In this document: positions 1 to 64,000 of the stretch, one piece after another
Position numbering within the stretch: the stretch's first letter is position 1
Layout: each line of letters starts with the position of its first letter
Origin: an uncultured Chromatiales bacterium
GTDB taxonomy: Bacteria > Pseudomonadota > Gammaproteobacteria > SZUA-140
Assembly: GCA_964388175.1 (NCBI GenBank)
Contig: CAYLYS010000003.1
Location: 6,870 to 70,869, forward strand
DNA length: 64,000 bases
Direction: 5' to 3'
Translations under genes and position numbers: made by a program
The notes under the pieces: model-generated
What the model saw: the letters and a program-made list of their open reading frames with translations, nothing else
Told to the model about the DNA's origin: nothing
Database searches by the model: none

Positions 1-1193
1 TAGTTCTCACCGGCGGCGTAGCCCTCGGGCTCATCGTGCGCATAGCGGTAACCCTTGCCGTAATCGAGTTCACGCATCAGCCGCGTCGGCGCGTTGCGCA
101 GCTTCATCGGCACTTCGAGTGAACCGTGGCCGCGCGCATCGCTCATCGCGTTGTTGAAGGCGGTGTAGACGGCATTGCTCTTGGCGGCGCAGCTCAGATA
201 GAGCACGGTCTGGGCCAGTGCGAGCTCGCCTTCGGGACTGCCGAGGCGTTCCAGCACTTCCCAGGCGTCGAGCGCCATCGTCAGGGCGCGCGGATCGGCG
301 TTGCCGATATCCTCGCTGGCCATACGCAGCACACGGCGGGCAATGTAGAAAGGGTCGCAGCCGGCTTCCAGCATGCGCGACAGCCAGTACAGCGCGGCAT
401 CCGGCGCCGAACCGCGCACCGATTTGTGCAGCGCGGAAATCTGGTCGTAGAACGCCTCGCCGCCCTTGTCGAAACGCCGGGTGCCGCCGGCGAGTACCTC
501 ATCGAGCAGGGATTCGGTGACCGCACGCGCACCGTTTTCTCCCTCGGGTGTCAGGTCGGAGACGATTTCCAGCAGATTGAGCGCGCGCCGGGCGTCGCCG
601 TCTGCAGCCAGGGCGAGACGGTCGCGCAGTTCGTCGGGCATGTCGAGGGCCAGTGCGCCCAGCCCCTGTTCGCGATCGGTGAGAGCGCGATCGATGACCC
701 GGCGCACGGCAGCGGGATCGAGCGGCTTCAGCACGTAGACGCGGGCGCGCGACAGCAGGGCGTTGTTGAGTTCGAAAGAGGGGTTCTCGGTCGTTGCGCC
801 GATGAAGATGAAGGCGCCTTCCTCGACGTGATGCAGAAAGGCGTCCTGCTGGGCCTTGTTGAAGCGATGCACCTCGTCGATGAACAGCACGGTGGCGTGG
901 CCGCGCGCGGTGAGGTTCTGCTGGGCGGCAGTGATGGCGGCGCGGATTTCCTTGACGCCGGAGAATACCGCCGACAGGCTGAGGAAATCGGCATCCACGC
1001 TCGCCGCGATCAGGCGCGCGAGCGTGGTCTTGCCGGTGCCGGGCGGTCCCCAGAGCACGAGTGAATGCAGCCGGCCAGCCTCTATCGCCAGGCGCAGCGG
1101 TTTATTCGCGCCGAGGATGTGTTCCTGACCGATGACGTCTTCGATGCGCTGGGGACGCATGCGGTCGGCGAGAGGACGCGGGTCCGTGCTCAT
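1..1193 (-). CDS. rarA: Replication-associated recombination protein A (AAA+ ATPase); C-terminus runs off the window
   Basis: Reverse-strand translation from ATG (revcomp of cat 1191-1193) gives MSTDPRPLADRMRPQRIEDVIGQEHILG...LWGPPGTGKTTLARLIAA (Walker A) and RarA/MgsA-type C-terminal region; synteny ftsK-lolA-rarA. Confidence 0.9.
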   Translation of the reverse strand, partial: MSTDPRPLADRMRPQRIEDVIGQEHILGANKPLRLAIEAGRLHSLVLWGPPGTGKTTLARLIAASVDADFLSLSAVFSGVKEIRAAITAAQQNLTARGHATVLFIDEVHRFNKAQQDAFLHHVEEGAFIFIGATTENPSFELNNALLSRARVYVLKPLDPAAVRRVIDRALTDREQGLGALALDMPDELRDRLALAADGDARRALNLLEIVSDLTPEGENGARAVTESLLDEVLAGGTRRFDKGGEAFYDQISALHKSVRGSAPDAALYWLSRMLEAGCDPFYIARRVLRMASEDIGNADPRALTMALDAWEVLERLGSPEGELALAQTVLYLSCAAKSNAVYTAFNNAMSDARGHGSLEVPMKLRNAPTRLMRELDYGKGYRYAHDEPEGYAAGEN

Positions 1194-1216
1194 TCTGCCT
1201 CCCTGCGGCTGCGTGC

Positions 1217-1858
1217 TCAGTCGTCGCCGAGCACGTCGACGCCGTCGGGGACGACGAACTCGAACAGCGCCGGATCGATGGCCACGTTGCGCTTCAGATT
1301 GCTGAAGCGGATCTGTACGCGCTGCTCCAGTGCGTCGACGATTTCCATGGTGGCGAGATGGTGGCCGTCGAAGCCGAGGAAAATGCGGCTGAAGGCGGAC
1401 TGTTCACCGTAAGGTTCGAGCATGACCCATTCGAGGCCGTCTTTGCTGCCGCCGTCGATGATCAGGAAGAGCTGTTCGAGCGGCTGCTGCGTGCTGAGCA
1501 GCACGGCGGGAGTATTGCCGACTGATTGATCCAGGGCGGAGCGGGTGACCTGATCGAGATCGGGCTCGTAGACCCACAGCGTGCTGCCGTCGGTGATGAG
1601 CAGCTGCTCGAAGGGGCTCTCATAGGACCAGCGGAATTTACCCGGCCGCAGAATACGCAGATTGCCGCGGGTCTGCTGCACCAGACGATCGTTCTGCGTG
1701 ATGATCTGATCGAAGTCCGCGCTCAGGGTGCGCAGCCCGTCGAAGAAGGCGTGCAGGCGGGCAATGCCGGTATCTTGAGCCGCGGCGAGGGCGGGCAGGA
1801 GCAGCGCGGCTAGGAACAGCAGCAGGGTCGTGGCGGTGTGACGCGGCAGGCGTTTCAT
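1217..1858 (-). CDS. lolA: Outer-membrane lipoprotein carrier protein LolA
   Basis: 213 aa with signal peptide ([28 protein letters not shown]) and LolA-like body; position between ftsK and rarA as in E. coli. Confidence 0.9.
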   Translation of the reverse strand: MKRLPRHTATTLLLFLAALLLPALAAAQDTGIARLHAFFDGLRTLSADFDQIITQNDRLVQQTRGNLRILRPGKFRWSYESPFEQLLITDGSTLWVYEPDLDQVTRSALDQSVGNTPAVLLSTQQPLEQLFLIIDGGSKDGLEWVMLEPYGEQSAFSRIFLGFDGHHLATMEIVDALEQRVQIRFSNLKRNVAIDPALFEFVVPDGVDVLGDD

Positions 1859-4191
1859 CAGTCGGCCGGCGGTGGCGGCGCCAGCACTTCGCGGCTGCCG
1901 TTGGATTCGAGCGGACCGACCACGCCGGCGCGTTCCATCTCTTCCACCATGCGCGCGGCGCGGTTGTAGCCGATCTTTAGGCGGCGCTGCACACCCGAGA
2001 TAGAGGCGCGGCGCGTTTCGGTGACGATGCGCACGGCCTGATCGTAGAGCGGATCGACATCACCGCTCGGACCTTCGCCGGCTTCACCGCCGCCTTCACC
2101 GTCGGTTTCCGCATGGCGCAGGATGTCTTCGATGTATTCGGGTTCACCCAGGTTTTTGAGGAACTCAGCCACTTTGTGCACCTCGTGATCGTCGACGAAG
2201 GCGCCGTGGATACGGGTCGGCACGCTGGTGCCCGGCGGCAGATAGAGCATATCGCCATGTCCGAGCAGCTGCTCGGCGCCCATTTGGTCGAGAATGGTGC
2301 GCGAATCGATCTTGGACGAGACCTGGAAGGCGATGCGCGTGGGGATGTTGGCCTTGATCAGGCCGGTGATGACATCGACCGAGGGCCGCTGCGTCGCCAG
2401 CACCAGGTGGATGCCCGATGCGCGCGCCTTCTGCGCCAGGCGCGCGATCAGCGTTTCGACCTTTTTGCCGACGACCATCATCATGTCGGCGAGCTCGTCG
2501 ATGATGACCACGATATAGGGGATCGGCTCCAGCGTGGCCGGCTCGCCGCCAGCGGTGATCTTGAGGAAGGGATCGGGCAAGGCCTCGCCGGCGTCGATGG
2601 CGGCCTGCACCTTGCGGTTGTAGTTGGCGATGTTGCGCACGCCGAGATGGGCCATGAGCGCGTAGCGGCGGTCCATTTCCCCCACACACCAGCGCAGCGC
2701 GCTGGCTGCTTCCTTCATGTCGGTGACCACCGGCGCGAGCAGATGCGGTATGCCTTCGTAGATCGAAAGCTCGAGCATCTTGGGGTCGATCATGATCATG
2801 CGCATGTCCTGCGGCGAGGCATTGTAGAGCATGCTGAGGACCATGGCGTTGACCGCCACCGATTTGCCGGAACCCGTGGTGCCGGCGATCAGCAGATGCG
2901 GCATCTTGGCCAGATCGACGATGACCGGATGGCCGCTGATGTCCTTGCCGAGTGCGAGCGAGAGCGGCGAAGCGGCCTCATCGTATTGCTTGGAGTGCAG
3001 GATTTCGCTCAGGCGCACGGTTTCGCGATGCTCGTTGGGGATTTCGAGCCCGATGACCGATTTGCCCGGGATGATGTCGACGATACGCACGCTCACCGTC
3101 GACAGCGAACGGGCGAGATCCTTGGACAGATTGCTGATCTGGCTGACCTTGATGCCGGGCGCGGGCTGCATTTCGAAGCGCGTGATCACCGGGCCGGGAT
3201 GGACCGCCACCACCTGCACTTCGATGCCGAAATCCTGCAGCTTCAGCTCGACCTGGCGCGACATCGCCTCGAGCGTGGCGGCGGGGATCGCGTGCGGGGA
3301 AACCTCGGGCGGATCGAGCAGCGCCAGCGGCGGCAGCGCGCCGTTGCTCGGCGCGGCGGCCGGGGTGAACAGCGGCACCTGGCGCTCTTTCTCGGCGCGC
3401 ACGCTCGGTTCGATCTGCTTGACCAGCGGTTCGATGCGTGGCGGGGTCCGCTCTTTTTTCAGCTTGCGTTCTTCCTGTACCGCTTCGGCGCGGACCCGGC
3501 GCTGCTGCTCCGCCTGACGCCGTTCGGCGCGCGCCTCCCGCAGATCGGCCAGCCGGTCGCGCAGACGCGCCGCCGCTTCACACACGCTGCGGCCGGTACG
3601 ATCCATCAGCGTCAGCCATGACAGTCCGGTGAACAGGGAAACGCCGGTGAGGAACAGGGCGAGCAGGAACAGGGTGCTACCGACGAAGCTAAAGGAAGCG
3701 ACCAGTGAATTGCTGACGATGTCGCCGAGGATGCCGCCGGGATTGGCCGGCAATGCGCTCTGGCCGGTGCTGAAATGCAGCGTGGCGATACCGCAGCCGG
3801 CGGCGACGGTGAGCACGAAACCGATGACGATGAACAGCGTATGACGCAGGTCCGGTGCCTGCTCATGTCCGCGTCCACGGTACAGCCGCCATGCGGCGTA
3901 GGCGACGAGCAGCGGGAACAGATAGGCCAGATAGCCGAAATAGAACAGGAACACCGACGAGAACCAGGCGCCCACCAGTCCGCCGTTATTGGCGATGCGG
4001 TCGGTATTGCCGCTGAAAGACCAGCCCGGGTCGCCGGCATTGTAGCTGAGCAGCGAGAGCATCATATAGATGGCGATCGCGCCGAGCACGAACAGCGCGC
4101 CCTCGCGCAGCCCGCGACGCAGATGTGCGACCGGGACGGGCTGTTTGGCGCTCTTCCTCGTGGCTTGTGCCAAGGACTTTTCCTCTTCCAC
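1858..4191 (-). CDS. ftsK: DNA translocase FtsK
   Basis: 777 aa: N-terminal TM region, Pro/Gln-rich linker, C-terminal motor domain ([20 protein letters not shown]...) and gamma domain ([27 protein letters not shown]); GTG start; 1-nt overlap with lolA start. Confidence 0.92.
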
Positions 4192-4263
4192 TGCCGGCGG
4201 CGGATGCCGGATCAGCGCAGATTATGCCATATCCCGGCGCGCGGTCGGCTCTCGGTCGAGCGC

Positions 4264-6370
<2,107 letters not shown>

Positions 6371-6742
6371 ATGGCCGGCGCCGATGAGCAGGCTGCCATG
6401 CCCGGCGATTCCATGAATAAGCCGCGGACGGAACAGCGGGAATTCCCCCGCCTGACCGTCAACTGTGCGGTCGGATGCCGGCCGGCCTCCGGGCGAGGCG
6501 AGAGCCGCACGCTGGTCAAGAACATCAGCGGCAACGGTGTGCTGATCGTCGCCGCAGAGCCGCCCGCGCTGGGGGCGCGTATGGAAATCATCGTGGGGCC
6601 GGATCTCTGTTCGATACCGGCCCTGCATGCGCTGGTCGAAGTGGTGCGGATCGCGGCCAGGGCGTCCTGGGATTACGGCGACGAGGCGCCGCAGACGCCT
6701 TGTTACGATATCGGCGCCCGTATCGTAGCGATGCAGCACTAG
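6371..6742 (+). CDS. Small PilZ-domain (c-di-GMP binding) protein; possible alternative start at 6413
   Basis: RxxxR (REFPR) and N.SxxG (NISGNG) PilZ signature motifs; ATG directly abuts trxB stop (TGAATG). Confidence 0.55.
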   Translation: MAGADEQAAMPGDSMNKPRTEQREFPRLTVNCAVGCRPASGRGESRTLVKNISGNGVLIVAAEPPALGARMEIIVGPDLCSIPALHALVEVVRIAARASWDYGDEAPQTPCYDIGARIVAMQH

Positions 6743-6814
6743 CTGCCGCCGTCGGGATGGCCTGCTGCGCATGCCTGCCATGGGAATGATGGGGTCGAGC
6801 GTGGGCGTATAGCG

Positions 6815-7963
6815 ATGCGGATCGAAATGCACAGCCGGATCGACGCGTTCGATGCGGGCGAGTGGGACTGCCTCGTTCCCGAACAGCCTTTCCTGCGTCA
6901 CGCTTTTCTCGATGCGCTTGCCCGTCATGGTGCGATCGGCGGCTCCAGCGGTTGGCATCCGCGCTATCTCGCCGCGCGTGAAGCGGGTCGTCTGATCGGC
7001 GCCGTACCCCTGTTTCTCAAGGACCACTCCTTCGGCGAATTCATATTCGATTGGGCCTGGGCCGAGGCTTATCATCGCCATGACCTGGATTACTATCCCA
7101 AGCTGGTGGTGTCGGTGCCGTATACGCCGGTGAGCGGTGATCGCATCCTGCTGGCGCCCCAAGTCAATACGGGCACCGATGCCGAACGGGTGAGCGCGGC
7201 ACTGATCGATGCCGCCCTCGATCATGCGCGCGAAAGCGGCGCTTCTTCCCTGCACTGGCTGTTCACCAGCGAACGGGACGCCACGCGACTGCAGGCGCAC
7301 GGTTTCATGTCGCGCGCGTCGTGCCAGTTCCACTGGCTCAATCGCGGCTACGGCGATTTCGACGATTTTCTCGCCACGCTGTCTTCACGCCACCGCAAGA
7401 AGATTCGCGCCGAGCGCAGGGCGGTGCGTGAGCAGGGCATCGTCACGCAGGTGCTGAGCGGTGCGGAGGCGACGCCGGCGCTGTGGGATGTCTTTCATGA
7501 CTTCTATTTGTCGACCTTCATCCGCAAGGGCAATCATGCGCCGCTGACACGCGGTTTTTTTCGCGACATCGGCGCAGCACTGGGCGCAAATACGCTGCTG
7601 ATTCTGGCCCATCACGATGGCCGTCCGGTTGCCGGCGCATTCTTTTTCGCGAGCGAGGACACGCTGTACGGTCGCCACTGGGGCCGCAGCGAAGGTTTTC
7701 ACGGCCTGCATTTCGAGTTGTGTTATTACCGGGCGATCGAGTATTGCATCGAACGCGGCCTGCAGTGTTTCGAGGCGGGCGCGCAGGGCGAGTACAAGGT
7801 GCAGCGTGGCTTCGCGCCCACGGCCACGCGTTCTTCGCACTGGATCGCGGATGCCGGCTTTGCCAGCGCGATCGACGGTTTCCTCGCCCGCGAGCGCGAT
7901 GCCGTCGCCGCGTACATGCAGGAGATGTCGGCGTATCTGCCGTACCGGAGCGCGCATGGCTGA
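6815..7963 (+). CDS. GNAT-family N-acetyltransferase (DUF482/FemAB-like)
   Basis: 382-aa ORF with the family architecture commonly annotated as GNAT N-acetyltransferase/BioF2-like; stop overlaps aat start. Confidence 0.65.
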   Translation: MRIEMHSRIDAFDAGEWDCLVPEQPFLRHAFLDALARHGAIGGSSGWHPRYLAAREAGRLIGAVPLFLKDHSFGEFIFDWAWAEAYHRHDLDYYPKLVVSVPYTPVSGDRILLAPQVNTGTDAERVSAALIDAALDHARESGASSLHWLFTSERDATRLQAHGFMSRASCQFHWLNRGYGDFDDFLATLSSRHRKKIRAERRAVREQGIVTQVLSGAEATPALWDVFHDFYLSTFIRKGNHAPLTRGFFRDIGAALGANTLLILAHHDGRPVAGAFFFASEDTLYGRHWGRSEGFHGLHFELCYYRAIEYCIERGLQCFEAGAQGEYKVQRGFAPTATRSSHWIADAGFASAIDGFLARERDAVAAYMQEMSAYLPYRSAHG

Positions 7964-8693
7964 GTACGCGCCGCGTTATCCCGTCCTGCTCGATCCGTAT
8001 GCCGAGGAATGCCGGTTCCCGGACGTCGAGCGGGCGCTCGACGAACCGAACGGTCTGCTCGCCATCGGCGGCAATCTGCAGCCGGACAGCCTGCTCGCGG
8101 CCTATCGTGGCGGCATCTTTCCCTGGTACGAGCGCGGACAGCCGATTCTGTGGTGGTCGCCCGATCCGCGCCTGGTGCTGTTTCCCGAGCGCCTGCGCGT
8201 GACGCGCAGCCTGCGCAAGACGATGCGACAAACGGGATGGGCGCTCAGTTTCGACCGGGATTTCGCGGCGATCATGCGCGCCTGCGCCGCGCCGCGCGAG
8301 CCGGGCGGCGGCACCTGGATCACCGAGGAAATGCTTGCTGCCTATGCGGATCTCCATCATCTGGGATATGCGCATTCGGTGGAAGTATGGCGCGATGGGG
8401 AGTTGGCCGGCGGCCTTTATGGTGTGGCGCTGGGCGGTGTTTTCTTCGGCGAATCGATGTTTCACCGCCGCAGCGACGCTTCCAAGATCGCGCTCGTCGG
8501 TCTCGTGCATCATCTGCGCGAGCGCGGCTGCGCCATGATCGATTGCCAGATGCAGACTCATCATCTGATGAGCCTGGGCGCGGAGACGGTGCCGCGCACG
8601 CGCTTTACCGCGCTGCTCGCGGCCTGCGATGAAGGGCCCGGACCGGCGCGCTGGGAAACGCGCGTATTTCCAGCGGCGGTGTTGGCCGGCTGA
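7956..8693 (+). CDS. aat: Leucyl/phenylalanyl-tRNA--protein transferase
   Basis: MAEYAPRYPVLLDPYAEE...GIFPWYERGQPILWWSPDPR...ELAGGLYGVALGGVFFGESMF typical L/F-transferase; aat-bpt-infA-clpA-clpS-cspD synteny. Confidence 0.88.
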   Translation: MAEYAPRYPVLLDPYAEECRFPDVERALDEPNGLLAIGGNLQPDSLLAAYRGGIFPWYERGQPILWWSPDPRLVLFPERLRVTRSLRKTMRQTGWALSFDRDFAAIMRACAAPREPGGGTWITEEMLAAYADLHHLGYAHSVEVWRDGELAGGLYGVALGGVFFGESMFHRRSDASKIALVGLVHHLRERGCAMIDCQMQTHHLMSLGAETVPRTRFTALLAACDEGPGPARWETRVFPAAVLAG

Positions 8694-8694
8694 G

Positions 8695-9420
8695 ATGGCC
8701 GGACGGGACCGTTACATCGTTTTTTACCGCAGCCTGCCCCAGCAGTGCGGTTATCTGCCGGGACGCCAGGCGGTCAATGCGGTGATGGATCCGATGGTGA
8801 TGCCGGATCGCACGCTCTACAGCCGTCTCGTCGATCTCGGCTTCCGCCGCAGCGGATCGCGTATCTATCGACCGGCCTGCAACGGCTGCAAGGCATGCCT
8901 TGCCCTGCGCATCCCCGTGGCTTCCTTTCGCCCCAATCGTATCCAGCGTCGGGTGAGCCGTCTGCATGCCGGCCTGAGCGTGACCGAGCGCGACCCGGGG
9001 TTTCGCCAGACACATTACGATCTCTATCGGCGCTATCTGCACGCGCGCCATCCCGGCGGTGGCATGGACGAGGGCGATCCGGAAGACTATCTGTCCTTTC
9101 TCGTCTGCGCAGGCGTGGATACGCGTTTCTTCGAATTCAGCGCCGACGGGCGTTGCCTTATCGTGGCGGTGGTCGATGTGCTGGCGAATGGTCTGTCGGC
9201 GGTCTACACCTTCTATGATCCGGATCTGCCGGGGAGCAGCCTGGGCGCATACGCCGTGCTGTGGCAGATCGAGGCGGCGCGCCGGCTGGGTGTCGATTGG
9301 CTGTACCTGGGCTACTGGGTCGAGGAGTGCCGCAAGATGAGCTACAAGATCCACTATCAACCCTGTGAGCTGTTCATCGATGGCCGCTGGCGTCCCTTCG
9401 ACGGTCTTTCCGGCAAGTGA
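8695..9420 (+). CDS. bpt: Arginyl-tRNA--protein transferase (bacterial Bpt)
   Basis: MAGRDRYIVFYRSLPQQCGYLPGRQA...CNGCKAC...YLGYWVEECRKMSYKIHYQP; start 1 nt after aat stop. Confidence 0.85.
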   Translation: MAGRDRYIVFYRSLPQQCGYLPGRQAVNAVMDPMVMPDRTLYSRLVDLGFRRSGSRIYRPACNGCKACLALRIPVASFRPNRIQRRVSRLHAGLSVTERDPGFRQTHYDLYRRYLHARHPGGGMDEGDPEDYLSFLVCAGVDTRFFEFSADGRCLIVAVVDVLANGLSAVYTFYDPDLPGSSLGAYAVLWQIEAARRLGVDWLYLGYWVEECRKMSYKIHYQPCELFIDGRWRPFDGLSGK

Positions 9421-9555
9421 TGGTTCCGGTATCCCGCCGGGCGGCAGAAAGAGTATAATGCCGCGGCCCGGCCCGGAGAGTTGCACGGGGGGTCGCAAGG
9501 GTGGACCGGCAGCGCTGCCGAGCGCTCCCGCTCAGTTGCTACGGATAAGGGGATT

Positions 9556-9774
9556 ATGGCGAAAGAAGATCACATCGAAATGGAAGGGGTCGTTGTCGAA
9601 ACCCTGCCCAACACTATGTTCCGCGTCGAACTGGACAACGGACACCTGGTAACCGCGCACATCTCGGGCAAGATGCGCAAGCACTACATCCGCATTCTCA
9701 CCGGCGACAAGGTAACCGTCCAGTTGACGCCGTACGATCTCAGCAAGGGACGTATCGTTTTCCGCGCCAAGTAG
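9556..9774 (+). CDS. infA: Translation initiation factor IF-1
   Basis: [72 protein letters not shown], 72 aa. Confidence 0.97.
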
Positions 9775-9792
9775 TCCGCGGCGACTTCACTC

Positions 9793-12063
9793 TCAGCCTT
9801 CCACCGTTTCCTCGACACCCTCGATGTCGAAGCTCAGGCTGTTGTCCTGGAGGCTGATGCGGACGTGTCCGCCCTTGGCGAGGCGTCCGAACAGCAGCTC
9901 TTCGGCGAGCGGCTTCTTGATGTAATCCTGGATGGTGCGCGCCATCGGGCGGGCGCCCATCTTGGCGTCGAAGCCGCGCGTTCCCAGCCAGCGCCGCGCC
10001 GCATCGTCCACGTGCAGCGAAACCTTGCGCTCTTCGAGCTGGGCTTCCAACTCGAAGATGAACTTGTCCACCACCTGGCCGACGATTTCCGGCGCCAGTG
10101 AGCTGAACTGGATGATCGCATCGAGACGGTTACGGAATTCGGGCGAGAACATCCGCTTGATGGTTTCCATGGCGTCGCTGGAGTGATCCTGGTGAGTGAA
10201 GCCGATGGAAGCACGGCTGAGCTGCTCGGCGCCGGCGTTGGTCGACATGACCAGGATCACGTTGCGGAAATCGGCCTTGCGACCGTTGTTGTCGGTGAGG
10301 CTGCCATGGTCCATGACCTGCAGCAGCAGATTGTAGATGTCGGGATGCGCTTTTTCGATTTCGTCGAGCAGCAGCACGGCATGCGGATGCTTGGTGACGG
10401 CCTCGGTGAGCAGGCCGCCCTGATCGTAACCGACGTAGCCCGGCGGGGCGCCGATCAGGCGCGATACGGTGTGACGTTCCATGTATTCCGACATGTCGAA
10501 GCGGATCAGTTCGATGCCGAGGATCCTGGCGAGCTGGCGCGTGACCTCGGTCTTGCCGACGCCGGTCGGGCCGGCGAAGAGGAAGGAACCGATGGGCTTT
10601 TCCTGGTTGCCGAGCCCGGAGCGGGCCATCTTGATGGCGCCGGCGAGCGTGCTGATGGCCTCATCCTGACCGAATATGGTCATCTTCAGGTCGCGGTCCA
10701 AGGTGCGCAGCTTGTCCTTGTCCGAGTGCGTCACCGTTTTCGACGGGATACGCGCGATCTTGGCGACGATGCTTTCGACATCCTTCACGCCGATGGTCTT
10801 CTTGCGCTTGGACGGGGCGAGCAGATGCTGATAGGCGCCGGCTTCGTCGATCACGTCGATGGCCTTGTCGGGCAGGAAACGGTCATTGATGTAGCGTGCC
10901 GAGAGATCGACGGCGGCGCGCAGCGCTTCGCGCGAGTACTTGACGCGATGATGCTGTTCGAAGCGTGACTTCAATCCCTGCAGGATGCGTACGGCTTCCT
11001 CCGTAGTCGGCTCGGTGACATCGATTTTCTGGAAGCGGCGGGCGAGGGCGCGGTCCTTCTCGAAGATGCCGCGGTACTCGTTGTAGGTGGTCGAACCGAT
11101 GCAGCGCAGCTCGCCCGAGGACAGCATCGGTTTGATCAGATTGGCGGCATCCATCACGCCACCCGACGTCGAACCCGCGCCGATGATGGTGTGGATCTCA
11201 TCGATGAACAGGATCGCGTTCGGTTCCTTGCGCAGTTGGGCAAGGATGCCTTTGAGGCGTTTTTCGAAATCGCCGCGATACTTGGTGCCGGCGAGCAGGG
11301 CGCCCATGTCGAGCGAATGGATGGTGCTGTCGGCGAGCACGTCCGGCACCTCGCCGTCGACGATGCGCTTGGCCAGCCCTTCGGCGATGGCGGTCTTGCC
11401 GACGCCGGCTTCGCCGATCAGCAGGGGATTGTTCTTGCGCCGCCGGCACAGCACCTGGGTGACGCGCTCGATTTCCTGGTCACGGCCGATGAGCGGATCG
11501 ATCAGGCCCATGCGTGCGCGGTGGTTGAGGTTGGTGGTGTACTGTTCGAGCGGGCTGCGCGCGGCGGATTCGCCGTCACCCTCGCTTTCCGCCGACAGCA
11601 GGCTTTCGCCTTCCTCCTCGCCGCTGATCTTGGCGATGCCGTGCGAGATGTAATTGACCACGTCGAGGCGGGTGATGTTCTGCGTGTTCAGGCAGTAGAC
11701 GGCCTGGGAATCCTGTTCGCCGAAAATCGCCACCAGCAGATTGGCGGCGCCGACCTCGCGCTTGCCCGAGGACTGGACGTGGAATACGGCGCGCTGCAGC
11801 ACGCGCTGGAAGCCGAGCGTGGGCTGCGTGTCGCGGGCGTCGTCCTGCAGGTGGGGCGTGGTTTCGTCGAGGAAGACGGTCAGCTCCTGGCGCAGGGCGT
11901 CGATGTCGGCGCCGCAGGCGCGCAGCACGGAGTTGGCGGCGGAGTTGTCGAGAAGCGCGAGCAGCAGATGCTCCACGGTGATGAACTCGTGATTCTTGTC
12001 ACGGGCTTCCTGGAACGCCACGTTCAGCGTGTATTCAACATCCTTGCTCAGCATATCTGCCAC
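9793..12063 (-). CDS. clpA: ATP-dependent Clp protease ATP-binding subunit ClpA (likely true start a few codons downstream at MLSKD)
   Basis: N-domain, two AAA+ modules (GEAGVGKTAIAEGLA; GPTGVGKTEVTRQLA); 756 aa; convergent with infA. Confidence 0.95.
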   Translation of the reverse strand: MADMLSKDVEYTLNVAFQEARDKNHEFITVEHLLLALLDNSAANSVLRACGADIDALRQELTVFLDETTPHLQDDARDTQPTLGFQRVLQRAVFHVQSSGKREVGAANLLVAIFGEQDSQAVYCLNTQNITRLDVVNYISHGIAKISGEEEGESLLSAESEGDGESAARSPLEQYTTNLNHRARMGLIDPLIGRDQEIERVTQVLCRRRKNNPLLIGEAGVGKTAIAEGLAKRIVDGEVPDVLADSTIHSLDMGALLAGTKYRGDFEKRLKGILAQLRKEPNAILFIDEIHTIIGAGSTSGGVMDAANLIKPMLSSGELRCIGSTTYNEYRGIFEKDRALARRFQKIDVTEPTTEEAVRILQGLKSRFEQHHRVKYSREALRAAVDLSARYINDRFLPDKAIDVIDEAGAYQHLLAPSKRKKTIGVKDVESIVAKIARIPSKTVTHSDKDKLRTLDRDLKMTIFGQDEAISTLAGAIKMARSGLGNQEKPIGSFLFAGPTGVGKTEVTRQLARILGIELIRFDMSEYMERHTVSRLIGAPPGYVGYDQGGLLTEAVTKHPHAVLLLDEIEKAHPDIYNLLLQVMDHGSLTDNNGRKADFRNVILVMSTNAGAEQLSRASIGFTHQDHSSDAMETIKRMFSPEFRNRLDAIIQFSSLAPEIVGQVVDKFIFELEAQLEERKVSLHVDDAARRWLGTRGFDAKMGARPMARTIQDYIKKPLAEELLFGRLAKGGHVRISLQDNSLSFDIEGVEETVEG

Positions 12064-12090
12064 CTTCGATAGTTCACTGTCGCGCGCCGG

Positions 12091-12414
12091 TCAGACTTTC
12101 TCCATGGTACATTTGAGCGGGTGCTGGTTTTCCCGTGAGAATTGATTGACCAGGGCAACTTTGGTTTCGGCGATGTCGCGATTGAATATGCCGCAGACTC
12201 CCAGACCCCGGGTATGGATCTGCAGCATGACCTGTGTCGCTTTTTCCTGATCCATGGCGAAGAACTTCTGCAGCACATAAACCACGAAATCCATGGGCGT
12301 GTAGTCGTCGTTCAGCAGCATGACCTTGTACAGCGGCGGCCGCTGCAGTTTCGGTTTGGCTTCCTGCAGCGCCAGTCCGTCGTCGCCCGCCGGGCGTTGT
12401 CTGATCGTTTTCAT
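12091..12414 (-). CDS. clpS: ATP-dependent Clp protease adaptor ClpS
   Basis: 107 aa with conserved [27 protein letters not shown] core; immediately upstream of clpA on the same strand. Confidence 0.92.
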
Positions 12415-12956
12415 GACATCGGCAATTATAGCCGAAAAGCCAGAATATTTCCTGCTTCCACAATGGGTAAGGCAATGGGTAAGGCCGCCGTCGGCGGACT
12501 GCTGCCGAGCGCACGCGCGATGTCTGTCCGCTTCGTTATTTATAACGTCATGCGCAGGAAAAGCATGAGCAGGAAGGCGCGTTGGCGGCGGCCGGCAAGG
12601 ACCTGCGCCGGTCCGCTTCCGTTTTCCCGCGGGCTTGACGCGAGCGGTCAGTTGCGCAAAGCTGAACGACGTCAGTGGGGAGCACTCCGCAGCGTAACTT
12701 CAAGAGTAACCGCGCAGGAGTGTTCGGGTAGCATCTGGGAGGGGGCTGGTCGGTAGCCGAGTGCGTGCTGCCGGCATCATTCCTTGAGTGCATGTACACG
12801 CCGGATCTTTGTCTCCGTCCGACCCGTCAGCGAGCTGTGCCGCTGCGCACGCCATCGTGCGTCAAGTCGTTCCACCACCTTCCCCGATGATCATTGCGCA
12901 CCGCGATCGCCGACGGCGCCATCGAGCGGCTGCGCTATCAAGAGGAGCCACGCAAG

Positions 12957-13172
12957 ATGGCTACAGGCATCGTCAAATGGTTCAATAACGCCAAGGGCTT
13001 CGGTTTCGTCTCGCTGGATGAGGGCGGAGACGATGTGTTCGCCCATTTTTCCGCGATCGAGATGGAAGGCTACAAAAGCCTCAGGCAGGGGCAGAAAGTG
13101 GAATTCGACGTTTCGCAGGGCCCCAGGGGGCCATTTGCGCAGCATATCCGTCTGGCGATGACGGCGGAATGA
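12957..13172 (+). CDS. cspD: Cold-shock domain protein (CspD-like)
   Basis: [52 protein letters not shown]; divergent from clpS as in E. coli. Confidence 0.85.
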
Positions 13173-13223
13173 AGACCGCGGCGCCCCCTTATCCCTGCCT
13201 GGGCGCGCCGCGGTCGATGAGGA

Positions 13224-14477
13224 TTACATGCCTGCGATGATGGCTGCGCCGAAGCCGGAGCAGCTGGTCAGCTTCGCGCCTTCCATCAGCCGTTCCAGAT
13301 CATAGGTGACGGTGCCGGCGGCGATGGCGCGCTTGACGCCGCCGATGATGAGGTCGGCCGCTTCCGTCCAGCCGATATGGCGCAGCAGCATTTCACCGGA
13401 GAGGACCAGCGAAGCGGGGTTGACGCGGTCCTGCCCGGCGTAGCGCGGCGCAGTGCCGTGCGTGGCCTCGAACAGCCCGATGGTGTCGGAAAGGTTCGCG
13501 CCCGGCGCCATGCCGATGCCGCCGACCTGGGCGGCGAGCGCATCGGAGATGTAGTCGCCGTTCAGATTCAGGGTGGCGATGACGCTGTAGTCCTCCGGTC
13601 GCAGCAGGATCTGCTGCAGGAAAGCGTCGGCGATGACATCGTTGATCACGATAGGTTTGCCGGTGCGCGGGTTGTGCAGACGGCACCACGGACCGCCGTC
13701 GATCTCGACGGCGCCGAATTCGCGCTGCGCCAGCGCATAGCCCCAGTTCTTGAAGGCGCCTTCGGTGAATTTCATGATGTTGCCCTTGTGCACCAGCGTG
13801 ACCGAGTCGCGGTCGTTGTCGATCGCGTACTCGATGGCGCGGCGCACCAGCCGTTCGGTGCCTTCCTTCGATACCGGCTTGATGCCGATGCCGGCGGTCT
13901 GCGGAAAGCGGATCTTGGTCACTTTCATCTCGCCCTGCAGGAAGTCGATGATCTTGCGCACTTCGGCGCTGCCCGCTTCCCATTCGATGCCGGCATAGAT
14001 GTCCTCGGCGTTTTCGCGGAAGATGACCATGTCGGTCTTTTCCGGGTGCTTGAGCGGGCTCGGCGTGCCGTCGAAATAGCGTATCGGCCGCAGGCAGACG
14101 TAGAGATCGAGCTCCTGGCGCAGAGCGACGTTGATGGAACGGATGCCGCCGCCGACCGGGGTGGTCAGCGGCCCCTTGATCGCCACCAGATAGTCGCGGA
14201 TCGCCTGCAGCGTTTCTTCCGGCAGCCACACGTTCTCGCCGTAGACCCGGTTGGCATTTTCGCCGGCGTAGATTTCCATCCACGAGATCGAACGCTTCCC
14301 GCCATAGGCCTTGTCGACCGCCGCATCGACCACCGCTCGCATCACCGGCGTGATGTCCACACCGATGCCGTCGCCCTCGATGTAGGGAATGATGGGGCGG
14401 TCGGGGACGTTCAGCTTGCCGTCGTGGGCAGTGATGGCGCGGCCGTCGCTGGGGATCTGAACGTGCTGATAAGACAT
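13224..14477 (-). CDS. icd: NADP-dependent isocitrate dehydrogenase
   Basis: [44 protein letters not shown]...[25 protein letters not shown]; 417 aa. The 960-aa track ORF is an upstream read-through lacking an in-frame stop. Confidence 0.95.
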
Positions 14478-14705
14478 GGGCGGGTCCTTATGTAGAGAAT
14501 GTGCCGTGAAAATCGAAAAAAATTCCGGTGCTGAGAGGGAAGATACAAGATAGCCGGCGCGTGAGACAAGGGAAGAGGGGGAAGCGACGCCTGCTCGCCA
14601 CGAACGCCGGCCGCGCCTGAGGGGCGCGGTGGCGGCCTTTGTCCCGCTCCCGCCCGCAGCCGGCCAGTCTGCTACAATAGCGGCTGCAACAGTCTGAGCC
14701 GACGA

Positions 14706-15882
14706 ATGATTTCCAATCGAGAAGCAATAGCGGGCGAGCGCGTCATCGTGGGGATGTCGGGCGGAGTGGATTCCTCCGTCGCGGCGCTGCTGCTCAAGCG
14801 CCGGGGCTGCGAGGTCAGCGGCGTATTCATGAAGAACTGGGATGAGACCGATCCGCAGGGCTCGTGTCCGGCGGAAGTCGATGCGCGTGATGCGCTGGCC
14901 GTGTGCGACCGCATCGGTATCGATCTCGACGCCGTCAGCTTCGCCGAACGCTACCGCGAGCGGGTTTTCGCGCGGTTCCTGGCCGATTACGAGGCCGGCC
15001 GCACGCCGAATCCCGATGTGCTGTGCAACAGCGAAATCAAGTTCCGTGCCTTTCTCGATTACGCGCTCGCTCAGGGCGCGGCCTGGATCGCCACCGGCCA
15101 TTACGCCGCCGTCGCCCAGCGCGAGGGGCGCAGCGTGCTGCTCAAGGGCGCCGATCCGGACAAGGATCAGAGTTATTTCCTGCACGCGCTGTCGCAGGAA
15201 CAGCTCGGCCGTGCCCTCTTTCCGCTCGGCGACTGTCTGAAGCCGGCGGTGCGGCAGATGGCGCGCGAGGCCGCTCTCGCCACTCATGCCAAGAAGGACA
15301 GCACCGGCATCTGCTTCATCGGCGAACGCCGTTTCCGCGAGTTTCTCGGTGGTTTTCTGCCGGCGCGCCCGGGCGAGATCCGCAGCGTCGATGGTGAACT
15401 GCTCGGCGAACATGAGGGGCTGATGTTCCATACGCTCGGCCAGCGCAAGGGGCTGCGCATCGGCGGTCGTGCCGGCGGCAACGGCGAACCCTGGTACGTG
15501 GTGGGCAAGGATCTCGCCGGCAACACGCTGCTGGTGGCCCAGGGTTACGATCATCCGCTGCTTTACAGCAGCGAGCTGACCGCCGACGAGTTGAACTGGA
15601 TCGCGCCGGCGCCCGCCGTGGGCGAAACCCTGCATTGCAGTGCCAAGACGCGCTATCGCCAGCCCGATCAGGACTGCGTGGTCGAGACGCTCGGCGACGG
15701 GCGTTGCCGGGTGCGTTTCGCCCGGCCACAGCGCGCGGTGACGCCGGGCCAGTCGGTGGTGTTCTATCGCGGCCGGGAATGTCTCGGCGGCGGAGTCATC
15801 GTCGGGGTGGCGGGTGGCGGGCTGCAGCCCGGGGCCGATCTGTCGCCGGCGGCGATGTCCGTATACAGCGAAGGAGTGCGGT

Positions 15883-15902
<20 letters not shown>
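14706..15902 (+). CDS. mnmA: tRNA 2-thiouridine(34) synthase MnmA (C-terminal extension overlaps hflD by 20 nt)
   Basis: PP-loop [26 protein letters not shown], conserved MnmA body; 398 aa. Confidence 0.9.
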
Positions 15903-17917
<2,015 letters not shown>

Positions 17918-18051
17918 CGGGAGACGGCGCACCGGCGTGACCGTGTTCACGGTTCGGCGCCGGCAGGCATGGATAATGGGTAGGGCAGGGCGTGGTCAGG
18001 GTGGCGTAACCGTCTTGTTCCTCCAAGTCTTGCCATCCGCCCGCTCATGTA

Positions 18052-18099
18052 CCCGGCCATGCGTCCTCCCCTCTGCGGCCGGGTTTTTTTTTGCCCGCC
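18052..18099 (+). terminator. Putative intrinsic terminator after purB (7-bp stem CCCGGCC/GGCCGGG, long loop, T9 run)
   Basis: cccggcc...ggccggg followed by ttttttttt at 18091-18099; a further small hairpin (cgggaaaatcccg) in the serS leader. Confidence 0.4.
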
Positions 18100-18201
18100 G
18101 AGTTGTCATACTCCCGCCTTTCCGTACCGCTGACGCCCGTTCCGGACGGGAAAATCCCGCATGGCGTCGTGATGCGGGACAGAAAACATTGGCCGAGGTA
18201 G

Positions 18202-19479
<1,278 letters not shown>

Positions 19480-19488
19480 TATAGGGTC

Positions 19489-20883
19489 GTGGACTTCCTG
19501 CCCGTCTTTCTCGATATCCGTAAGCGCGATTGCCTGGTGGTCGGCGGCGGCGAGGTGGCCGCGCGCAAGATCGATCTGCTGCGCCGCGCCGGTGCAAGCG
19601 TGACGGTCTGCGCGCCGCTGTTGTGTCCGGTGCTGGCGAAGCTTGCCGCAGAAGGCGCCGTGCGGTATCGCAACGGCGTTTTCACCGCGGCCGACGTCAC
19701 CGGCTTCGATCTCGTCGTTGCCGCCACCGATGACGCGGCGGTCAATGCGGCGGCGGCCGAGGCAGCGCGGGTTCGCGCCATTCCGGTCAATGTCGTCGAT
19801 GAGCCGGCACTGTGCAGTTTCATTTTCCCGGCGATCGTCGACCGTTCTCCCTTGCTGATCGCGGTCTCCACCGGCGGAGCCGCGCCGGTGCTGGCGCGCA
19901 CGCTGCGGGCCAGATTGGAAACGCTGTTTCCCGCCGCCTACGGGCGGCTTGCCGCTCTGCTGCAGCGTTTCCGTCCGCTGATCCGCAGCAGCATCAGCGA
20001 TGCCGGCCAGCGTCGGCGCTTCTTCGAGAAAGCGGTGGACGGGCCGATATCCGAATTGGTGTTCGCCGGACGTGAGGAGGAGGCCGCCGCCTTGCTGCAG
20101 CAGTCCCTGCAGGCGCAGGATGCCGCGCCTCGTGGTGAAGTGAGCCTGATCGGCGCCGGTCCGGGTGATCCCGATTTGCTGACTTTCCGTGCGCTGCGTT
20201 TGATGCAGCGTGCCGATGTCGTGCTTTATGATCGACTGGTCGCGCCGGCCATTCTCGATCTGGTGCGGCGTGATGCCGAGCGTATATACGTCGGGAAAAG
20301 GCGCGATTATCACGCATTGCGCCAGGAAGAGATCAATCAGGTGATGGTCAGGCTGGCGCAAGAGGGCAAGCGGGTGGTACGCCTCAAGGGCGGCGATCCC
20401 TTCATATTCGGACGAGGAGGCGAGGAGATTGCCACACTGGCGGAGGAAGGTATCCCGTTCCAGGTCGTGCCGGGCATCACGGCCGCCAATGGCTGCGCCG
20501 CCTATGCGGGCATTCCGCTGACGCATCGTGATCATGCGCATTCGGTGCTGTTCGTCACGGGCCATCTCAGGGGGGAAGAGGGCATCAACCTCGACTGGCA
20601 GACGCTGGTCCGTCCCGCCCAGACGCTGGTCATCTATATGGGGCTCACCGGCCTCGATCTCATCTGCCGTGAACTCGTTCGCCACGGCATGGGGCCCGAT
20701 ATGCCAGCCGCGCTGATCGAGCACGGCACCACGGCCGATCAGCGCGTGTTCGCTGCGACCCTGAGCGAGTTGCCCGATCTCGTGGCGCGCAATGAGGTGC
20801 GCGCGCCGACGCTGCTCATCGTCGGCGAGGTGGTGCGTCTGCGCGAACGGCTGGCCTGGTTCCGCACCGGCGTGCAGCACTAG
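19489..20883 (+). CDS. cysG: Siroheme synthase (precorrin-2 dehydrogenase/ferrochelatase + uroporphyrinogen-III C-methyltransferase)
   Basis: N-terminal Rossmann [11 protein letters not shown]; C-terminal methylase motifs [29 protein letters not shown]; 464 aa. Confidence 0.92.
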
Positions 20884-20965
20884 AACGGGAGGCGCGCAGC
20901 GTATCAGCCATGGAATATGCCTGTTTTCATGATGGCGACATGATCGTCGCTATCCCCGCTTAGAC

Positions 20966-22705
20966 GTGTTTGCCACTGCACTCGCGGAGACCTTCCGCCG
21001 CGGCTATTCGCTGCGTTCGCTGCGTTCCGATATTCTCGCCGGCCTGACCGTCGGCGTGCTCGCATTGCCGCTGTCGATGGCGCTCGCCCTGGCCAGCGGA
21101 GTGCCGCCCCAGCATGGCCTCTATACGGCGATCATTGCCGGCGCCATCATTGCGATCTGCGGCGGTTCCAGGGTCAATATTTCAGGGCCGACCGCCGCCT
21201 TCGTCGTGGTGCTGTTGCCGGTCGTGCATCAGTTCGGCCTCGGCGGACTGGTGATGGCGGGGCTGCTTGCCGGACTGATCCTGGTCGCGCTCGGGCTTGC
21301 CCGCATGGGGCGGCTGATCGAATACGTACCGTATCCGGTCACTGTCGGTTTCACCGCCGGCATCGCGATCGTGATCGCCATGCTGCAGATCAAGGATTTC
21401 CTCGGCCTGGACGTGGCGGTGAGCGGCGATCATTTCTTCGACCGCGTTTCCGGCATCGTCTCCGCATTGCCGACCTTGCACTGGCAGGATACTTTCATTG
21501 CCACGCTGACGCTGGCGATTCTCATCGTCTGGCCGCGCCTCGGCACGCGCGTTCCAGGGCTGCTGGTCGCGCTCACCGCCGCGACGCTGGTCGGCTGGAT
21601 CTGCGGTCATTTCATCCCGGGATTCGACATCGCCACCGTCGGCAGCGTTTTTTCCTATACGCTCGATGGCGTGATCAAGGCCGGCATTCCGCCGCTCGCA
21701 CCGCAGTTCGTGTGGCCGTGGGAATTGCCGGGCGCCGATGGCCAGCCGATCGGTCTGTCGTTTCAACTGATCAATGACCTGCTCGGCCCGGCGCTGACGA
21801 TTGCCGCGCTGGCGGCGATCGAGTCGCTGCTGTGCGCCGTGATCGCCGACGGCATGGCGGGTACCCGCCATGACCCCAATGCCGAGCTGATCGGCCTCGG
21901 CCTGGGCAATATTCTCGTGCCGTTCTTCGCCGGCATCCCGGCGACCGCGGCCATCACGCGCACGGCGGCTAGCGTGCGCGCGGGGGCGGTATCTCCCATC
22001 GCCGCGGTGATCCATGCCATGGTCGTGCTGCTCGCGGTTCTGGCGCTGGCGGGTCTGCTGGGCTACGTACCCATGGCGGCGCTGGCCGCGCTGATGATGA
22101 TGGTGGCGTGGAACATGAGTGAAGCGAAGCATGTCCTGCGCATCATGCGCGCGGCGCCGGGCAGCGATGTCGCCGTGCTGGTGAGTTGTTTGGTGCTGAC
22201 GGTGGTGTTCGACATGACGGTCGCTGTCGCTATCGGCATCGGTCTGGCGGCGCTGCTGTTCATCAGGCAGGTGAGCGAACAGACCGAAGCGAAAGTGGTT
22301 TCTCATGCCGATGGATCGCACGCCTACCAGGTGCCTGCCGAGGTGCTGATCTATGATGTGAACGGTGCGCTTTTTTTTGGCGCGGCGCATCGCGCCATGC
22401 GCTCGCTCGAAGCGTTGCCGCCGGGAAAAAAGGTGGTGATCATGGATATGACGGACGTATCCATCCTGGATATGACCGCCATCATGCTGTTGCAGGAGTT
22501 GCTTACCAGCCTCGAACACCGTGGTACCGCGGTAATCATCAGCGGACTTCACCCCCGCCTGATTCTGCAGCTGCAGCGCGTGGGGGTTGTCGGGCGCCAG
22601 GGAAGACTCGAGTTTACCCGTGATGTGGCGGGCGGTATTGTCCGTGCGACGGTGCTGTGTGCTGGGCCGGGGGAGCAGGGCGGGGATAAACCGTCAACCG
22701 CCTGA
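20966..22705 (+). CDS. SulP-family anion transporter with C-terminal STAS domain
   Basis: GTG start; multi-TM body with SulP N-terminal motif (LRSDILAGLTVGVLALPLSMALA) and C-terminal STAS (VLIYDVNGALFFGAAHRAMRSL...). Confidence 0.85.
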   Translation: MFATALAETFRRGYSLRSLRSDILAGLTVGVLALPLSMALALASGVPPQHGLYTAIIAGAIIAICGGSRVNISGPTAAFVVVLLPVVHQFGLGGLVMAGLLAGLILVALGLARMGRLIEYVPYPVTVGFTAGIAIVIAMLQIKDFLGLDVAVSGDHFFDRVSGIVSALPTLHWQDTFIATLTLAILIVWPRLGTRVPGLLVALTAATLVGWICGHFIPGFDIATVGSVFSYTLDGVIKAGIPPLAPQFVWPWELPGADGQPIGLSFQLINDLLGPALTIAALAAIESLLCAVIADGMAGTRHDPNAELIGLGLGNILVPFFAGIPATAAITRTAASVRAGAVSPIAAVIHAMVVLLAVLALAGLLGYVPMAALAALMMMVAWNMSEAKHVLRIMRAAPGSDVAVLVSCLVLTVVFDMTVAVAIGIGLAALLFIRQVSEQTEAKVVSHADGSHAYQVPAEVLIYDVNGALFFGAAHRAMRSLEALPPGKKVVIMDMTDVSILDMTAIMLLQELLTSLEHRGTAVIISGLHPRLILQLQRVGVVGRQGRLEFTRDVAGGIVRATVLCAGPGEQGGDKPSTA

Positions 22706-22745
22706 TGGTGCGGCTGTCGATGCGCAGGCGGTTGCGGATGAAGCG

Positions 22746-22769
22746 TCGCGCCGGCGCAAGCCGGCGCGA
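22746..22769. terminator. Perfect 10-bp stem with GCAA (GNRA) tetraloop between convergent SulP and His-rich genes; candidate bidirectional terminator
   Basis: tcgcgccggc-gcaa-gccggcgcga; weak T-run at 22782-22786. Confidence 0.35.
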
Positions 22770-22785
22770 CGGCTGCGTCTAGTTT

Positions 22786-23046
22786 TCAGTGTGAATGGTC
22801 GTGCGGTTCGTGATCGTGACCCTGGTGGGAATGATCATGGGCACCCAGCTCGGAGTCCTTGTGGCTATGTCCGTGATCCGCATCTTTGCCGTGGTCGTGA
22901 GCGTGCGTATGGCTGTGATCATGGCCATGGGAATGCTCGTGTTGGTGCTGGTGCGCGTGGCGCGTGCCATCGCCATGGACATGATCGTGTTCATGCTCAT
23001 GTTTGTGTTCATGCTGGTGGCTGTGGTCGTGTTTGTGATCACCCAT
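22786..23046 (-). CDS. Histidine-rich (HxH)n putative metal-binding protein, 86 aa, ~40% His
   Basis: MGDHKHDHSHQHEHKHEHEHDHVHGDG...GHDHEPHDHSH; strong SD AAGGAGAG 7 nt upstream of ATG; the plus-strand 98-aa Met/Val-rich ORF is the mirror image of CAY/GAY codons and lacks an SD. Confidence 0.6.
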   Translation of the reverse strand: MGDHKHDHSHQHEHKHEHEHDHVHGDGTRHAHQHQHEHSHGHDHSHTHAHDHGKDADHGHSHKDSELGAHDHSHQGHDHEPHDHSH

Positions 23047-23112
23047 CGTTTTCTCTCCTTGAGTTGTATGTCAGCAGTGGACGCTGCATAGCGTGGCCGG
23101 CATGGCCCACGT

Positions 23113-23132
23113 CATTTTCTGCGCAGAAAATG
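23113..23132. promoter_or_regulatory. Perfect 20-bp palindrome CATTTTCTGCGCAGAAAATG ~70 nt upstream of the His-rich gene; candidate operator
   Basis: Exact reverse-complement symmetry read directly from sequence. Confidence 0.35.
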
Positions 23133-23416
23133 GGCTTTGCGCAAGGGAATGACGCGACCATCCCACGATACTAGAAACGGCCCCTGGCCGCGACTCGTCC
23201 GGAAACCATCGTGCGCAGCGGCGTCTATCGGGTTGAGTGATCGGCAGCGCTGCTGAGTGACTGAAGGGCGGGTGGAAAAAAAACGCTGCCGGAAACGCCC
23301 AAGCAATGATTGCTGCATGATATTCCCTCCCGGACTGGCGACACGGTCAGCGTAACAGGGGCGTGAGATGAAATCAATAAATACTCCTACCGCGGTGAAC
23401 TTGCCGTCTCGCTTAA

Positions 23417-23484
23417 AACGAAAGCCCCGCAGAGCGGGGCTTTCGATGAGAGACGCTGAAACCCGGGAGCTTGCCGGGTTTGTC
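23417..23484 (-). terminator. Tandem hairpins downstream of yccA (aaacccgg..ccgggttt; gaaagccccgc-agag-gcggggctttc followed by TTTT on the minus strand)
   Basis: Two GC-rich inverted repeats; the distal one is followed by a T-run on the coding strand of yccA. Confidence 0.5.
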
Positions 23485-23491
23485 GGCTGTT

Positions 23492-24160
23492 TCAGTCGTC
23501 GCCGCCGAAAGCACCGAGCAGATGCAGCAAGCTGGTGAACAGATTGTAAATGCTGACATACAGGGCAACGGTAGCGAGGATGTAGTTGTCTTCACCGCCA
23601 TGCACGAGCTGGCTGGTCTGGAACAGGATATATCCGGACATCAGCAGGATGAACATCGCCGATACCGCCAGACCGACCGCCGGCAGAGAAAAGATCGCCG
23701 CGCCCAGGCCGGCCAGGAAGGCGACCAGAATGCCGACGAAAAGAAAGCCGCCAAGGAAGCTGAAGTCCTTGCGGGTGGTGAGCGCATAGGCGGAAAGCCC
23801 GAGGAAGATCACGCCGGTGCCGCCGAGCGCCGTCATCACCAGTTGGCCGCCGTTGGGCAGCGCCAGATAGTGGTTCAGGATCGGTCCCAGGGTCAGACCC
23901 ATGAACCCGGTAAGGGCGAACACGGAGGCCAAACCCCAGGCGCTGTTGCGCAGGCGGTAAGTCAGGAACAGCAGGCCGAAATAGCCCAGCAAGGTGAACA
24001 GCAGCCCGGGGTGGGGCAGCTTGTACGCCATCGATACGCCGGCAGTGACGGCGCTGAAGAGCAGGGTCATCGCCAACAGCGTGTACGTGTTGCGAATCAG
24101 CCTGTTTTCGCTCAGCACCGTAGGGCGTGCACGTGCGATGGTGTTCTGCATGGACTTCAA
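23492..24160 (-). CDS. yccA: Bax inhibitor-1/YccA family membrane protein (FtsH modulator)
   Basis: 222 aa, 7 predicted TM segments, conserved BI-1 family pattern. Confidence 0.85.
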   Translation of the reverse strand: MKSMQNTIARARPTVLSENRLIRNTYTLLAMTLLFSAVTAGVSMAYKLPHPGLLFTLLGYFGLLFLTYRLRNSAWGLASVFALTGFMGLTLGPILNHYLALPNGGQLVMTALGGTGVIFLGLSAYALTTRKDFSFLGGFLFVGILVAFLAGLGAAIFSLPAVGLAVSAMFILLMSGYILFQTSQLVHGGEDNYILATVALYVSIYNLFTSLLHLLGAFGGDD

Positions 24161-24333
24161 CCTCCTCGGAAATAAATGGTCTTTTGCGAATATATAGGCT
24201 GCGGCGGGTGCTTACAAGGGCGCGGGGTTCCGGAGGGCCCCGGATGAGTCTGGTAGGCGGGCCTGGGGAGGGCGCTGTCGCCGAGGGGCGTTTATTGTAG
24301 AATGGCCGGCCCGGCGCCGCGCGCCGGGTGTGC

Positions 24334-24421
24334 GGAGAGGTGGCTGAGCGGTCGAAAGCGGCGGTCTTGAAAACCGTTGACTCGCAAGGGTCCGGGGGTT
24401 CGAATCCCTCCCTCTCCGCCA
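24334..24421 (+). tRNA. tRNA-Ser (anticodon TGA), CCA encoded
   Basis: GGAGAGG acceptor stem pairing with CCTCTCC, D-loop, anticodon loop cTTGAaa, long variable arm, TPsiC GGTTCGAATCC, discriminator G + CCA. Confidence 0.9.
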
Positions 24422-24832
24422 TTTCTCTCCCTTGAGCGGGCACGGTATGCGCTATTCCTCACCGCCGGCGTTTGGAGCGGCGGGAGGAACTTCGACCTCA
24501 TGATCCGAAGCGCTGATTCAATCCGGCAGGCATCACGGTTCATGATCACGATGCTGATCGGTTGGTCGATTCCCGGCGGGCTGCAAGGTGGTCGAGTTGA
24601 TCATGACGGTGATCATACTGACGAGCGACACGCATCTGAGCGGGTCGGTTTCGGGCATCAGTCATCGTTTCTGATTGGCAAACGAAAGTGCCGAGGACGT
24701 CTGTCAATCGGCGCCCGAAACGGGCCCGCTCCATGGTGGAGAGATCGAAAGGGCTATGGCGCAGACTATCGTTTTCATTTTCGCCGTTTTCTGTCCATTA
24801 CTCCTACAATATTCCCGACTATCCCGCTGTCG

Positions 24833-24922
24833 TCAGGCCGCCAGGAAGACTCCCATCGCCAGCCAGCCGGTGAACAGTGCTATGAGTCCGAATACCACAA
24901 AATACAGAGGGTTGTATCGCAT
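24833..24922 (-). CDS. Hypothetical 29-aa hydrophobic peptide MRYNPLYFVVFGLIALFTGWLAMGVFLAA
   Basis: Perfect SD AAGGAGGT 4 nt upstream of ATG; single predicted TM helix; divergent from miaA, next to tRNA-Ser. Confidence 0.35.
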   Translation of the reverse strand: MRYNPLYFVVFGLIALFTGWLAMGVFLAA

Positions 24923-25038
24923 ATGACCTCCTTGTCGCCAAGGCGGCGACGCTGCTGCGTATCCCTCCCTCGTCCCATCGATATGGGGGCGGTTTCGCCG
25001 TCTTCAAAGCGCCATAAAGCGCCATCGGATCGGCGCGT

Positions 25039-25992
25039 GTGCCGTGTCGGAGTGCTGGCGTGCGCGTGATTTTTCTCACCGGTCCGACGGCGAGCGGCAA
25101 GACCGATCTGGCGCTGGCGATCGCGCGCCGTTTCCCCTGCGAACTCATCAGCGTCGATTCCGCCATGGTTTATCGCGGCATGGATATCGGTACCGCCAAG
25201 CCGGATGCCGATACGCTGCGCCAAGTGCCGCACCGGCTCATCGATATATGCGATCCTGCCGAGGCCTATTCGGCGGCGCGCTTCCGCACCGACGCCCTGC
25301 GTGAAATCGAGGCGGTGCAGCGCAGCGGACGGCTGCCTCTGCTGGTCGGCGGCACCATGCTGTATTTTCGGGCGCTGCAGCAGGGGCTGTCGGATCTGCC
25401 GGCTGCCGACGCCGCGCTGCGCGCGCGGCTGGAGCGTGAAGCCGAGGAACTGGGGTGGGCGGCACTGCATGCGCGTCTGGCGCGCCTCGATCCGGCTGCC
25501 GCAGCGCGTATCCATCCCAACGATCCGCAGCGCATTCAGCGTGCGCTGGAAGTGTGCGAGCTCACCGGACGTCCGCTGAGTGAGCTGCAGCGTGCGGACG
25601 AAACTGAACCCATGCCCTTCGACGCGGTCAAATTGCACATCCTGCCCACCGATCGCGCCGATCTGCACGACCGTATCGAGGTGCGTTTTCACCGCATGAT
25701 CGATGAGGGTCTGCTGGCCGAAGTCGAGGCCTTGCACGCGCGGGGAGATCTGGATCCGGCGTTGCCGGCGCTGCGCGCTGTCGGTTACCGCCAGCTTTGG
25801 CAGTATCTCGACGGCGCACTGGATTATCGGCAGGCGGTGCAGGCCGCGATCACCGCGACCCGCCAGCTGGCCAAGCGCCAGATGACGTGGATGCGGGCGG
25901 AGCGGGACGCGGTCGTTTTTCCCGCCGACGGCGCCCGATCGGAGGACAAGGTATTGAAATATGTACAGGCGGTCACTCATTATCAGGCGTAA
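25039..25992 (+). CDS. miaA: tRNA dimethylallyltransferase
   Basis: GTG start; P-loop IFLTGPTASGKTDLALAIA, conserved MiaA body; miaA-hfq-hflX-hflK-hflC synteny. Confidence 0.9.
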   Translation: MPCRSAGVRVIFLTGPTASGKTDLALAIARRFPCELISVDSAMVYRGMDIGTAKPDADTLRQVPHRLIDICDPAEAYSAARFRTDALREIEAVQRSGRLPLLVGGTMLYFRALQQGLSDLPAADAALRARLEREAEELGWAALHARLARLDPAAAARIHPNDPQRIQRALEVCELTGRPLSELQRADETEPMPFDAVKLHILPTDRADLHDRIEVRFHRMIDEGLLAEVEALHARGDLDPALPALRAVGYRQLWQYLDGALDYRQAVQAAITATRQLAKRQMTWMRAERDAVVFPADGARSEDKVLKYVQAVTHYQA

Positions 25993-26119
25993 TGGTTAAA
26001 TGCTAGAATGCTGCGACAGAGTGTCGAGAAAAGCCGGGATAGGCCGTCATCGACTCTGGAGTATCCATTCGGATCAAGCGGGTTCGAATCAGGCGGGCAA
26101 GAATAAGGAGAAATCAAGA

Positions 26120-26362
26120 ATGGCCAAGGGGCAGAGTTTACAGGACCCTTTTTTGAATGCACTGCGCAAGGAACATGTGCCAGTGTCTATTTACCTGGTC
26201 AACGGCATCAAGCTGCAGGGGCAGGTCGAGTCCTTCGACCAGTTCGTCGTGCTGCTGAAGAATTCCGTCAGCCAGATGGTGTACAAACACGCGATTTCCA
26301 CCATCGTGCCCGCGCGCAACATCAAGGCTTTGCTATCTGATGATGCCAATGGCGGCAGCTGA
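26120..26362 (+). CDS. hfq: RNA chaperone Hfq
   Basis: [64 protein letters not shown]; AAGGAG SD 9 nt upstream. Confidence 0.97.
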
Positions 26363-26391
26363 AGGCATCCGCACAGGAGGATACCGTCCTT

Positions 26392-27771
26392 TTGTTTGAG
26401 CGACCTCAGGCGGGTACGCGAGCGATACTCGTTCAGCTCGATCTGCGTTCCGACAGGAAGCGGGAGAGCCGGGAAGAGTTCCACCAGCTTGCGGTGTCCG
26501 CTGGCGTCATGCCGGTCGCCGCGCTCGGCGGCACGCGCGACCGGCCCGACCCACGGCTCTTCGTCGGCGCGGGCAAGGCCGAGGAGATCCTGCAGCGGGT
26601 GCAGGAGACGGAGGCCGAACTGGTCCTGTTCAATCATGCGCTCACGCCGGTGCAGGAACGCAATCTCGAGCGCGAACTGAAGTGCCGCGTGCTCGACCGC
26701 ACCGGCCTCATCCTCGACATCTTCGCCCAGCGTGCGCGGACCTTCGAAGGCAAGCTGCAGGTCGAACTGGCGCAGCTCAAGCATCTGGCCACGCGCCTGG
26801 TGCGTGGCTGGTCGCATCTGGAACGGCAGAAGGGCGGTATCGGTCTGCGGGGTCCGGGTGAAACCCAGCTCGAAACCGACCGCCGCCTGATCGGCAAGCG
26901 CATACGCCAGCTCAACAAGCGCATCGAAGGTGTGCGACGTCACCGTGAACTGAGCCGGCGTTCCCGCCGCAAGGCGACGGTGTACGGTGTTTCTCTGGTC
27001 GGATACACCAACGCGGGCAAGTCGACCCTGTTCAACCGCCTCACCGGCGCCGGGGTCTACCAGGCCGATCAGCTGTTCGCAACGCTCGATCCGACGCTGC
27101 GCCGCCTGGAACTGCCGGGCATGGCGGACGTGGTGCTTGCCGACACGGTGGGTTTCATCAGCGATCTGCCGCCCGATCTGGTCGCCGCTTTCCATGCCAC
27201 CCTGGAAGAAACCCTGGAAGCGGATGTGCTGCTGCACGTCATTGACGCGCACGACGAGGAGCATGCCGCCCAGATCGAGGAAGTGAACAGCATACTGGTC
27301 GATATCGGCGCGCAGCAGATTCCGCAGATCGAGGTGTACAACAAGATCGATCTGCGCGAGGATGATCATCCTCGCGTCGATTACGATGCGGCGGGGCGGC
27401 CGAAACGGGTGTGGCTGTCGGCGCGCGACGGTCGCGGCGTCGATCTGCTGCGCACCGCGGTCGCACAGTTGCTGCAGTCCCTGCATAATGACGGCGCCGG
27501 CAATGGCGCCATGAGTGGGGCAGCAAAGCCGTTCCAGGTCCGCCTGCAGCCTGGCGCCGGGCGTATCCATGCGCGTCTGCATGCCTGGAAGGCGGTGCAG
27601 CATGAACAGACCAACGAACAGGGGGAATGGCTCGTCGATGCGCTGCTGACACCCGCCATGCGTGACTATCTGTGCGCTCAGGAGGGTTGTGAGATCGGTG
27701 TCAAAGACGACGCCGGCGAGCTTGTCGCTTGCGGCGAAACCGCCAGCACCCTAAAATCTGCGACCGGATGA
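26392..27771 (+). CDS. hflX: GTPase HflX
   Basis: TTG start giving MFERPQAG... collinear with E. coli HflX; G-domain VSLVGYTNAGKSTLFNRLT, DTVGF. Confidence 0.9.
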   Translation: MFERPQAGTRAILVQLDLRSDRKRESREEFHQLAVSAGVMPVAALGGTRDRPDPRLFVGAGKAEEILQRVQETEAELVLFNHALTPVQERNLERELKCRVLDRTGLILDIFAQRARTFEGKLQVELAQLKHLATRLVRGWSHLERQKGGIGLRGPGETQLETDRRLIGKRIRQLNKRIEGVRRHRELSRRSRRKATVYGVSLVGYTNAGKSTLFNRLTGAGVYQADQLFATLDPTLRRLELPGMADVVLADTVGFISDLPPDLVAAFHATLEETLEADVLLHVIDAHDEEHAAQIEEVNSILVDIGAQQIPQIEVYNKIDLREDDHPRVDYDAAGRPKRVWLSARDGRGVDLLRTAVAQLLQSLHNDGAGNGAMSGAAKPFQVRLQPGAGRIHARLHAWKAVQHEQTNEQGEWLVDALLTPAMRDYLCAQEGCEIGVKDDAGELVACGETASTLKSATG

Positions 27772-27789
27772 ATCAATAATTTCAAAAAT

Positions 27790-29079
27790 ATGAAACCGTT
27801 GGAAGAATCGAAAGCACAGGGGCAGGAAATGGCATGGAACGAGCCTGGCGGCCCCAGGGGCGGCAAGGATCCTTGGAGTGGCCGCGGTGGTGGTGATGGC
27901 CAGCAGCAGGGACCGCCGGATCTCGACGAGGTCGTGCGCAAACTGCAGGAGAAGTTCAGCGGCCTGTTCGGTGGCGGTCGGCGTGGCGGTAGCGGCGGCG
28001 GCAAGGGCAGCGGCCGGGCGGCATCGTTCAGCATAGGCACCATCATCCTCGTGCTGCTTGGCCTGTGGGGATTGTCCGGCTTCTATATCGTCACCGAAGG
28101 CAGCCAGGGCGTGGTGCTCCGCTTCGGCCAGTACCAGCAATCGGTCGGTTCCGGCCTGCACTGGCATATCCCTTATCCCGTCGAGTCGGTGGATCTCGTC
28201 GACGTTGACGACTTCGACCGACTCGACGAGATCCGCACCGCCGAGATCGGCTATCGTTCCGGCGCCGGCCCCCAGGGCGCACGCGCACTGGCGCGCGAGG
28301 CACTGATGCTGACCCAGGACGAGAACATCGTCGACATCAAGCTGGCGATCCAGTACCGGGTCAAGGACGCGCGGGATTATCTCTTCAACGTCGCCGATCC
28401 CGATCTCACTCTGGCGCAGGCGGCGGAAAGCTCGCTGCGCGAGATCATCGGCAAGAGCACCATGGATTTCGTGCTCACCGAAGGCCGCGCGGAAGTGGTG
28501 GCGCGGGTCAATACGCTGATCCAGGCGATCCTCGACAACTATCAGGCCGGCCTGCATCTGACCAGTGTGAACATGCAGGACGCCCAGCCGCCGGAAGAAG
28601 TGCAGCATGCCTTCGATGATGCGGTGAAGGCGCGCGAGGATGAGGAGCGCCTGCGCAACGAAGCCGAAACCTATTCCAACGATATCCTGCCGCGCGCACG
28701 CGGTCAGGCCGCCCGCGTCATCGAGGAGGCGAACGCCTACCAGGCGCAGATGATCGCGCAGTCCGAAGGTGACGCGAGTCGTTTCACCCAGGTGCTGGCG
28801 GAGTACCGCCGTTCGCCCAGCATCATGCGCGAGCGCATGTATCTCGATACCATTGAATCGATCATGAAGAATGTGAGCAAGGTGATAGTGGACGTGGAGG
28901 GTGGCAACAACATGCTGTTCCTGCCCATCGACCGTCTGATGAGCGGCGAGCTCGGTGCGCGCACCGACGGCGGCGCCGCAAGAAGCGGCACCGGCACCGG
29001 TGCGGCTGCGACGCCTCTGTTGAGGGACGATGCCGCGGAACGCGCGCGCGCCGCCTTGCGTGACCGGGGGGTACGCTGA
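27790..29079 (+). CDS. hflK: FtsH protease modulator HflK (start may be 27829, MAWNEPGG)
   Basis: SPFH/band-7 domain, N-terminal Gly-rich region and TM; 1-nt overlap with hflC. Confidence 0.9.
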   Translation: MKPLEESKAQGQEMAWNEPGGPRGGKDPWSGRGGGDGQQQGPPDLDEVVRKLQEKFSGLFGGGRRGGSGGGKGSGRAASFSIGTIILVLLGLWGLSGFYIVTEGSQGVVLRFGQYQQSVGSGLHWHIPYPVESVDLVDVDDFDRLDEIRTAEIGYRSGAGPQGARALAREALMLTQDENIVDIKLAIQYRVKDARDYLFNVADPDLTLAQAAESSLREIIGKSTMDFVLTEGRAEVVARVNTLIQAILDNYQAGLHLTSVNMQDAQPPEEVQHAFDDAVKAREDEERLRNEAETYSNDILPRARGQAARVIEEANAYQAQMIAQSEGDASRFTQVLAEYRRSPSIMRERMYLDTIESIMKNVSKVIVDVEGGNNMLFLPIDRLMSGELGARTDGGAARSGTGTGAAATPLLRDDAAERARAALRDRGVR

Positions 29080-29957
29080 TGGGACGCATCAACTCGATAG
29101 TCATCATCGTCGTCGCGGCGCTTCTGCTGCTGGCCTCGTTCTCCCTGTTCACCGTGAAGGAATGGGAACGCGCCATTCTGTTCCAGTTTGGCGAGATCGT
29201 GCGTTCCGACTATGAACCGGGTCTGCACTTCAAGATTCCGGTGATCCAGAACGTGCGCAAGTACAACGGCCGCATCATGACCATGGATGCCGCCGCCGAG
29301 CGCTATCTGACCGCGGAGAAGAAAAACCTCATCGTCGACGCCTTCGTCAAGTGGCGTATTCAGGACGTGCGGCGCTACTATACCGCGATGGGCGGCGACG
29401 AGACGCGCGCGCGCGATCGTCTGTCCCAGATCATCAAGGACGGGCTGCGTGCCGAATTCGGCAAGCGCACCGTGCAGGAAGTGGTGTCCGGCGAGCGGTC
29501 GGCGGTGATGGCCGTGCTGCAGGTCAATGCCGATGCCCAGGCCGCCCAGTTCGGCATCTCCATCATCGACGTGCGTCTGAAGCGCGTCGATCTGCCGGAA
29601 GACGTCAGCGCGTCGGTGTATCGCCGCATGGAAGCCGAGCGTGTACGTGTCGCCACCGATCTGCGTTCGCGCGGTGCGGAAGCGGCCGAACGCATCCGCG
29701 CCGATGCCGACCGCCAGCGCACCATCATCCTGGCGGAAGCGTATCGCGAAGCCGAGGAACTGCGCGGTACCGGCGACGCCCGCGCCGCCGAGATCTACAG
29801 CACCGCGTTCTCGGGAGATCCGGAGTTCTTCTCGTTCTATCGCAGCATCAATGCCTATCGTTCCTCGTTCAGCGAGAAGAGCGATGTTTTGCTGCTCGAT
29901 CCGGACAGCAGCTTCTTCAAGTATTTCCGCGACCCGGGCAAGAGCTCGGGTCGATGA
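29079..29957 (+). CDS. hflC: FtsH protease modulator HflC
   Basis: N-terminal TM MGRINSIVIIVVAALLLLASFSLF followed by SPFH domain; 292 aa. Confidence 0.9.
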   Translation: MGRINSIVIIVVAALLLLASFSLFTVKEWERAILFQFGEIVRSDYEPGLHFKIPVIQNVRKYNGRIMTMDAAAERYLTAEKKNLIVDAFVKWRIQDVRRYYTAMGGDETRARDRLSQIIKDGLRAEFGKRTVQEVVSGERSAVMAVLQVNADAQAAQFGISIIDVRLKRVDLPEDVSASVYRRMEAERVRVATDLRSRGAEAAERIRADADRQRTIILAEAYREAEELRGTGDARAAEIYSTAFSGDPEFFSFYRSINAYRSSFSEKSDVLLLDPDSSFFKYFRDPGKSSGR

Positions 29958-30014
29958 TCGCCTCGCTGCGCGTCTGATCGGCGCCGGACCATGAAAGGCG
30001 CCCGACTGGACGGA

Positions 30015-31208
30015 ATGAGCAACCGCTGGCTGTTGCCGGACGCGGTCGATGAATTTCTGCCGCCGCAGGCAGAAGCGCTCGAACGGCTGCGCCGCGAGCT
30101 GCTCGATATGTTTTTCAGCTGGGGGTATGAGCTCGTCATGCCCCCGCTGATCGAGTATATCGAGTCGCTGCTGGTCGGCACCGGCAACGATCTCGACCTC
30201 GAAACCTTCAAGCTGATCGATCAGTCCACCGGGCGTCTGCTCGGCCTGCGTGCCGACATCACGCCCCAGGTCGCGCGCATCGATGCGCATCGCCTGCAGC
30301 GTCAGGGGCCGCAGCGGCTGTGCTATCTCGATCCCGTCGTGCGCACGCGGCGCAACGGTTTCGCCAGTTCGCGCAATCCGCTGCAGCTGGGCGCCGAACT
30401 CTACGGTCATGCCGGCATCGAAAGCGACATCGAAGTGCTGCGCCTGATGGTGCGTACGCTGCGGGTAGCCGGGCTGTCGCATTTCCACATCGATCTGGGG
30501 CACGTCGGTATCGTGCGTGCGCTGGCCCGCGAGGCTGGTCTCGATCAGACCCAGGAGTCATTCCTCTTCCACGCGCTGCAGCGCAAGGCGCGGCCGGAGA
30601 TCGAATCCTATCTTGCCGGCCTCTCCATCGATACCGCCTGCCGGCGCCGCCTCATCGCCCTGGTCGATCTCAATGGCGGCGAGGGCGTGTTCGACGAGGC
30701 CCGCAGCCAATTGCGCGGTGCCGGACGCGAGGTCATGCAGGCGCTGGAATCACTGCAGCAGATGGCCGAGGCGGCGCAATGCCAGTTTGCCACCATCGAG
30801 CTGCATTACGATCTCGCCGAACTGCGGGGCTACCGTTACCAGTCCGGTGTGGTGTTCGCCGCTTTCGTGCCGGGACACGGACGGGAAGTCGCTCGCGGCG
30901 GGCGCTATGACGATATCGGTCGCCTGTTTGGCCGCGCTCGTCCGGCGACCGGCTTCAGTACCGATCTCAAATCACTGCTGGCCTTGGGTTCAGCGCCCTC
31001 CGTGCGCCGCCGGGCGATCCTGGCGCCGCCATGGCGCGAGGACGACGCACTGCGGCGCCTGATCCGCACCCTGCGCGCGGATGGCGAGCGCGTCATCTAT
31101 ACGCTGCCAGGCCAGCAGATCGATCTCGCCGAGCTCGGTTGCGATCGCGTGATCGAGCACCGCGACGGCAAATGGGTAGTGCTTCCCGCAGCGGACGCCC
31201 GCCAGTAG
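30015..31208 (+). CDS. hisZ: ATP phosphoribosyltransferase regulatory subunit HisZ (alternative start 29991)
   Basis: Class II aaRS-like HisZ fold (MSNRWLLPDAVDEFLPPQAEALERLRRELLDMFFSWGYELVMPPLIEY...); located between hflC and purA. Confidence 0.8.
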   Translation: MSNRWLLPDAVDEFLPPQAEALERLRRELLDMFFSWGYELVMPPLIEYIESLLVGTGNDLDLETFKLIDQSTGRLLGLRADITPQVARIDAHRLQRQGPQRLCYLDPVVRTRRNGFASSRNPLQLGAELYGHAGIESDIEVLRLMVRTLRVAGLSHFHIDLGHVGIVRALAREAGLDQTQESFLFHALQRKARPEIESYLAGLSIDTACRRRLIALVDLNGGEGVFDEARSQLRGAGREVMQALESLQQMAEAAQCQFATIELHYDLAELRGYRYQSGVVFAAFVPGHGREVARGGRYDDIGRLFGRARPATGFSTDLKSLLALGSAPSVRRRAILAPPWREDDALRRLIRTLRADGERVIYTLPGQQIDLAELGCDRVIEHRDGKWVVLPAADARQ

Positions 31209-31221
31209 TTCCAAACCGTGA

Positions 31222-32676
<1,455 letters not shown>

Positions 32677-32772
32677 GGCCGGCGTGCGATGATGCGGGCG
32701 GAGAGCAGGGTGGTGACAACTGCGCCGCCAGCGCCGCGCCGCCTCGGCCGCACCGGCTAAGGAGAGTGAATC

Positions 32773-34275
32773 ATGGATGATTCCACTTTTTTCGATCGCC
32801 TGCTCGACCGTCTGGAGCGCATGGGCAATGCGCTCCCGCATCCGGTCACGCTGTTCGTTTGCGCGCTGCTGCTGGTGATGGTCGCATCGCAGCTCGCCGC
32901 CTGGGCGGGCTGGTCGGCGCAGCGTCCGCTGCCGGCGGCGGACGGCAGCCTGATGGTCACCGCCAGAGGCCTGTTCGAAAGCGAAGGGCTGTGGTGGCTG
33001 TTTTCCTCCCTGGTCGGCAATTTCACCGCTTTCCCGCCGCTCGGCATCGTGCTGGTGGCGATGTTCGGCATTGGCCTGGCCGAGCGCAGCGGACTGCTGG
33101 CGGCGCTGCTCGAGCGTGCGCTGCATGTGACGCCCGCGCATCTGCTGACGCCGATGATCATTCTGCTCGGCATCCTGTCTTCGCTGGCGATGGATGCGGG
33201 CTATGTCGTGCTGCCGCCGCTGGCGGCGATTCTGTTTCACGCCGCCGGACGTCCACCGCTGGCCGGGTTGGCGGCGGCGTTCGCCGGCGTCGCCGCCGGT
33301 TTCAGCGCGAATTTCTTCATCACCGGACTCGATCCCCTGCTGGCCGGTTTCACCCAGGCCGGTGCGCAGATCGTGGTGCCGGATTACCAGGTGGCGGTGA
33401 CGGCCAACTGGTGGCTGATGATCGTTTCCACGGTCGTGCTCACGCTTGCCGGATGGTGGGCCAGCGTCCGTTTCGTCGAACCGCGTCAGCAGGTGATGGC
33501 GTCCACGGCAGTGCCCGCGGCCACCGTCAGCGGCCGCGGCCTGCGCTCGGCCGCGCTGGCATTGCTGCTGACGCTGCTGTTCCTGCTCGCGCTGGTGCTG
33601 ATACCCGGCGCGCCGCTGCACGGTGACGGCGCGCACTTCGCGCGCTGGGTGGAAGCGATGGTGCCGATGCTGCTGCTGTGCTTTCTCGTGCCGGGCCTGG
33701 CTTACGGCGTCGCCGCCGGCACCATCCGCAGCGACCGCGACGCGGTGCGCATGCTGGGCGATACCATCGCTGCGCTTGCTCCCTATATCGTGCTCGCCTT
33801 CGTCGCCGCCCAGTTCATCGCCGCTTTCAACTACAGTCAGCTCGGCCTGCTGCTGGCGATCACCGGCGGTGCCTGGCTGGCTTCGCTGCAACTGCCGGCG
33901 CCGGTACTGATCCTGCTTTTCATCGCCCTGGTGATGTTCGCCGATCTGTTCATGGCCTCGGCATCGGCGAAATATGCTTTTTTCGCGCCGGTTTTCGTGC
34001 CCATGCTGATGATGGCGGGTATCAGTCCCGAGCTGACGCAGGCCGCCTACCGCATCGGCGATTCGATCACCAACATCGTCACGCCGCTCAATCCCTATTG
34101 GGTGATCATACTGGCATTCATGCAACGCTGGCGTGCCGATGCCGGCATGGGCACGCTGATAGCGCTGATGGCGCCCTATGCGCTGGTGTTCGCCCTGGTG
34201 TGGCCCGTACTGCTGCTGTCGTGGATATGGATGGGCATTCCGCTCGGTCCCGGCGGCAGTCTGTACTGGCCCTGA
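32773..34275 (+). CDS. AbgT-family (p-aminobenzoyl-glutamate/antimetabolite) transporter
   Basis: 500 aa, ~12 TM; N-terminus FFDRLLDRLERMGNALPHPVTLFV typical of the AbgT/MtrF family. Confidence 0.78.
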   Translation: MDDSTFFDRLLDRLERMGNALPHPVTLFVCALLLVMVASQLAAWAGWSAQRPLPAADGSLMVTARGLFESEGLWWLFSSLVGNFTAFPPLGIVLVAMFGIGLAERSGLLAALLERALHVTPAHLLTPMIILLGILSSLAMDAGYVVLPPLAAILFHAAGRPPLAGLAAAFAGVAAGFSANFFITGLDPLLAGFTQAGAQIVVPDYQVAVTANWWLMIVSTVVLTLAGWWASVRFVEPRQQVMASTAVPAATVSGRGLRSAALALLLTLLFLLALVLIPGAPLHGDGAHFARWVEAMVPMLLLCFLVPGLAYGVAAGTIRSDRDAVRMLGDTIAALAPYIVLAFVAAQFIAAFNYSQLGLLLAITGGAWLASLQLPAPVLILLFIALVMFADLFMASASAKYAFFAPVFVPMLMMAGISPELTQAAYRIGDSITNIVTPLNPYWVIILAFMQRWRADAGMGTLIALMAPYALVFALVWPVLLLSWIWMGIPLGPGGSLYWP

Positions 34276-34452
34276 TCCGCATTTCCCCGCCGTCGCCGTT
34301 GCTGTTGCATGGATGCAACGCCGCGTGCATTTAACCAAACTGCAACATTAGATTCATCCAAGCGTCATCTGTCCTTCCTACACTCCCTGCTGCACGACAG
34401 ATCCTCATACGAGGATCGTTATCGAAAAATATCAGCAACTGTGGAGAGATTG

Positions 34453-35508
34453 ATGAACAGCAAATCGCTTTCGGGAAAAACCCTGCTCGCTACCGCCGTC
34501 GTCGCGGTGCTGGCCGCACCCGCGGCATTCGCCGCCAGCGATGTGGATGTGGAAATCTATGGTCGTGCGCATGTCTCGGTAGATATGCTGGATGACGGTG
34601 AAGACAGCGGCGCCAACGTGTCCAGCAACTCCAGCCGCATCGGTTTTCGCGCCAGCACGGAAGTCGCGCCGGGCTTGAAGGGTATGGTGCAGCTGGAACA
34701 GGAAGTCCGCTTCGATCACGGTGGCGGCAACTTCGCCACACGCGACAGCTTCGTCGGCCTGGAAGGCAGCTTCGGTGGTGTCCGCCTCGGCCAGTTCGAC
34801 ACCCCGCTGAAGAAGGTGCGTGGCGAGGTCGATCTGTTCGGCGATCAGATCGGTGACATGCGCAACCTGACCCGTCTCAATCGGGTCGGTGGTCCTTACA
34901 GCGCCGATTTCGATACCCGTTTCCAGAACGGTATCCACTACTACACACCGTCGTTCAACGGTTTCGGCGCGGACCTGCACTACAGCACCAACACGGACAC
35001 CGGCACCAATCCGACTTCGGATGACGCTACCGCCTACAGCCTGGGGCTGAACTACAAGACCAAGGTTCTGTATCTGGGTGCTTCTTACGAGCAGCAGGAA
35101 GCTCGTGACGACAGCAGCGCGCTGCGTCTCGCCGCCAGCTACAAGATCGATGATCTGCGCCTGATCGCGCTGTACCAGCTGGCCACGCTGAAGGCCGAAG
35201 GCATTGATGATATCGATGTCGATATCTACGGCGTCGGTGCGAGCTACAAGGTCGGTGACAAGACCACGATCAAGGGCCAGTACCTCGCGCTGAGCGAGGA
35301 TCGCAATGACCGCGATGCCAGCCTGCTCGCCCTCGGCGTCGATTATCAGCTGAGCAAGGCGTTCCGCCTGCTGTTCGCCTATGCCATGACCGACAACGAC
35401 GATGCGGCGGCCTATCGCATGTCGGACAGCGGTCACGGTGACGCCGTTGCCACCATCCCCGGTGAAACGGCGAGCGGCTTCTCGGCGGGTTTCCGTTACG
35501 ACTTCTGA
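34453..35508 (+). CDS. Gram-negative general porin (beta-barrel, C-terminal Phe)
   Basis: Signal peptide MNSKSLSGKTLLATAVVAVLAAPAAFA, alternating amphipathic beta strands, terminal ...GFRYDF. Confidence 0.75.
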   Translation: MNSKSLSGKTLLATAVVAVLAAPAAFAASDVDVEIYGRAHVSVDMLDDGEDSGANVSSNSSRIGFRASTEVAPGLKGMVQLEQEVRFDHGGGNFATRDSFVGLEGSFGGVRLGQFDTPLKKVRGEVDLFGDQIGDMRNLTRLNRVGGPYSADFDTRFQNGIHYYTPSFNGFGADLHYSTNTDTGTNPTSDDATAYSLGLNYKTKVLYLGASYEQQEARDDSSALRLAASYKIDDLRLIALYQLATLKAEGIDDIDVDIYGVGASYKVGDKTTIKGQYLALSEDRNDRDASLLALGVDYQLSKAFRLLFAYAMTDNDDAAAYRMSDSGHGDAVATIPGETASGFSAGFRYDF

Positions 35509-35538
35509 TTCCGCAGTACCTTTCCTCCCTCCCTTGCA

Positions 35539-35567
35539 GGGGCCGGCCATCCGGCCCCATTTTTTTT
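35539..35567 (+). terminator. Strong intrinsic terminator after the porin gene
   Basis: ggggccgg-ccat-ccggcccc perfect 8-bp stem followed by T8. Confidence 0.75.
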
Positions 35568-35747
35568 CGTGGCTTGGCATCGACCTGCCGGGATGCGTCG
35601 GCTCGAGGCGACAGGGCGGCTGGCAAACATCTGCCCATGGCAGTCAGCGCCTGCTAGGCGTCCGGATACGCTGGAGTTCCCTTGTGAAGGAACGGTATAC
35701 TTCGTGCAAATAATAGTGCGTCTCATTTTTGATTGATGCCCGTTTGA

Positions 35748-36560
35748 TTGATGTTCAGCGCGACCGGATCCGTTTCGATGCCGAATACCTTGATTGCCAG
35801 CGAATCCGGCTGCTTCTCACCGCAGAATGGCTTGGCTTTACCGCCTGCCCGGGTCCTGGTGGTGGATGATCATGAAGACATTCGCGAGCCGGTGACGATC
35901 TACCTGGGACGACAGGGTTTCGAAGCTGTACCGGCAGCCGGCGCCATGGAAATGCGGGCGGTGCTGCGCCAGCGGCCGGTCGACGTGATCGTGCTCGATA
36001 TCATGCTGACTGACGGCGATGGCCTCGAACTGTGCCGCGAGCTGACTGGTACCAGTGCGATGCCGGTCATCCTGCTGACCGCGATGGCAGGCTACCAGGA
36101 CCGCGTGATTGGTTTGGACGCCGGTGCCGACGACTACGTCGTCAAGCCCTTCGATCCGGCCGAACTGGCGGCGCGCATCCGCAGCGTACTTCGCCGTCTG
36201 GCGCGCGGCAGTGCGCTGCCGGTGCCCGCAGTGGTGCAGCGTTTTGAGTTCGAAGGCTGGGTGTTCGATGTGGCGGCGCGCGAGCTGACCGATCCGCACG
36301 GCCGGCGAGTAATCCTGAGCGAGACCGAATACCGTTTGCTGACAGTGTTCGCCGAATACCACGGTGAGGTGCTCAGCCGTGACCACCTGCTCGATCTGAC
36401 GCAGCCCAACGACCTGTCGGTGTTCGACCGCAGCATCGATACCCAGGTCTGCCGCCTGCGCAAGAAGCTCGAGCCGGAACCACAGATGCCTCGACTGATA
36501 AAGACGGTGCGCGGCGGCGGCTACCTGTTTGCCGCGAACGTGCAGCCCTGGCCACCATGA
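35748..36560 (+). CDS. OmpR/PhoB-family response regulator (true start probably downstream of 35748)
   Basis: Receiver domain (RVLVVDDHEDIRE...VIVLDIMLTDGDGLEL...ILLTAM) and winged-helix output (SRDHLLD...VCRLRKKLE...IKTVRGGGY). Confidence 0.85.
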   Translation: MMFSATGSVSMPNTLIASESGCFSPQNGLALPPARVLVVDDHEDIREPVTIYLGRQGFEAVPAAGAMEMRAVLRQRPVDVIVLDIMLTDGDGLELCRELTGTSAMPVILLTAMAGYQDRVIGLDAGADDYVVKPFDPAELAARIRSVLRRLARGSALPVPAVVQRFEFEGWVFDVAARELTDPHGRRVILSETEYRLLTVFAEYHGEVLSRDHLLDLTQPNDLSVFDRSIDTQVCRLRKKLEPEPQMPRLIKTVRGGGYLFAANVQPWPP

Positions 36561-37888
36561 GGTTCTGGCCGCGCAGCATGGCGGGCCAGCTTGCCATGCT
36601 GCTGTCGGCCGGTTTGCTGGCAAGCCACTTGGTCACCGTGCTCGTGCTGCGCGGTTACAGCGATGCGCTGAACCCGGTTTCGCGGGACCATGTCCTCGAG
36701 CACATGGCGAGCGCCTACCACATCGCGCAGACAGCGTCCGAAGCTGAGCTGGCGCAGTTGCTGCAGGCGATGAGCTCACGGGAAACGCAGTTCCGCATCA
36801 CCTCGGAGCCGTCGCCGCCGACCCTCGAGTCCGAAAGATTGCCGCTCCTGTATAACCGGCTTGCAGCCAAATTGCCCGAGGCCCCGCAACTGCGCGTGCG
36901 GGTGGCGCGGCCTGCTGTGGCGGAGAGCACCGGCAGTGTGCTGGATCTGCCGGTCGTGTGGGTGCATATGGCGGCGCGTCTCCCCGACGGCCGCTGGCTG
37001 CACAGCGTGCAGCAGTCGCGGGCCAATCAGCACTGGTGGTGGTGGCTGGGCCTGTGGCTGCCGGTGAGCGCATTGCCGGTGCTGGTACTGGTGATTGCGT
37101 TTCTCTACCGCACGCTGCGTCCGATCAAGGCACTCGCGCGTGCGGCCGAGCGCGTCAGTCGCGGCGAACGGGTCGCGCCGCTGCCGGTCGTCGGTCCGGG
37201 CGAGGTGCGTGAAGTCTCGGCCGCGTTCAACACGATGCAGGACAAGCTTACCCGCTTCATCGATGATCGCACGCAGTTGCTCGCCGCGGTGAGCCACGAC
37301 GTGCGTACGCCGATCGCTTCGCTGCGCGTGCGCGCCGAACTGGTGGACGATCCAGCGCTGCGCGCCGCGATGACGCGCACGCTCGACGACATGAGCGCGA
37401 TGGCCGAGCAGACGCTGCACTTCGCTCGCGACGATGCCGCCGGCGAACCGATGCATGAGATCGATCTGCGGACGCTGCTCGACGACGTGGTGCACGATGC
37501 GCGCGCCGTGGACCATGAGGTCGAGATCGAAGTCGAGTCCGGACCGCCGCAACCATACCGTGCGCGGCCCAGCAGTCTGCGGCGCGCGCTCGCCAATCTG
37601 GTCGACAATGCGATGCGTCACGGCGGTGGACGAGTGTGGGTGCGCTTGACCGAGGCGCCGCTGCGCATCGAGGTCGATGATGCCGGACCCGGACTGACGC
37701 CGGATCTGCTCGAACGCGTGTTCGAGCCTTTCTTCCAGGTGGATCCGGCGCGCAACCACAATCGGAAGGGCGTCGGCGTCGGACTGGGGCTGGCGATCGC
37801 GCGTTCCTGCGCCCGCGCGCACGGCGGTGACGTGACGCTGGCCAATCGACCCGAAGGCGGCTTACGCGCGACGCTCTTTCTGCCGTGA
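36557..37888 (+). CDS. Sensor histidine kinase (2 TM, HAMP, HisKA, HATPase_c), partner of the upstream regulator
   Basis: H-box LLAAVSHDVRTPIASL, N/G boxes (LANLVDNAMRHGG; GVGVGLGLAIARS); ATGA overlap with the regulator stop. Confidence 0.85.
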   Translation: MRFWPRSMAGQLAMLLSAGLLASHLVTVLVLRGYSDALNPVSRDHVLEHMASAYHIAQTASEAELAQLLQAMSSRETQFRITSEPSPPTLESERLPLLYNRLAAKLPEAPQLRVRVARPAVAESTGSVLDLPVVWVHMAARLPDGRWLHSVQQSRANQHWWWWLGLWLPVSALPVLVLVIAFLYRTLRPIKALARAAERVSRGERVAPLPVVGPGEVREVSAAFNTMQDKLTRFIDDRTQLLAAVSHDVRTPIASLRVRAELVDDPALRAAMTRTLDDMSAMAEQTLHFARDDAAGEPMHEIDLRTLLDDVVHDARAVDHEVEIEVESGPPQPYRARPSSLRRALANLVDNAMRHGGGRVWVRLTEAPLRIEVDDAGPGLTPDLLERVFEPFFQVDPARNHNRKGVGVGLGLAIARSCARAHGGDVTLANRPEGGLRATLFLP

Positions 37889-37961
37889 GCCGCCACGCGG
37901 CCGTCGCCGTGTCGGCCTCTGCCGACGGGCAATCGGCGTTTGCGCGAGCGCGAGTATCACT

Positions 37962-38546
37962 TCAGCGCGGTGTGCGGACTGACGCGCGATGGCCGTTGAC
38001 GCCTGGCTTTGACAGGGCCGGCGCCTCGGCTTCCTGTGCGTCGGGCGTCCGGCGACTTTTCTGCCGGCACTTGTGGCAATCGTCCGTTTCGATGGTCAGA
38101 CAGCGCTGCGGCTCGTCCGGATGGGCGCAGCCGGTGAACCGGCGTATTTGTTCCAACAGTGCTGCATCCTGAAAGGCGGTGCCGTGTCCGCAGCGACGGC
38201 AGAGCAGGCGGTGTGCGGGCGTGCTCTGCTGGCCCGAGCGCGCGTAGAGAATCGAGTACACGGTCTTGACGCCGGTAAGGCCGGGTATCCATTCGCGCAC
38301 GAGCAGGCCTGCCGATTCGAAATCACCCAGCACACGGTAGATGGTCGCTATGCTGAGGCTCGTGCCACCGGCAAGCAGATTCATGAACACATCACTGGCC
38401 GAGACGGGGCCGGACATGGCTTCGACTGTCCGCAGAATGCTGACCCGCGTTGCCGTCGGGCGCAGCCGGACGTCGCGCAGCCGTTCGGCCGGGTTGAGAA
38501 GCGCTTCGCGAGGGCGCAGTGACAACGCGGCGTGAGGTGACTTCAT
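37962..38546 (-). CDS. Fur-family metalloregulator (Fur/Zur-like) with ~30-aa C-terminal extension
   Basis: Start at MKSPHAALSLRP after AAGGAGA SD; wHTH (ATIYRVLGDFESAGLL), HRLLCRRCG and CHKC metal-site motifs. Confidence 0.72.
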   Translation of the reverse strand: MKSPHAALSLRPREALLNPAERLRDVRLRPTATRVSILRTVEAMSGPVSASDVFMNLLAGGTSLSIATIYRVLGDFESAGLLVREWIPGLTGVKTVYSILYARSGQQSTPAHRLLCRRCGHGTAFQDAALLEQIRRFTGCAHPDEPQRCLTIETDDCHKCRQKSRRTPDAQEAEAPALSKPGVNGHRASVRTPR

Positions 38547-38622
38547 GTCGGATTCTCCTTGCGTTTTACTGCGGTGCCCGTATCGAAGCCCGGTGCTGTC
38601 GGGTGAGGAGAGTCTGCGCCGG

Positions 38623-38970
38623 TCAGGCAGTGAGGTACACGGAGCATAGCAGTGATAAGACGAAGCTGACCGCCGCCACGGTGAGCGCAATCCGCTCCTG
38701 ATAGGAAATCAGCAGGATCCACAGGCCGGTGACCGCCGTCAGCACGCCGAACCAGGCGACGGGTCCGAGCGCCGCTCCCCAGGCCATGATGCTGTATACG
38801 AGCGCCAGCGCCAGCAGCAGCCATCCCGAGCCGCGCAGCAGCCACTGCGGCAGGACGCCCGGCGCGCGCTGCAACAGTTGCCGGTAGTGGCGTTCCATGG
38901 ACAGACACAGTGCCGCCATGCCGGCATGGAGCGCGCTGATGATTGCGACGACCAGCACCAGTTTGCTCAT
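38623..38970 (-). CDS. Small 3-4 TM membrane protein, DUF3325-like partner of PepSY membrane proteins
   Basis: 115-aa hydrophobic ORF overlapping the stop of the upstream PepSY-TM gene by 4 nt; family assignment from memory of the typical receptor-PepSY-DUF3325-DUF3649 operon. Confidence 0.45.
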   Translation of the reverse strand: MSKLVLVVAIISALHAGMAALCLSMERHYRQLLQRAPGVLPQWLLRGSGWLLLALALVYSIMAWGAALGPVAWFGVLTAVTGLWILLISYQERIALTVAAVSFVLSLLCSVYLTA

Positions 38971-40994
38971 GCATGCCCCTTCGCGAGATCATCGGCTCCG
39001 ATCCGCGCACCGATGGAGATCTCAGCGATCTCGGCGGTATTGCCGGTGTCGGCGCCCGGGGATTGCGCCGGTTTGCGCTGTGCCGCAACCATTCTGATGT
39101 GGACCTTCCATGCTGCCCAGGCGAACATCAGTCCCAGGGCGATGAAGACCGCCTCGATGCTGACCAGGATCCAGTCGCCGCTGGACAGGGTGGTCAGAAG
39201 ATGACGGTCGGTGGTGATGAAGTTCAATACCGGCAGCAGCAGATAGGCGGCCGCGGCGAGGAACAGCACTTCGCGCCATGTCTGCATGACCGGTCTGAAC
39301 AGGGCATAGATGAGCATCAGCAGCCAGGCAATGAACAGGCTGTTTATTTCCCAGGCTGCGCGGTCTTCCAGATCCACCGGCAGCAAACGGTTCGACCAGA
39401 AATAGACGGCAAGGGCAAAAGGGAGGCCCGCCACGGCGACCACGTTGAGTCTTTCGACCAGCATGTGCCCGAAGTGCCACGTCCCCCTGGCGTGCTTGGG
39501 GCGGCGCTTCACCGTCCACAGGACGAGACCGGTGGCGATCATCGCCGATCCCAGGATGCCGGACACGAAGTACAGCCAGCGGGTGAGGGGCCTGGCGAAC
39601 TGTCCTTCGTGCAGCCCGAGCATGGAGCGGCCGAATACGTCGGTCGCCGGCGTGTCCTGATTCGAAGAGATCATGCGTTCGCCGGTAACGGCATTGTATT
39701 GAGCGTTGGTTCCGCGTCCGCGGATCGTATCGATATTCGCACGCGCCAGTTGCAGCCTGGCCGGGGCCGAATCGCTCGCGGCCGTGATCGTGACGGCGCG
39801 GATTTCCTGATGGCCCCATTCGCTCTCCACCTGACGCACGATGGAGGAGAGATCGGCGAACGAGGCGGCCTGCCGATGCACCGGGTTTATTGCCGCGGGC
39901 TCCTGATTTCCCGCCTGGCCTCTTCCCTGATTTGCGCCGCCCGCGTTATTGCCGCGGCCGGCTCTTTCAGCAGGCTGATCTGCCGAACGCTCGCCGCCGG
40001 CGCTGCGCTCATTGCGGCCGGTCTGATTCCGTTCGCCCGCGCCGGATCTTTCCATGCCCATTCCTTCACGACCCGCGCCTTCACGGCCAGTTCCTTCTCG
40101 ACCCATTCCTCCGCGTGCCGGCGGATCGGCGACACTTTCATCGCCGGTTGCATCTGCATTCGCAGACGCGTTGTTCCCGCCGCGCCCACCACCGCCGCCA
40201 CCACCGACGGTACGGCCGACGAGCCGGGTGCTGCCGATCTGGGAACTCAATTCCGCGTAGTATGTCCGCTGGTCTTCGGCATCGAATCCGTAGGTCAGCG
40301 GCACGCCGAGCGGCATATAGGCGTACATGAAGAACAGCAGACCGCTGTAAGTGATCATCAGATAGAAGGGTAGTGCGAGCACGCCGAGCACGTTGTGCGC
40401 ATCGAGCCAGGAGCGCCGTCCTTTCGCCGCCCTGAAGGTGAAAAAATCCTTGAAGATCTTCTTGTGCGTGATGACGCCGGTGACGATGGCGATCAGCATG
40501 AGCATGGTGCAAATGCCGACGATGCGAATTGCCCAGTCGAAGGGAATGTAGTGGAGGGCATAGTGCATCCGTACCAGGGCACGGCCGCCGGCCGTCGCGC
40601 GCGGCTCTGCGCCCGGTTCCACCACCTCGCCCGTGGCGGTATCCAGAATGACGCCTTCCGTTCTGCCGCGATTCTGGCCCGGTTCAGGCGCCAGACTCCA
40701 ATTGGCCGTCAATTGATTGCCGCTGCGGCCGGTGTTGATGAGGTTGACGGTCCAGCTCGATGACTGCTGGCTTGCCGGATTGGCGAGCAGATGCCGGTAC
40801 GCGATGTCGAACTGATCGGCGTTGCTCATCGCATTGCTGGCGCGCATCGGCTGCTCCGGCTGCATCCAGCGCGTGATCTCGCGATTGGCGTAGCTGGCCG
40901 TCCCGGTCACGAAGACGAACAGCAGTATCCAGCCGACGACCAGTCCGGTCCAGGTATGCAGCCACGCCATGCACTGGCGGAAACCTTCCTTCAT
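38967..40994 (-). CDS. PepSY-associated TM (PiuB-like) membrane protein with a Gly/Arg/Glu-rich low-complexity insertion
   Basis: Start MKEGFRQCMAWLHTWTGLVVGWILLF after GAGG SD (track ORF extends to 41099 but overlaps the upstream gene); TM helices with conserved His; internal tandem-repeat region 39900-40200. Confidence 0.7.
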   Translation of the reverse strand: MKEGFRQCMAWLHTWTGLVVGWILLFVFVTGTASYANREITRWMQPEQPMRASNAMSNADQFDIAYRHLLANPASQQSSSWTVNLINTGRSGNQLTANWSLAPEPGQNRGRTEGVILDTATGEVVEPGAEPRATAGGRALVRMHYALHYIPFDWAIRIVGICTMLMLIAIVTGVITHKKIFKDFFTFRAAKGRRSWLDAHNVLGVLALPFYLMITYSGLLFFMYAYMPLGVPLTYGFDAEDQRTYYAELSSQIGSTRLVGRTVGGGGGGGRGGNNASANADATGDESVADPPARGGMGREGTGREGAGREGMGMERSGAGERNQTGRNERSAGGERSADQPAERAGRGNNAGGANQGRGQAGNQEPAAINPVHRQAASFADLSSIVRQVESEWGHQEIRAVTITAASDSAPARLQLARANIDTIRGRGTNAQYNAVTGERMISSNQDTPATDVFGRSMLGLHEGQFARPLTRWLYFVSGILGSAMIATGLVLWTVKRRPKHARGTWHFGHMLVERLNVVAVAGLPFALAVYFWSNRLLPVDLEDRAAWEINSLFIAWLLMLIYALFRPVMQTWREVLFLAAAAYLLLPVLNFITTDRHLLTTLSSGDWILVSIEAVFIALGLMFAWAAWKVHIRMVAAQRKPAQSPGADTGNTAEIAEISIGARIGADDLAKGHA

Positions 40995-41002
40995 GACGAC
41001 CT

Positions 41003-41347
41003 CTATGGTTTGAGCAACAGCGCCAGCAGTGCCAGCGCGATGACGGTTGCAGCGGTTCCGACCCAGGCGCGGGTAGCGCTCGCCGCGGTGAATACCCACA
41101 GCACCGCGATCAGCCAGACGGTGAAGCTGAACAGCATGGCGCCGTAGGTGGCCAGTTCATTGGGGCCGGGCAATATGCCGGTGATCACGGGCACGCTCAG
41201 GCCGGCGATCAGAAACCCGCCGACCGCGGCAGCCAGGACACGGGAAAAGACCGCCCAGCGATGGCGCGCGCCATCGGACAAAGTGCGGGATCCGGGTATT
41301 TTCATCAGCGCCGGCATACCAGGCGCGCCTGCGCGTTTACTGTTCAT
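41003..41347 (-). CDS. Small membrane protein (DUF3649-like, iron-uptake associated)
   Basis: 114 aa, 3 predicted TM; sits between the binding-protein and PepSY genes with overlapping stop/start. Confidence 0.45.
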   Translation of the reverse strand: MNSKRAGAPGMPALMKIPGSRTLSDGARHRWAVFSRVLAAAVGGFLIAGLSVPVITGILPGPNELATYGAMLFSFTVWLIAVLWVFTAASATRAWVGTAATVIALALLALLLKP

Positions 41348-42416
41348 GCTGATCGAATGCCGCCTGGATCTGCCGGATGCTCTGCTGCAGCAGACCCAGA
41401 CCGCCGGCCATCAGGTACCAGGGGCCGTTCTGATCCAGATAAATCACTCGTCCTTGCTGCCATGCCTTGCTGTTGGCGATGGCGGGCGTGGCGGCCATCG
41501 CTTCCGCCGCCTTGGCATCGCCGAAGGCGGCATTGCGGTCGACCACGAACAGCCAGTCGGGTTCGCGCGCCATCACGTCGGCCAGGTACTTCGCTTCGGC
41601 TTGCTGGCGTGCTTTCTGCGCCGCTTCGGCGGCGGCCTTGGCGGCGGGATCGTTCTCGTCCACAGTGACAGCAGCCGGTGGCCGGCCGCTGCTCAGGCCG
41701 CCGGCGCCATCGGTCGGCGTCAGAACGGGGCGGATGCCGACCACGTCGTAGATCAGGCCGAAGCGGGCGTCGAATTGCTGGGGCATGACGCGGTTGCCGA
41801 CGGCGAACAGCACCAGCCCCGTACCCTGTTTGGCGGCGCTCTCGCGCAGTGCGCGCATGCTGGCCAGCAGTTCGTAGGCTTTCTCGCCCGCCTGCTTTTC
41901 CTGTCCGAAGGCCGCACCCAAGGTCAGGATGTTCTGCACCACGCTGTCGACGAAGCTGGTGTTGCTGACCGACAGATCGATGGTGGGGGCGACCTCTTTC
42001 ATGGTCTTGAATGCATTTTGGTCGGTGACGACGACGAGATCGGGCCCGAACGCCTTGATCTGGGCGAGTTGGGAATTGCCTTCACTTTCCTGGGAGGAGC
42101 GGCCGCCGCCGCTGATCTTCACGTATTTGTCCTGGGCATATTGCTCGAGCAGATGTGCGGGCCAGCGCGTGGTCGAATCGCCGGCAGGCAGCGCGGGGAC
42201 GGCCGCCGCTTCGATGCCGAGGGCATCCAGCGTATCCAGGGCGGCCAGGCCGAGGACGGCGACCTTCCTGGGTGTGGCCGGGATTTCGGTGGTGCCCTGG
42301 GCATGCGTGACCTGGCGTGCTTCGGCCGCGTGCAGGGAGGGGAAGGCGATGCCGCCCAGCAAGGCGATGCCCGCGGTCAGGGCCGCAGCAAGCGCGGGAC
42401 GGGATGGAATAATCAT
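41337..42416 (-). CDS. Periplasmic substrate-binding protein (FecB/TroA-like, iron-siderophore type)
   Basis: True start MIIPSRPALAAALTAGIALLGGIAFPSLHA (signal peptide) preceded by AGGAG; the track ORF extends upstream into the methyltransferase gene. Confidence 0.72.
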   Translation of the reverse strand: MIIPSRPALAAALTAGIALLGGIAFPSLHAAEARQVTHAQGTTEIPATPRKVAVLGLAALDTLDALGIEAAAVPALPAGDSTTRWPAHLLEQYAQDKYVKISGGGRSSQESEGNSQLAQIKAFGPDLVVVTDQNAFKTMKEVAPTIDLSVSNTSFVDSVVQNILTLGAAFGQEKQAGEKAYELLASMRALRESAAKQGTGLVLFAVGNRVMPQQFDARFGLIYDVVGIRPVLTPTDGAGGLSSGRPPAAVTVDENDPAAKAAAEAAQKARQQAEAKYLADVMAREPDWLFVVDRNAAFGDAKAAEAMAATPAIANSKAWQQGRVIYLDQNGPWYLMAGGLGLLQQSIRQIQAAFDQHEQ

Positions 42417-42462
42417 GGGAATGCTCCTGGGAGACGAGGTTGGGAATCTGGTGGACACGGGA

Positions 42463-43902
42463 TCAGCGCAGGGCGGCCAGCCACTGCAGGCGGCGGACGT
42501 CGCCGGTTTTGCCGCGCGGCGCCGGTATGGCCGAGCCGATGGCGGCCGCGGCCAGAATGGATCCGTTGAAAGGCGGATCCTGGCGGGCCAGCGCCGCATT
42601 GAGGCGCTGCGCGATTTCGCGGGTTGCGGCCGCGGCAGCGTCGTCTGGCACGTGATCGGGGCGCAGGAACTGCAGCCATCCTGCCCAGGCCAGCATCTGC
42701 AGCGCCTGGCCGACGAATGCCGGCTGCTCCGCGTAAACGGGCAGGGCGGCCAGCTCGGCATGGCTGCGTGGGCCATCCTGCAATGCCGCGAGCAAGGGGG
42801 CGACGTCGGCCATCGGCAGCTTCACCGGGCCGATACGCGATTCGAGCGTCAGCGTGCCGCCGGTTGATACGCTGGTCGATACGCTGGTCGATACCGGGGC
42901 TGCGGGCGCGGCGGGCAGCAGGCAGACGCGCTGTGCCCGCTGCGCTGCGTGGTGTGCGTCGTCCGGCAGCAGATTGCCGTCGGGATGGCGGCGCTGATAG
43001 AGATCGCAGCGCTGGGTCTGGTAGCGCGCGAGATCCTTGAAAGTCTCTACCGCCGCCGCGTCGGCGCCGCCGCGGCGCAGTTCTTCCAGCAGGGCCAGCA
43101 TGCCCGGAGGCAGTGACGCCGCATCGATATTTTCATGAGGTATGGCGCTGCCGGCGTATTCGCAGTCGGCGTTGGCGAAGTCCGCCATCACGTCGGCGAC
43201 GTGCAGCACATCCCAGTGTTCGTTGAGGTACTCATGGGCGAGGAAAGCGGCGTTGACCTCGTCCAGGGCGCGATCGTCCTGCAGCGTGCGCGGATGCTCC
43301 TGGAAGTAGCCGGCGCCGGCGTCCGCCATGCGCTGCAGCAGGGACAGGCCGGAGCGGACCCTGTCAGTGCTGGACCCCGGCAGGTTTTGCGTGGCCATGC
43401 GCATCAGGCTGCGCGCGGCGGCGAACGAGGCCGAGCCGGGATGACTGAGATAGGAAACGTAAAGCACACCGCCGGGTTTGAGCTTGCGCGCGGCAATGCC
43501 TTGTATGGCCGCTCTGGCAGCGGTGTCGATCCATGAATAGACGCCGTGCATCACGAGGAAGTCACAGCGGGGAATCCGTTCGTCCGCAGCCGCAATCACC
43601 TGGTCGAAGTCCAGGCAGTGGAAGCCGGCATTGCAGATGCCGGTCGATTCGGCCAGCGCATTTGCCTGCTCGATGGCGGCGGCATTGATGTCGATGCCGA
43701 TGAAGCGGCCGAGCGGATTGGTGGCGGCGGCCACCAGGGTACCCAGACCCGAACCGCATCCCAGCTCAAGCCAGGTATACGGTCGGGTCGGGTCAGGTAT
43801 GCGACGGCCAAGGGCTGTGAGGACCGACGCCATCCACACCGGCATGGTTTCACGGTGAAAATGCCGGGGATAGGCAACGTCGGTGATATAGCCCTTGTGC
43901 AT
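42463..43902 (-). CDS. Class I SAM-dependent methyltransferase with C-terminal methyltransferase-regulatory domain
   Basis: SAM motif I LELGCGSGLGTLVAAA, motif post-I IGIDIN, motif II VLYVSY; 479 aa. Confidence 0.7.
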   Translation of the reverse strand: MHKGYITDVAYPRHFHRETMPVWMASVLTALGRRIPDPTRPYTWLELGCGSGLGTLVAAATNPLGRFIGIDINAAAIEQANALAESTGICNAGFHCLDFDQVIAAADERIPRCDFLVMHGVYSWIDTAARAAIQGIAARKLKPGGVLYVSYLSHPGSASFAAARSLMRMATQNLPGSSTDRVRSGLSLLQRMADAGAGYFQEHPRTLQDDRALDEVNAAFLAHEYLNEHWDVLHVADVMADFANADCEYAGSAIPHENIDAASLPPGMLALLEELRRGGADAAAVETFKDLARYQTQRCDLYQRRHPDGNLLPDDAHHAAQRAQRVCLLPAAPAAPVSTSVSTSVSTGGTLTLESRIGPVKLPMADVAPLLAALQDGPRSHAELAALPVYAEQPAFVGQALQMLAWAGWLQFLRPDHVPDDAAAAATREIAQRLNAALARQDPPFNGSILAAAAIGSAIPAPRGKTGDVRRLQWLAALR

Positions 43903-43911
43903 ATGCTGCCG

Positions 43912-46245
43912 TCAGAACGAGGCCGTGTAGGTGACGTAGTAGGCGCGCCCCGGTTCGTTATAGGTCAGCGCGCCGGCGCCCGTGGTGATCACCCGGTCTT
44001 CCAGCGGTCCGGCGGCGACGTTTGCCGATGCCAGGCGCGCGGCGCGCTTGATCTCACGGTCGAACAGGTTGCTGACGCCGAAGCCGACACGATGGTGACG
44101 GTTGAATTCCCAGGTGCCGTTGAGCCCGACCAGTACGTAGGAAGGACGCTCGCGCACCGCAAGTCCGGTCATGGGATAACCGTGGTAGCTCACCGTGCGC
44201 GGCGTGCGGCGGCCGTAGAGCGTGCTCGTCAGCTGCATCGAAAAGCTTTCCGTGGTGCGCCAGAACAGCGAGCTGTTGAGTGTGTATTTCGGGATGATGG
44301 ACAGTGGCTGGCCGGTTTCCGTGCTGTGGTTCTTCAGCATCCAGGTGATGTTGTTGTAGAACTTCAGCCGGTTTCCGTTCGTGCCGAGCAGCGGCACGTT
44401 GAAGCTGCCCTCGAAGCCTTCGACCAAGGCCTTGCCGCCGTTCTTCCACTGGAAGTTGGCGGGACTGTCTATCACGCCGTCTTCCAGGTCTGCCAGGAGA
44501 TCCTGTATCGACACCGGGGAGTCCGCGACGATGCGGTTCTTGTAGTCGTTGCGGAAGTAAGCGAGGCTGCTGTCCCAGCCGTTCGGGCCGTTCCAGGCCA
44601 CACCGATTTCCTTGTTGACGCTGGTTTCCGCATCCAGGTCGGGGTTGCCGCTGACGCCGCAATCGTAATCGTCGCCGCTGATCAGGCCCAGATCGTTGCC
44701 GTTGTACGGGCAGGCGCCGCCGAGATTAGACAGGTAGCTCGGCGCGGTCTGGTAGAGCGTGGGTGCCTTGAACACGCGCGCGATACCGCCCTTGAGAGAA
44801 AAACCGCCGCCGAGCTCATAGAAGGCATTGAAGCTGGGTGACCAGTTGTTGCCGAACTGGCTGTGATGATCGAAGCGGATGCCCGGGATCAGCATCAGCG
44901 ACTGGCCGACGGCGATGCTGTCTTCCAGATAAAAGGCGATGGTGTCGTTTTTTATTTCGACGAAACCATCGCCGCCGGGTGTCGAACCGGCGCCACCGCC
45001 CGCATTCTGCAGCAGCGCATTGTTGTCGAGCAGTTTCGTGCTGCGGAACTCGATACCGGTGGTGAGGATCTGGTCGAGGCTGCCGAGGCTCAGCGGCGTG
45101 TTCAGCTCACCGTTGACGAAGTAGTTGTCCATGTCCGAGCGCTGCGTGTCGCCCTCGGTACCGCAGTTGGCCTCGCCCATGCCGCCCGCACCCTGGCGGC
45201 AGTTGATCGTGTCCGTGTTCTCGTACTGGAAGAGCAGGCGCGAACTGCCGAGGCTGTCCCACGTTCCGCGATGCGTCACAGCGGCATTGCGGCGATAGAC
45301 GCGGCGGGTCTCGGCGCCTCTGTCGGCCCATTCCTGCATCAGGGCGCTGGGGGTGGTATTGGCCGCTTCGCCTGCGTAGATGTTGCCCTGGCGGCTGAAG
45401 CCGGCCTCGAATTCCACGACCTGGTCGGGCGTCAGATCCCAGCGCAGCAGGCCGGTGGCGTCGCGGTTGCGGCGGCCTTCGCGGCCGGCGATCCAGTTGG
45501 GGTCGCCTTCGTCGGTGACGCCGTTGATGGTGGGCTCGTCACCGTCGGTCTTGGCCGCACTGCCGTACAGGCGGAACGACAGATCGCCGACAATCGGGCC
45601 GGCGAGATTGAAGCCCAGGCGGCGCGTGCCGTTTCCTTCCAGTTCGTCTTCCGGCTTGCTGGCATAGGCGGTGATGGAGCCGGAGAAGTCGCCGGTGGGC
45701 TTCTTGGTGATGATGTTGATCACACCACCTGAAGCGCCGGAGCCGTAGCGCGCGGCGGCCGGGCCGCGGATGATCTCGATGCGCTCGATCTGGTCGGCCG
45801 GCACCCAGTTGGTGTCGCCACCGGTGTCGCGGTCGCCGGTGCGGCGCGTGATGGCGCCCTGGCGCGACTGCACGGGTTTGCCGTCGATCAGGATCATGGT
45901 GTTTTCCGCACCCATGCCGCGGATGTCGATTTCGCGCTGATTGCCGTAGGCGCCGACCGAGCTGGCGCCGGAGAGGCTGATGCCGGGCTGGGTCATGAGG
46001 ATCTCGGACAGATCGTTGGCGGGCGGACGATACTTGAGATCCTCTGCCGTGATGATCGAAACGCCCAGCGACTGCTTGAGTTCCTCCTCGGCGGTGTTGA
46101 CCACGCGGAGTGTGGACAGGGTGACTTCGGGCGTTTCGTCCGCTATCGCGTCGATAGTTTGCGCGGCTACGGGCAGCATGGGGGTCAGTACCAGGCCGAG
46201 GGCGGCAGCCATCGGCTTCAGGCGGAAGACGTGTTGTTCTCGCAC
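43912..46245 (-). CDS. TonB-dependent siderophore receptor
   Basis: Signal peptide, TonB box ETPEVTLSTLRVV, plug domain (GGVINIITKKP), 22-strand barrel, terminal ...YVTYTASF; GTG start with GGAGAG SD. Confidence 0.9.
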   Translation of the reverse strand: MREQHVFRLKPMAAALGLVLTPMLPVAAQTIDAIADETPEVTLSTLRVVNTAEEELKQSLGVSIITAEDLKYRPPANDLSEILMTQPGISLSGASSVGAYGNQREIDIRGMGAENTMILIDGKPVQSRQGAITRRTGDRDTGGDTNWVPADQIERIEIIRGPAAARYGSGASGGVINIITKKPTGDFSGSITAYASKPEDELEGNGTRRLGFNLAGPIVGDLSFRLYGSAAKTDGDEPTINGVTDEGDPNWIAGREGRRNRDATGLLRWDLTPDQVVEFEAGFSRQGNIYAGEAANTTPSALMQEWADRGAETRRVYRRNAAVTHRGTWDSLGSSRLLFQYENTDTINCRQGAGGMGEANCGTEGDTQRSDMDNYFVNGELNTPLSLGSLDQILTTGIEFRSTKLLDNNALLQNAGGGAGSTPGGDGFVEIKNDTIAFYLEDSIAVGQSLMLIPGIRFDHHSQFGNNWSPSFNAFYELGGGFSLKGGIARVFKAPTLYQTAPSYLSNLGGACPYNGNDLGLISGDDYDCGVSGNPDLDAETSVNKEIGVAWNGPNGWDSSLAYFRNDYKNRIVADSPVSIQDLLADLEDGVIDSPANFQWKNGGKALVEGFEGSFNVPLLGTNGNRLKFYNNITWMLKNHSTETGQPLSIIPKYTLNSSLFWRTTESFSMQLTSTLYGRRTPRTVSYHGYPMTGLAVRERPSYVLVGLNGTWEFNRHHRVGFGVSNLFDREIKRAARLASANVAAGPLEDRVITTGAGALTYNEPGRAYYVTYTASF

Positions 46246-46634
46246 AGAAATACTCTCCAGTAAGATTTTTAATAGTAGGTATGCGTTCGGGGCGCTCGCC
46301 GTGCATGAGGCCGGCGAGCAACACTCGACAAGGGCCCTCAGCGCGGGAGGCCTTCACCCGACTTCACGGAGTCGATGCTGTTGCGAATCATACCCATTCA
46401 CATTCGCCGGAATATTTCAGCCTGTTACAGGGCAAGGGCGGATGTCGTGGGATACGGTCGGTGGGCGGCTCTCTTGCTGGCGTTGAGGGGAGAGAGACGG
46501 GATGCTGGCGTTATGGCGCCGCGGTATCGGTGCTCTTCATATGATCTGCGCCGACATCTTGGGGATGCGTTCGCGGCTCAGGTAGGGGATCCCGGCGCAT
46601 CTTGTTGAAGTTTCTTTTCTGCATGAGAGACAAC

Positions 46635-46681
46635 TGTTGCATGACACTGCAACATTGCTCTGCCCTGGCAAAGCCAATGCT
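46635..46681 (+). promoter_or_regulatory. Dyad TGTTGCA-N6-TGCAACA immediately upstream of a sigma54-like -24/-12 element (TGGCA-N6-ATGCT) in the receptor/kinase divergent intergenic region
   Basis: Perfect 7-bp inverted repeat at 46635-46654; GG/GC spacing at 46667-46680 equals that of the sigma54 consensus TGGCAC-N5-TTGCA. Confidence 0.3.
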
Positions 46682-46933
46682 AAGCAGCAGTGCTGCAAAG
46701 TGAAGCACGTGCTATCTTGATACGAGCAGTTTTTGCATTGATGGAATAGCTGTCGTAGCCGCACCGCTTTTTATATTCGATCGTTTTATCTCGCGCTCGA
46801 CCAGTACCCTGAAGGAGACGACTGAGCAATTGGTGTAAGTTCGGTTTTCGACGATAGCCATACTGGTTCTGGCCGTCAGCCAAAGCCAGTTGGTGGCGCA
46901 TCTCCTATATCTGCAGATGGTCGTGAATCGGAA

Positions 46934-49900
46934 ATGCCGGAAAATCCTCGCATGGGTATCGCTATAAACGAACCGACGCTCTATGTCGGAGTCGGTGCTT
47001 CGGCGGGTGGGCTGGATGCCTGCGGGGAGCTGCTGGCGGCTGTGCCGGCCGATACCGGCATGGCATTCATTCTCGTATTGCATCTGGACCCGACGCGTAC
47101 GAGCCATCTCGCGCAGATTCTGCAGCAACACGCCTCAAATCTGACGATCGTGCAGGCCGAGGGCACGACCCGGCTTGAGCGCGATCACGTCTATGTGATT
47201 GCACCGAACTCCAAGCTGCATCTCGTCGATGGCATGCTGGAGGTCGATCCGCTCGCCGAGGACGAGGCGCGCGGCCAACTCGTGGATTATCTGTTCTCGT
47301 CGCTCGCCGAAGCGCAACGCACGCGCGCGGTCGGCGTTGTCCTCTCGGGAGCGGGGCATGACGGCACCGAAGGGCTCGGACGGATCAAGGCGGCGGGCGG
47401 GTTGACCATTGCCCAGGCGCCGGTTACCGCCGGATCGACCGGCATGCCGTCGTCCGCGATCAATGCCGGCGTCGATGCGGTGCTCGCGCCGGATGCGATT
47501 CCGGCGGCTCTCATCGCGTTCGCCGAGCATGGCGTGCGGCCGTTGCCGCGGCACGCGGAGGATGGAAACGACGGGCCGGGCGGTGCACGCGATCAGATGA
47601 TCGGCTTTGCGAGCATTCTGCATCAGATCGGTACGATGGCGGATATCGATTTTGACGATTACAAGCCCGGTACGCTGCAGCGCCGGGCCCTGCGTCGCAT
47701 GAACCTTAAAGGTATCGAGACGTGGGATGACTATGCGCATTACCTGGGCGATAACCCCGACGAACTCGATGCGCTCTATCGTGATGTGATGATAGGCGTG
47801 ACCGAATTCTTCCGTGAGCCCGCGGTTTGGGAGCGGCTTGCGGCGGAACTGCCGGCCCTGCTGGAGAGCCGGGGTGAGCCAGGAGCGCGCGCCTGGGTGG
47901 CGGGCTGCGCCACCGGCGAAGAAGCCTACAGTCTGGCGATGATATTGTTCGAGCAGTTGCCGGAGAAAGATCGCGGAAAGATACAAATCTATGCGACGGA
48001 TATCAACGAACACGCCTTGGCCATCGCGCGTCGCGGCATTTATGCAGCCGAGGCGCTGCAAGGTGTTTCTCATGAGCGGCGCGAGCAGCATTTCAAGCAC
48101 CACGACGGGCAGTTCAAGGTTGGCGATTGCCTGCGCAGCTGCGTGTCCTTCGCGCCGCACAATGTGCTGAGCGATCCGCCGTTCTCCAGAATGGATATCG
48201 TGTCCTGCCGCAATCTGCTGATTTATCTGAAGCCACAGGCACATGACCGACTCCTGAAGAGCCTGCACTTCGCGCTCCGGCCAGGCGGCTTGCTCGTGCT
48301 CGGTCGCGCCGAGACGCTGGGTCGTCAAACCCGATTGTTCGATGAGATCTCCAAACCTCAGAACATCTTCCGATCGCGCGCGATCCCGCAGCACGAGCGC
48401 TTTCGCGTTGATCCGCGGACGAGGGAGCATAGCCACGGTATCAGGCAGGCGGTGCCGCTGCCGCTGGTAATCCCGGCCCACCTGCGCGAATCGGCACCGG
48501 ATCGCCGTATCGATCAGTTTGTGCTGCGCCAGCACACGCCGGCCTGTGTCGTGATCAATGCCGATTTCGAGATTCGGAGTTTCTACGGTCAGACCCAGCC
48601 TTATCTCGCGCCGCCGACCGGAGAATCGCACCAGGATCTGCTGGCCTGGATGCGGCCCGGATTCTACATACGATTGCGTTCCGCACTTAAGCAGGTGGCG
48701 GAAAGCGGTGAACCGCTGGTCGTGGAGGGGCAGATCGATCGTGACGGCGAGATCCGTCATGTGCAATGCGCGATCGAGCAGATCCCGCCGGTCGTCAACG
48801 CCGAAGGGATGCTGTTGGTGACCTTCCAGGACATCGGCGCCTCCACGCCCAGGAAAATCGATCCGGCAGCGGCGCATGAGCCGCTCGTGCATGAGCTCGA
48901 AATGGAGCTGATCGCAACGCGACGCGAACTGCAAAGCACGATCGAGCAACTCGACGTGGCAGGCGAGGGCTATCGCGCGAGCCACGAGGAATTGATGTCG
49001 CTCAACGAAGAGCTGCAATCGAGCAACGAGGAGCTCGAGGCCTCGAAGGAGGAGCTCGAAGCGCTCAACGAGGAAATGAATACGATCAACCGGGAGCTCG
49101 AGGAGAAGAACGGCGAGTTGCGGGTGGCGAACAATGATCTGAATACGCTGTTTCTCAGCACGGGGATTCCGACCGTGTTTCTTGACCGCGAGTTGAAGGT
49201 GAGGCGTTTCACGCCGACCGCGACGACAGTCATGCATCTGGTGCCATCCGACATCGCCCGCTCGATCGAGCATGTCAAGGAGCGTGTGGGCGATGGGCAT
49301 ACCGCCGACAAAAGCCGACAGGTGCTCAGAACGGCTGAACCGGATACCACCGAGGTTTGGAGTGAGGGTGGCGAGCGCTGTTATGTGCGCAGTATCCTGC
49401 CCTATCGTTCCGAGGAGGGGACGCTCGACGGCGTCTGCATCACTTTTTCCGATGTGACCGAACAAAAGACCGTGGCGCAGGCAAATGAAGCCGCGCTCGC
49501 CTATTCGGAGGCGATCATTGAGGTTGTTCGTACCCCCTTGCTGATTCTCGATCGGGAGCGGCGGATTTTGTCGGTCAACAGAGCGTTGCAGCTGGCCTAC
49601 GGTGTCGGCCCGGAACTGCTGGGCAGCTCGCTGACGCAGGCGCAGGATCAGCCCTGGAATGTATCGGCGATCGATGACGCGGTGGCGGCGGTGTCGTCGG
49701 GAGGCGGCGAGGTCAAGGATCTCGAGGTTGTGGTCCACGATAGAACGATCCTCGTCAATGTGCGTCTGGTGCATAGCAGGGCTGGCGAAGACCGGATTCT
49801 GCTGTCATTCGAGGATGCCACGCAGCAGCGCGAATTTCAGCGCCGCTCCGAACAGCGGGCGGCGGAGTTCAAGGGCGATGAGCGTCGCAAGGATGAATGG

Positions 49901-50971
49901 ATCGCGGTGCTTGGGCACGAGCTGCGCAATCCGATCGGTGCGATCAGCAATGGAATCGAGCTGCTGAAGTCGACATCACTTGCGCCCGATCAACAGACAC
50001 AGATCGTCGGTATGCTGGAGCGGCAGATCGGCTACATCGCCCGTCTGCTCGACGATCTGCTCGATATCGCGCGCGTCATCTCCGGCAAGCTCGATATCGC
50101 GCGCAAGCCCGTGGATTTGATCGAAGTGGCGCGGTGGGCGCTCGACGCCTCCATGTCGCAGTTCAGCGCCAAGACGCATGAGATCTCGTTTACCCTGCCG
50201 CCCGCCAGAACGGTCTGGGTGCGTGGAGATCAGCTCCGCTTGCACGAAATTCTCGTGAACCTGCTCGACAATGCCGCCAAATATACGCCCCGTGGCGGCT
50301 GCATTACGCTCGAGATCGTCGCGGATGCTGAACAGGCCACGATCAGCGTGCGTGACACCGGCATTGGTATCCCGCACGATCTCAAGGAGCATATTTTCGA
50401 GATTTTCACCCAGGGACCGCGCACGCTCGAGCGCCTGGATCGCGGCCTGGGTATCGGTTTGTCACTGGTGTACAGCTTGGTGAAGCTGCACGGGGGCGAG
50501 GTCGAGGTGTTCAGCGCCGGCGCAGGCCAGGGCAGCGAGTTCAGGGTCAGGCTGCCGCGTATCCAGCATGCCGGAGAGGCGGCGCAGCCGGCTGACCATG
50601 GGCAGGAGCCGCTGCCGACACAAAGGTATTCTCGCGTCCTGATTGTCGATGACGAGGGTGACGTGGCGGATTCGCTCCAGCAGCTGCTCAAAGCGCTCGG
50701 CCATGAGGTGCAAGTGGCCGCGAACGGGTCGGCGGCATTGGACAGGGTGCAGACCTTCAAGCCCGAGATCGCCTTGCTCGATCTTGGACTGCCCGGTATG
50801 GATGGCTACAAGCTGGCGCGTCGCTTGCGTGATGAACTGCCGGAGGTGGTGTTGATTGCGATAACGGGCTATCAGGCGGATAGCGACCGCCTCAAGGCCG
50901 CGGGGTTTGACCATCATATGATCAAGCCGATCAGTATCGAACGCCTGTCGCGTTTGTTGCATCTGAAGTGA
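46934..50971 (+). CDS. Giant hybrid signalling protein: CheB methylesterase + CheR methyltransferase + coiled-coil + PAS domains + HisKA/HATPase_c + C-terminal receiver
   Basis: 1345 aa: CheB-like N-terminus (GASAGGLDA...VLSGAGHDGTEGL), CheR (FFREPAVWERL...WVAGCATGEEAYSLAM), ELQSSNEELEASKEELEALNEE coiled coil, H-box VLGHELRNPIGAI, G-boxes, REC (RVLIVDDEGDVADSL...DLGLPGMDG). Confidence 0.85.
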   Translation: MPENPRMGIAINEPTLYVGVGASAGGLDACGELLAAVPADTGMAFILVLHLDPTRTSHLAQILQQHASNLTIVQAEGTTRLERDHVYVIAPNSKLHLVDGMLEVDPLAEDEARGQLVDYLFSSLAEAQRTRAVGVVLSGAGHDGTEGLGRIKAAGGLTIAQAPVTAGSTGMPSSAINAGVDAVLAPDAIPAALIAFAEHGVRPLPRHAEDGNDGPGGARDQMIGFASILHQIGTMADIDFDDYKPGTLQRRALRRMNLKGIETWDDYAHYLGDNPDELDALYRDVMIGVTEFFREPAVWERLAAELPALLESRGEPGARAWVAGCATGEEAYSLAMILFEQLPEKDRGKIQIYATDINEHALAIARRGIYAAEALQGVSHERREQHFKHHDGQFKVGDCLRSCVSFAPHNVLSDPPFSRMDIVSCRNLLIYLKPQAHDRLLKSLHFALRPGGLLVLGRAETLGRQTRLFDEISKPQNIFRSRAIPQHERFRVDPRTREHSHGIRQAVPLPLVIPAHLRESAPDRRIDQFVLRQHTPACVVINADFEIRSFYGQTQPYLAPPTGESHQDLLAWMRPGFYIRLRSALKQVAESGEPLVVEGQIDRDGEIRHVQCAIEQIPPVVNAEGMLLVTFQDIGASTPRKIDPAAAHEPLVHELEMELIATRRELQSTIEQLDVAGEGYRASHEELMSLNEELQSSNEELEASKEELEALNEEMNTINRELEEKNGELRVANNDLNTLFLSTGIPTVFLDRELKVRRFTPTATTVMHLVPSDIARSIEHVKERVGDGHTADKSRQVLRTAEPDTTEVWSEGGERCYVRSILPYRSEEGTLDGVCITFSDVTEQKTVAQANEAALAYSEAIIEVVRTPLLILDRERRILSVNRALQLAYGVGPELLGSSLTQAQDQPWNVSAIDDAVAAVSSGGGEVKDLEVVVHDRTILVNVRLVHSRAGEDRILLSFEDATQQREFQRRSEQRAAEFKGDERRKDEWIAVLGHELRNPIGAISNGIELLKSTSLAPDQQTQIVGMLERQIGYIARLLDDLLDIARVISGKLDIARKPVDLIEVARWALDASMSQFSAKTHEISFTLPPARTVWVRGDQLRLHEILVNLLDNAAKYTPRGGCITLEIVADAEQATISVRDTGIGIPHDLKEHIFEIFTQGPRTLERLDRGLGIGLSLVYSLVKLHGGEVEVFSAGAGQGSEFRVRLPRIQHAGEAAQPADHGQEPLPTQRYSRVLIVDDEGDVADSLQQLLKALGHEVQVAANGSAALDRVQTFKPEIALLDLGLPGMDGYKLARRLRDELPEVVLIAITGYQADSDRLKAAGFDHHMIKPISIERLSRLLHLK

Positions 50972-51374
50972 AGCGGGGCGGTAGGTATACCAGGGTTCCT
51001 TGGCGCCGCGGCCGGGAACAGGCCAAGGGTCTGCCTGCAGAGCAAGCCGTTACTTCGAAGTTGCCAGAACGATTGCTATTTATGCAGGTTTCCTGTTGTT
51101 CTTAACGACAATCGCAATTTCCGTTGCAATATATGGGAAAATCCTTGCCATTAGGGGCGATAAACCGACCTACGGGAGGTTTGCAAAAATCCTGCTCTAT
51201 ACTGTGATGCTATACATCTCGCTTCCGTATATGCAGTTAGAGCTAAATGCATTCTATGGCCCTGCCGTATCCAAGGCGCCATCATTGTAGGCCGAAGAAT
51301 TGGGACGGTCATGCTCCGCTGATTGCTCGACACCAGCGCAAAGGAAGGACTTCCAAGCCACTAGAGGCGATACC

Positions 51375-51717
51375 GTATTTTGTGCCAACGCACCAGGAAT
51401 TGGTGGCGGGGTGGCTGCAGGATACGGACCGCAAGACCAAGCCGTTTCTGTTCCATCACGACGCGGTGAACAGCGTCAGCGAGGTGACGGGGCACAATGG
51501 CGGGACAACGCAAAGTGTCCTCTACCGATCATTCGGGCAGACGCAATCGACGACGGCAGCAGCCCGAACCGACTGAAGTACACCGGGCGAGAGGATGATG
51601 GGACGGGGCTCTATTACTATCGAACCCGGTACTGCTGGGTTTTAGGGCGGGGATCAATTTCTATGCCTATGCAGGGAATAATCCGATCAATGCCAATAAT
51701 CCCAATGGATTGGATAA
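51375..51717 (+). pseudogene. rhs fragment 1: YD-repeat end plus RHS core remnant, broken across three frames
   Basis: HQELVAGWLQDTD...FHHDAVNSVSEVTG..SVLYRSFGQ (frame A), SSPNRLKYTGREDDGTGLYYYRTRY (frame B), AGINFYAYAGNNPINANNPNGL (frame C). Relative to the intact copy at 52790-53010 there is a deletion of the YDPAIGRFVSEDPIRFK segment. Confidence 0.55.
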
Positions 51718-52152
51718 CTCAATAGTGTTTCATTCGGCGGAACTGCAGCAATCCTGCTTCTCGGAATAGGTGGAAATGTGAGCGTTGGCATTTCTGTTCC
51801 TGATGACTTGACTAATTGGCGTGGCTGCCGGGTATTCGGCGGTGCGCAAGCAAACCTAATGGCGGGCGGGGGTGGCTACTTGGGGTATGGTGTCAGCGCG
51901 GGAAAGGTCGAATCGGTTGGGCCATTGGATCCCAGTTTTAATTTGGATAATGGCTGGTATGCTGAGGCTGACGCAGGTATCGGGAGTGCGGCTATTGGTG
52001 CAAGCCTCCAAGGCCACGGAAAGCCTTTTAGTAGTTTGCCTTCTGGTGGAAGTGTCACTCCGCTTCCAAAGGTTGGCCAAGGCGCCGGCGTTTGGGTATC
52101 GCCGATAGGAACCTATGGTTCTGCGACTGCAGCATCATATACACATCGGTGA
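51718..52152 (+). CDS. Orphan rhs C-terminal tip CT1: Gly-rich, glycine-zipper-like putative toxin domain, out of frame with its core remnant
   Basis: …SFGGTAAILLLGIGGNVSVGISVPDDLTNWRGCRVFGGAQANLMAGGGGYLGYGVSAG…SATAASYTHR; reading frame opens right after the core NPNGL motif. Confidence 0.4.
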   Translation, partial: LNSVSFGGTAAILLLGIGGNVSVGISVPDDLTNWRGCRVFGGAQANLMAGGGGYLGYGVSAGKVESVGPLDPSFNLDNGWYAEADAGIGSAAIGASLQGHGKPFSSLPSGGSVTPLPKVGQGAGVWVSPIGTYGSATAASYTHR

Positions 52153-52543
52153 TGTCGTAGATGGCGTGACAGCGCTGTTCGGTGCTGTTGCCAGCTCTCC
52201 CGCGCAGAGTGCCGCAGCAAGCGGCGGGTTCCTTTATTTACCCGAACAAAGTAAACAACAACATGATGATTTCGGTATATTCAAAGTGACCAAGTATAGG
52301 AGCTTTGCTTCCTATTATGAGCTAGCGATTCTCCACGCATCCAAGTGGATTCTCACGGCTGTTTTATTTGTTTCTGCATTTATCTTAATCTTAGCGTGTA
52401 TTGATTTGATGGCGCCAATTTTCGCTGGCGCCTACGATTGGCGCACGGTCATGTGGGGAATCTTCATGATGATACTTTCTTACACAATTCGTCGCATGAT
52501 TGTTCGCCGATTGACATCAATCCGAAAAGAAACGAACTTCTGA
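52115..52543 (+). CDS. Putative immunity-like membrane ORF after CT1 (start uncertain; likely GTG/ATG within 52160-52420); contains a frameshifted echo of the conserved toxin tail (ASGGFLYLPEQSK)
   Basis: C-terminal part …KWILTAVLFVSAFILILACIDLMAPIFAGAYDWRTVMWGIFMMILSYTIRRMIVRRL has 2 TM helices. Confidence 0.3.
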   Translation: MVLRLQHHIHIGDVVDGVTALFGAVASSPAQSAAASGGFLYLPEQSKQQHDDFGIFKVTKYRSFASYYELAILHASKWILTAVLFVSAFILILACIDLMAPIFAGAYDWRTVMWGIFMMILSYTIRRMIVRRLTSIRKETNF

Positions 52544-52690
52544 CGAAGAGAACCTACCAGGGCTCGACCACCCGCTACGTCTACAACGCGGCGAATAGCG
52601 TTGGCACAACCACCTACACCTACGATGTGCTCTACTGCCTGACCGCCGTCAACCGTCCTGACACCGCCAACAACGAAGCCTATACTTTGG

Positions 52691-53563
52691 GTGCGCTGCC
52701 CCCGAACTTCGAACGCCCGCTACTTTACTACACTGCAAACACCAACCTGGAGCGCTACTTCCGGGGATCGAGCATCGACGAATTGGTGGCGGGGTGGCTG
52801 CAGGAGCAGCCCGAACCGATTGAAGTATACCGGGAGGGAGGACGACGGAACTGGGCTCTATTACTATCGCGCACGATACTATGATCCAGCGATAGGACGG
52901 TTCGTTTCGGAAGATCCAATCCGATTCAAAGCTGGCATAAATTTCTATGCCTATGTGACAAACAACCCGATTAACTATAATGATCCGACCGGAGAAATCG
53001 AGAACTGGCCAGGCGCGGTACGGCAAACTATAGGGATAATCGGGAATGCAGTTGGTGCTGTAGGTGGGCTTGTAACGAGTGGTGTAGGCGTGGTTCTCGT
53101 GGCCGCTCCCGAGCCCACCATGTTGAGCACGGCAACCGGAGTGCTTCTAATTCCTGCAGGGGGCTTCATGTATGGCTCCTCTGTGGATGGGATGAAGGAG
53201 AATTTCAATGCCCTGTTTGATAACATCTATGGAACTAGCACGCCATACGCGCCCGAGTTTAAAAATACCGTTACAAGTGGATTAGGTTTCAGCCCAGGCA
53301 ATCCTACTGTAAGCGGTATATATGACGCCGCCTCGTTCGCGGCCGGGATCCCGAGCGGGAGGATTGTAACTCAGCTGGGAAACTTACCATCAGCGCTTAG
53401 TACGGTTTCAGATATTGATGTCACTATAAGAGGGGTGGAATCTCTGATCGATTCATCGTCAACGATTTACGATTCGTTGTCACCCGGCTCGGCAAGTGGA
53501 GGTTATTTGCTGTACCCAAATAAACCAAACATGAATATGCTTCAAAGTGTGTATCAGAAATAG
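52691..53563 (+). CDS. Orphan rhs C-terminal fragment 2: intact RHS core end (NRLKYTGREDDGTGLYYYRARYYDPAIGRFVSEDPIRFKAGINFYAYVTNNPINYNDPTGE) fused in frame to a ~185-aa toxin domain (CT2) ending in the conserved tail
   Basis: Classic RHS core signature followed by IENWPGAVRQTIGIIGNAVGAVGGLVTSGVGVVLVA... and ...SASGGYLLYPNKPNMNMLQSVYQK*. The upstream YD-repeat piece (52540-52810, ...TYTYDVLYCLTAVNRPDTANNEAYT...DELVAGWLQ) is in another frame, so the module is N-terminally truncated and frameshifted. Confidence 0.6.
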   Translation: MRCPRTSNARYFTTLQTPTWSATSGDRASTNWWRGGCRSSPNRLKYTGREDDGTGLYYYRARYYDPAIGRFVSEDPIRFKAGINFYAYVTNNPINYNDPTGEIENWPGAVRQTIGIIGNAVGAVGGLVTSGVGVVLVAAPEPTMLSTATGVLLIPAGGFMYGSSVDGMKENFNALFDNIYGTSTPYAPEFKNTVTSGLGFSPGNPTVSGIYDAASFAAGIPSGRIVTQLGNLPSALSTVSDIDVTIRGVESLIDSSSTIYDSLSPGSASGGYLLYPNKPNMNMLQSVYQK

Positions 53564-53574
53564 CGGACGAGAGT

Positions 53575-53763
53575 ATGTTATACGGACTGTTAACATTGTT
53601 AATAGGTATTCTGATGTTGCTTTTTTCTCTGAATATTCTAACGCTGAAGAGTGCTCAGGCGGGAGATTTATGTGTGCTAAAGGAAAGATATGGCGCTTTT
53701 TTTAAGGTGCTTGGCGCGCTGATGATTGCCCACGCTCTGTTTACTCTTATAGGGGTTTACTAA
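53575..53763 (+). CDS. Putative immunity protein for CT2 (62 aa, 2 TM)
   Basis: MLYGLLTLLIGILMLLFSLNILTLKSAQAGDLCVLKERYGAFFKVLGALMIAHALFTLIGVY; starts 12 nt after the CT2 stop. Confidence 0.45.
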   Translation: MLYGLLTLLIGILMLLFSLNILTLKSAQAGDLCVLKERYGAFFKVLGALMIAHALFTLIGVY

Positions 53764-53816
53764 TTCTTAAAATTCTTGAGATTGCGATAAGCACAGGCGT
53801 TTTTGGCGTCCTCGGT

Positions 53817-54053
53817 GTGTATTTTTATCAGGTAAATAAAAAGAAGAAATTAAATAGAGGAAATAGGTGTGCTCGTTGCGGAGAGCATTTGGAGATGGGG
53901 AAATCTGTAAGGATGTCGGCATCGTATCGAGCATTTCTATTCTGCAGCGCTTGCGCGGAGCGAGAAAAACAAGCTGATGGAATTTTCTTTCTTGTATCAG
54001 CCTCGGCGGTTGCTGCATTGGTTGTGGTTTATTTGTGGAGCTTGCAAGAATAG
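53817..54053 (+). CDS. Small zinc-ribbon (CxxC...CxxC) protein with C-terminal TM helix
   Basis: RCARCGEHLEMG...FCSACAEREK...IFFLVSASAVAALVVVYLWSL; GTG start. Confidence 0.35.
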   Translation: MYFYQVNKKKKLNRGNRCARCGEHLEMGKSVRMSASYRAFLFCSACAEREKQADGIFFLVSASAVAALVVVYLWSLQE

Positions 54054-54074
54054 TGAGCCTGCCTGTGGCTCGGT

Positions 54075-54150
54075 TCCTATGCTGTAGCAGCATAGCTTGA
54101 GCCCCTGTGTACTGCTGACCTGTGTACTGCCGATAGGCAATCTTCTATCG
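54075..54150 (+). repeat. Cassette-junction repeat, copy A (contains the inverted repeat CTATGCTG-TAG-CAGCATAG)
   Basis: ~75-bp segment nearly identical to 56234-56300; each copy lies just downstream of an immunity-like ORF and upstream of an rhs remnant. Confidence 0.6.
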
Positions 54151-54250
54151 ATTCCGTTCGAGCTTCCAAAATTTCAGCGCGAGTGGAGGATTCCTTGTTT
54201 ACCCTAACAAGTCAAATATAAACATGATGCAGTCAGTGTATAGGAAATGA
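54139..54250 (+). pseudogene. Remnant of a toxin C-terminus retaining only the conserved tail (…FQNFSASGGFLVYPNKSNINMMQSVYRK*)
   Basis: 37-codon open frame starting after TAG within the junction repeat; tail motif matches CT2 and CT3. Confidence 0.45.
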
Positions 54251-54585
54251 ATACCTTTATCTCGATCGTTAGGCGCGTTGCTTTGTGTGTTGTGTTTTCT
54301 TTGTTTTGTGGGTATGCATTTCTATCAGTAGAATCTCTAGTTTGTGGTTCATCCGGCGGAGGTTCTTCTGCGGGTGGTGGGGCCGCAGTGGGTATGCTCG
54401 CCATCGCTGTGGCTATCGGAATGTTCGTGGTTACGTTTCTACCTTTGGCTATTGTTGATGTTGGGAGAGGGGCTGGCGTCTGGCGCCTTTCGTTGACTTT
54501 CAAGAGAGAGTTTATTTTTGTGTTGGGAGTTTTTTTGGCAATTCAGATTGTTTTAGGCGGCGTGTTGTTTTTTAAAGGATGTTAA
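54247..54585 (+). CDS. Putative immunity membrane protein (112 aa, 3 TM), ATGA-coupled to the tail remnant
   Basis: MNTFISIVRRVALCVVFSLFCGYAFLSVESLVCGSSGGGSSAGGGAAVGMLAIAVAIGMFVVTFLPLAIV... Confidence 0.45.
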   Translation: MNTFISIVRRVALCVVFSLFCGYAFLSVESLVCGSSGGGSSAGGGAAVGMLAIAVAIGMFVVTFLPLAIVDVGRGAGVWRLSLTFKREFIFVLGVFLAIQIVLGGVLFFKGC

Positions 54586-54837
54586 GGGCCGGTAAGTAGT
54601 TTTGTGTTTGTGATACAGCGCAGCTATTACTGAAGGATGCGGTTCGTATGAGACGGTAATCGCCCTAGTAATTTTAGATAATTTAAATAGATTGTCTGAG
54701 ATTAAGATGTTCAAAAGAATATACATGGTGGTAAATCGCTGATTCTTGCGTAACCATCGCGCCGCTGCGCGCCGATAGGGAAATCAATCGCTATTTCCTG
54801 ATGCAGCATGCCGTGCTTCAACAGAGGAGGAGAGGGT

Positions 54838-54996
54838 ATGGTTGCCGACCCCTGCAAATCGCCAGAGATACCGTATCCAGCGCCAGTGCCCAGATTACTA
54901 TGCTCCAAATCTCGCCGCGAACACGCAAGGAAAATTCGGTCCGCATCCGTTACGATCCGCAGAATGTTGTCCTGCAATAAATCCAATGAAGTATAA
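54838..54996 (+). CDS. Small basic Cys-containing hypothetical protein with a very strong SD
   Basis: GAGGAGGAGAGGGT-ATG; MVADPCKSPEIPYPAPVPRLLCSKSRREHARKIRSASVTIRRMLSCNK. Confidence 0.3.
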   Translation: MVADPCKSPEIPYPAPVPRLLCSKSRREHARKIRSASVTIRRMLSCNKSNEV

Positions 54997-55306
54997 CCTT
55001 GTAGTCATGATGGCTGGGGTGGCGTTCCTAGTCTTGGGTGCGCACTCTATTTTTTTCGATATGCCTGGTCTAGGTATGGTGGTGTGATCGATTTTGGCGA
55101 CGATCATATAGTAGGGGGGGTAATCAGGGTCGTTATTGGGTTGATACTAATTTACTTCGCAAGGACCGCTAAGTGACAATCAACAGAGAATCCGGATATC
55201 TGTAGCATGCAGATTTCACGCCCGCTTCGCACTAAGTACAAACTACTATTGCCTGCTGCGGAATGCCGCATAGACCGCGAACACCGCAACAGAAATCGAC
55301 GGCGAT

Positions 55307-55534
55307 GTGATCCCGCGGGGCGGTGGCTCTGTGGTTAAGACCTTCACCACGAACTCGGCGGGCTTCCTGAACGTGGATCTGTGGGATTTGTTTACTCCCG
55401 ACGGCTTCGATGTGCTGGAGCTTCGGATCATGAATCCGGCCAATCAGACAGTGCTGCTCCTGAACGGAGCGTGGGGGGGGGTGATTCCGGATCTTTCAAC
55501 GCGGAGGCGAACAGCCTCTACACTGTGCAGGTGA
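55307..55534 (+). pseudogene. rhs-related fragment containing a G9 homopolymer tract (55473-55481) and ending at an in-frame TGA directly before CT3
   Basis: …VKTFTTNSAGFLNVDLWDLFTPDGFDVLELRIMNPANQTVLLLNGAWGGVIPDL…LCR*; a G9 run is slippage-prone. Confidence 0.35.
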
Positions 55535-55537
55535 ATT

Positions 55538-55906
55538 GTGGCTATGCATGGTGTGTTTGATGACACGTTCCGCGACATACCATCGAATATTGTAAAGATG
55601 CAGGAGGTCGGCATCTTCGCCAGAGACTTTGACGACGCCGTAGGGAATGCGCAAGAGTTTTCCAATGTTACGAACCAGAATGCAATTCCATATTGGCCTC
55701 TTGGGCCAAACAGCAACTCATACGCTTCGACGTTTGTCGAGAGCTTTACTGGTTCTCGTCCCAACCCCATTGTGAGCGCGCCAGGGTCAGATATGGGCCG
55801 GCCTTCGTCAGCACTGCCCTACTCGCCAGCGCCGGCTTCCGGCGGCTTCCTCATATATCCAAACAAGCCGAATACCAATTTTTTGCAATGGGTCTACGCG
55901 AAATAA
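55538..55906 (+). CDS. Orphan toxin domain CT3 (122 aa) ending in the conserved tail
   Basis: GTG start one codon after TGA in the same frame as the upstream fragment; …NAIPYWPLGPNSNSYASTFVESFTG…PASGGFLIYPNKPNTNFLQWVYAK*. Confidence 0.45.
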   Translation: MAMHGVFDDTFRDIPSNIVKMQEVGIFARDFDDAVGNAQEFSNVTNQNAIPYWPLGPNSNSYASTFVESFTGSRPNPIVSAPGSDMGRPSSALPYSPAPASGGFLIYPNKPNTNFLQWVYAK

Positions 55907-55921
55907 GGGGCAGCGTAAGCT

Positions 55922-56251
55922 ATGATTGACGTGAAGCGGTTCATGCGCGTGATCATGTTAGCTTGCATAGCAATGATTACGAGTGCCTGCGAGGGGAGCT
56001 GTGAATCAATGGCAAAACAAGTAAGAGCTAACCTTGAGGAACAGCTTCACGTCGGGGACAGTAGGGAAAAAATTGAAGCTGTTCTGCAAAGCATTGGAAT
56101 ACGATATTCCTACGACGAGTTCTCTAATCGCTATCAAAGTACGGTTCGGGAGGAGTGCGGAAAATTTGAAGCTGTCAGCGTGTATGTAAATCTTGACGAT
56201 CAAGGCCGGCTGTCAGCCATTGAGGTGTTTAATTCCTATACCTGGCTGTAG
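55922..56251 (+). CDS. Putative lipoprotein immunity protein for CT3 (109 aa)
   Basis: MIDVKRFMRVIMLACIAMITSAC lipobox-like signal, then soluble domain; starts 16 nt after the CT3 stop. Confidence 0.45.
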   Translation: MIDVKRFMRVIMLACIAMITSACEGSCESMAKQVRANLEEQLHVGDSREKIEAVLQSIGIRYSYDEFSNRYQSTVREECGKFEAVSVYVNLDDQGRLSAIEVFNSYTWL

Positions 56252-56300
56252 CAGCATAGATTGAAAGCCCGATCCCTGCCGATAGACATCTTCTACTGAC
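56234..56300 (+). repeat. Cassette-junction repeat, copy B
   Basis: Matches 54075-54150 (gctgtagcagcatag…gccc…tgccgatag.c.atcttcta…); an additional shared segment g.gatgccgcatagac…gc.gcaac at 55262-55300 and 56310-56343. Confidence 0.6.
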
Positions 56301-56398
56301 TCCGGCTGTGGGATGCCGCATAGACAGTCAGCGCTGCAACTAAAAAGGCGAGGGCATAAACGGATTTCGCCACCCCGAGACCCTTCGTATCGCTCGGC

Positions 56399-56824
56399 TT
56401 GATGGTTATCGACCAAAACAGCCTGACCATCGCTACTCTGAATGCACCAAGAAGTGTTCAGTTCGAGGCCGAGGACTCCGTATACACGGTGATAGTGACC
56501 GGCATTTCGGGAGGATCTCTTGGGTTCTTCGGACTGAATGTCACAGGGTCCGTATTTCCAATCACCAACTATATCTACGACGGAGTCTACCGTCTGACCG
56601 CGGCAGACCGGCCCGCCACGGCCAACGATGAAGCTTTCACCTATGAAAGGCGAGAATTGACGCTTCAGGTTAGCGCCGGACGGCGGGCAGGCGAGGAGGG
56701 GAAGGCGGTCGAAATCGCTTTCTTGGATTTGGGCGTTGCAGAGGGATATGGCAGACACTTGGCGGCCACACTGGGCCGCGGACGGCAAATAGGAGCGAGG
56801 ATCGCCAGCGGGATAGTGTCTTGA
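56399..56824 (+). pseudogene. rhs fragment 4: YD-repeat end region (NYIYDGVYRLTAADRPATANDEAFTYE) without a downstream core
   Basis: Paralogous to 52600-52700 (TYTYDVLYCLTAVNRPDTANNEAYT); truncated. Confidence 0.5.
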
Positions 56825-56897
56825 GCCGATGAGCCCTATTTGCTAGAATCAATATTAATCAAAGTGATTTATTTTGAATCAAGGCAGGAGGAATGCC

Positions 56898-57167
56898 ATG
56901 GCCAAAGCTGAGACTCGCGTGCTAACAGCGCATGTACCCGCTCCGCTGGCGGACAAGGTAGATCAGCTGGCCAGCCGCCTCGATCGTTCGCGCGGTTGGA
57001 TCATGAAGCAGGCCCTCGCTTCCTGGATCGCCCAGGAGGAAGAGCGCGACCGGCTGACACACGAAGCGCTGGACGACGTGGATGCCGGCCGCGTCATCGA
57101 TCACCAGGCCGTGCAGGCATGGGCGGACAGCTTGAGCACGGATCAGCCGCTGCCAGAGCCTCGCTGA
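56898..57167 (+). CDS. Ribbon-helix-helix antitoxin (ParD/CopG type)
   Basis: MAKAETRVLTAHVPAPLADKVDQLASRLDRSRGWIMKQALASWI…; AGGAGG SD; stop overlaps toxin start (TGATG). Confidence 0.7.
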   Translation: MAKAETRVLTAHVPAPLADKVDQLASRLDRSRGWIMKQALASWIAQEEERDRLTHEALDDVDAGRVIDHQAVQAWADSLSTDQPLPEPR

Positions 57168-57442
57168 TGGATTTGAAGTGGACCAGCAAGGCGCTTGCCG
57201 ACTTGGCACGCCTGCATGAATTCCTGGCCCCTGCAAACAAGCTTGCCGCCGCGCGGGCGGTACAGGCGCTGACCAAAGCGCCAACAGTTCTGCTGACCAA
57301 TCCACGTATCGGCGAGCAACTGTTCCAGTTCGAGCCGCGCGAAGTTCGGCGGATCTTGGTCGGGCAGTACGAGATGCGTTATGAGATTGCGGACGGAACT
57401 GTCTATGTGCTGCGGCTCTGGCATACCCGCGAGGAACGATAG
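57167..57442 (+). CDS. ParE/RelE-family toxin
   Basis: MDLKWTSKALADLARLHEFLA…RIGEQLFQFEPREVRRILVGQYEMRYEIADGTVYVLRLWHTREER. Confidence 0.75.
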   Translation: MDLKWTSKALADLARLHEFLAPANKLAAARAVQALTKAPTVLLTNPRIGEQLFQFEPREVRRILVGQYEMRYEIADGTVYVLRLWHTREER

Positions 57443-57858
57443 CGAAGCTGAGCGACACCGCCGGTGTAACGCTGAAGGCCTTGGGCGGCGCTTTCTTGGT
57501 GGAAATCACCACGCGCACCGGGGTCTGCGGTCTTGGCAAAGGCCCGTGGTTCGGAGTCGCGTCGGTTCGGCCAATCCAACCCGCGTCGTTTCCGCGTGTC
57601 TTGTCAGGCGCGCAGAGGAACAACCATTACACATATGCCCCGGTATGATCCATCTGAAGAGCACCCATGAGGCAGAAGCCGTAGTCCGAGCCATGGATCA
57701 ATCGAAATACGTTCACGGGGAGAGCATCAGGATCGGGTGAGGGTTCGGAATCGGACGGGGGGTGGAGACGGAACCGATCGCCGCCAGGCAACAGAGACCG
57801 GCTGGGAAGGCGCGGGCATCTACTGGTAGGATGGAGCTTGAAGGGATATCAGAACGTT

Positions 57859-57945
57859 TGGTGCCGAGGAGAGGACTTGAACCTCCACGGGGTTTCCCCC
57901 ACTAGCACCTGAAGCTAGCGTGTCTACCAATTTCACCACCTCGGC
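57859..57945 (-). tRNA. tRNA-Leu (anticodon CAG), CCA encoded; its 3' end faces the island
   Basis: Reverse complement GCCGAGGTGGTGAAATTGGTAGACACGCTAGCTTCAGGTGCTAGTGGGGGAAACCCCGTGGAGGTTCAAGTCCTCTCCTCGGCACCA, near-identical in architecture to E. coli leuT-type tRNA. Confidence 0.9.
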
Positions 57946-58069
57946 GGGTGAACTACGGCGGCGGGAACTGGCTGCGCCGTAAGACCGCGCAACTTTAACC
58001 ATAAGGTGTCATAATGTCAAACCCGACGGGGACCGAAAGGATGAAGCCCTGGAATAACAAGCGATTGAC

Positions 58070-60361
58070 ATGATACCCCCTGCCAAGACAGACCCCCACG
58101 CCTCTCGTGAGGCACGCAAATACGAGCGACCGATCAAGAGTCGGGAATTTATTCTCGACCATCTCGAACAGCGCAAGACACCGCTCAGCCTGGAGCAGAT
58201 CGCCCACGACCTCGAACTGAACGACGAGACCGACGTCGAGGCGCTGCGCCGGCGCCTGAATGCCATGGAGCGTGACGGACAACTGGTGCGCAACCGCCGC
58301 GGCCACTACGGCGTGCTCAGCAAGATGAACCTGGTGCGCGGCCGCGTGATCGGCCATCCCGACGGTTTCGGCTTCCTGGTGCCCGACGAAGGCGGCGATG
58401 ATATTTTTCTTTCCGCCAAGCAGATGCGGCCCGTGCTGCATGGCGATCGCGTGCTCGCGCGGCTGATCGGCACCGACCGGCGCGGACGCCGGGAAGGCGC
58501 CGTGGTCGAAGTGCTCGAGCACAATACCCAGGAAGTGGTCGGGCGCTACTACATAGAGGGCGGTCTCGGTTTCGTGCTCGCCAGCAACAAGCGCATCAAT
58601 CACGACACTGTGATTCCGCCTGACCAGAGCGGGGGCGCGCAGGAAGGGCAGATCGTGGTCGCCGCCATCACGGATCAGCCGAGCCGGCATTCCCAGCCGG
58701 TGGGACGGGTGGTCGAGATCCTGGGTGATCGCATGGCGCCCGGCATGGAGATCGAAATCGCCATCCGCAGCCACAGTCTGCCGGATCGCTGGCCGGCCGA
58801 AGTCGAGCTGGAGGCTGCCACCTTCGCTGCCGAGGTGCCGGCCGAGGCCGGCGCGGGTCGCGAGGATCTGCGGTCCGTGCCGCTGGTGACCATCGACGGC
58901 GAGGACGCCAAGGATTTCGACGATGCCGTCTACTGCGAACGCGATGGCCGGGGCTGGCGCCTGCTGGTCGCCATCGCCGATGTCTCCTCCTATGTCAAGC
59001 CGGGCATGGCGCTCGACCAGGAAGCGCGCGAGCGCGGCAATTCGGTTTATTTTCCAGGGCACGTCATCCCCATGCTGCCGGAGGTGCTGTCCAACCATCT
59101 CTGTTCGCTGCGCCCGCAGGTCGACCGTCTGTGCATGGTATGCGAACTGCGCATCAGCGCCAGCGGGCAGATCCGCGGCCATCGCTTCTTCACCGGCACC
59201 ATGCGCTCGCATGCGCGTCTCACCTACAACGAGGTGGCGCAGATCCTGGTCGATGAAAATCCGGAGACGATGGCGCGCTACAGCCATCTGCTGCCGCACC
59301 TGCAGGATCTGCACAAGCTCTACCAGGCGCTGCAGAAGGCGCGCGAAAAGCGCGGCGCCATCGATTTCAACACCACCGAGACGCGCATCGTCTTCGGTGA
59401 GCAGCGCAAGATCAGCCGCATCGTGCCGGTCGAGCGCAACGATGCCCACCGCCTGATCGAGCAGTGCATGATCACGGCCAACGTCGCGGCGGCCGAATTC
59501 CTGCTCGAACAGGGACTGCCGGCGTTGTACCGTACCCATCCCGGGCCCAACGCGCAGAAGCTCGACGATCTGCGCAACTTCCTCGGCGGCTTCGGTCTGA
59601 AGCTCGGCGGCGGCGACAGTCCGGCGCCGCGCGATTATGCCCGCCTGCTGGCCGATATCGGTGAACGCCCCGACCGCCGGCTGATCGAGACCGTGCTGCT
59701 GCGCAGTCTGGCGCAGGCGGTCTATGGCGCCGAAAACGTCGGCCACTTCGGACTGGCGCTGGAGGCCTATACGCATTTCACGTCGCCGATCCGGCGCTAT
59801 CCCGATCTGCTGGTGCATCGCGCCATCCGCCATGCGCTGGACAGGCGCACGCTGGAGGATTTCCAGTACAGCGCCACCGACATCCAGAGCATGGGCGAGC
59901 ACTGTTCCATGACCGAGCGCCGCGCCGACGAAGCGACGCGCGACGCCGTCGACTGGCTCAAGTGCGAGTTCATGCTCAACGAGGTCGGCGGCGAATTCCC
60001 GGGCATCATCACCGGCGTCACCAGTTTCGGTTTGTTCGTCGAACTCGACGACATCTACGTGCAGGGCCTGGTGCATATCACCAGCCTGGGTGACGATTAC
60101 TATCACTTCGATTCGGTCAAGCATCTGCTCTATGGTGAGCGCACCGGTGCGCAATTCCGCTTGTCCGACCGTGTACAGGTGAAGGTGGTGCGGGTGGATC
60201 TGGACGAGCGCACCATCGATTTCGTGCTGGCACAGCAGCCGCAGCGCCGCGGCCAGGAAGGAAAGTCCGCGACGGCGCGCAAGGCGGCGGACGGCAAGCC
60301 GGAGCGGAAGAAGAAGCGCAGCCGCAGCAAGCGCAAGAAAAAGGCGCAGGGGGACGCATGA
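58070..60361 (+). CDS. rnr: Ribonuclease R
   Basis: HTH, cold-shock, RNB catalytic (DFDDAVYCE…) and S1 domains, Lys-rich tail; 763 aa. The 794-aa minus ORF across it is antisense. Confidence 0.95.
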   Translation: MIPPAKTDPHASREARKYERPIKSREFILDHLEQRKTPLSLEQIAHDLELNDETDVEALRRRLNAMERDGQLVRNRRGHYGVLSKMNLVRGRVIGHPDGFGFLVPDEGGDDIFLSAKQMRPVLHGDRVLARLIGTDRRGRREGAVVEVLEHNTQEVVGRYYIEGGLGFVLASNKRINHDTVIPPDQSGGAQEGQIVVAAITDQPSRHSQPVGRVVEILGDRMAPGMEIEIAIRSHSLPDRWPAEVELEAATFAAEVPAEAGAGREDLRSVPLVTIDGEDAKDFDDAVYCERDGRGWRLLVAIADVSSYVKPGMALDQEARERGNSVYFPGHVIPMLPEVLSNHLCSLRPQVDRLCMVCELRISASGQIRGHRFFTGTMRSHARLTYNEVAQILVDENPETMARYSHLLPHLQDLHKLYQALQKAREKRGAIDFNTTETRIVFGEQRKISRIVPVERNDAHRLIEQCMITANVAAAEFLLEQGLPALYRTHPGPNAQKLDDLRNFLGGFGLKLGGGDSPAPRDYARLLADIGERPDRRLIETVLLRSLAQAVYGAENVGHFGLALEAYTHFTSPIRRYPDLLVHRAIRHALDRRTLEDFQYSATDIQSMGEHCSMTERRADEATRDAVDWLKCEFMLNEVGGEFPGIITGVTSFGLFVELDDIYVQGLVHITSLGDDYYHFDSVKHLLYGERTGAQFRLSDRVQVKVVRVDLDERTIDFVLAQQPQRRGQEGKSATARKAADGKPERKKKRSRSKRKKKAQGDA

Positions 60362-61161
60362 CGGCGCCGCGCCGCGCAAAGGAAAGGGCGGGCGGCGGTG
60401 AAGGTCTGCTCTGCGGTATCCACGCCGTCGGTGGTTTGCTGCGGCGCCGGCCCGAGGCCGTGCGCAGCGTGTTCGTGCAGGAGGCCGGGCAGAATCCGCG
60501 CCTGGCGGAGATCGCGGCGCTGGCCACGGACCATGGCGTGCGTCTTCTCAGTCTGGGTGCTGATGAGATCGATCGCCGCGCCCAGGGGGCACGGCATCAG
60601 GGTGTCATCGCGCAGTTCGATCTCGACCGCGCCGTTTCCACCGAAGACGAACTCGATGGGCTGCTGGAAAACGTTTTCGGCGCGCCGCCGCTGCTGCTGG
60701 TGCTCGACGGAGTGCAGGATCCGCACAACCTCGGCGCCTGCCTGCGCACGGCCGACGCCGCCGGTGTGCATGCGGTGATCGCGCCGAAGGATCGTGCCGC
60801 CGGGCTGACGCCGGCAGTGTGCAAGGTTGCCAGCGGCGCGGTCGGGCACATTCCTTTCGTCCGCGTGACCAACCTGGCGCGTACGCTGCGCCGGCTGCGT
60901 GAGGCGGACGTCTGGATCGCCGGCGCCGATGCGGCGGCCGAGGATGCCATGTCGCTCTACGAAGCCGATCTGACGCTGCCGCTCGCGCTGGTGCTGGGCG
61001 CCGAGGGCAGCGGCATGCGTCGTCTGACGCGCGAGCACTGCGACTGGCTGGTTTCCATTCCCATGGTCGATGCCGCGGTGGAAAGTCTCAACGTCTCCGT
61101 CGCCACCGGTATCTGCCTGTTCGAAGCGCGGCGCCAGCGGCTGGCTGTGGCGTCCTCCTGA
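60358..61161 (+). CDS. rlmB: 23S rRNA (guanosine-2'-O-)-methyltransferase RlmB (SpoU family)
   Basis: ATGA overlap with rnr; SPOUT motifs LVLDGVQDPHNLGACLRTADAAG, LVLGAEGSGM, NVSVATGICLFE. Confidence 0.9.
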   Translation: MTAPRRAKERAGGGEGLLCGIHAVGGLLRRRPEAVRSVFVQEAGQNPRLAEIAALATDHGVRLLSLGADEIDRRAQGARHQGVIAQFDLDRAVSTEDELDGLLENVFGAPPLLLVLDGVQDPHNLGACLRTADAAGVHAVIAPKDRAAGLTPAVCKVASGAVGHIPFVRVTNLARTLRRLREADVWIAGADAAAEDAMSLYEADLTLPLALVLGAEGSGMRRLTREHCDWLVSIPMVDAAVESLNVSVATGICLFEARRQRLAVASS

Positions 61162-61606
61162 GTGCATGGCGTTAGCGCTAGCGATAGTGGTTGGCGGGGT
61201 GCCGGGCCATCTTCTTCAGGACAGGGAGCCGCTGCGCGCCAACAGTCCTGAAGAAGATGACCTGACACCGCTTGCAAGGGGCTTGATACACGTTTGAGCC
61301 CGTCCATTGGAAGCCTCCGGCGAATAAGCTGAAGAATGCCAGAACGCCTGACTGCGGCGGCAGGGCATGCGCGCAGCGGCTCCCGGTTGCGGAGGGAATG
61401 CCCTGCCGCCGCTTGCCACTGACACTGGCCGTTAATGGCCCGGCGCCGGCCGCTGCCTTCCGCGGTGTCAGACCGCAATTGCCCGCCCCCGAGAAATCCA
61501 TTAGAATTCCGCCTTTGTCCGCACCCATCGGGGCGGGCAGAAAGACAATCCGACAAACTCCTTGCCTTACCGCCATGCGGAAGGCTGCCAACCCGTAAGG
61601 AGCGCA

Positions 61607-61981
61607 ATGAGACACTACGAAATCGTGTTTCTGGTCCATCCTGACCAGAGCGAGCAGGTGCCTGCCATGATCGAGCGCTATCGCTCGACCATCGAAGCGA
61701 CCGGCGGTGCCATCCACCGTCTGGAAGACTGGGGCCGCAGACAGCTTGCCTATCCCATCAACAAAGTGCACAAAGCGCACTATGTGCTCATGAACATCGA
61801 GACCGACAAGAAGACGCTCGATGAGCTGAGCAGCGCTTTCCGCTTCAACGACGCGGTGATCCGCAATCTGATCGTCCAGAGGGACGAAGCGGTGGTCGAG
61901 CCTTCTTTCTTCGCCAAGAACGGCAAGGATGAGGGCGATGGTCAGTCACGGGTCAGGAGCGAGAGATATGAACAACGGTAA
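61607..61981 (+). CDS. rpsF: 30S ribosomal protein S6
   Basis: [25 protein letters not shown]…; TAAGGAG SD. Confidence 0.96.
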
Positions 61982-62207
61982 TCAGCGCGGTAATTTCAGA
62001 CGCAAGAAGTTCTGCCGCTTCACGGTGGAAGGGGTGACGGAGATCGATTACAAGGATATCCAGACCCTGAAGAACTACATACTCGACACCGGCAAGATCG
62101 TTCCCAGCCGGATCACCGGTACGCGCTCGAAGTATCAGCGCCAGCTCGCCACCGCGATCAAGCGGGCGCGTTATCTGGCGCTGCTGCCGTACAGCGATTC
62201 GCACTGA
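61968..62207 (+). CDS. rpsR: 30S ribosomal protein S18
   Basis: …[65 protein letters not shown]; overlaps rpsF 3' end; no priB between them. Confidence 0.95.
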
Positions 62208-62261
62208 TCCGCTGCGGCGCGGTATTCCGCGCACCGGCAGCGAGATAAAAAACCGGTACTG

Positions 62262-63209
62262 GTGCTGATGCAGGCATTCGCCAATTTCATCCTGCGCGGG
62301 CGTTTGCAGGCCTTGCTGATCGCGGCAGTGGCGGCGGCGCTCATGCTGGTGCTGCCGTTGTTCAGCCATGTCGCAGGCGGTGCCCTGGCGCTGGTCACGC
62401 TGCGCAACGGCGTACGGGAAGGAGCACTGATCGCACTGGGCGCGACACTGGTGCTGGCGGCGCTGGCGTCCTTTTCCGCCTTCGGCGCCGGTGTGGTCAA
62501 CGTGCTCATCACGGCGGTGGTGCTGCTGCTGTGGCTGCCGGTGCTGCTGGGTGCGGGTGCGTTGCGGCTGACGCGTTCACTCGATCTGGCCTTGCTGGCG
62601 GTGGCGGCCTTGGCCGGTGCGGCGATGCTGGTGTTTCACGCCGCCGTCGGCGATGCGCCGGCCTGGTGGCGCTCGGCGCTGCAGGAAACGCTGATACCGG
62701 TGTTGCAGCAGCTGCAGGTGCCATTCGCCGAGGACGACCGCGAACGCATGATCGAGGCCATGTCGCGGATGATGAGCGGTGCGTTGGCCGCTGCCTTTTT
62801 CATTACCGCGATGATCAATCTTTTCATCGGCCGATGGTTGCAGGCGCTGGTCTTCAACCCCGGCGGCTTCGGCGGCGAATTCCGTGCGCTCAAGTTCGGT
62901 CGCCGCGTTGCGATCGCGGCGCTGGCCATGGCGCTGGCGGCGAGCCTGCTCGATGGCTGGCTGGGGAATATGGCCGTCAATCTGCTGTTCCTGTTCGGCG
63001 CGATGTATGCTTTGCAGGGACTGGCGGTGGTGCATGCGATGGTGGCGCTGCTGAATGCGCACCGTGCCTGGCTGATCGCGCTCTACGTGCTCATGCTGTT
63101 TGCCTTGCCGCAGGTGGCGCTGGCGCTGGCGGCGGCGGGATTCGCGGACAGTTGGCTCGACCTGCGCGGACGGGCAGCGAAGCCTGGTGCCGGGAAGGGT
63201 GAGGAATAG
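62262..63209 (+). CDS. Polytopic membrane protein (DUF2232/YybS-like) inserted between rpsR and rplI
   Basis: 315 aa, ~8 TM, Ala/Leu-rich; position typical of non-enteric gammaproteobacteria. Confidence 0.55.
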   Translation: MLMQAFANFILRGRLQALLIAAVAAALMLVLPLFSHVAGGALALVTLRNGVREGALIALGATLVLAALASFSAFGAGVVNVLITAVVLLLWLPVLLGAGALRLTRSLDLALLAVAALAGAAMLVFHAAVGDAPAWWRSALQETLIPVLQQLQVPFAEDDRERMIEAMSRMMSGALAAAFFITAMINLFIGRWLQALVFNPGGFGGEFRALKFGRRVAIAALAMALAASLLDGWLGNMAVNLLFLFGAMYALQGLAVVHAMVALLNAHRAWLIALYVLMLFALPQVALALAAAGFADSWLDLRGRAAKPGAGKGEE

Positions 63210-63334
63210 ATTTCAACCGAATGTTTTATAGATGATTTTATTTTTCATCCTCCTGCGGGATGAGCCATGATGCGCGCCGTGGCGTGCCGTACGGCGCGGC
63301 GGTTGTAGTACTCTTTAAGCGAGGGTGTATCGAA

Positions 63335-63781
63335 ATGAAAGTGATTTTGCTCGACAAGGTGGAGAATCTCGGCGGCCTGGGCGACCTGGTCACGGTCAAG
63401 CCCGGCTATGGCAGAAACTATCTGATCCCGAGCGGCAAGGCGACGACGGCCACCGAGGCCAACATGAAGGCGTTCGAAGCGCGTCGCGCCGAACTCGAAC
63501 GCATCGCTGCCGAAACGCTGGCCGCCGCGCAGGCGCGCGCAGAACGTCTGGGTGAGCTCAGCGTCAGCATCGCCTGCAAGACCGGCGAAGAGGGCAAGCT
63601 GTTTGGCTCCGTCGGCGCCGGCGACATCGCCGAGGCGATCACGCAGGCTGGCGTCGAAGTGAAGAAGCAGGAAGTGCGTCTGCCGGAAGGACAGCTGCGT
63701 CACATCGGCGCCTTCAGCGTCGAGCTGCATCTGCATCCGGAAGTCAACGTCGAGGTCAGCATAGAGATCGTTCCCGAATAA
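63335..63781 (+). CDS. rplI: 50S ribosomal protein L9
   Basis: [36 protein letters not shown]…; 148 aa. Confidence 0.96.
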
Positions 63782-63855
63782 TCTGCCGGCAATAAGTTTG
63801 AGAGCGGGATGAGATCGCCGTGGCGATCCCACGGGAGGCGTATGGAGCGGGTTCG

Positions 63856-64000
63856 ATGCAGGAACTGACAGCGGGCGCGAATCCCGGCGGGCGTGCTGTC
63901 GACAGCCTGCGCATCCCGCCGCATTCGATCGAGGCGGAACAGGCCGTGCTCGGCGGCCTGATGCTGGACAATACCGCCTGGGAAGTGGTTGCCGACCAGG
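63856..64000 (+). CDS. dnaB: Replicative DNA helicase DnaB, N-terminal fragment (continues beyond window)
   Basis: MQELTAGANPGGRAVDSLRIPPHSIEAEQAVLGGLMLDNTAWEVVADQ; rplI-dnaB synteny. Confidence 0.8.
   Translation, partial: MQELTAGANPGGRAVDSLRIPPHSIEAEQAVLGGLMLDNTAWEVVADQ

Follow-up and report, generated by a model that had tools for sequence, protein, structure and literature searches.

On comparative evidence, the histidine-rich gene of this locus is the second cistron of a conserved two-gene unit whose first cistron is a small ORF, and its product is most likely a cytoplasmic binder of divalent metal (Ni, Zn or Co) that works with a small partner. We put at about 0.62 the probability of the full reading, in which a metal-binding His-rich protein and a basic partner share one unit that is controlled from upstream and has no operator at the palindrome listed below. 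The unit lies in a 64-kb window, by which we mean the whole stretch of DNA analysed, between genes for a SulP transporter and YccA; a sequence-only reading of the same DNA had named both neighbours, and annotation bears this out. The argument draws on the following features.

20966-22705, plus strand: SulP/STAS transporter (neighbour annotation)
22745..22770, no strand assigned: GC-rich hairpin GTCGCGCCGGC-TTGC-GCCGGCGCGAC between the convergent His-rich and SulP genes (direct reading)
22786..23046, minus strand: His-rich protein gene, an 86-aa ORF (read from the sequence and the ORF list)
23053..23060, minus strand: Shine-Dalgarno sequence AAGGAGAG of the His-rich gene, 6 nt before the ATG (direct reading)
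23112..23318, minus strand: conserved small ORF, the first cistron, 68 aa, pI 12.0 (ORF list and homologs)
23113..23132, no strand assigned: perfect 20-bp palindrome CATTTTCTGCGCAGAAAATG, 66 nt upstream of the His-rich ATG
23325..23330, minus strand: Shine-Dalgarno sequence GGAGGG of the small ORF (direct reading; L001 has GGGGAG there)
23363..23390, minus strand: AT-rich putative promoter/operator core, GTAGGAG-tatttattgatttc-ATCTCAC (anchored comparison of seven upstream regions)
23415..23444, minus strand: intrinsic terminator of yccA (GAAAGCCCCGCTCTGCGGGGCTTTCGTTTT), splitting yccA from the two-gene unit (direct reading)
23492-24160, minus strand: Bax1-I/YccA protein (neighbour annotation)

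The small ORF was overlooked in the sequence-only reading. A full phmmer scan of 1.84 billion representatives returned seven homologs of 60-80 aa; these came from that scan alone, a word-index search with the small ORF having given no match. The family alignment contains 19 invariant columns and an invariant C-terminal core, H..F(K/R)T..G.GPFL.S.DGRVIPLRKA.FL. Conservation is concentrated mostly in the last ~30 residues, while the N-terminal and middle parts are variable apart from a partly conserved N-terminal K-R-F-x-x-R-F motif. Identity to the counterpart in L001, the locus that also holds the closest ortholog of the His-rich protein, is 53%, and substitutions in the core number 159/182/546 at codon positions 1/2/3 (36 pairs). 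The small ORF has no match in Pfam or NCBIfam and no PDB relative; comparison with PDB sequence profiles gave a non-significant 17-residue likeness to a stretch of the SAMHD1 HD domain (LGHGPFSHMFDGRFIPL, E ~1). Suggested likenesses to AbrB/MraZ loops and to motifs of ribosomal proteins L31/L36 found no support in the Pfam, NCBIfam or PDB searches.

The homolog and neighbourhood search that the sequence-only reading had proposed uncovered a conserved His-rich family that is paired with this ORF. In seven independent lineages (the window, L001 (=L081), L082/83, L084, L085/86, L089-91 and L092), a His-rich ortholog of 86-87 aa begins 27-65 nt after the small ORF, so the earlier description of a stand-alone, independent gene does not hold. 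The small protein can also occur without its partner: the solitary small ORF of L087 has its own consensus promoter and intrinsic terminator, with a convergent gene downstream and no His-rich ORF in 6.4 kb, and keeps all its invariant residues. In the window, positions 22786-23318 (minus) would form a self-contained transcription unit lying between the yccA terminator and the GC-rich hairpin. Equivalent hairpins follow yccA in L001, L082 and L084; the GC-rich hairpin, which partly overlaps a terminator-like match at 22763-22779, probably terminates transcription in both directions. The first gene of the unit would yield a very basic protein with an invariant core of ~30 residues, and the second, which begins after a 65-nt gap and has a strong Shine-Dalgarno sequence of its own, a cytoplasmic protein with its histidines in fixed register.

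The His-rich protein itself is much as the sequence-only reading had described it, an 86-aa product of about 40% histidine in an alternating H-x-H pattern. Its translation (MGDHKHDHSHQHEHKHEHEHDHVHGDGTRH...; 10.0 kDa, pI 6.2) holds 34 His (39.5%), 12 Asp and 6 Glu; it has no Cys, and its longest His run is a single residue. Two long (HX)n runs are split by a GDGT turn and followed by an HDHG(K/A)D segment and an EPHDHSH C-terminus. The N-terminus has no hydrophobic stretch, in line with the claimed absence of a signal peptide, and the claimed strong Shine-Dalgarno sequence is present, with AGGAG-type sites at the matching place in orthologous loci. Taking L001 as the reference for substitution counts, we found 71% identity with zero gaps, substitutions of 18/18/54 at codon positions 1/2/3, and a pN of 0.22 at a pS of ~0.98 (synonymous sites saturated). 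In an alignment of six orthologs at 52-70% identity, which omits L092 (cut by a contig end), all His columns are invariant and internal indels are absent; start and stop codons are conserved, and the Shine-Dalgarno sequence is strong, in every locus. By these comparisons, the His-rich frame is the coding frame of a real, conserved gene, and the two sets of substitutions show, at the level of sequence, that both ORFs are under purifying selection.

Given such an arrangement, the small ORF might instead be a regulatory leader acting in cis, either a ribosome-arrest peptide or a translational-coupling peptide. In that case the ribosome would be stalled or positioned close to the stop codon by the conserved 30 residues of the C-terminus, and a signal, for example metal, would lead to unmasking of the His-rich Shine-Dalgarno sequence. 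SecM-secA and TnaC-tnaA are operons of this kind, and they share with our locus a short upstream ORF, a conserved C-terminal segment and a regulated gene close behind. The conserved segment is about as long as the ribosomal exit tunnel, with variable residues before it; where the two genes are paired the distance is short; in folds from L082, L084 and L089, base pairing links UUCCU, the Phe-Leu codons late in the small ORF, to the Shine-Dalgarno sequence that follows; and the AlphaFold2 model of the small protein is of low confidence. Against this, the solitary small ORF of L087, served by its own promoter and terminator, shows that cis coupling is not constant, and the N-terminal motif is also partly conserved. 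In contrast to SecM-secA and TnaC-tnaA, no conserved RNA switch was found in the family: intercistronic folds are no more stable than those of shuffled sequences, and none is common to the loci. Rfam covariance models run at a permissive threshold over 22400-24700 returned only a tRNA-Ser near its gathering score, with no riboswitch or leader. We therefore regard a leader peptide as unlikely.

For the His-rich protein, the nearest relatives detectable by sequence are His-rich tails on, or beside, CooT nickel-accessory proteins. CooT is a nickel-accessory protein family, and His-rich tails are known on the nickel-accessory proteins of CODH. In protein P0016, a CooT domain (Pfam E = 1.7e-19) is fused to a His-rich tail ending GHEKEPHDHKH, which aligns with the window protein at a composition-adjusted pairwise E of 1e-10; the two share DG(T/V)KH(A/S)HPHGH ... 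GHEKEPHDH.H in the C-terminal half. Against the profile the tail scores 115.6 bits; shuffles with the His positions fixed score 95.3 +/- 3.9, and 1 of 500 reaches the score of the tail. DUF8180 proteins carry HxHADGTxHxH repeats, so that the HxH-x-DGT-x-HxH unit recurs in their N-termini, and one of them (L094) adjoins a CooT gene. The window module differs from both groups in being a free-standing protein of 86 aa with neither a CooT (PF10133) nor a DUF8180 (PF26551) domain, and in having as its neighbour a different, unannotated small basic protein.

Because these relatives sit on or next to CooT proteins, metal binding is the most reasonable reading of the His-rich protein. The sequence-only reading had placed it among Ni/Zn/Co-buffering or metallochaperone peptides; its general part stands. 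From composition and the similarity of this low-complexity module, the protein probably binds metal. It would hold several divalent ions of a transition metal (Ni, Zn or Co), a predicted 6-9 or so per monomer, at H-x-H pairs on adjacent beta-strands, for instance on the hairpin predicted at the conserved DGT turn, and would serve as a metal buffer, store or donor together with its small basic partner; we infer the binding, the metals and the partner's part in it alike. In the AlphaFold2 model, which is mostly coil, residues 18-23/29-34 make a beta-hairpin around GDGT (block pLDDT ~85); overall confidence is low in the models of both proteins (pLDDT 63 and 69, pTM <0.3).

Small His-rich nickel-binding proteins are exemplified by Hpn and Hpn-2 of Helicobacter pylori (PMC4671568), whose control by NikR is summarised in PMC7055735. 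Similar to these, the window protein falls within 60-90 aa and ~40-47% His, is cytoplasmic and has no signal peptide; sequestration, storage or delivery of divalent metal is proposed for both, in our case from sequence. Homology to Hpn was not detected, with no BLASTP alignment at E <= 100. Whereas Hpn has poly-His runs and the Cys pairs of EEGCC, the window protein has a strict H-x-H register with conserved turns and lacks Cys. Hpn is confined to gastric Helicobacter and is not known to have a conserved small partner gene, whereas the window family occurs in uncultured Gammaproteobacteria and has one.

A non-metal role for a disordered His-rich protein, such as buffering of cytoplasmic pH by its ~34 imidazoles, protection against stress, or the binding of a ligand such as haem, seems to us quite improbable. 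It would suit a model that is mostly coil, a housekeeping gene order (yccA, hfq, hflXKC and cysG) and a locus at which we found no recognisable metal-regulator box and, in the window, no Ni, Zn or Co enzyme or transporter nearby; CODH, hydrogenase and urease genes are absent from the window as a whole. However, an H-x-H register and turn motifs that stay invariant at 52-70% identity point to defined coordination sites and not to bulk composition, and the module recurs fused to or beside a nickel-accessory family. An RND pump downstream in L082, considered as a possible metal link, has a TM4 motif of the multidrug (AcrB) type and not of the heavy-metal type.

Transcriptional control of the metal-binding pair is more likely to be exerted upstream of the small ORF, at the AT-rich block around 23363-23390, whose regulatory role we infer from the anchored comparison. 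At the same position, the six other loci carry imperfect dyads of the form GTAnnAn-N13/14-nTCnTAC, and TTGACA-N17-TAATAT-type promoters surround the dyad in four of the compared loci. The enterobacterial NikR operator is GTATGAT-N13/14-ATCATAC (PMC545781), also given as GTATGA-N16-TCATAC (PMC7055735). Several orthologous promoters resemble NikR promoters in having a 27-28-bp imperfect inverted repeat of the same spacing, with a TCATAC-like right half over the -10/+1 region; examples are TTATGAT-N14-GTCATAT in L082, GTATTAC-N13-TTCATAC in L087 and GTAGGAT-N13-TTCCTAC in L084, and the dyads of these three loci agree with the NikR operator at 11/14 positions.

A NikR box in the window is attractive by eye but not significant. 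The window site, GTAGGAG-N14-ATCTCAC, agrees at 10/14 NikR positions, a score equalled or bettered at twenty other places in the window; its 9/12 agreement with the NikR pattern is reached by 28/300 shuffles; and it comes 14th in the window when scored with a PWM of the six other loci. In addition, the window contains no nikR homolog, and an unbiased search favours another dyad, GTATTA-N8-TAATAC, which was barely significant in 5/9 loci, the window excluded. Boxes of the Fur family showed no real match in the upstream region, at 10/19 for the Fur 19-mer, 13/23 for the E. coli Zur 23-mer, 8/14 each for the 7-1-7 boxes of B. subtilis Zur and PerR, and 7/12 for the Nur box; for every box, no fewer than 74 of 300 shuffles did as well.

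The sequence-only reading had instead placed control at the perfect 20-bp palindrome at 23113-23132, which it put about 70 nt upstream of the His-rich ATG and took as a candidate operator for a dedicated dimeric, perhaps metal-responsive, regulator. The palindrome is there, 66 nt before the ATG, and is single-copy: further copies, for which a genome-wide search had been suggested, were sought within the window, and none occurs even with up to 3 mismatches. At 65 nt, the intercistronic gap of the window is also the longest in the family (27-64 nt elsewhere), which would leave room for an internal promoter. However, neither a sigma-70 consensus nor a sigma-70-like promoter was found in 22600-23600, and the palindrome is coding DNA of the conserved small ORF, being made up of the codons CAT TTT CTG CGC AGA AAA and the TG of the TGA stop (H-F-L-R-R-K-stop). 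At the corresponding place in eight orthologous loci, no palindrome arm is longer than 4.

The palindrome can be accounted for by chance alone. Perfect palindromes of >=20 bp number three in the window, all coding, at 21853-21872 (SulP), 23113-23132 and 27355-27376 (hflX), so equal or longer ones lie inside the two other genes, and at least one arose in 15% of 300 first-order Markov simulations of the window. As an RNA hairpin it is not unusually stable (-9.7 kcal/mol, z = -1.18). In a GC-rich genome, a perfect 20-bp palindrome is evidence for an operator only if it is non-coding and conserved. Since this one is coding and absent from all eight orthologous loci, the operator idea is not supported and is largely refuted, leaving it very improbable; the palindrome reads as a by-product of small-ORF codons, and no inference to a dedicated dimeric regulator can be drawn from it. 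Some lineage-specific function may exist, the best YccA identity among the genomes compared being 77%.

The weakest alternative, which the sequence-only reading had itself named, has the plus-strand Met/Val-rich ORF (22795-23091, 98 aa) expressed and the His frame as its antisense shadow; its reading frame is uninterrupted in L001 as in the window, and an automatic gene caller picked an antisense ORF over the His frame in L092, but against L001 the plus-strand frame has a pN of 0.38 above a pS of 0.26, with no constraint seen, whereas the His frame is constrained and has its strong Shine-Dalgarno sequence and conserved start and stop in every locus, which leaves this reading next to no probability.

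Database searches placed little beside the family. Queried with the His-rich protein and the six-member profile, a protein collection that lacks the exact orthologous sequences returned no orthologs; these searches are for that reason silent on the rarity of the family. The window proteins had no exact match in a look-up, a metagenome scan found only a second copy of L001, the His-rich profile matched nothing among PDB sequence profiles, and the His-rich protein has no match in Pfam or NCBIfam. The family of His-rich protein and small ORF is thus without a Pfam or NCBIfam model. Automatic pipelines miss or mis-strand these genes, as in the antisense call in L092 and the missing exact His-rich sequences, and such families are therefore under-counted.

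Beyond the reading preferred here, of a metal-binding His-rich protein with a basic partner, one might tentatively suppose a previously undescribed two-component metal-handling module, consisting of the fixed-register (HX)n protein and its basic partner of 60-80 aa; we consider this joint proposition doubtful. In it, several Ni/Zn/Co ions would be loaded on H-x-H beta-hairpins, and the pI-12 partner would deliver or release metal to client enzymes or, alternatively, would bind nucleic acid with the metal-loaded His protein as co-regulator; the His module would have been recruited independently onto CooT nickel chaperones. A nucleic-acid-binding partner, if true, would make this a new type of metal-sensing autoregulatory pair.

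Small His-rich metal-binding proteins such as Hpn and Hpn-2, and His-rich tails on nickel and zinc chaperones, are already known. What sets the present family apart is a strictly conserved H-x-H register in a free-standing protein with a conserved, unannotated and very basic partner. If the pair handles metal, it would represent a new module for buffering or delivering metal in the cytoplasm of environmental Gammaproteobacteria and would assign a role to a small-protein family that Pfam and NCBIfam do not model.

The His-rich gene is, on sequence evidence, one half of a conserved pair: a fixed-register (HX)n protein whose gene comes second, after that of an unannotated small basic protein. The elements of this locus, together with two comparable palindromes elsewhere in the window, are as follows.

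22786-23046, minus strand: His-rich gene, 86-aa product MGDHKHDHSHQHEHKHEHEHDHVHGDGTRHAHQHQHEHSHGHDHSHTHAHDHGKDADHGHSHKDSELGAHDHSHQGHDHEPHDHSH
6 nt ahead of its ATG, minus strand: Shine-Dalgarno sequence AAGGAGAG, read from the sequence
23112-23318, minus strand: small ORF, 68 aa, Shine-Dalgarno GGAGGG upstream
23113-23132: perfect 20-bp palindrome CATTTTCTGCGCAGAAAATG, 66 nt upstream of the His-rich gene's ATG, in the last six codons and stop of the small ORF
23363-23390: dyad GTAGGAG-N14-ATCTCAC, from an anchored comparison of seven loci
21853-21872: perfect 20-bp palindrome CATGGCGGGTACCCGCCATG, inside the SulP gene
27355-27376: perfect 22-bp palindrome CGCGAGGATGATCATCCTCGCG, inside hflX

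Much of the sequence-only reading of the gene stands. The 86-aa ORF (34 His, 12 Asp and 6 Glu; computed pI 6.2 and 10 kDa) lacks a signal peptide and has its Shine-Dalgarno sequence; its neighbours are as described, a convergent SulP/STAS transporter on the left and the Bax1-I/YccA gene upstream on the same strand. The nearest relative found, a gammaproteobacterial MAG (L001; YccA identity 77%), carries at the same position an 87-aa ortholog that is 71% identical and gap-free. The two genes show 18/18/54 differences at codon positions 1/2/3, and pN is 0.22 in the His frame with synonymous sites saturated, versus pN 0.38 exceeding pS 0.26 in the antisense Met/Val-rich ORF, read codon for codon. 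By this pattern the His frame, not its antisense, is the gene, and the original gene call holds. Across six aligned orthologs (52-70% identity), all His columns are invariant, with zero internal indels. Two alternating-His runs of 11 and 12 flank a conserved (K/G)DG(T/S) turn, and an HDHG(A/K)(D/G) segment, three more H-x-H groups and a conserved EPH.H.H C-terminus complete the layout. The layout amounts to a defined architecture, beyond a bias in composition.

The description of the gene as stand-alone did not survive inspection of its neighbourhood. The 370-nt interval between yccA and the His-rich gene holds the previously overlooked 68-aa ORF, and in seven lineages, judged from the homologs' genomic context and DNA, a His-rich ortholog of 86-87 aa lies 27-65 nt after this ORF (window, L001, L082/L083, L084, L085/L086, L089-L091 and L092; L081 is the same organism as L001). 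Where the pair is linked to yccA, intrinsic terminators lie between the two. The small ORF of L087 has no His-rich partner and carries its own consensus promoter and terminator; the L088 contig stops soon after the small ORF. Neither copy is beside yccA: in L087 (1474-1950, minus strand) the neighbouring divergent operon carries ECF sigma factor, DUF3619 and DUF3106 genes, and in L088 (917-1111, minus strand) the divergent neighbour is a DUF3619 gene.

As detected here, the pair has a narrow distribution among uncultured Gammaproteobacteria. When the His-rich protein and its profile were used as queries, protein searches missed the orthologs because their exact sequences are absent from the collection searched; those of five loci are missing from its 15 billion proteins, though the genes are listed on contigs. 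The family is thus invisible to protein-level searches, a database blind spot and not a sign of rarity. At L092 (1357-1545, minus strand), automatic annotation placed a 62-aa ORF antisense to the His-rich gene, whose true start codon is GTG.

The small ORF is 53% identical to the ORF at the equivalent position in L001. An indexed protein search with it gave no match; a full phmmer scan, covering 1.84 billion representatives, yielded seven true homologs 60-80 aa long, and three long repetitive matches were rejected as spurious. All homologs share a C-terminal core with 19 invariant columns, H..F(K/R)T..G.GPFL.S.DGRVIPLRKA.FL, whose differences number 159/182/546 at codon positions 1/2/3 over 36 pairwise comparisons, which indicates that the ORF is translated and constrained. 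The product is strongly basic (pI 12.0), has no relative in Pfam, NCBIfam or PDB, and was modelled by AlphaFold2 at low confidence (pLDDT 63) as a helix followed, at the conserved C-terminal end, by a beta-hairpin and a second helix. Part of its invariant core, G.GPFL.S.DGRVIPL (window 23139-23189, residues about 44-60), has 10 of 17 residues identical to a segment of the SAMHD1 HD domain, LGHGPFSHMFDGRFIPL, a likeness that is probably chance (E about 1, not significant). Since the small ORF also occurs alone, in L087, a partner acting in trans seems to us likelier than a leader peptide acting in cis. Near the ORF's end, UUCCU in its Phe-Leu codons is predicted to pair with the His-rich gene's Shine-Dalgarno sequence in L082 (4160-4260), L084 (1200-1295) and L089 (690-810), a hint of translational coupling; these folds do not exceed shuffled sequence in stability, and the window lacks the pairing.

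The perfect palindrome upstream of the ATG is real and has no second copy in the window, even at three mismatches, but the operator role proposed for it is not supported. Read on the minus strand, the 20-mer is CAT TTT CTG CGC AGA AAA TG(A), encoding H-F-L-R-R-K and the stop that end the small ORF. The amino-acid motif KA.FL is conserved and its DNA is not: at the corresponding site of the eight other loci, the best perfect palindrome arm is 1-4 bases. Similar palindromes lie in SulP and hflX, the RNA hairpin has little stability (-9.7 kcal/mol, z = -1.2) and does not appear in the minimum-energy fold computed for the surrounding region, and a promoter scan found none between palindrome and His-rich gene. 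For these reasons we regard the palindrome as coincidental. When the window was simulated 300 times under a Markov model, 15% of the runs contained at least one palindrome of such size; three in 64 kb, all in coding sequence, exceed Markov expectation. A very recent, lineage-specific function may formally exist, the closest relative compared having a YccA identity of 77%.

A likelier control region is the stretch from the yccA terminator to the small ORF, the most AT-rich DNA of the region. In the equivalent stretch, L087, L088, L089 and L092 have near-consensus promoters (TTGACA-N17-TAATAT/TATTAT) whose spacers contain AT-rich dyads; the -10 element is followed by a conserved TTC(A/C)TACT. 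Anchored on this block, seven loci show imperfect inverted repeats, GTAnnAn-N13/14-nTCnTAC, similar in geometry to the NikR operator GTATGAT-N13/14-ATCATAC (PMC545781; PMC7055735). The statistics do not bear out a NikR identity for the window dyad: it matches 10 of 14 operator positions, equalled or bettered at twenty other window places; it ranks 14th in the window by a position weight matrix built from the six other loci; its 9/12 core match is attained in 28 of 300 shuffles; and an unbiased dyad search prefers GTATTA-N8-TAATAC, present in 5 of 9 loci, the window not among them. Fur, Zur, PerR and Nur consensus boxes gave no match, and no riboswitch or leader RNA was detected. A promoter-proximal repressor site is likely. 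Most chance matches of AT-rich motif scans came from about 51000-57500, a stretch of GC 0.49-0.57 (about 0.64 elsewhere) without long high-GC3 ORFs that may be a horizontally acquired island.

The window is otherwise ordinary core chromosome (lolA, ftsK, trxB, clpA, icd, purB, cysG, SulP, the gene pair, yccA, tRNA-Ser, miaA, hfq, hflXKC, hisZ, purA), and its gene content is no help on metal or function. Between hflC and purA is a HisZ-like gene (29991-31208, plus strand; 405 aa, tRNA-synt_His family), some 7 kb away from the gene with 34 His codons; the proximity is probably a coincidence, as the order hflC-HisZ-purA is common. A divergent Fur-family protein (37962-38438, minus strand; Pfam FUR 30.9 bits; 32% identity to E. 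coli Fur over 109 aa) adjoins a PepSY_TM membrane protein and is near a TonB-dependent receptor (38967-41099 and 43912-46245, both minus strand). These genes probably form an iron-related cluster that includes a Fur paralog of its own, and nothing was found to connect it with the His-rich locus. The RND pump beside the pair in L082, considered as a metal link, was rejected as being of multidrug type.

Function is best approached through relatives. P0016 joins a CooT domain (Pfam E = 1.7e-19; a CO-dehydrogenase nickel-accessory protein) to a His-rich tail, ending GHEKEPHDHKH, that aligns with the last 60 residues of the window protein (pairwise E 1e-10); its profile score is 115.6 bits, versus 95.3 +/- 3.9 for His-fixed shuffles, and was reached by 1 of 500. 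Several DUF8180 proteins carry N-terminal HxHADGTxHxH repeats, one with a CooT gene directly after it. Given this fusion and this adjacency, the His module recurs in nickel-chaperone contexts. In L093 (214-651, plus strand; 768-1382, minus strand), a CooT domain with a His-rich tail adjoins a CobB/CobQ-type amidotransferase gene, and in L094 (2599-3245, plus strand) a DUF8180 protein with these repeats directly precedes a stand-alone CooT gene; taken together, they point to an undescribed metal module, a His-rich beta-hairpin, that recurs around CooT. The single-sequence AlphaFold2 model of the window protein (pLDDT 69, low overall confidence) has one element, a beta-hairpin (residues 18-23/29-34) around the conserved GDGT turn. 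In strands of this kind every second residue points the same way, and metals are classically bound by H-x-H pairs. We infer a cytoplasmic protein that binds several divalent ions. A hint of nickel comes from the CooT relatives and the geometry of the putative operator; H/D/E chemistry fits zinc no less well.

Among known His-rich proteins, Hpn and Hpn-2 of Helicobacter (PMC4671568) are the closest functional analogues. Unlike Hpn, the window protein has neither Cys nor poly-His runs; BLASTP against Hpn found no similarity, with no alignment at E <= 100, and Hpn is not known to have a partner gene where the window protein has a small basic ORF. Closest by sequence are the CooT-associated His-rich tails, but neither a CooT nor a DUF8180 domain is present in the window protein. 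The gene call and general functional guess of the sequence-only reading stand, unlike its picture of an isolated gene and its operator. The palindrome that made the finding look special appears coincidental, and what the locus offers is an uncharacterised and testable gene pair.

Follow-up and report, generated by a model that had tools for sequence, protein, structure and literature searches.

A predicted member of the family of lysine methyltransferases for outer-membrane proteins is a conserved genetic partner of catecholate-type TonB-dependent receptors

A class I methyltransferase encoded in an iron-uptake gene cluster of an uncultured Chromatiales bacterium was found to be conserved in more than 70 species as a partner of catecholate-type TonB-dependent receptors. 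The 80 loci with the closest methyltransferases were sampled from alpha-, beta- and gammaproteobacteria, and a receptor gene was located directly upstream and on the same strand in 73 of them, with a gap of less than 300 nt in 52 of these 73. Four of the seven exceptions were contigs that ended early upstream, and the order methyltransferase-then-receptor was never seen among the 80 loci. When only well-covered loci were considered, the receptor was present in 55 of 56 and every other component in 5 to 30 of 56, leaving the receptor as the sole constant neighbour of the methyltransferase; two-component genes (beside the pair at roughly half of the loci), binding protein, PepSY_TM protein and esterase were each dispensable. 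The pairing persisted whether a system had a PepSY_TM route or a FepBDGC route, and also at loci that had neither, and was kept down to 35% methyltransferase identity with variable intervening genes. The linked receptors were catecholate-type and of two subfamilies (FepA-like and CirA/IrgA-like). Thus, the methyltransferase is not the unusual insertion that the initial annotation had taken it for; PepSY_TM, whose conservation beside the methyltransferase this annotation proposed to examine, was dispensable. No paper on a receptor-methyltransferase link was found in the literature. As a separate observation, the cluster has apparently been transferred between distant lineages, one example being 61% identity to a record that bears the label Pectobacterium.

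The cluster was analyzed within a 64-kb stretch of DNA (64,000 nt, here termed the window), in which the following features were assigned.

35748-36560, plus strand: OmpR-family response regulator (Response_reg and Trans_reg_C)
36557-37888, plus strand: EnvZ-like sensor histidine kinase (HAMP, HisKA and HATPase_c)
37962-38546, minus strand: divergent Fur-family regulator, 194 aa (PF01475; PDB match to Fur)
38623-38970, minus strand: DUF3325 small membrane protein, 115 aa (PF11804)
38967-40994, minus strand: PepSY_TM inner-membrane protein of the FoxB/FpvG/PiuB family (COG3182), 675 aa (PF03929)
41003-41347, minus strand: small hydrophobic membrane ORF before the PepSY_TM gene, 114 aa (no family assignment)
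41337-42416, minus strand: CeuE/YclQ/BauB-like, predicted catecholate-siderophore binding protein, 359 aa (Peripla_BP_2; PDB matches)
42463-43902, minus strand: predicted OM PKMT-family methyltransferase, 479 aa (class I methyltransferase domain and PF10119 MethyTransf_Reg)
43912-46245, minus strand: FepA-family TonB-dependent receptor, predicted for catecholate siderophores, 777 aa (Pfam Plug and TonB_dep_Rec_b-barrel; NCBIfam)
46383-46407, strand not assigned: candidate operator palindrome GCGAAT-N13-ATTCGC (conservation; minus-strand sequence GCGAATGTGAATGGGTATGATTCGC)

The seven minus-strand ORFs were all present at the coordinates first given and were free of internal stops (GC3 of 0.74 to 0.84). 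The proposal of an iron-uptake cluster on this strand was borne out, with a catecholate siderophore as the probable class of ligand. Domain searches likewise confirmed the earlier labels of the receptor, methyltransferase, binding protein, PepSY_TM, DUF3325 and Fur-family proteins. The junctions, in order from the receptor to the Fur-like gene, were +9, +46, -11, +8, -4 and +76 nt. Starts and stops, which had been described as overlapping throughout, therefore overlap at two of the six junctions and are elsewhere separated by 8 to 76 nt. These spacings leave the suggested operon plausible, and the block is probably a single transcription unit that runs on the minus strand from 46245 to about 37962. 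No sigma-70-like promoter match was detected across 37700-47000. Terminator-like matches numbered nine, close to the shuffle mean of 6.2, and one of these was on the minus strand within the small ORF (41232-41217).

The methyltransferase was assigned to the OM PKMT family (outer-membrane-protein lysine methyltransferases) by predicted structure as well as by sequence comparison. Pfam detected Methyltransf_31 and related models together with PF10119 (63 bits), and no N-terminal signal peptide was apparent on inspection by eye. Against the PDB, the single sequence matched 5dnk (1.7e-18) and 5doo (8.4e-17) by phmmer, and a profile reached 2.7e-43 and 1.5e-41 (PKMT1/PKMT2) over positions 10-312; Rickettsia PKMT1 and PKMT2 were the only strong relatives. 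An AlphaFold2 model (pLDDT 90.5) gave the same proteins as the top Foldseek matches (5dnk, 5do0, 5doo and 5dpl; TM 0.60-0.67 over 435-513 columns), with 17-19% identity in the structural alignment and a C-terminal half that resembled PKMT1/2 in fold only. The next match was the Mycobacterium tuberculosis protein lysine methyltransferase Rv2067c, and small-molecule methyltransferases superposed on the Rossmann core alone (TM about 0.3). The superposition of the predicted model over its full length is in agreement with the four-domain OM PKMT architecture of SAM-binding, dimerisation, middle and C-terminal domains. In addition, Asp102 and His146, the residues of RpPKMT1 that contact SAM by hydrogen bonds (PMC11784438), were found to have equivalents in D71, which was invariant, and H119, which was retained in 23 of 27 homologues.

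Among characterized members of the family, Rickettsia PKMT1/2 and KmtA of Acinetobacter sp. Tol 5, which share the class I domain and PF10119 with the window protein, methylate outer-membrane proteins, and the authors of the KmtA study noted that further members 'may methylate other OM proteins' (PMC11784438, PMC8232902). As summarised from earlier work in PMC11784438, the Rickettsia enzymes methylate several outer-membrane proteins beyond OmpB. The known targets are of the autotransporter type (OmpB and AtaA, the latter heavily methylated), whereas the target proposed below is a lysine-poor receptor. The window gene also differs in being locked to a TonB-dependent receptor gene; no statement that the PKMT1/2 or KmtA genes adjoin those of their targets was found. 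A type VI secretion cluster was noted to carry a more distant homologue immediately behind an OmpA-family gene; thus, family members associate with varied envelope contexts.

The receptor was assigned to the FepA family by its domains (PF07715 and PF00593) and by its scores against the curated models NF010051 (FepA family; 818 bits, cut-off 583) and NF010048 (809 bits, cut-off 493). Its GTG start codon and ribosome-binding site (GGAGAG) were both kept in relatives. A catecholate is its likely ligand, based on this family assignment, the CeuE-like binding protein and the PF00756 esterase genes (Fes/PfeE trilactone-esterase family) found near the pair in 25 of the 56 well-covered loci. The receptor contains only 20 lysines (2.6%). 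Lysines conserved across methyltransferase-linked receptors were also conserved in Escherichia coli FepA, which has no such methyltransferase partner gene nearby; therefore, no lysine signature specific to the linkage was found in the linked receptors.

The binding protein starts at 42416 with a Sec signal peptide (MIIPSRPALAA...) and matched PF01497 (Peripla_BP_2) at 50.5 bits. Its best PDB sequence matches were 8bf6 (1.7e-34), Campylobacter jejuni CeuE (about 1e-28), YclQ (3e-28) and BauB (7e-21), with FatB a further likeness and with a C-terminal WYL(A/M)xGG segment that aligned with CeuE. An insertion of about 45 residues (at about aa 232-278) falls in a stretch with no aligned counterpart in CeuE, presumably about where CeuE has its iron-coordinating histidine. 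By contrast to CeuE, the protein is an orphan within the 64-kb window, as had been noted: no cognate FecCD-type permease and ATPase (CeuBCD/FepDGC type) was found there, and a tblastn search of the whole window with FepC, FepD and FepG of E. coli yielded no match at E<=1e-4.

The PepSY_TM protein (true start 40994; PF03929 at 222 bits, cut-off 28.8) is a putative di-haem ferric-siderophore reductase by analogy to Pseudomonas aeruginosa FoxB, a di-haem reductase, and FpvG (with FpvH/J/K), with which it shares PF03929 and the grouping of its gene with a siderophore receptor and small membrane proteins (bioRxiv 10.1101/2021.01.28.428567). The histidines H13, H144, H177, H200 and H462 were invariant in a five-sequence alignment and may include ligands of two b-type haems. 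The window protein differs in its length (675 aa compared to about 380 aa for FoxB), in a lineage-specific Gly/Arg/Glu-rich, low-complexity insertion of about 120 aa and in being tied to a receptor of the catecholate class and not of the hydroxamate or pyoverdine class. The DUF3325 gene (PF11804 at 85.5 bits, cut-off 26.8) overlaps the PepSY_TM stop by 4 nt, and the two adjoined in 19 of 56 well-covered loci. The ORF at 41003-41347 had been labelled DUF3649-like; this family was absent even at E<=10 in Pfam, where the best match was to an unrelated family (E=0.033). An ORF was called at the equivalent position in two relatives (L086 and L088), small ORFs also precede PepSY_TM in Pseudomonas and Azorhizophilus, and tblastn matches were obtained in 24 of 80 loci.

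The two-component genes at 35748-37888, beyond the block first delimited, belong to the system and are more widely conserved regulators than the Fur-like protein. The kinase gene converges with the Fur-like gene across a 73-nt spacer, and its best NCBIfam match was EnvZ, below the cut-off. In Thauera, Pseudothauera, Azoarcus, Xenophilus and Ideonella, the receptor-methyltransferase pair is flanked by orthologues of the response regulator (45-59% identity), those of the kinase (37-52%) are beside the pair in other Betaproteobacteria, and a response regulator gene was at the equivalent position in the relatives L086-L089. In Pseudomonas and Azotobacter relatives, the pair is flanked by two-component genes of the PfeR/PfeS type. 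PfeR/PfeS-PfeA-PfeE is the ferric-enterobactin system of P. aeruginosa, and this system and the pfeR-pfeS-receptor loci of Pseudomonas alcaligenes and Azorhizophilus resemble the window locus in placing a two-component system beside a FepA-family receptor. Many relatives carry a PfeE-like PF00756 esterase, and periplasmic release of iron would be expected in both systems. The window locus differs in having no esterase, in a two-component system that is OmpR/EnvZ-like and not PfeS-type (the HK_sensor domain is absent), and in the addition of the methyltransferase, CeuE-like protein, PepSY_TM/DUF3325 module and Fur paralogue.

The Fur-like gene (ATG start, ribosome-binding site AAGGAG) ends the block, as had been described, and its product scored above the PF01475 cut-off (37.6 bits compared to 23.1) and matched Fur 1mzb (5.8e-9) mostly across the DNA-binding domain. 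Only seven homologues were detected in 5.8 billion proteins, and both of the two whose contigs were inspected carried the same cluster. The protein is a lineage-restricted, divergent paralogue. It resembles E. coli and P. aeruginosa Fur in its winged-helix domain with an ATxYRVL recognition helix, and E. coli Fur in two CxxC motifs (CRRC and CHKC) as in the structural Cys4 zinc site. The first motif was present in 6 of 6 lineage members and the second in 4 of 6 (of the other two, one has CCQC and one lacks the motif). By contrast, the columns that we take to hold the regulatory metal ligands of E. coli and P. aeruginosa Fur, His/Glu residues that include an HHxH cluster, were mostly Pro, Ser, Ala, Arg or Gln in this lineage, and one His of the HHHDH cluster was retained. 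Further differences from canonical Fur are about 16 additional residues at the N-terminus, a variable C-terminal tail and confinement to a handful of close relatives. The C-terminal extension of about 30 aa remarked upon earlier does exist, although its length and sequence vary among the closest homologues.

A search for a Fur-box-like repeat upstream of 46245 had been proposed, and the palindrome at 46383-46407 was found there, about 140 nt upstream of the receptor start codon; no canonical Fur box was detected in the 64-kb window. Of the 19 positions of the Fur-box consensus, the palindrome agrees with 12; a single copy is present in the window, and it is absent from the other loci. It forms an invariant block amid otherwise diverged intergenic DNA in the window and two relatives (L086 and L089), and it co-occurs with the lineage-restricted Fur-like protein, for which it is a candidate operator. 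Related operons have canonical Fur boxes where this lineage has the palindrome: with up to 5 mismatches, a Fur box was present in 19 of 67 upstream regions compared to 1 of 330 control segments.

Taken together, these results are consistent with a model in which a ferric catecholate complex would enter through the receptor in the outer membrane; the CeuE-like protein would then bind the complex in the periplasm and pass it to the PepSY_TM di-haem reductase (FoxB/FpvG type), which, working with the two small membrane proteins, would reduce Fe(III) so that iron is released in the periplasm. Expression would be governed by the OmpR/EnvZ-like two-component system and, in this lineage, also by the dedicated Fur paralogue, the latter probably by binding the palindrome. 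The methyltransferase would act in the cytoplasm, before export, on lysines of the upstream-encoded receptor or of a further cluster protein that is exported. The target may be the receptor, since the OM PKMTs studied to date methylate lysines of outer-membrane proteins and the pairing with the receptor is conserved; modification of a partner protein, suggested at the outset, likewise fits the closest relatives, PKMT1/2. We assign this explanation as a whole a probability of about 0.4.

The methyltransferase might instead act on a small molecule, either the catecholate siderophore that has been imported or what it is broken down to (e.g., to give O-methylated 2,3-dihydroxybenzoyl units). Such a step would keep the ligand from chelating iron again, render catechols harmless or tag ligand that is spent, with the remainder of the cluster unchanged. 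A ligand-acting enzyme fits the linkage to two different subfamilies of catecholate receptors equally well. The trilactone esterases often beside the pair, the complete FepBDGC importer at some loci, which would bring the ligand into the SAM-containing cytoplasm, and the receptors' want of a linkage-specific lysine signature also speak for it. By contrast, the close sequence relatives and full-length fold relatives of known function are all protein lysine methyltransferases, with small-molecule enzymes matching the core domain alone. Moreover, a signal peptide is not obvious in the enzyme and the ligand is not expected in the cytoplasm of systems with PepSY_TM only or the receptor only, while the strict receptor-first order and short gaps would be unnecessary for ligand modification. 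We regard this alternative as somewhat less probable than the explanation above. Less probable still is a protein methyltransferase with another target, be it a different envelope protein, several outer-membrane proteins or a regulatory protein. The broader range of PKMT1/2 substrates, as PMC11784438 summarises it, the homologue that follows an OmpA-family gene and the frequent two-component neighbours would agree with such a target, but the receptor alone is present at essentially all loci and the other components are dispensable. That the methyltransferase plays no part in iron uptake and was co-carried with the receptor by chance or shared mobility is very improbable, for although the pairing is known here from sequence and the cluster has apparently moved across lineages, the adjacency spans three proteobacterial classes, identities down to 35%, two receptor subfamilies and variable intervening genes.

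Returning to methylation of the receptor, we tentatively propose an OM PKMT clade dedicated to catecholate receptors, in which each enzyme would methylate lysines of the receptor encoded upstream. If so, a TonB-dependent transporter would for the first time have a post-translational modification system dedicated to it, and the OM PKMT family would gain a third class of target besides OmpB and AtaA, a trimeric autotransporter. Lysine methylation could tune catecholate binding or could defend exposed lysines against reactive quinones, proteases, bacteriocins or phages. Independently of this, the window lineage would have swapped canonical Fur control for a paralogue that has given up canonical metal sensing and has an operator of its own.

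Seven consecutive genes were identified on the minus strand at 37962-46245 by ORF listing and translation, all with zero internal stops, a GC3 of 0.74-0.84 and a regional GC content of ~65%. Families were assigned by Pfam and NCBIfam and are listed below with the adjoining two-component genes.

Genes of the uptake cluster and the adjoining two-component system
43912-46245, minus strand: FepA-family TonB-dependent receptor (NF010051, 818 bits against a cut-off of 583)
42463-43902, minus strand: class I methyltransferase with a PF10119 'regulatory' region (Pfam)
real start at 42416, ahead of a signal peptide, minus strand: Peripla_BP_2 binding protein (Pfam)
41003-41347, minus strand: hydrophobic ORF of 114 aa without any family match
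real start at 40994, minus strand: PepSY_TM protein (Pfam)
38623-38970, minus strand: DUF3325 protein (Pfam)
ATG at 38546, minus strand: Fur-family protein with an AAGGAG ribosome-binding site in front (Pfam)
35748-36560, plus strand: OmpR-type response regulator, convergent with the Fur-like gene
36557-37888, plus strand: EnvZ-like kinase, convergent with the Fur-like gene

The initial annotation had described a seven-gene iron-uptake block, which the ORFs and domain searches bore out with minor corrections. The reading of the block as an operon for iron uptake is supported too, and allows a narrower version: uptake of catecholates, with reduction in the periplasm. The label DUF3649 for the small ORF at 41003-41347 was rejected, as Pfam gave no family match. 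Starts and stops had been said to overlap throughout; the genes are indeed tightly packed (junctions in order of +9, +46, -11, +8, -4 and +76 nt), but overlaps occur only at the -11 and -4 nt junctions. Based on this packing, the lack of a sigma-70-like match in a promoter scan of the cluster region, and a count of terminator-like matches close to the shuffle mean and not above shuffled sequence, transcription as one operon is plausible but unproven. Rfam and tRNA scans revealed nothing near the cluster, and a Porin_4 gene neighbours it. The intergenic region upstream of the receptor (46246-46933) is unusually long at 688 nt and lower in GC (about 0.56), with nothing found there by Rfam, and separates the receptor from a divergent gene for a CheB-CheR-PAS-histidine kinase-receiver hybrid of 1345 aa (46934-50971, plus strand). 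At the other end, the Fur-like and histidine kinase genes converge 73 nt apart (37889-37961), a spacer with no terminator-like site (the nearest plus-strand matches are inside both coding regions); on the contig of a close relative (L088:7523-7536) the 3' ends of these genes overlap by 14 nt.

One genome per species was scanned for relatives of the methyltransferase, yielding 513, and the best 80 were fetched with flanking DNA. By this approach, a receptor gene was found directly upstream on the same strand in 73 of these 80 loci, with a gap of <300 nt in 52 and of 0.3-1.6 kb in 21 (1-1.6 kb in 15 of these 21). Long gaps that were inspected held one extra gene, either a PF00756 esterase (L030) or a beta-propeller-like protein (L022), and a contig looked up separately had a binding-protein gene between the pair. 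Seven loci were exceptions, including four contigs that end upstream of the methyltransferase and one in which the receptor is encoded on the opposite strand; a methyltransferase-first order was never observed among the best 80 of the 513 relatives. The linked receptors were of two kinds, FepA-type and CirA/IrgA-like, the latter about 27% identical to the window's receptor. Among methyltransferase homologues of 33-38% identity the receptor linkage is gone. One of these, of 33% identity, is part of a type VI secretion cluster, where it directly follows an OmpA-family gene (L092:5289-7536), which suggests that other clades of the family are paired with other envelope proteins.

Component counts were restricted to the 56 of these best 80 loci that had at least 18 kb of sequence. 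The receptor was present in 55/56, two-component genes in about 30, PepSY_TM in 26, the esterase in 25, the small ORF in 22, DUF3325 in 19, the beta-propeller in 9, the binding protein in 5 and the Fur-like gene in none, and 10/56 had receptor and methyltransferase without the other components. FepB/D/G/C-like ABC importer genes were located directly downstream of the methyltransferase in two loci and a few kb beyond it in three (L024, L036 and L039). In the former two, Pseudomonas matsuisoli (L029:11647-16497) and Phytopseudomonas punonensis (L049:11429-15165), the pair is followed by the full importer with no PepSY_TM, and thus the methyltransferase occurs with both iron-release routes. Since the receptor is the near-constant partner and the other components vary, methyltransferase function is tied to the receptor or its ligand class and not to the downstream route.

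In Pseudomonas alcaligenes (L082:13747-17783), the receptor-methyltransferase-PepSY_TM-DUF3325 block is followed directly by genes for a Sel1-repeat protein, a PKHD-type 2OG-Fe(II) oxygenase (PiuC-like) and a second TonB-dependent receptor, the oxygenase being another enzyme of a largely protein-modifying superfamily beside a receptor gene. A record labelled Pectobacterium actinidiae (L094) has the order regulator, kinase, receptor, binding protein, methyltransferase (61% identical to the window's), with an adjoining TctC/Bug-family gene; the genes could have reached an enterobacterium by horizontal transfer, or the assembly could be contaminated.

The methyltransferase had strong matches among solved structures only to Rickettsia PKMT1 and PKMT2 (1.7e-18 and 8.4e-17 by single sequence; 2.7e-43 and 1.5e-41 over positions 10-312 by a 27-sequence profile), followed by generic methyltransferases at 1e-12 or weaker. 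PKMT1 and PKMT2 are lysine methyltransferases for outer-membrane proteins, in a family named OM PKMT in which Acinetobacter KmtA methylates the adhesin AtaA and members of other species may methylate other outer-membrane proteins (PMC11784438). An AlphaFold2 model (pLDDT 90.5, pTM 0.90) superposed on PKMT1/2 with a TM of 0.60-0.67 over 435-513 columns, and the next structural match was the M. tuberculosis lysine methyltransferase Rv2067c. Asp102 and His146 of PKMT1 hydrogen-bond SAM (PMC11784438); the aligned residues are the invariant D71 and H119, the latter retained by 23/27 homologues. Literature searches retrieved no paper linking an OM PKMT-type enzyme to TonB-dependent receptors or siderophore uptake, and searches that combined PepSY with pfeA, or PepSY with siderophore and methyltransferase, gave unrelated papers only. 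Taken together, the methyltransferase belongs to a known enzyme family, and its strongly conserved genetic association with TonB-dependent receptors is new.

Based on family membership and synteny, we propose, with a probability of about 0.4, that the enzyme may methylate the receptor or another exported protein of the cluster. The window receptor has only 20 lysines (2.6%). When 50 methyltransferase-linked FepA-type receptors were compared, all of their conserved lysine columns were found to be Lys (or Lys/Arg) in E. coli FepA and likewise in three unlinked paralogues; no linkage-specific signature was detected in this set, and thus the comparison neither supports nor excludes receptor methylation. 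The same result keeps a small-molecule alternative serious, namely that the enzyme acts on the catechol ligand, which we regard as somewhat less likely; small-molecule methyltransferases matched the model in the Rossmann core only (TM about 0.3).

The binding protein was most similar to catecholate binders among solved structures (8bf6 and 8b7x, 1e-34 to 1e-31), followed by C. jejuni CeuE at about 1e-28 and then YclQ, BauB and FatB. Its Ala/Lys/Gln/Glu-rich insertion of ~45 aa (aa ~232-278; 41583-41723, minus strand) falls in a stretch left unaligned with CeuE-type structures, presumably near the position of the CeuE iron-coordinating histidine, and the C-terminal WYLxxGG segment aligns. As first noted, cognate ABC genes are missing: no permease or ATPase gene was detectable within the 64-kb window. 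The PepSY_TM protein, with five invariant histidines kept, is of the same family as FoxB and FpvG, which are described as di-haem reductases of the membrane, freeing the iron of ferric siderophores in the periplasm (bioRxiv 10.1101/2021.01.28.428567). After a hydrophobic segment it carries a lineage-specific, low-complexity insertion of ~120 aa rich in Gly/Arg/Glu (GGGGGGRGG...GREGTGREGAGREG...; 39840-40202, minus strand), which is present with variable length and sequence in two close relatives (L086 and L088) and absent in the Pseudomonas and Azorhizophilus orthologues. In the simplest model, the receptor would pass the ferric catecholate to the binding protein, which would deliver it to a reductase complex made up of PepSY_TM, the small ORF and DUF3325 that would release Fe(II) in the periplasm. 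The pyoverdine system, with FpvC/FpvF as binding proteins, is alike in that its FpvG reductase complex would correspond to the PepSY_TM complex proposed here.

The whole arrangement was found to be conserved on four contigs of close relatives (L086-L089; methyltransferase 74-77% identical), with receptor, methyltransferase, binding protein, small ORF, PepSY_TM, DUF3325 and Fur on one strand and kinase and regulator on the opposite strand. The best named relative was Thauera sp. Sel9 (66% methyltransferase identity); with the neighbouring Porin_4 gene, of a kind typical for Betaproteobacteria, this makes a betaproteobacterial origin of the window probable. Two-component orthologues (37-59% identity) border the pair of receptor and methyltransferase genes in Thauera, Pseudothauera, Azoarcus, Xenophilus and Ideonella, and a PfeR/PfeS-type pair takes their place in Pseudomonas, Azotobacter and Azorhizophilus relatives. 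Thus, the OmpR/EnvZ-like genes belong to the uptake system, although they lie outside the block originally delimited. A 9-mer search of betaproteobacterial upstream regions for a shared regulator motif gave GC-rich noise only.

Only seven homologues of the Fur-like protein were detectable among 5.8 billion proteins. The contigs looked up for two of these (P0122 and P0124) both have the same cluster, and the Fur-like gene was absent from all 80 other loci (the best 80 of 513 methyltransferase relatives). The DNA-binding helix is kept, as are both CxxC motifs in most lineage members; in the alignment of the Fur-like proteins (A2) most of the His/Glu positions that we take to form the regulatory metal sites in Fur of E. 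coli and P. aeruginosa hold other residues, and the C-terminal tail pointed out earlier is not conserved. No canonical Fur box with ≤3 mismatches was found within the 64-kb window; at the two places where one had been suggested, the best matches had 10 mismatches (upstream of 38546) and 7 mismatches (upstream of 46245). The latter coincides with a palindrome, GCGAATGTGAATGGGTATGATTCGC (46383-46407, about 140 nt upstream of the receptor start), that matches the Fur box at 12/19 positions, occurs once in the window, and is part of a block invariant among three close sequences (the window, L086 and L089) despite diverged surrounding intergenic DNA; it was not found in other loci. Elsewhere, Fur boxes with ≤5 mismatches were detected in 19/67 upstream regions of methyltransferase-linked receptors compared to 1/330 control segments, such that Fur control appears to be the general rule for these operons. 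In the window lineage, a diverged Fur-box-like site occurs in the same genomes as a dedicated Fur paralogue, and this correlation over a few close relatives makes the palindrome a candidate operator of the paralogue.

TonB-dependent receptors are the entry gate for iron, bacteriocins, phages and siderophore-antibiotic conjugates, and to our knowledge their post-translational modification is essentially unexplored. Tractable carriers of the system include Azotobacter vinelandii, A. chroococcum, Stutzerimonas stutzeri, Pseudomonas alcaligenes and Comamonas. The cluster is also a natural case of a siderophore binding protein that apparently works with a PepSY_TM reductase in place of an ABC transporter, and of a Fur paralogue in which the canonical metal site is lost. 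Methylation of the catechol ligand, if true, would add a new step to siderophore recycling or detoxification; receptor methylation, if true, would represent a new layer of iron-uptake control and a new substrate class for a poorly understood family.

Follow-up and report, generated by a model that had tools for sequence, protein, structure and literature searches.

The AT-rich block and its surroundings

The stretch of DNA analysed here (64 kb, referred to as the window) contains an AT-rich block of about 5.7 kb (positions 50972-56680; GC 0.50 (0.502), compared with 0.64 in the remaining window), in which Rhs-derived pieces are interspersed with small ORFs that are open and encode membrane proteins or lipoproteins, all on the plus strand. 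Its left compositional edge, outside the array, is a gene on the same strand (46934-50971, GC 0.615) for a hybrid kinase of the domain order CheB-CheR-PAS-HisKA-HATPase-REC. Pfam matches to CheR (175 bits), CheB (160 bits), HATPase, HisKA and REC agree with an earlier reading of this DNA from sequence alone (the original prediction), which had placed a CheB/CheR kinase and not a full-length rhs gene upstream. GC content drops immediately 3' of the kinase stop, as predicted, from 0.639 (1-50971) to 0.503 (50972-51299), and ranges from 0.40 to 0.46 in the immunity ORFs of the block, but its expected recovery exactly at a tRNA gene was not found: it rises at about 56.6-57.0 kb, and is host-like again some 1.1 kb short of the tRNA. 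Here, beyond the AT-rich part, the array is adjoined by a toxin-antitoxin pair of host-like composition on the plus strand, consisting of an antitoxin gene (56898-57167; PF01402, 37.7 bits; GC 0.639) and a ParE toxin gene (57167-57442; PF05016, 60.8 bits; GC 0.594), the stop of the former overlapping the start of the latter on reading the sequence. In the proposed ParD/ParE pair the toxin label holds, and the antitoxin is of the CopG/RHH type. A 416-nt spacer (GC 0.603) leads to tRNA-Leu(CAG), located as predicted (57859-57945, minus strand; ARAGORN; Rfam, 54 bits), whose 3' end points toward the island and whose position upstream of rnr-rlmB is kept in relatives (synteny, L001-L011). The tRNA was rejected as the right edge of the island, the GC content being host-like from about 56.6-57.0 kb onward.

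Every Rhs motif in the window falls within 51250-56650, in line with the proposed confinement. In the closest relative (locus L001), 965 nt with a VapBC-like pair separate tRNA-Leu from a porin gene that is 76% identical to its orthologue in the window, where the porin-to-tRNA-Leu distance is 22.35 kb; the best species-level relative is 80% identical. Since its base composition is foreign and the region is absent from the closest relative, the block was probably acquired horizontally. As expected, no integrase was matched when the island ORFs of both strands were scanned against Pfam, and the 64 kb hold no direct repeat of the tRNA 3' end and no rhs body. Tblastn searches of the window, with an Rhs N-terminus, the exosortase and the latter's operon partners as queries, matched tips only; in the interval from the kinase stop (50971) to the first cassette they detected no trace of an Rhs body or of the operon upstream of it.

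Rhs-derived pieces and their small partner genes

The original prediction had counted four copies of rhs C-terminal sequence; the multiplicity stands and the number becomes five, namely two cassettes with a core, two tip remnants identified through their tails and a single YD-repeat fragment. Each lacks its N-terminal part and, as foreseen, most are disrupted, four of the five being wrecked by differing deletions, frameshifts or stops. Ahead of them lies a small membrane ORF (51000-51290, plus strand; 96 aa, TTG start) with an open frame and hydrophobic stretches, which has no family match and no homologue among the fetched loci and may be the immunity gene left over from a cassette once present further upstream.

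Cassette 1 (51301-52289) is dead: according to its frame map and its match to P0120 (43% identity, 251 aa), it lies in three different frames. The end of the YD shell (ELVAGWLQ at 51397) is followed by core part 1 (51558-51633), a 37-nt deletion seen by comparison with cassette 2, core part 2 (about 51640-51717), a P0120-type tip (51718-52149), tail 1 (52170-52286) and the stop (52287-52289). Its putative immunity gene imm1 (52286-52543; 85 aa, two-TM by sequence reading; GC 0.431) begins with a GTG that overlaps this stop (GTGA) and has no homologue among the fetched loci. In cassette 2 (52540-53563), the end of the YD shell (52540-52805) and a 136-nt frameshifting deletion precede an open part (52805-53560) composed of core, glycine-rich membrane-type tip and tail 2, with the stop at 53561-53563; the listed ORF spans 52691-53563. 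The predicted contrast between an intact and a cut RHS core was confirmed by profile search, the cassette 2 core scoring 86.1 bits (E 1.7e-24) against TIGR03696 and that of cassette 1 18.6 bits, below the cutoff of 32.5 bits. The two cores share 84% identity over only 76 nt, besides one 26-nt perfect stretch; ELVAGWLQ occurs twice (51397 and 52780, a 26-nt perfect repeat) and YxYDxxYRLTA at about 52600 and 56570, both as reported earlier. Cassette 2 is 52% identical to its best homologue, P0001, over 100% of the query, and its toxin family forms the 3' end of full-length Rhs genes in L098, L099 and L107. It is followed after 11 nt by imm2 (53575-53763; 62 aa, two-TM), which matches a 61-aa ORF after P0001 in L084 by position, size and topology, and by a second small gene, imm2b (53817-54053; 78 aa, Zn-ribbon plus TM), which is 37% identical (E 1.6e-12) to L084:4408-4686 in the equivalent position. 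The same toxin type is followed by two 2-TM ORFs in L099 as well.

Only a linker and tail 3 (SGGFLVYPNKSNINMMQSVYRK-stop) are left of cassette 3 (54137-54250), the toxin having been deleted; in tblastn this tail is matched by 216 of 246 tail-bearing proteins. The ATG of imm3 (54247-54585; 112 aa, multi-TM) overlaps the tail 3 stop (ATGA), and this gene has no family match and no detected homologue in the fetched loci. Frame reading places a possible frameshifted two-TM small ORF at 54986-55176 on the plus strand (MKYNLVVMMAGVAF..., in the other frame ...VIRVVIGLILIYFARTAK). Cassette 4 (55274-55906) is also dead and comprises a first stretch (55274-55531), an in-frame TGA (55532-55534) and the C-terminal half of a P0233/P0040/P0041-type toxin with tail 4 (55535-55903). 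It is 52-63% identical to the C-terminal halves of P0233, P0040, P0041 and P0177, and has neither the N-terminal half of the toxin (GLDTxVSIGYT..HQLVILTDT) nor a core. Behind it lies imm4 (55922-56251), encoding a 109-aa lipoprotein with homologues after P0233-type toxins: it is 37% identical to the ORF directly after P0233 in L087 (E 6e-19; residues 4-108 aligned) and 36% to L084:1025-1339, behind the same toxin type, and represents the cognate immunity gene of that type. Cassette 5 (56537-56680) consists of a lone YD-repeat fragment (YIYDGVYRLTAADRPATANDEAFTY); core, tip and tail are all missing. The fragment matches the YD shells of P0191 and P0237, and also L090, L082 and L100, in tblastn. 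Judged by their sequences, cassettes 1, 3, 4 and 5 are too damaged for use as donors, and the open part of cassette 2 (52805-53560) is the only intact, in-frame donor left. The lesions point to independent decay because they differ: 37-nt and 136-nt deletions in the core-bearing cassettes, a half-toxin behind a stop in cassette 4 and a tail only in cassette 3.

Two features had been overlooked. All four tips (stops at 52287, 53561, 54248 and 55904) end in a common 21-residue tail, A-x-GGF[LV][LI]YPNKPNTNMMQSVYxK-stop, for which there is no Pfam or NCBIfam model and no PDB match, the tail being absent from every solved chain; a sequence-string search of the papers available for this analysis gave no match. 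Alignments further revealed a junction repeat of 60-100 nt after three immunity genes, with copies at 54081-54160 (repeat families D3 and D6; holding a 15-nt tandem duplication, 54104-54133), 55200-55298 (D2) and 56245-56347 (D2 and D6; overlapping the imm4 stop codon), all on the plus strand.

Probable origin and remaining use of the array

The predicted toxin-tip/immunity arrangement is supported for cassettes 2 and 4 by homologues elsewhere, namely an imm4-like ORF behind P0233 (L087) and a pair of small ORFs behind P0001 (L084). Motifs and homologous pairs likewise uphold the reading of the block as an orphan rhs toxin-tip/immunity array with no rhs body in the window. By homology, the pieces belong to an Rhs subfamily whose full-length members are about 2,400 aa long, with a Sec signal, a transglutaminase-like head and DUF6531, and without PAAR or VgrG; the YD shell is confident in the AF2 model of one relative (P0226). 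These genes mostly lie behind one for an IPTL-CTERM-type protein, often together with an XrtM-like exosortase. Given this architecture, the search suggested with the original prediction, for a vgrG- or PAAR-linked rhs, was probably aimed at an unsuitable type of gene. Arrays of similar make-up, likewise with no rhs body upstream, occur in other genomes, often beside toxin-antitoxin pairs: L082/L083 has four core motifs (two with tails), Imm27 and PIN and HigBA pairs directly after housekeeping genes, and L090 has a transposon context.

We favour, with moderate confidence, an orphan array that arrived by horizontal transfer, is now decaying and is still of use for immunity only. The block would be a stack of toxin-tip/immunity modules detached from any delivery gene, whose source is not T6SS-linked Rhs but the Rhs class that combines a Sec signal peptide with an (inactive) transglutaminase-like head and a YD shell. 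No module can be deployed from the island: the shell and the N-terminal body are missing, and of the five toxin pieces four are wrecked. The original prediction weighed a silent reservoir against the remains of a deleted locus and skipped the alternative that the immunity genes are what is retained, which is at least as likely, since the frames of the small ORFs are uninterrupted and their starts overlap the toxin stops or trail them closely (by 11 and 15 nt). Five small ORFs are open, and imm2b and imm4 align nearly end to end with homologues in L084 and L087, so that these genes look maintained; for imm1 and imm3, which have no detected homologues, intactness is read from open frames only. 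Short ORFs are small targets, and open immunity genes beside broken toxins would arise by chance in about 5% of cases on a rough estimate, which is only suggestive. With the modules undeployable and the immunity genes open and coupled to the stops of the toxins, the present role would most likely be protection from matching Rhs toxins of neighbouring bacteria. Cassette 2, whose core, tip and tail share one open frame, could in addition act as a donor for recombination, provided that the genome has a master rhs of this class at another site. Scans of the region for consensus promoters and terminators gave no enrichment above shuffles.

It is possible, if rather unlikely, that the block is functionless and simply decaying, as the remnant of a complete rhs locus whose body was deleted in place or of which a fragment was transferred. 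The different disabling lesion in every toxin piece, the short stubs of cassettes 3-5 and the possible frameshift at 54986-55176 would fit, as would L081, a locus of this family in comparable decay, where the exosortase and a frameshifted partner gene remain and the Rhs body is gone. However, no body or operon trace lies between the kinase stop and the first cassette, five small ORFs are open, two of them with nearly end-to-end homologues, and the start-stop coupling has been kept.

We regard it as unlikely that the island is a silent reservoir, whose tips would be swapped, with the linked immunity gene, into a full-length rhs of the same class elsewhere by recombination in the core. In its favour, cassette 2 has about 200 nt of in-frame core, an intact tip, a tail and two immunity genes, and tip turnover does occur in the family, as tail-bearing orphans lie downstream of a full-length gene of this class in L086. 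There is also a Salmonella precedent, orphan rhs tips reportedly being expressed through homologous recombination with the main rhs. Yet four of the five pieces could not yield a working fusion, the island cores offer only short homology tracts, the 64 kb contain no master gene, and exchange with a distant locus by recombination would, barring gene conversion, rearrange the chromosome too. A stand-alone, intracellularly acting toxin-antitoxin-like module, in which the 290-aa ORF 52691-53563, imm2 and imm2b are expressed from an internal promoter, is highly improbable: these genes are intact, the best promoter-like match of the region (10/12 positions, 52658-52686) lies shortly before GTG 52691 and a comparable role is claimed for RHS elements in the title of PMC7043789 and has been proposed for Salmonella orphan Rhs, but promoter-like matches do not exceed expectation (10 against 6.5 +/- 2.9 in shuffles), this GTG lies only 5 nt past the -10 hexamer without a ribosome-binding site, and the 136-nt deletion alone opens the frame.

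Comparison with known systems

Among the closest counterparts are the enterobacterial orphan rhs-CT/rhsI modules, as in Salmonella Typhimurium LT2 (PMC3967940; PMC7043789, whose title likens RHS elements to toxin-antitoxin systems). These share with the island truncated N-termini, a partial core, a cognate immunity gene after each tip, head-to-tail stacking and low GC. In contrast to the island, which has no rhs body within 64 kb, they directly follow a full-length T6SS-linked rhs; the island further differs in its parent class (Sec signal and transglutaminase-like head), its mostly dead tips and its conserved tails. The parent class corresponds to polymorphic toxins described by Zhang et al. 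2012 (PMC3482391, section 19), which combine a signal peptide, an inactive transglutaminase domain and RHS, exactly the architecture of the full-length relatives P0211, P0233 and L091-L107, although that description mentions neither a conserved C-terminal tail nor exosortase/IPTL-CTERM neighbours, and the island holds tips only. In the PDB search, residues 3-62 of the cassette 2 query match TccC3 and YenC2 of the TcB-TcC/YenC2 cocoon toxins (4O9X, 4IGL, 6H6E; E about 1e-12), slightly closer than T6SS Rhs cores. Unlike these systems, the island has no TcA or TcB partner, its tips come with immunity genes, a sign that their targets are bacteria, and it carries the tail absent from the solved chains.

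The island also resembles polyimmunity loci and orphan immunity arrays (PMC3482391, section 39; Vibrio cholerae, PMC5361080; the S. Typhi islet, PMC7400221), which gather multiple immunity genes at one variable locus against toxins that the cell itself does not deploy, and for which pre-emptive protection has been proposed. By Zhang's definition, however, toxin cassettes never occur within a polyimmunity locus (PMC3482391), whereas in the island every immunity gene or gene pair comes after a toxin remnant. With tRNA-linked integrative islands it has in common a foreign composition, an adjacent tRNA 3' end and a toxin-antitoxin pair at the edge, but not an integrase, a direct repeat of the tRNA 3' end or an AT-rich part reaching the tRNA, from which it stops 1.1 kb short. 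That the immunity genes are expressed and protect the cell, or that recombination with a master gene takes place, is inferred here from sequence. Seen against these systems, the island is an ordinary leftover arsenal of a known kind, and the tail-bearing family is an undescribed variant, the tail marking a little-studied Rhs family without a link to type VI secretion.

A compositional island in a lineage-specific segment

The organism is a deep-branching gammaproteobacterium, with its best RNase R relative (80% identical) in the Chromatiales MAG represented by locus L001. The order tRNA-Leu(CAG)-rnr-rlmB is conserved in its relatives, and purA lies 0.2-2.9 kb from the tRNA in several of them versus 25 kb in the window, where the ancestral order hflK-hflC-hisZ-purA-tRNA-Leu-rnr is interrupted (32676-57859; compared with the relatives' loci L001, L004, L008 and L009). 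In L001, no more than 965 nt, occupied by a VapBC-like pair alone, separates the end of an orthologous porin (76% identical) from the tRNA, whereas the distance in the window is 22.35 kb (35508-57859); by synteny, the variable segment therefore extends from 35.5 to 57.9 kb. It holds a two-component system, iron-uptake genes, a hybrid kinase, an array of Rhs-derived pieces and an RHH/ParE pair; foreign base composition is limited to the terminal 5.7 kb. The Rhs array forms the AT-rich end of this longer, lineage-specific stretch. Upstream of the kinase, the iron-uptake-like set (37962-46245) comprises a Fur-like regulator, a PepSY_TM protein, a periplasmic binding protein, a methyltransferase and a TonB-dependent receptor. 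In another relative, an Rhs core match is found a few kilobases downstream of rnr-rlmB (L002, 5938-6081).

Mean GC is 0.626 over the whole window and 0.639 over bases 1-50971, and it falls to 0.503 (50972-51299) right after the stop codon of the hybrid kinase, as the original prediction had it; the kinase itself has the expected make-up (CheB-CheR-PAS-HisKA-HATPase-REC). The island (50972-56680) has a GC of 0.502 overall, with small ORFs down to 0.40-0.46. The recovery of GC had been placed exactly at tRNA-Leu(CAG) (57859-57945, minus strand), and this has to be revised: GC is already host-like in the genes for RHH (0.639) and ParE (0.594) and in the 416-nt spacer (0.603), and the island therefore ends about 1.1 kb before the tRNA. 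The toxin-antitoxin (TA) pair adjoining the array (56898-57442) is of ParDE type, with a small RHH antitoxin followed by ParE and a one-base overlap at 57167; ParE was correctly named (PF05016, 60.8 bits), and the antitoxin, previously called ParD, is an RHH protein (PF01402, 37.7 bits). A TA pair is also found next to the tRNA-Leu 3' end in L001, the closest relative (1349-2139). No integrase is encoded among the island ORFs on either strand, again as anticipated, and no second copy of the 25-nt tRNA 3' end was found in the window at up to three mismatches or in a repeat scan of the island, so an att site was rejected and a tRNA-targeted integrative island is not supported. An Rfam scan of the island returned the tRNA only, plus one sub-threshold chance match.

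Decayed tips and open immunity genes

Rhs-type motifs are confined to 51250-56650 in a six-frame motif scan of the whole 64 kb. Frame maps and tblastn with 246 related proteins resolve the array into five Rhs-derived pieces, here called cassettes 1-5; its Rhs origin was thus rightly recognized, and the count of four copies was one too low. Cassette 1 (51301-52289) retains, spread over three frames, a YD-shell end (ELVAGWLQ), a core, a toxin C-terminal domain (tip) and a conserved C-terminal tail; its core reaches only 18.6 bits on TIGR03696 because 37 nt of it are deleted, and its tip is 43% identical to P0120, a protein from a Sulfuriferula MAG. Cassette 2 (52540-53563) is missing 136 nt between ELVAGWLQ and the core, and has core, glycine-rich tip and tail in one open frame (52805-53560), which scores 86.1 bits on TIGR03696 (cutoff 32.5, E 1.7e-24) and bears out the predicted RHS core. 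In the plasmid collection, no record covers the tip and matches are confined to the core. The core copies of the two cassettes are 84% identical over 76 nt and have in addition a perfectly matching stretch of 26 nt, and a DPxGL-type motif of putative autoproteolysis ends each core (NNPINYNDPTGE in cassette 2, NNPINANNPNGLD in cassette 1), where homologues read NDP[ST]G[LKN]. Cassettes 3-5 carry no core: cassette 3 (54137-54247) consists of linker and tail only, cassette 4 (55274-55906) of the C-terminal half of a toxin after an in-frame TGA, 52-63% identical to the related proteins P0233, P0040, P0041 and P0177, in which the toxin is intact, and cassette 5 (56537-56680) of a solitary YD-repeat fragment. 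The YD/RHS repeat model PF05593 gives 16 bits on 52405-52881, under its cutoff of 22, and tblastn ties 52540-52875 and 56537-56680 to the YD shells of the related proteins P0187, P0191 and P0237. The lesions differ from cassette to cassette, suggesting that each decayed independently. Of all sigma-70-like matches in the region, the best (52658-52686; 10/12 positions, not significant alone) stands 5 nt ahead of the GTG with which the 290-aa ORF of cassette 2 begins.

Each tip is followed by one small ORF or a pair. The start codon of imm1 (52286-52543) is a GTG overlapping the toxin stop (GTGA) and that of imm3 (54247-54585) an ATG overlapping it (ATGA), while imm2 (53575-53763) and imm2b (53817-54053) follow cassette 2, and imm4 (55922-56251) encodes a lipoprotein. 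Along almost its entire length, imm4 shares 36-37% identity with ORFs after the same toxin type in two Rhs-bearing loci, L087 and L084. In L084, the best cassette 2 homologue, P0001, is followed by two small ORFs, a 61-aa two-TM ORF that mirrors imm2 and a second that shares 37% identity with imm2b; two small two-TM ORFs are also found downstream of full-length genes with the cassette 2 toxin type. The pairing is thus conserved, with homologues after the same toxin types in L084 and L087, and the proposed toxin-tip/immunity arrangement is therefore supported beyond position alone. A further small two-TM ORF at 54986-55176, apparently split by a frameshift, could be a decayed sixth immunity gene.

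After three of the immunity genes, a repeat of 60-100 nt (CTGTAGCAGCATAGaTTGA...ATGCCGCATAGAC...) forms the 5' edge of cassettes 3, 4 and 5 (54081-54160, 55200-55298 and 56245-56347) and may be a shared module boundary. No copy was found in other loci by an exact 14-mer search, the stretches downstream of copies 2 and 3 share no homology, and a structured RNA was rejected, the consensus fold from the three copies reaching only -4.9 kcal/mol. Within copy 1, a 15-nt unit, CCTGTGTACTGCTGA, is tandemly duplicated (54104-54133).

The predicted lack of an rhs body upstream also stands: the hybrid kinase precedes the array, tblastn with a full-length Rhs protein of the class matches the tips only, and within the 64-kb window the array is not directly downstream of a full-length rhs gene. 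With N-terminal and shell body missing, and tip plus downstream cognate immunity gene kept, the island is an orphan rhs tip/immunity array, a well-known kind of locus, whose family has a conserved tail and gene neighbourhood that are apparently undescribed. As shell, plug and export head are absent, delivery of a toxin from this locus is impossible. We propose that the island was horizontally acquired as a stack of orphans, that it is now decaying, and that its remaining function would be immunity against cognate toxins of neighbouring bacteria. On sequence grounds this is the most plausible function, because the reading frames of the immunity genes are uninterrupted and coupled to toxin stops, and two of them are conserved. 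A rival reading, in which the array is a reservoir of tips stored for a full-length (master) rhs gene elsewhere in the genome, would suit cassette 2, which could donate a tip replacement given such a gene; the other cassettes could not. Pure wreckage of an rhs locus would fit the separate lesion seen in every cassette, and the open immunity ORFs weigh against it. TA-like expression of the ORF 52691-53563, which is open, is the least favoured reading, a promoter and terminator scan of the island having given counts no higher than shuffled expectation.

A conserved tail and its parent Rhs class

All four tips terminate in A-x-GGF[LV][LI]YPNKxNxNxxxxVYxK, directly followed by the stop codon (52227-52286, 53498-53560, 54185-54247 and 55841-55903), a tail of about 21 residues behind a Ser/Gly-rich linker. 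Of the 120 database homologues closest to cassette 2, 110 have the same ending, and the tail-bearing ones vary in their toxin domains (Tox-GHH, Tox-REase-7, DUF6973 or no match). Among 1.84 billion, a tail profile of 33 columns matches 535 cluster representatives (E <=1e-3), of which 205 reach E <=1e-10, and in nearly all of the matches listed the tail is the extreme C-terminus. Across 233 sequences, positions G0, G1, Y5, P6, N10, N12, Y18 and K20 are invariant, and the 12 residues preceding the tail are Ser/Gly-rich and linker-like. At the DNA level the four copies in the window show about 72% identity, with most of the differences at synonymous positions, which argues that selection acts on the peptide and not on a DNA site; a role as a DNA recombination site was rejected on this ground. 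Lacking both a TM helix and a basic cluster, the tail does not qualify as a classical exosortase sorting signal, and such a signal (IPTL-CTERM-like) is instead found on a neighbouring SQHop-like/LRR protein. Pfam and NCBIfam hold no family model for the tail and the PDB no chain with it. Sequence-string searches of papers gave nothing relevant, and literature searches for Rhs proteins linked to exosortases or independent of T6SS gave nothing on the tail-bearing family. An AF2 model of P0226, a 1157-aa relative (27-sequence alignment), has a confident shell (pLDDT 80-93) and values below 30 for toxin and tail, and is thus uninformative on the tail.

The long tail carriers P0211 (2386 aa) and P0233 (2371 aa) contain Transglut_core, DUF6531 and RHS repeats, and their N-termini resemble signal peptides as judged by eye. 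A body made of signal peptide, Transglut_core and DUF6531 is found in these two and in 17 loci recovered from metagenomes by a search with the N-terminal 900 aa; the window lacks it. An architecture of signal peptide, inactive transglutaminase and RHS was described by Zhang et al. 2012 (PMC3482391), who mention neither tail nor exosortase. The tail ends six of six distinct complete full-length genes (L096, L098/L099, L107, L100/L102, L085/86 and L087). By Pfam, the full-length relatives P0211, P0233, P0226 and P0237 contain no PAAR or VgrG, so that they do not look like T6SS-delivered Rhs effectors. A search for a master gene, which the original prediction had linked to vgrG/PAAR, should therefore be re-aimed at the signal peptide/transglutaminase/DUF6531 architecture.

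In 14 of the 17 loci (about 11 distinct sequences), a pair of genes lies ahead of the Rhs gene. One encodes an SQHop-cyclase-like protein with LRRs and, where the C-terminus was checked (L085, L087), an IPTL-CTERM-like sorting signal; the other encodes a protein of 210-234 aa with a hydrophobic N-terminus and no family match. Just upstream, an XrtM-like exosortase and a partner membrane protein are encoded in L085/86 (L085 6061-9909), L092, L097, L103 and the decayed L081 (6783-9543), and an XrtM-like exosortase is seen also at L108 (16793-17897); in four loci, none lies within 4-7 kb upstream. With 83-108 bits on TIGR04300, the exosortase stays under that model's cutoff (125), and it passes the generic TIGR04178 signature. 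A cultured strain, Methylomonas koyamae LM6, has on plasmid pLM6 a tail-bearing Rhs fragment (WP_096876905.1) with its immunity gene, followed by a PGAP-annotated xrtM (WP_096876903.1). Neither an exosortase, nor the SQHop-like/LRR IPTL-CTERM-type gene, nor any other of these neighbourhood genes is found in the window.

That a linker-attached tail is kept on unrelated toxins, at the end of a shell-enclosed cargo, suggests a function on the producer side, which might be packaging, gate threading or partner recognition. In its fullest form, the tail would be a functional peptide signal, serving as a tag for recognition or as a leader for packaging or gate threading. It would define a distinct, T6SS-independent delivery route for Sec-exported, transglutaminase-headed Rhs proteins, used together with an exosortase of XrtM type and the LRR/toroid protein sorted through its IPTL-CTERM, and the island would be a detached tip/immunity store for this route; we regard this model as tentative and somewhat unlikely as a whole. 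Several observations are compatible with it: the peptide is kept while the DNA drifts synonymously, is linker-borne on unrelated toxins and ends every complete gene of the class seen, and the neighbourhood is conserved. Just downstream of the exosortase genes of L081, a 176-aa FG-GAP-repeat fragment also ends in the tail (9013-9543), and is either a non-Rhs tail carrier or a recombined remnant.

The tail and its conserved neighbourhood, with the IPTL-CTERM-type protein, the small secreted protein without family match and often the XrtM-like exosortase, provide concrete experimental handles on how Sec-exported Rhs toxins of Gram-negative bacteria exit the producer and enter the target, and M. 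koyamae LM6 (pLM6) is an available cultured reference for the tail-bearing class.

Detached arrays and known systems

Arrays of this kind are found in several states. Classical is L086, where a full-length gene is followed by two tail-bearing orphans, while in L081 the exosortase operon is kept and the Rhs body lost. In L082/L083, housekeeping genes are immediately followed by four core motifs (two with tails), Imm27, two PIN pairs and two HigBA pairs, and a 10-kb neighbourhood contains no rhs body; the L090 array lies amid transposase and resolvase genes. As with RHH/ParE in the window, type II TA pairs flank the arrays in L082 (13386-19474), L087 (8851-9523), L088 (2931-4233), L089 (2173-2933) and L090 (3078-3667), and the families near tail-bearing orphan arrays vary (PIN, HigBA, Phd/Zeta, ParE, PemK).

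An orphan tip/immunity array is of a known kind and of modest interest alone. The present one has wider significance on two counts: detached arrays like it, which lack a delivery gene and adjoin a TA pair, recur in unrelated genomes, which bears on whether such arrays are kept for immunity or for attack, and it reveals a hallmark of a little-studied Rhs class, namely a tail on every tip, whatever the toxin domain. The array is not a polyimmunity locus as defined by Zhang 2012 (PMC3482391), in which tandem immunity genes are uninterrupted by toxin cassettes; in contrast, toxin remnants alternate with immunity ORFs in the island described here.

Follow-up and report, generated by a model that had tools for sequence, protein, structure and literature searches.

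A decayed Rhs toxin tip in an orphan cassette array of an uncultured Chromatiales bacterium, its probably membrane-active relatives and a conserved C-terminal tail

Polymorphic toxin tips that attack membranes and are paired with tiny transmembrane (TM) immunity proteins are already known from T6SS Rhs proteins (Tse5), CDI systems and colicins. The nearest analogue of the cassettes described here is Tse5 (RhsP1, PA2684) of Pseudomonas aeruginosa with its partner Tsi5, in which the tip directly follows the DPxGL core of Rhs. Tse5-CT is a 149-aa Rhs-encapsulated tip with no enzymatic signature and with predicted TM and amphipathic helices, which forms ion-selective pores and depolarises cells, and its immunity protein Tsi5 lies in the cytoplasmic membrane with two TM segments (PMC9637101). 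CDI ionophore toxins (CdiA-CT EC93 group) dissipate the membrane potential and combine an entry part with a membrane-spanning helical part carrying a putative glycine zipper, and the corresponding CdiI proteins are two-helix hairpins of 72-100 aa (PMC11630599). Tse4 (PA2774) is a depolarising T6SS toxin that forms ion channels (PMC12169545); its glycine-rich sequence was first read as a helical glycine zipper, and Halvorsen et al. obtained an AlphaFold2 (AF2) beta-barrel resembling Ntox25 (PMC11630599). In Tde1, an Agrobacterium T6SS DNase, tandem N-terminal GxxxG motifs permeabilise the membrane and serve translocation (PMC10240207). Zhang et al. 2012 (Biol Direct; PMC3482391 section 19) described Sec-dependent RHS toxins that combine a signal peptide, RHS repeats and variable toxins with a transglutaminase-like domain from which the catalytic Cys is missing; in their account Tox-WTIP, with two TM helices and a Wx[ST]IP motif, is the sole pore-forming RHS tip listed (PMC3482391).

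The 64-kb stretch analysed here (the window) contains a low-GC island (~51000-57800; GC 40-53% vs ~62%) with four orphan Rhs C-terminal toxin/immunity cassettes (CT1 to CT4 denoting their toxins; Table 1), downstream of a gene encoding a CheB/CheR/His-kinase hybrid. The interval under study is the decayed toxin tip of the first of these four leftover cassettes. No Rhs-sized ORF was found in the window, where a full-length rhs gene is absent, as is a full-length shell with an N-terminal delivery domain in the same gene; the cassettes are therefore orphans and not part of a functional rhs gene. Pseudogene and orphan states were read from three-frame translations and tblastn frames. Promoter-less orphan arrays of core fragment, toxin and immunity gene in enterobacteria are reportedly swapped into the main rhs gene by recombination at the conserved core. 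Those modules lie downstream of the main rhs, whereas the array here stands alone in a tRNA island, with no main rhs within 64 kb, and is heavily decayed.

Table 1 Features of the orphan Rhs cassette array and its surroundings (positions are those of the window).
Feature	Position	Strand	Remarks
Cassette 1, decayed Rhs-associated core	51394..51718	+	three frames; ends NNPINANNPNGLD at 51680-51718
CT1 body, Gly-rich toxin domain, ~140 aa, predicted all-beta	51724..52152	+	pseudogene fragment
CT1 remainder, two further frames	52133..52289	+	linker IGDVVDGVTALFGAV...SAAASGGF, then tail FIYPNKVNNNMMISVYSK, stop
Immunity-like ORF 1, 85 aa, 2 TM	52286..52543	+	GTG start (inferred) overlaps CT1 stop
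Cassette 2, YD-repeat and Rhs core fragment	52543..52990	+	frameshift and deletion near 52800; ends NNPINYNDPTG
CT2, 190-aa toxin tip	52991..53563	+	reading frame intact; homologue P0001, 44% identity
CT2 part: hydrophobic Gly-faced helical hairpin (predicted)	~53006-53230		followed by helical region
CT2 part: tail	53492-53560		followed by stop
Immunity-like ORF 2, 62 aa, 2 TM	53575..53763	+	TM from hydrophobicity
Zinc-ribbon (CxxC...CxxC) and 1-TM ORF	53817..54053	+	syntenic with CT2-type cassettes
Cassette 3, conserved tail alone remaining	54164..54250	+	FQNFSASGGFLVYPNKSNINMMQSVYRK, stop
Immunity-like ORF 3, 112 aa, 3 TM	54247..54585	+	TM from hydrophobicity
Cassette 4, another toxin type	55274..55906	+	NQNxIPYxPxGPNSNSYA motif; no Rhs core upstream
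Immunity-like ORF 4, 109-aa predicted lipoprotein	55922..56251	+	homologue after CT4-type toxin in L001
Stray Rhs YD-repeat fragment	56360..56824	+	array end; matched in tblastn by YD regions from numerous tail-bearing Rhs
tRNA-Leu	57859-57945		adjoins low-GC island

The initial annotation presented CT1 as a tip directly following its core, which proved untenable: the two are out of frame and the stop that ends the CT1 body is the product of a frameshift. With the C-terminus of a Methyloversatilis Rhs as tblastn query, the cassette 1 core gave HSPs in frames 3, 2 and 1, and it has undergone at least two frameshifts plus a deletion, with YYYRTRYCWVLGRG where YYYRARYYDPAIGRFVSEDPIRFKAG is expected and loss of the DPxxGRF...F segment. 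Frame +1 of 51724-52149 encodes SVSFGGTAAILLLGIGGNVSVGISV...GGGGYLGYGVSAG...GAGVWVSPIGTYG, and the peptides originally quoted for CT1 and CT2 are indeed present in the translations. Beyond the frameshift-derived stop (52150-52152), the CT1 sequence resumes in two other frames to GGFIYPNKVNNNMMISVYSK and a stop, the true end lying at 52289 (tail HSP at 52221-52286; tblastn), and the intact homologue P0031 (58% identity to CT1) runs past the position of the premature stop. CT1 in this genome is a dead pseudogene. An origin of the frameshifts in assembly is unlikely, as they are identical in L094, a Logan contig from a separate assembly that differs by 3 SNPs in 2216 bp and comes from run SRR16797981, the sole public sample found with this genome, so that a read-level artefact is still a formal possibility.

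Glycine accounts for 19% of CT1, which had been described as rich in glycine zippers. GxxxG occurs three times, compared with 6.2 +/- 2.0 in shuffled sequences, and [GAS]xxxGxxx[GAS] four times, compared with 5.9, and the description had to be abandoned. Even in its best 19-residue window, hydrophobicity is marginal (KD 1.77; family average 1.50), and no segment of TM-helix grade was identified. In the profile of the CT1 family (members P0031 and P0033-P0039), 112 of 130 windows show periodicity of the beta (period-2) type, and hhalign aligned CT1 with another beta-rich tail-bearing family (probability 84%, E=7.5e-6). An AF2 model built from a nine-sequence MSA has eight strands, no long helix and one 3-residue helical turn, with an unreliable pLDDT of 38, and was used for secondary-structure tendency alone. 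Glycine-rich sequence of the CT1 type is thus predicted to be of beta type and not a helical glycine zipper. By description, CT1 is like Tse4 in being glycine-rich, predicted all-beta and accompanied by a TM immunity partner; however, Tse4 is Hcp-borne whereas CT1 is an Rhs tip, and CT1 has no Pfam Ntox match. Searches of Pfam, NCBIfam and PDB with CT1 as a single sequence, and of PDB also with the family profile, gave no match.

Assignment of the tips to CDI was likewise not upheld. The motif before CT2 (NNPINYNDPTGE; 52964-52999) belongs to an Rhs-associated core (52805-52999) that matches TIGR03696 (E=6.8e-24; 84 bits vs a cut-off of 32.5) and Rhs/Tc cores in PDB (E=1e-13 to 1e-8), and the preceding fragment (52543-52800) aligns with YD regions of full-length Rhs, with a sub-threshold Pfam RHS_repeat match on cassette 2 (E=0.026). 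No VENN motif was seen in the translations and there were no FHA/TPS matches. CDI systems are characterised by CdiA/CdiB two-partner secretion and VENN, whereas the cassettes here belong to an Rhs cocoon with a DPxG core. CDI ionophores have no sequence relation to CT1 or CT2, CT1 is not predicted to be helical, and the CDI five-helix-bundle fold was not recovered in the AF2 model of CT2.

The hydrophobic GxxxG-type start attributed to CT2 was borne out in part. The segment IGIIGNAVGAVGGLVTSGVGVVLVA (~53030-53107) lies within the hydrophobic start of CT2 (KD19 of CT2 = 2.05), the CT2 family retains G22, G26, G33 and G50 with few exceptions, and does so down to ~25% identity, and G22xxxG26 and G33 fall on predicted helix 1. 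The AF2 model (11-sequence MSA) has a helical hairpin (residues 6-38 and 44-80; pLDDT 61-69; whole-model mean pLDDT 50). Enrichment of GxxxG itself is only marginal (6 vs 3.1 in shuffles; p=0.06). CT2 and its 62-aa two-TM ORF have the same layout as Tse5-CT/Tsi5, and the KD19 value and the modelled hairpin of CT2 would suit a tip of the Tse5-CT kind; CT1 has no TM-grade helix and is of predicted beta type. Homology to Tse5-CT was not detected, phmmer against PDB matching Tse5 entries over the core only (query residues 7-63). A Foldseek search of PDB with the CT2 model found no significant match (best E=1.2); the alpha-pore-forming toxins SmhB/AhlB, which ranked first without reaching significance, were not counted as evidence. 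CT2 had no match in Pfam, NCBIfam or PDB sequence families beyond the Rhs core, and the 210,602 matches (E<=0.001) in a representative library to a profile that included the Rhs core of P0001 correspond to Rhs cores and not to the CT2 family. The zinc-ribbon ORF that follows cassette 2 has homologues at the same relative position in L001, L082 and L083 (tblastn).

At the sequence level, CT1 and CT2 represent two mutually unrelated, unannotated toxin families. As the initial annotation had stated, there is no nuclease or deaminase signature: neither tip matched an enzyme family in Pfam, NCBIfam or PDB, and no confident HMM assignment to a soluble enzyme fold was obtained from Pfam or NCBIfam. 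Pfam also gave no colicin pore domain match at E<=1 for CT1 or CT2, and inspection of both sequences found no Wx[ST]IP. In cassette 4, which is interrupted by an in-frame stop (55532-55534) and retains the conserved tail, the toxin has homologues in L001, L056 and L018 and no family match in Pfam and NCBIfam scans.

Small membrane ORFs with two TM segments follow both tips, as first noted, and probably have an immunity role. A homologous 78-aa two-TM ORF follows P0031 in L002, and homologous two-TM ORFs of 61-69 aa follow P0001 in L001, L082 and L083. The pairing is conserved in all ten CT1- or CT2-type cassettes with a readable downstream ORF (CT1-type, 2/2: L002 and the window; CT2-type, 8/8: L001, L007, L010, L014, L040, L073, L080 and the window), so that the reported association with 2-3-TM partners was retained and its attribution to CDI dropped. 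The immunity-like ORFs of the window matched no Pfam or NCBIfam family, and the small partners are essentially without a periplasmic domain able to bind a soluble enzyme. Within this Rhs class, multi-TM partners occur more often with CTs that have a hydrophobic N-terminus (odds ratio 3.5, p=0.03). A TM immunity protein might also block entry instead of plugging a pore.

Constant pairing with 2-3-TM proteins is consistent with interception and neutralisation of the toxins within the membrane, and membrane activity is the best, and a reasonably probable, reading for the CT1 and CT2 families. Toxins of both types would hit the cytoplasmic membrane of the target, causing depolarisation through pore or ion-channel formation, and the cognate small 2-3-TM protein would neutralise the toxin within the membrane. 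CT2 would act through its long helical hairpin, which is hydrophobic and keeps glycines along one face, and CT1-type toxins through an amphipathic glycine-rich beta architecture. The original proposal of membrane-active toxins is thus probable for two of the four cassettes, although not in the manner described, since the system is Rhs and CT1 is of predicted beta type and dead. With CT1 a pseudogene and CT2 devoid of shell and signal peptide, neither is deliverable as it stands; all that the orphan cassettes could still provide is a reservoir for recombination and, through their immunity genes, protection. Counting against membrane activity are the low confidence of the AF2 models (mean pLDDT 38 and 50) and a GxxxG excess that is absent in CT1 and marginal in CT2.

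A clearly less probable explanation is that the hydrophobic, glycine-rich segment at the start of CT2, and perhaps that of CT1-type toxins, serves to carry a toxic C-terminal part of ~110 residues across the target inner membrane, with the TM protein blocking entry. There is precedent in the GxxxG N-terminus of Tde1 (PMC10240207) and in the two-domain organisation of CdiA-CT with cytoplasm-entry domains (PMC11630599), and CT2 does have ~110 residues of uncharacterised sequence after the hairpin. Among 18 cassettes of this Rhs class in which the CT begins with a hydrophobic, Gly/Ala-rich stretch, six are followed by an ORF for a soluble protein of about 200 aa (~120-270 aa in the clearest cases, such as L077, L086, L067, L052 and L078); as such N-termini also precede toxins with soluble partners, the motif alone cannot distinguish a pore-former from a membrane-entry module. 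However, apart from the shared tail, no polar or catalytic-type position is invariant in the CT2 family, where conservation is limited to Gly, Pro and one Ser, and the post-hairpin part matches no enzyme family. CT2 also differs from Tde1 in having no nuclease domain. The Tde1 immunity protein is soluble, whereas the CT2 partner is a TM peptide, and all eight readable CT2-type partners are tiny, with almost no soluble part, which is the pattern of ionophore or pore immunity (Tsi5, CdiI of the EC93 group) and not of nuclease immunity.

More doubtful still is action of CT1- and/or CT2-type toxins at the membrane surface, as an enzyme or binder directed at lipid II, undecaprenyl-phosphate or a membrane protein complex and sequestered by an anchored immunity protein. 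An invariant, potentially catalytic E81-x-D83 (YAEADAG) in the CT1 family would suit such a role, and many other tail-bearing toxins look periplasm-acting (SLT-like, VanY/M15-like, YkuD-like, lipase-like and HExxH sequences), with signal-peptide or lipoprotein N-termini in 25 of 116 downstream ORFs; against it, no enzyme family or solved structure was matched and a periplasmic domain is essentially missing from the immunity proteins. That the stretches rich in glycine and hydrophobic residues reflect no more than the composition of decayed or non-coding DNA, as the several frameshifts of CT1 and GxxxG counts not above shuffles might suggest, is extremely improbable and is refuted by the intact homologues of both tips (44-58% identity, same architecture and same kind of neighbour) and by glycine positions conserved across the CT2 family.

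Judging from their cores, which are 60-67% identical to those of tail-bearing Rhs (L024, L067, L031 and L070; the decayed cassette 1 core included), the cassettes derive from an Rhs subfamily that lacks PAAR and VgrG. Its members carry a Sec signal peptide, a DUF6531 plug and an RHS shell, and an inactive transglutaminase-like protein is either fused to them or present as a separate partner. Pfam matches on L024 agree with this Sec/transglutaminase type. A transglutaminase-like gene is adjacent or fused in 10/10 loci with visible upstream DNA, and in many genomes this part is a separate upstream gene (~890 aa); both this gene and the shell are absent from the window. The subfamily is widespread in environmental bacteria, ranging over Beta-, Gamma-, Delta- and Alphaproteobacteria, Nitrospirales and Nitrospinia, and corresponds to the Sec-dependent RHS toxins of Zhang et al., the parent system of these cassettes, whose description (PMC3482391) makes no mention of a conserved extreme C-terminal tail. 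Tse5, in contrast, is a PAAR-bearing T6SS effector, while the subfamily of the window combines a Sec signal with the transglutaminase-like partner; unlike Tse5, the toxins here share a conserved C-terminal tail, CT1 is of predicted beta type and the copies are orphans.

The tail, of 23 residues, ends all four cassettes of the window (A-x-GGF-(L/V)-(L/I)-YPNK-x-N-x-N-MMQSVY-x-K-COOH; window consensus A-x-GGF-h-h-YPNK-x-N-x-N-MMQSVYSK-COOH). It was found in 88 genomic stretches, compared with ~0.03 expected, and on at least 40 unrelated CT families, and among 126 cases the stop lies exactly 8 aa after ..N.N in 111 and 9 aa after it in 11. Conservation is at the protein level: third codon positions are near random (23-45% identity), ruling out a DNA-level recombination site. 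The same toxin folds on other Rhs subtypes are without the tail, which marks the payloads of one Rhs subfamily. Cultivable carriers include Thiobacillus denitrificans DSM 12475, Aquabacterium commune DSM 11901, Methyloversatilis thermotolerans 3t and Denitromonas iodatirespirans IR-12. The tail is not a marker for periplasm-acting toxins only, as the products of 45 of 116 downstream ORFs seem to be cytosolic, SMI1/KNR4-like proteins among them. About one third of tail-linked pairs have multi-TM partners, and these may therefore be membrane toxins. No entry for the tail was found in family libraries, a PDB search with the tail profile was negative and literature searches with tail strings returned no paper; the tail thus appears to be previously undescribed.

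We tentatively propose that the tail is a system-specific C-terminal handling signal for Sec-dependent, T6SS-independent Rhs delivery in Gram-negatives, and that CT1-type tips form a new family of beta-barrel-type membrane pore toxins, a combination that we regard as possible and not as established. The tail might function as a docking or exit leader within the Rhs cocoon, or as the peptide bound by the transglutaminase-like partner, itself catalytically dead. An Rhs protein would not be expected to carry a conserved tag at the extreme end of its otherwise hypervariable region and, if the tail is a handling signal, any toxin fold would be deliverable once placed between the Rhs core and the tail. 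New toxin/immunity pairs could be sought simply by searching for the tail sequence, which also offers a handle on the loading, retention or release of toxins by Rhs cocoons outside T6SS.

The window has a G+C content of ~62%, which falls to 40-53% across ~51000-57800, where four C-terminal cassettes lie in a row (table below). The RHH ORF and tRNA-Leu gene at the right edge fit a tRNA-associated genomic island. No Rhs-sized ORF is present in the whole 64-kb window, and what the island contains is an array of orphan Rhs cassettes instead of a functional rhs gene. The core fragments have 60-67% identity to Rhs proteins of Methyloversatilis, Variovorax, Thiobacillus and Aquabacterium, and a betaproteobacterial source is plausible. 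Directly upstream of the island, a 1345-aa product fuses CheB methylesterase, CheR methyltransferase, PAS, HisKA/HATPase and receiver domains.

Features of the low-GC island and its flanks
Feature	Position	Strand	Comment
CheB-CheR-PAS-His-kinase-receiver hybrid gene	46934-50971	+	Left flank of low-GC region
Cassette 1: core remnant and CT1	51394-52289	+	Followed by 2-TM ORF 52286-52543
Cassette 2: YD/core fragment and CT2	52543-53563	+	Followed by 62-aa 2-TM ORF 53575-53763
Zn-ribbon/TM ORF	53817-54053	+	78 aa; zinc ribbon (CxxC...CxxC), single C-terminal TM segment
Cassette 3: last 28 codons alone survive	54164-54250	+	Followed by 3-TM ORF 54247-54585
Cassette 4: different toxin type	55274-55906	+	In-frame stop 55532; followed by lipoprotein ORF 55922-56251
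Stray YD fragment	56360-56824	+	3' of the cassettes, with RHH ORF
RHH (CopG-type) antitoxin-like ORF	56874-57167	+	Right edge of island
tRNA-Leu(CAG) gene	57859-57945	-	Right edge of island
Copies of the shared C-terminal tail	52221-52289, 53492-53563, 54164-54250, 55835-55906	+	Stop codon directly after

The cassette 4 toxin carries an NQNxIPYxPxGPNSNSYA motif without an Rhs core upstream; in contigs L001 and L056 this toxin type is likewise paired with a lipoprotein, and L018 has a toxin homologue. Cassette 4 and the terminal YD fragment each have, immediately 5', one copy of a 53-nt direct repeat (55243-55295 and 56293-56345; 72% identity), which contains a small palindrome, TGCGGAATGCCGCA, and may be a recombination joint or hairpin element. 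The Zn-ribbon/TM ORF sits after the CT2-type immunity ORF, has homologues at the matching place in L001, L082 and L083, and may have an accessory role or act as a second immunity factor.

The motifs ahead of the toxin tips are NNPINANNPNGLD (CT1) and NNPINYNDPTGE (CT2). The system is Rhs, because TIGR03696 (RHS repeat-associated core domain; E=6.8e-24) and the cores of solved Rhs/Tc proteins (E=5e-13 and weaker) are both recognisable in 52805-52999, ruling out assignment of these motifs to CDI.

Three-frame translation of 50800-57200 recovered the CT1 and CT2 peptides quoted in the initial annotation, frame +1 of 51724-52149 reading SVSFGGTAAILLLGIGGNVSVGISVPDD...GGGGYLGYGVSAG...GQGAGVWVSPIGTYGSATAASYTHR followed by a stop. 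Two tblastn queries, one a C-terminus from a full-length Rhs and the other P0031, an intact homologue of CT1, split cassette 1 over three frames: a deletion within the core has replaced YYYRARYYDPAIGRFVSEDPIRFKAG by YYYRTRYCWVLGRG, CT1 and its core are in different frames, and the stop at 52150-52152 is made by a further frameshift. P0031 runs ~70 residues beyond the position of this stop, and the remainder of CT1 is found in frame 2 (IGDVVDGVTALFGAV...AASGGF), then in frame 0 (FIYPNKVNNNMMISVYSK, stop), so that the interval named in the initial annotation ends at an artefactual stop codon and the true end is 52289. Public contig L094 (Logan SRR16797981), assembled separately, differs at three SNPs in 2216 bp and has every one of the frameshifts. 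CT1 is a decayed pseudogene.

By sequence comparison the CT1 family is real: P0031, from a Sulfuriferula MAG, has 58% identity to CT1, and an Rhs core precedes all relatives (P0031, P0033-P0037, P0039). The family had no match in Pfam, NCBIfam or PDB, and hhalign linked it to a second beta-rich, tail-bearing family (probability 84%, E=7.5e-6) with the common ending ...G-x-G-h-h-h...ATPT. Invariant positions are glycines, one proline and E81-x-D83. The description of CT1 as a glycine zipper did not survive analysis: glycine content is 19%, but GxxxG (3 vs 6.2 +/- 2.0) and (G/A/S)xxxGxxx(G/A/S) (4 vs 5.9) are rarer than in composition-matched shuffles. Only one 19-residue stretch is hydrophobic, and marginally so (KD 1.77; family average 1.50). 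A polar turn (GGN, GAS, NGS or QAG) interrupts it throughout the family, which makes this stretch a strand-turn-strand unit, not a TM helix. Family-averaged hydrophobicity has period-2 (beta) amphipathicity in 112/130 windows, with mean moments of 1.04 (beta) vs 0.53 (alpha), and an AF2 model from a 9-sequence alignment, used as a tendency alone (pLDDT 38), has eight strands, one 3-residue helical turn and no long helix. The glycine richness of CT1 is beta-type, not zipper-type.

In contrast, the GxxxG-type hydrophobic start claimed for both tips fits CT2 better, which begins at 52991 (EIENWPGAVRQTIGIIGNAVGAVGGLVTSGVGVVLVAAPEPT) and has an unbroken reading frame from core to stop. Residues 1-80 include a stretch of high hydrophobicity (KD19 2.05); the GxxxG count is marginal (6 vs 3.1, p=0.06). 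A word-indexed search gave one close homologue, P0001 (44% identity, same architecture and neighbours), and the wider family, from genomes and a representative library, includes Denitromonas (L040), Methyloversatilis (L080, L073), L007, L010, L014 and proteins P0041, P0042, P0047, P0049, P0050, P0083, P0098 and P0112. G22, G26, G33 and G50 hardly vary even in relatives as distant as ~25% identity, and the first three lie on one helical face. AF2 (11 sequences) predicted long helices at 6-38 and 44-80 (pLDDT 61-69); the remainder is helical but unreliable, and the whole model has a mean pLDDT of 50. Foldseek found no significant match to the model in PDB. In line with the initial view, which saw no obvious nuclease or deaminase motif, no enzymatic signature was seen in either tip. 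Outside the shared tail, the only invariant polar residue of the CT2 family is one serine, which speaks against an enzyme.

The small 2-3-TM ORFs noted beside the tips are kept in all readable cassettes of the two families: a 61-120-aa protein of this kind follows every CT2-type cassette with readable downstream DNA (L001, L007, L010, L014, L040, L073, L080 and the window), and in the two CT1-type cassettes, of L002 and of the window, the protein that follows has 78-85 aa and 2 TM. This pattern equals that of Tsi5, with two TM segments, which protects from the 149-aa Rhs pore-former Tse5-CT (PMC9637101), and that of the CdiI proteins of CDI ionophores (72-100 aa, two helices; PMC11630599). Membrane attack is therefore, on balance, the likeliest mechanism for both families, and of the proposed CDI-type ionophore or pore the membrane toxin remains the best available reading while its CDI identity gives way to Rhs. 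CT2 would act through a helical hairpin and CT1 through a glycine-rich beta architecture, for which Tse4, at first called a glycine zipper and given as a beta-barrel in the AlphaFold2 model of Halvorsen et al. (PMC11630599), is a precedent.

The main rival for CT2 is that its hydrophobic start serves as an entry module, as demonstrated for the N-terminal GxxxG segment of Tde1, a DNase (PMC10240207). Among 73 non-redundant cassettes of this Sec/transglutaminase-type Rhs class, hydrophobic Gly/Ala-rich N-termini are enriched with multi-TM partners (11/28 vs 7/45; odds ratio 3.5, p=0.03), but six precede toxins with soluble downstream ORFs (~120-270 aa in the clearest cases), where by analogy they would more plausibly be entry modules. 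A hydrophobic Gly-rich motif alone is insufficient to establish mechanism. For CT2 itself an entry module is less likely, given its tiny conserved TM partners and the absence of conserved catalytic residues. Strongly Gly/Ala-rich hydrophobic N-termini are seen on the tail-bearing toxins of L077, L086, L092, L067, L024, L052 and L078, with a soluble downstream ORF of ~190-270 aa at most of these loci, and are candidate glycine-zipper entry modules for cytosolic toxins.

All four window cassettes, and homologues elsewhere (L001-L092), share a 23-residue C-terminal tail with the consensus A-x-GGF-h-h-YPNK-x-N-x-N-MMQSVY-x-K. A degenerate DNA pattern for GG(F/Y)xxYP(N/S)KxNxN, searched in one-genome-per-species bacterial contigs, found 88 stretches vs ~0.03 expected by chance (information-content estimate), and none in viral contigs. 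Over 126 occurrences the stop codon lies 8 (111 cases) or 9 (11 cases) residues past the second N, and positions not forced by the pattern are conserved (A at -2, 92%; V17, 92%; Y18, 98%; K20, 99%). The four window tails are 23-45% identical at third codon positions and keep 11-16 of 22 residues, indicating selection on peptide, not DNA. The core-to-tail region (128-248 aa, mostly ~160-250) falls into at least 40 unrelated clusters. Many of the tips are Gly-rich and hydrophobic, and others resemble lytic transglycosylases, lipases, HExxH peptidases or peptidases of the VanY/M15 and YkuD types. Downstream ORFs (n=116) are multi-TM (42), signal-peptide/lipoprotein-like (25) or apparently cytosolic (45), and thus the tail is not bound to one compartment. 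These toxin folds also exist without the tail, attached to Rhs cores of a different subtype or in a different setting (CT1 family: P0033, P0035, P0037 and P0039, on GRF(L/V)QADP-type cores; CT2 family: P0044, P0048, P0051 and P0086).

The tail is bound to one Rhs subfamily, in which full-length carriers combine a Sec signal peptide with DUF6531 and RHS repeats and lack PAAR. At 10/10 loci with visible upstream DNA, a transglutaminase-like gene (~890 aa) immediately precedes the Rhs gene or is fused to it. The catalytic-Cys motif of the transglutaminase family is GvCrdfA; on inspection the protein here has GNDVDLAS in its place, without the catalytic Cys. Zhang et al. 2012 (PMC3482391) described this 'inactive transglutaminase-RHS, Sec-dependent' class and suggested that the dead transglutaminase binds peptides; their account of the class does not mention a C-terminal tail. 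At L003 (9302-10243; full locus in GCA_006844825), a transglutaminase-fused Rhs protein of 2277 aa terminates at a stop codon right after which tail-bearing P0009 follows in the same frame; either a nonsense mutation or programmed read-through may explain this arrangement. Ahead of the same Rhs operon is a secreted alpha/alpha-toroid (SQHop-cyclase/TED-like) and LRR protein with a C-terminal TM anchor; the 5' part of its gene is found again within orphan arrays, as fragments joined to YD fragments or to toxin tips (observed across L001, L002, L003, L029, L050, L082 and L083).

Neither Pfam nor NCBIfam has a model for the tail, PDB gave no match to it, and its strings are absent from the searched literature. 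Tentatively, it might be a system-specific handling tag, for cocoon docking/exit or as ligand of the transglutaminase-like partner. The pairing of membrane toxin and TM immunity protein is already known in kind; the tail of this Rhs subfamily looks new.
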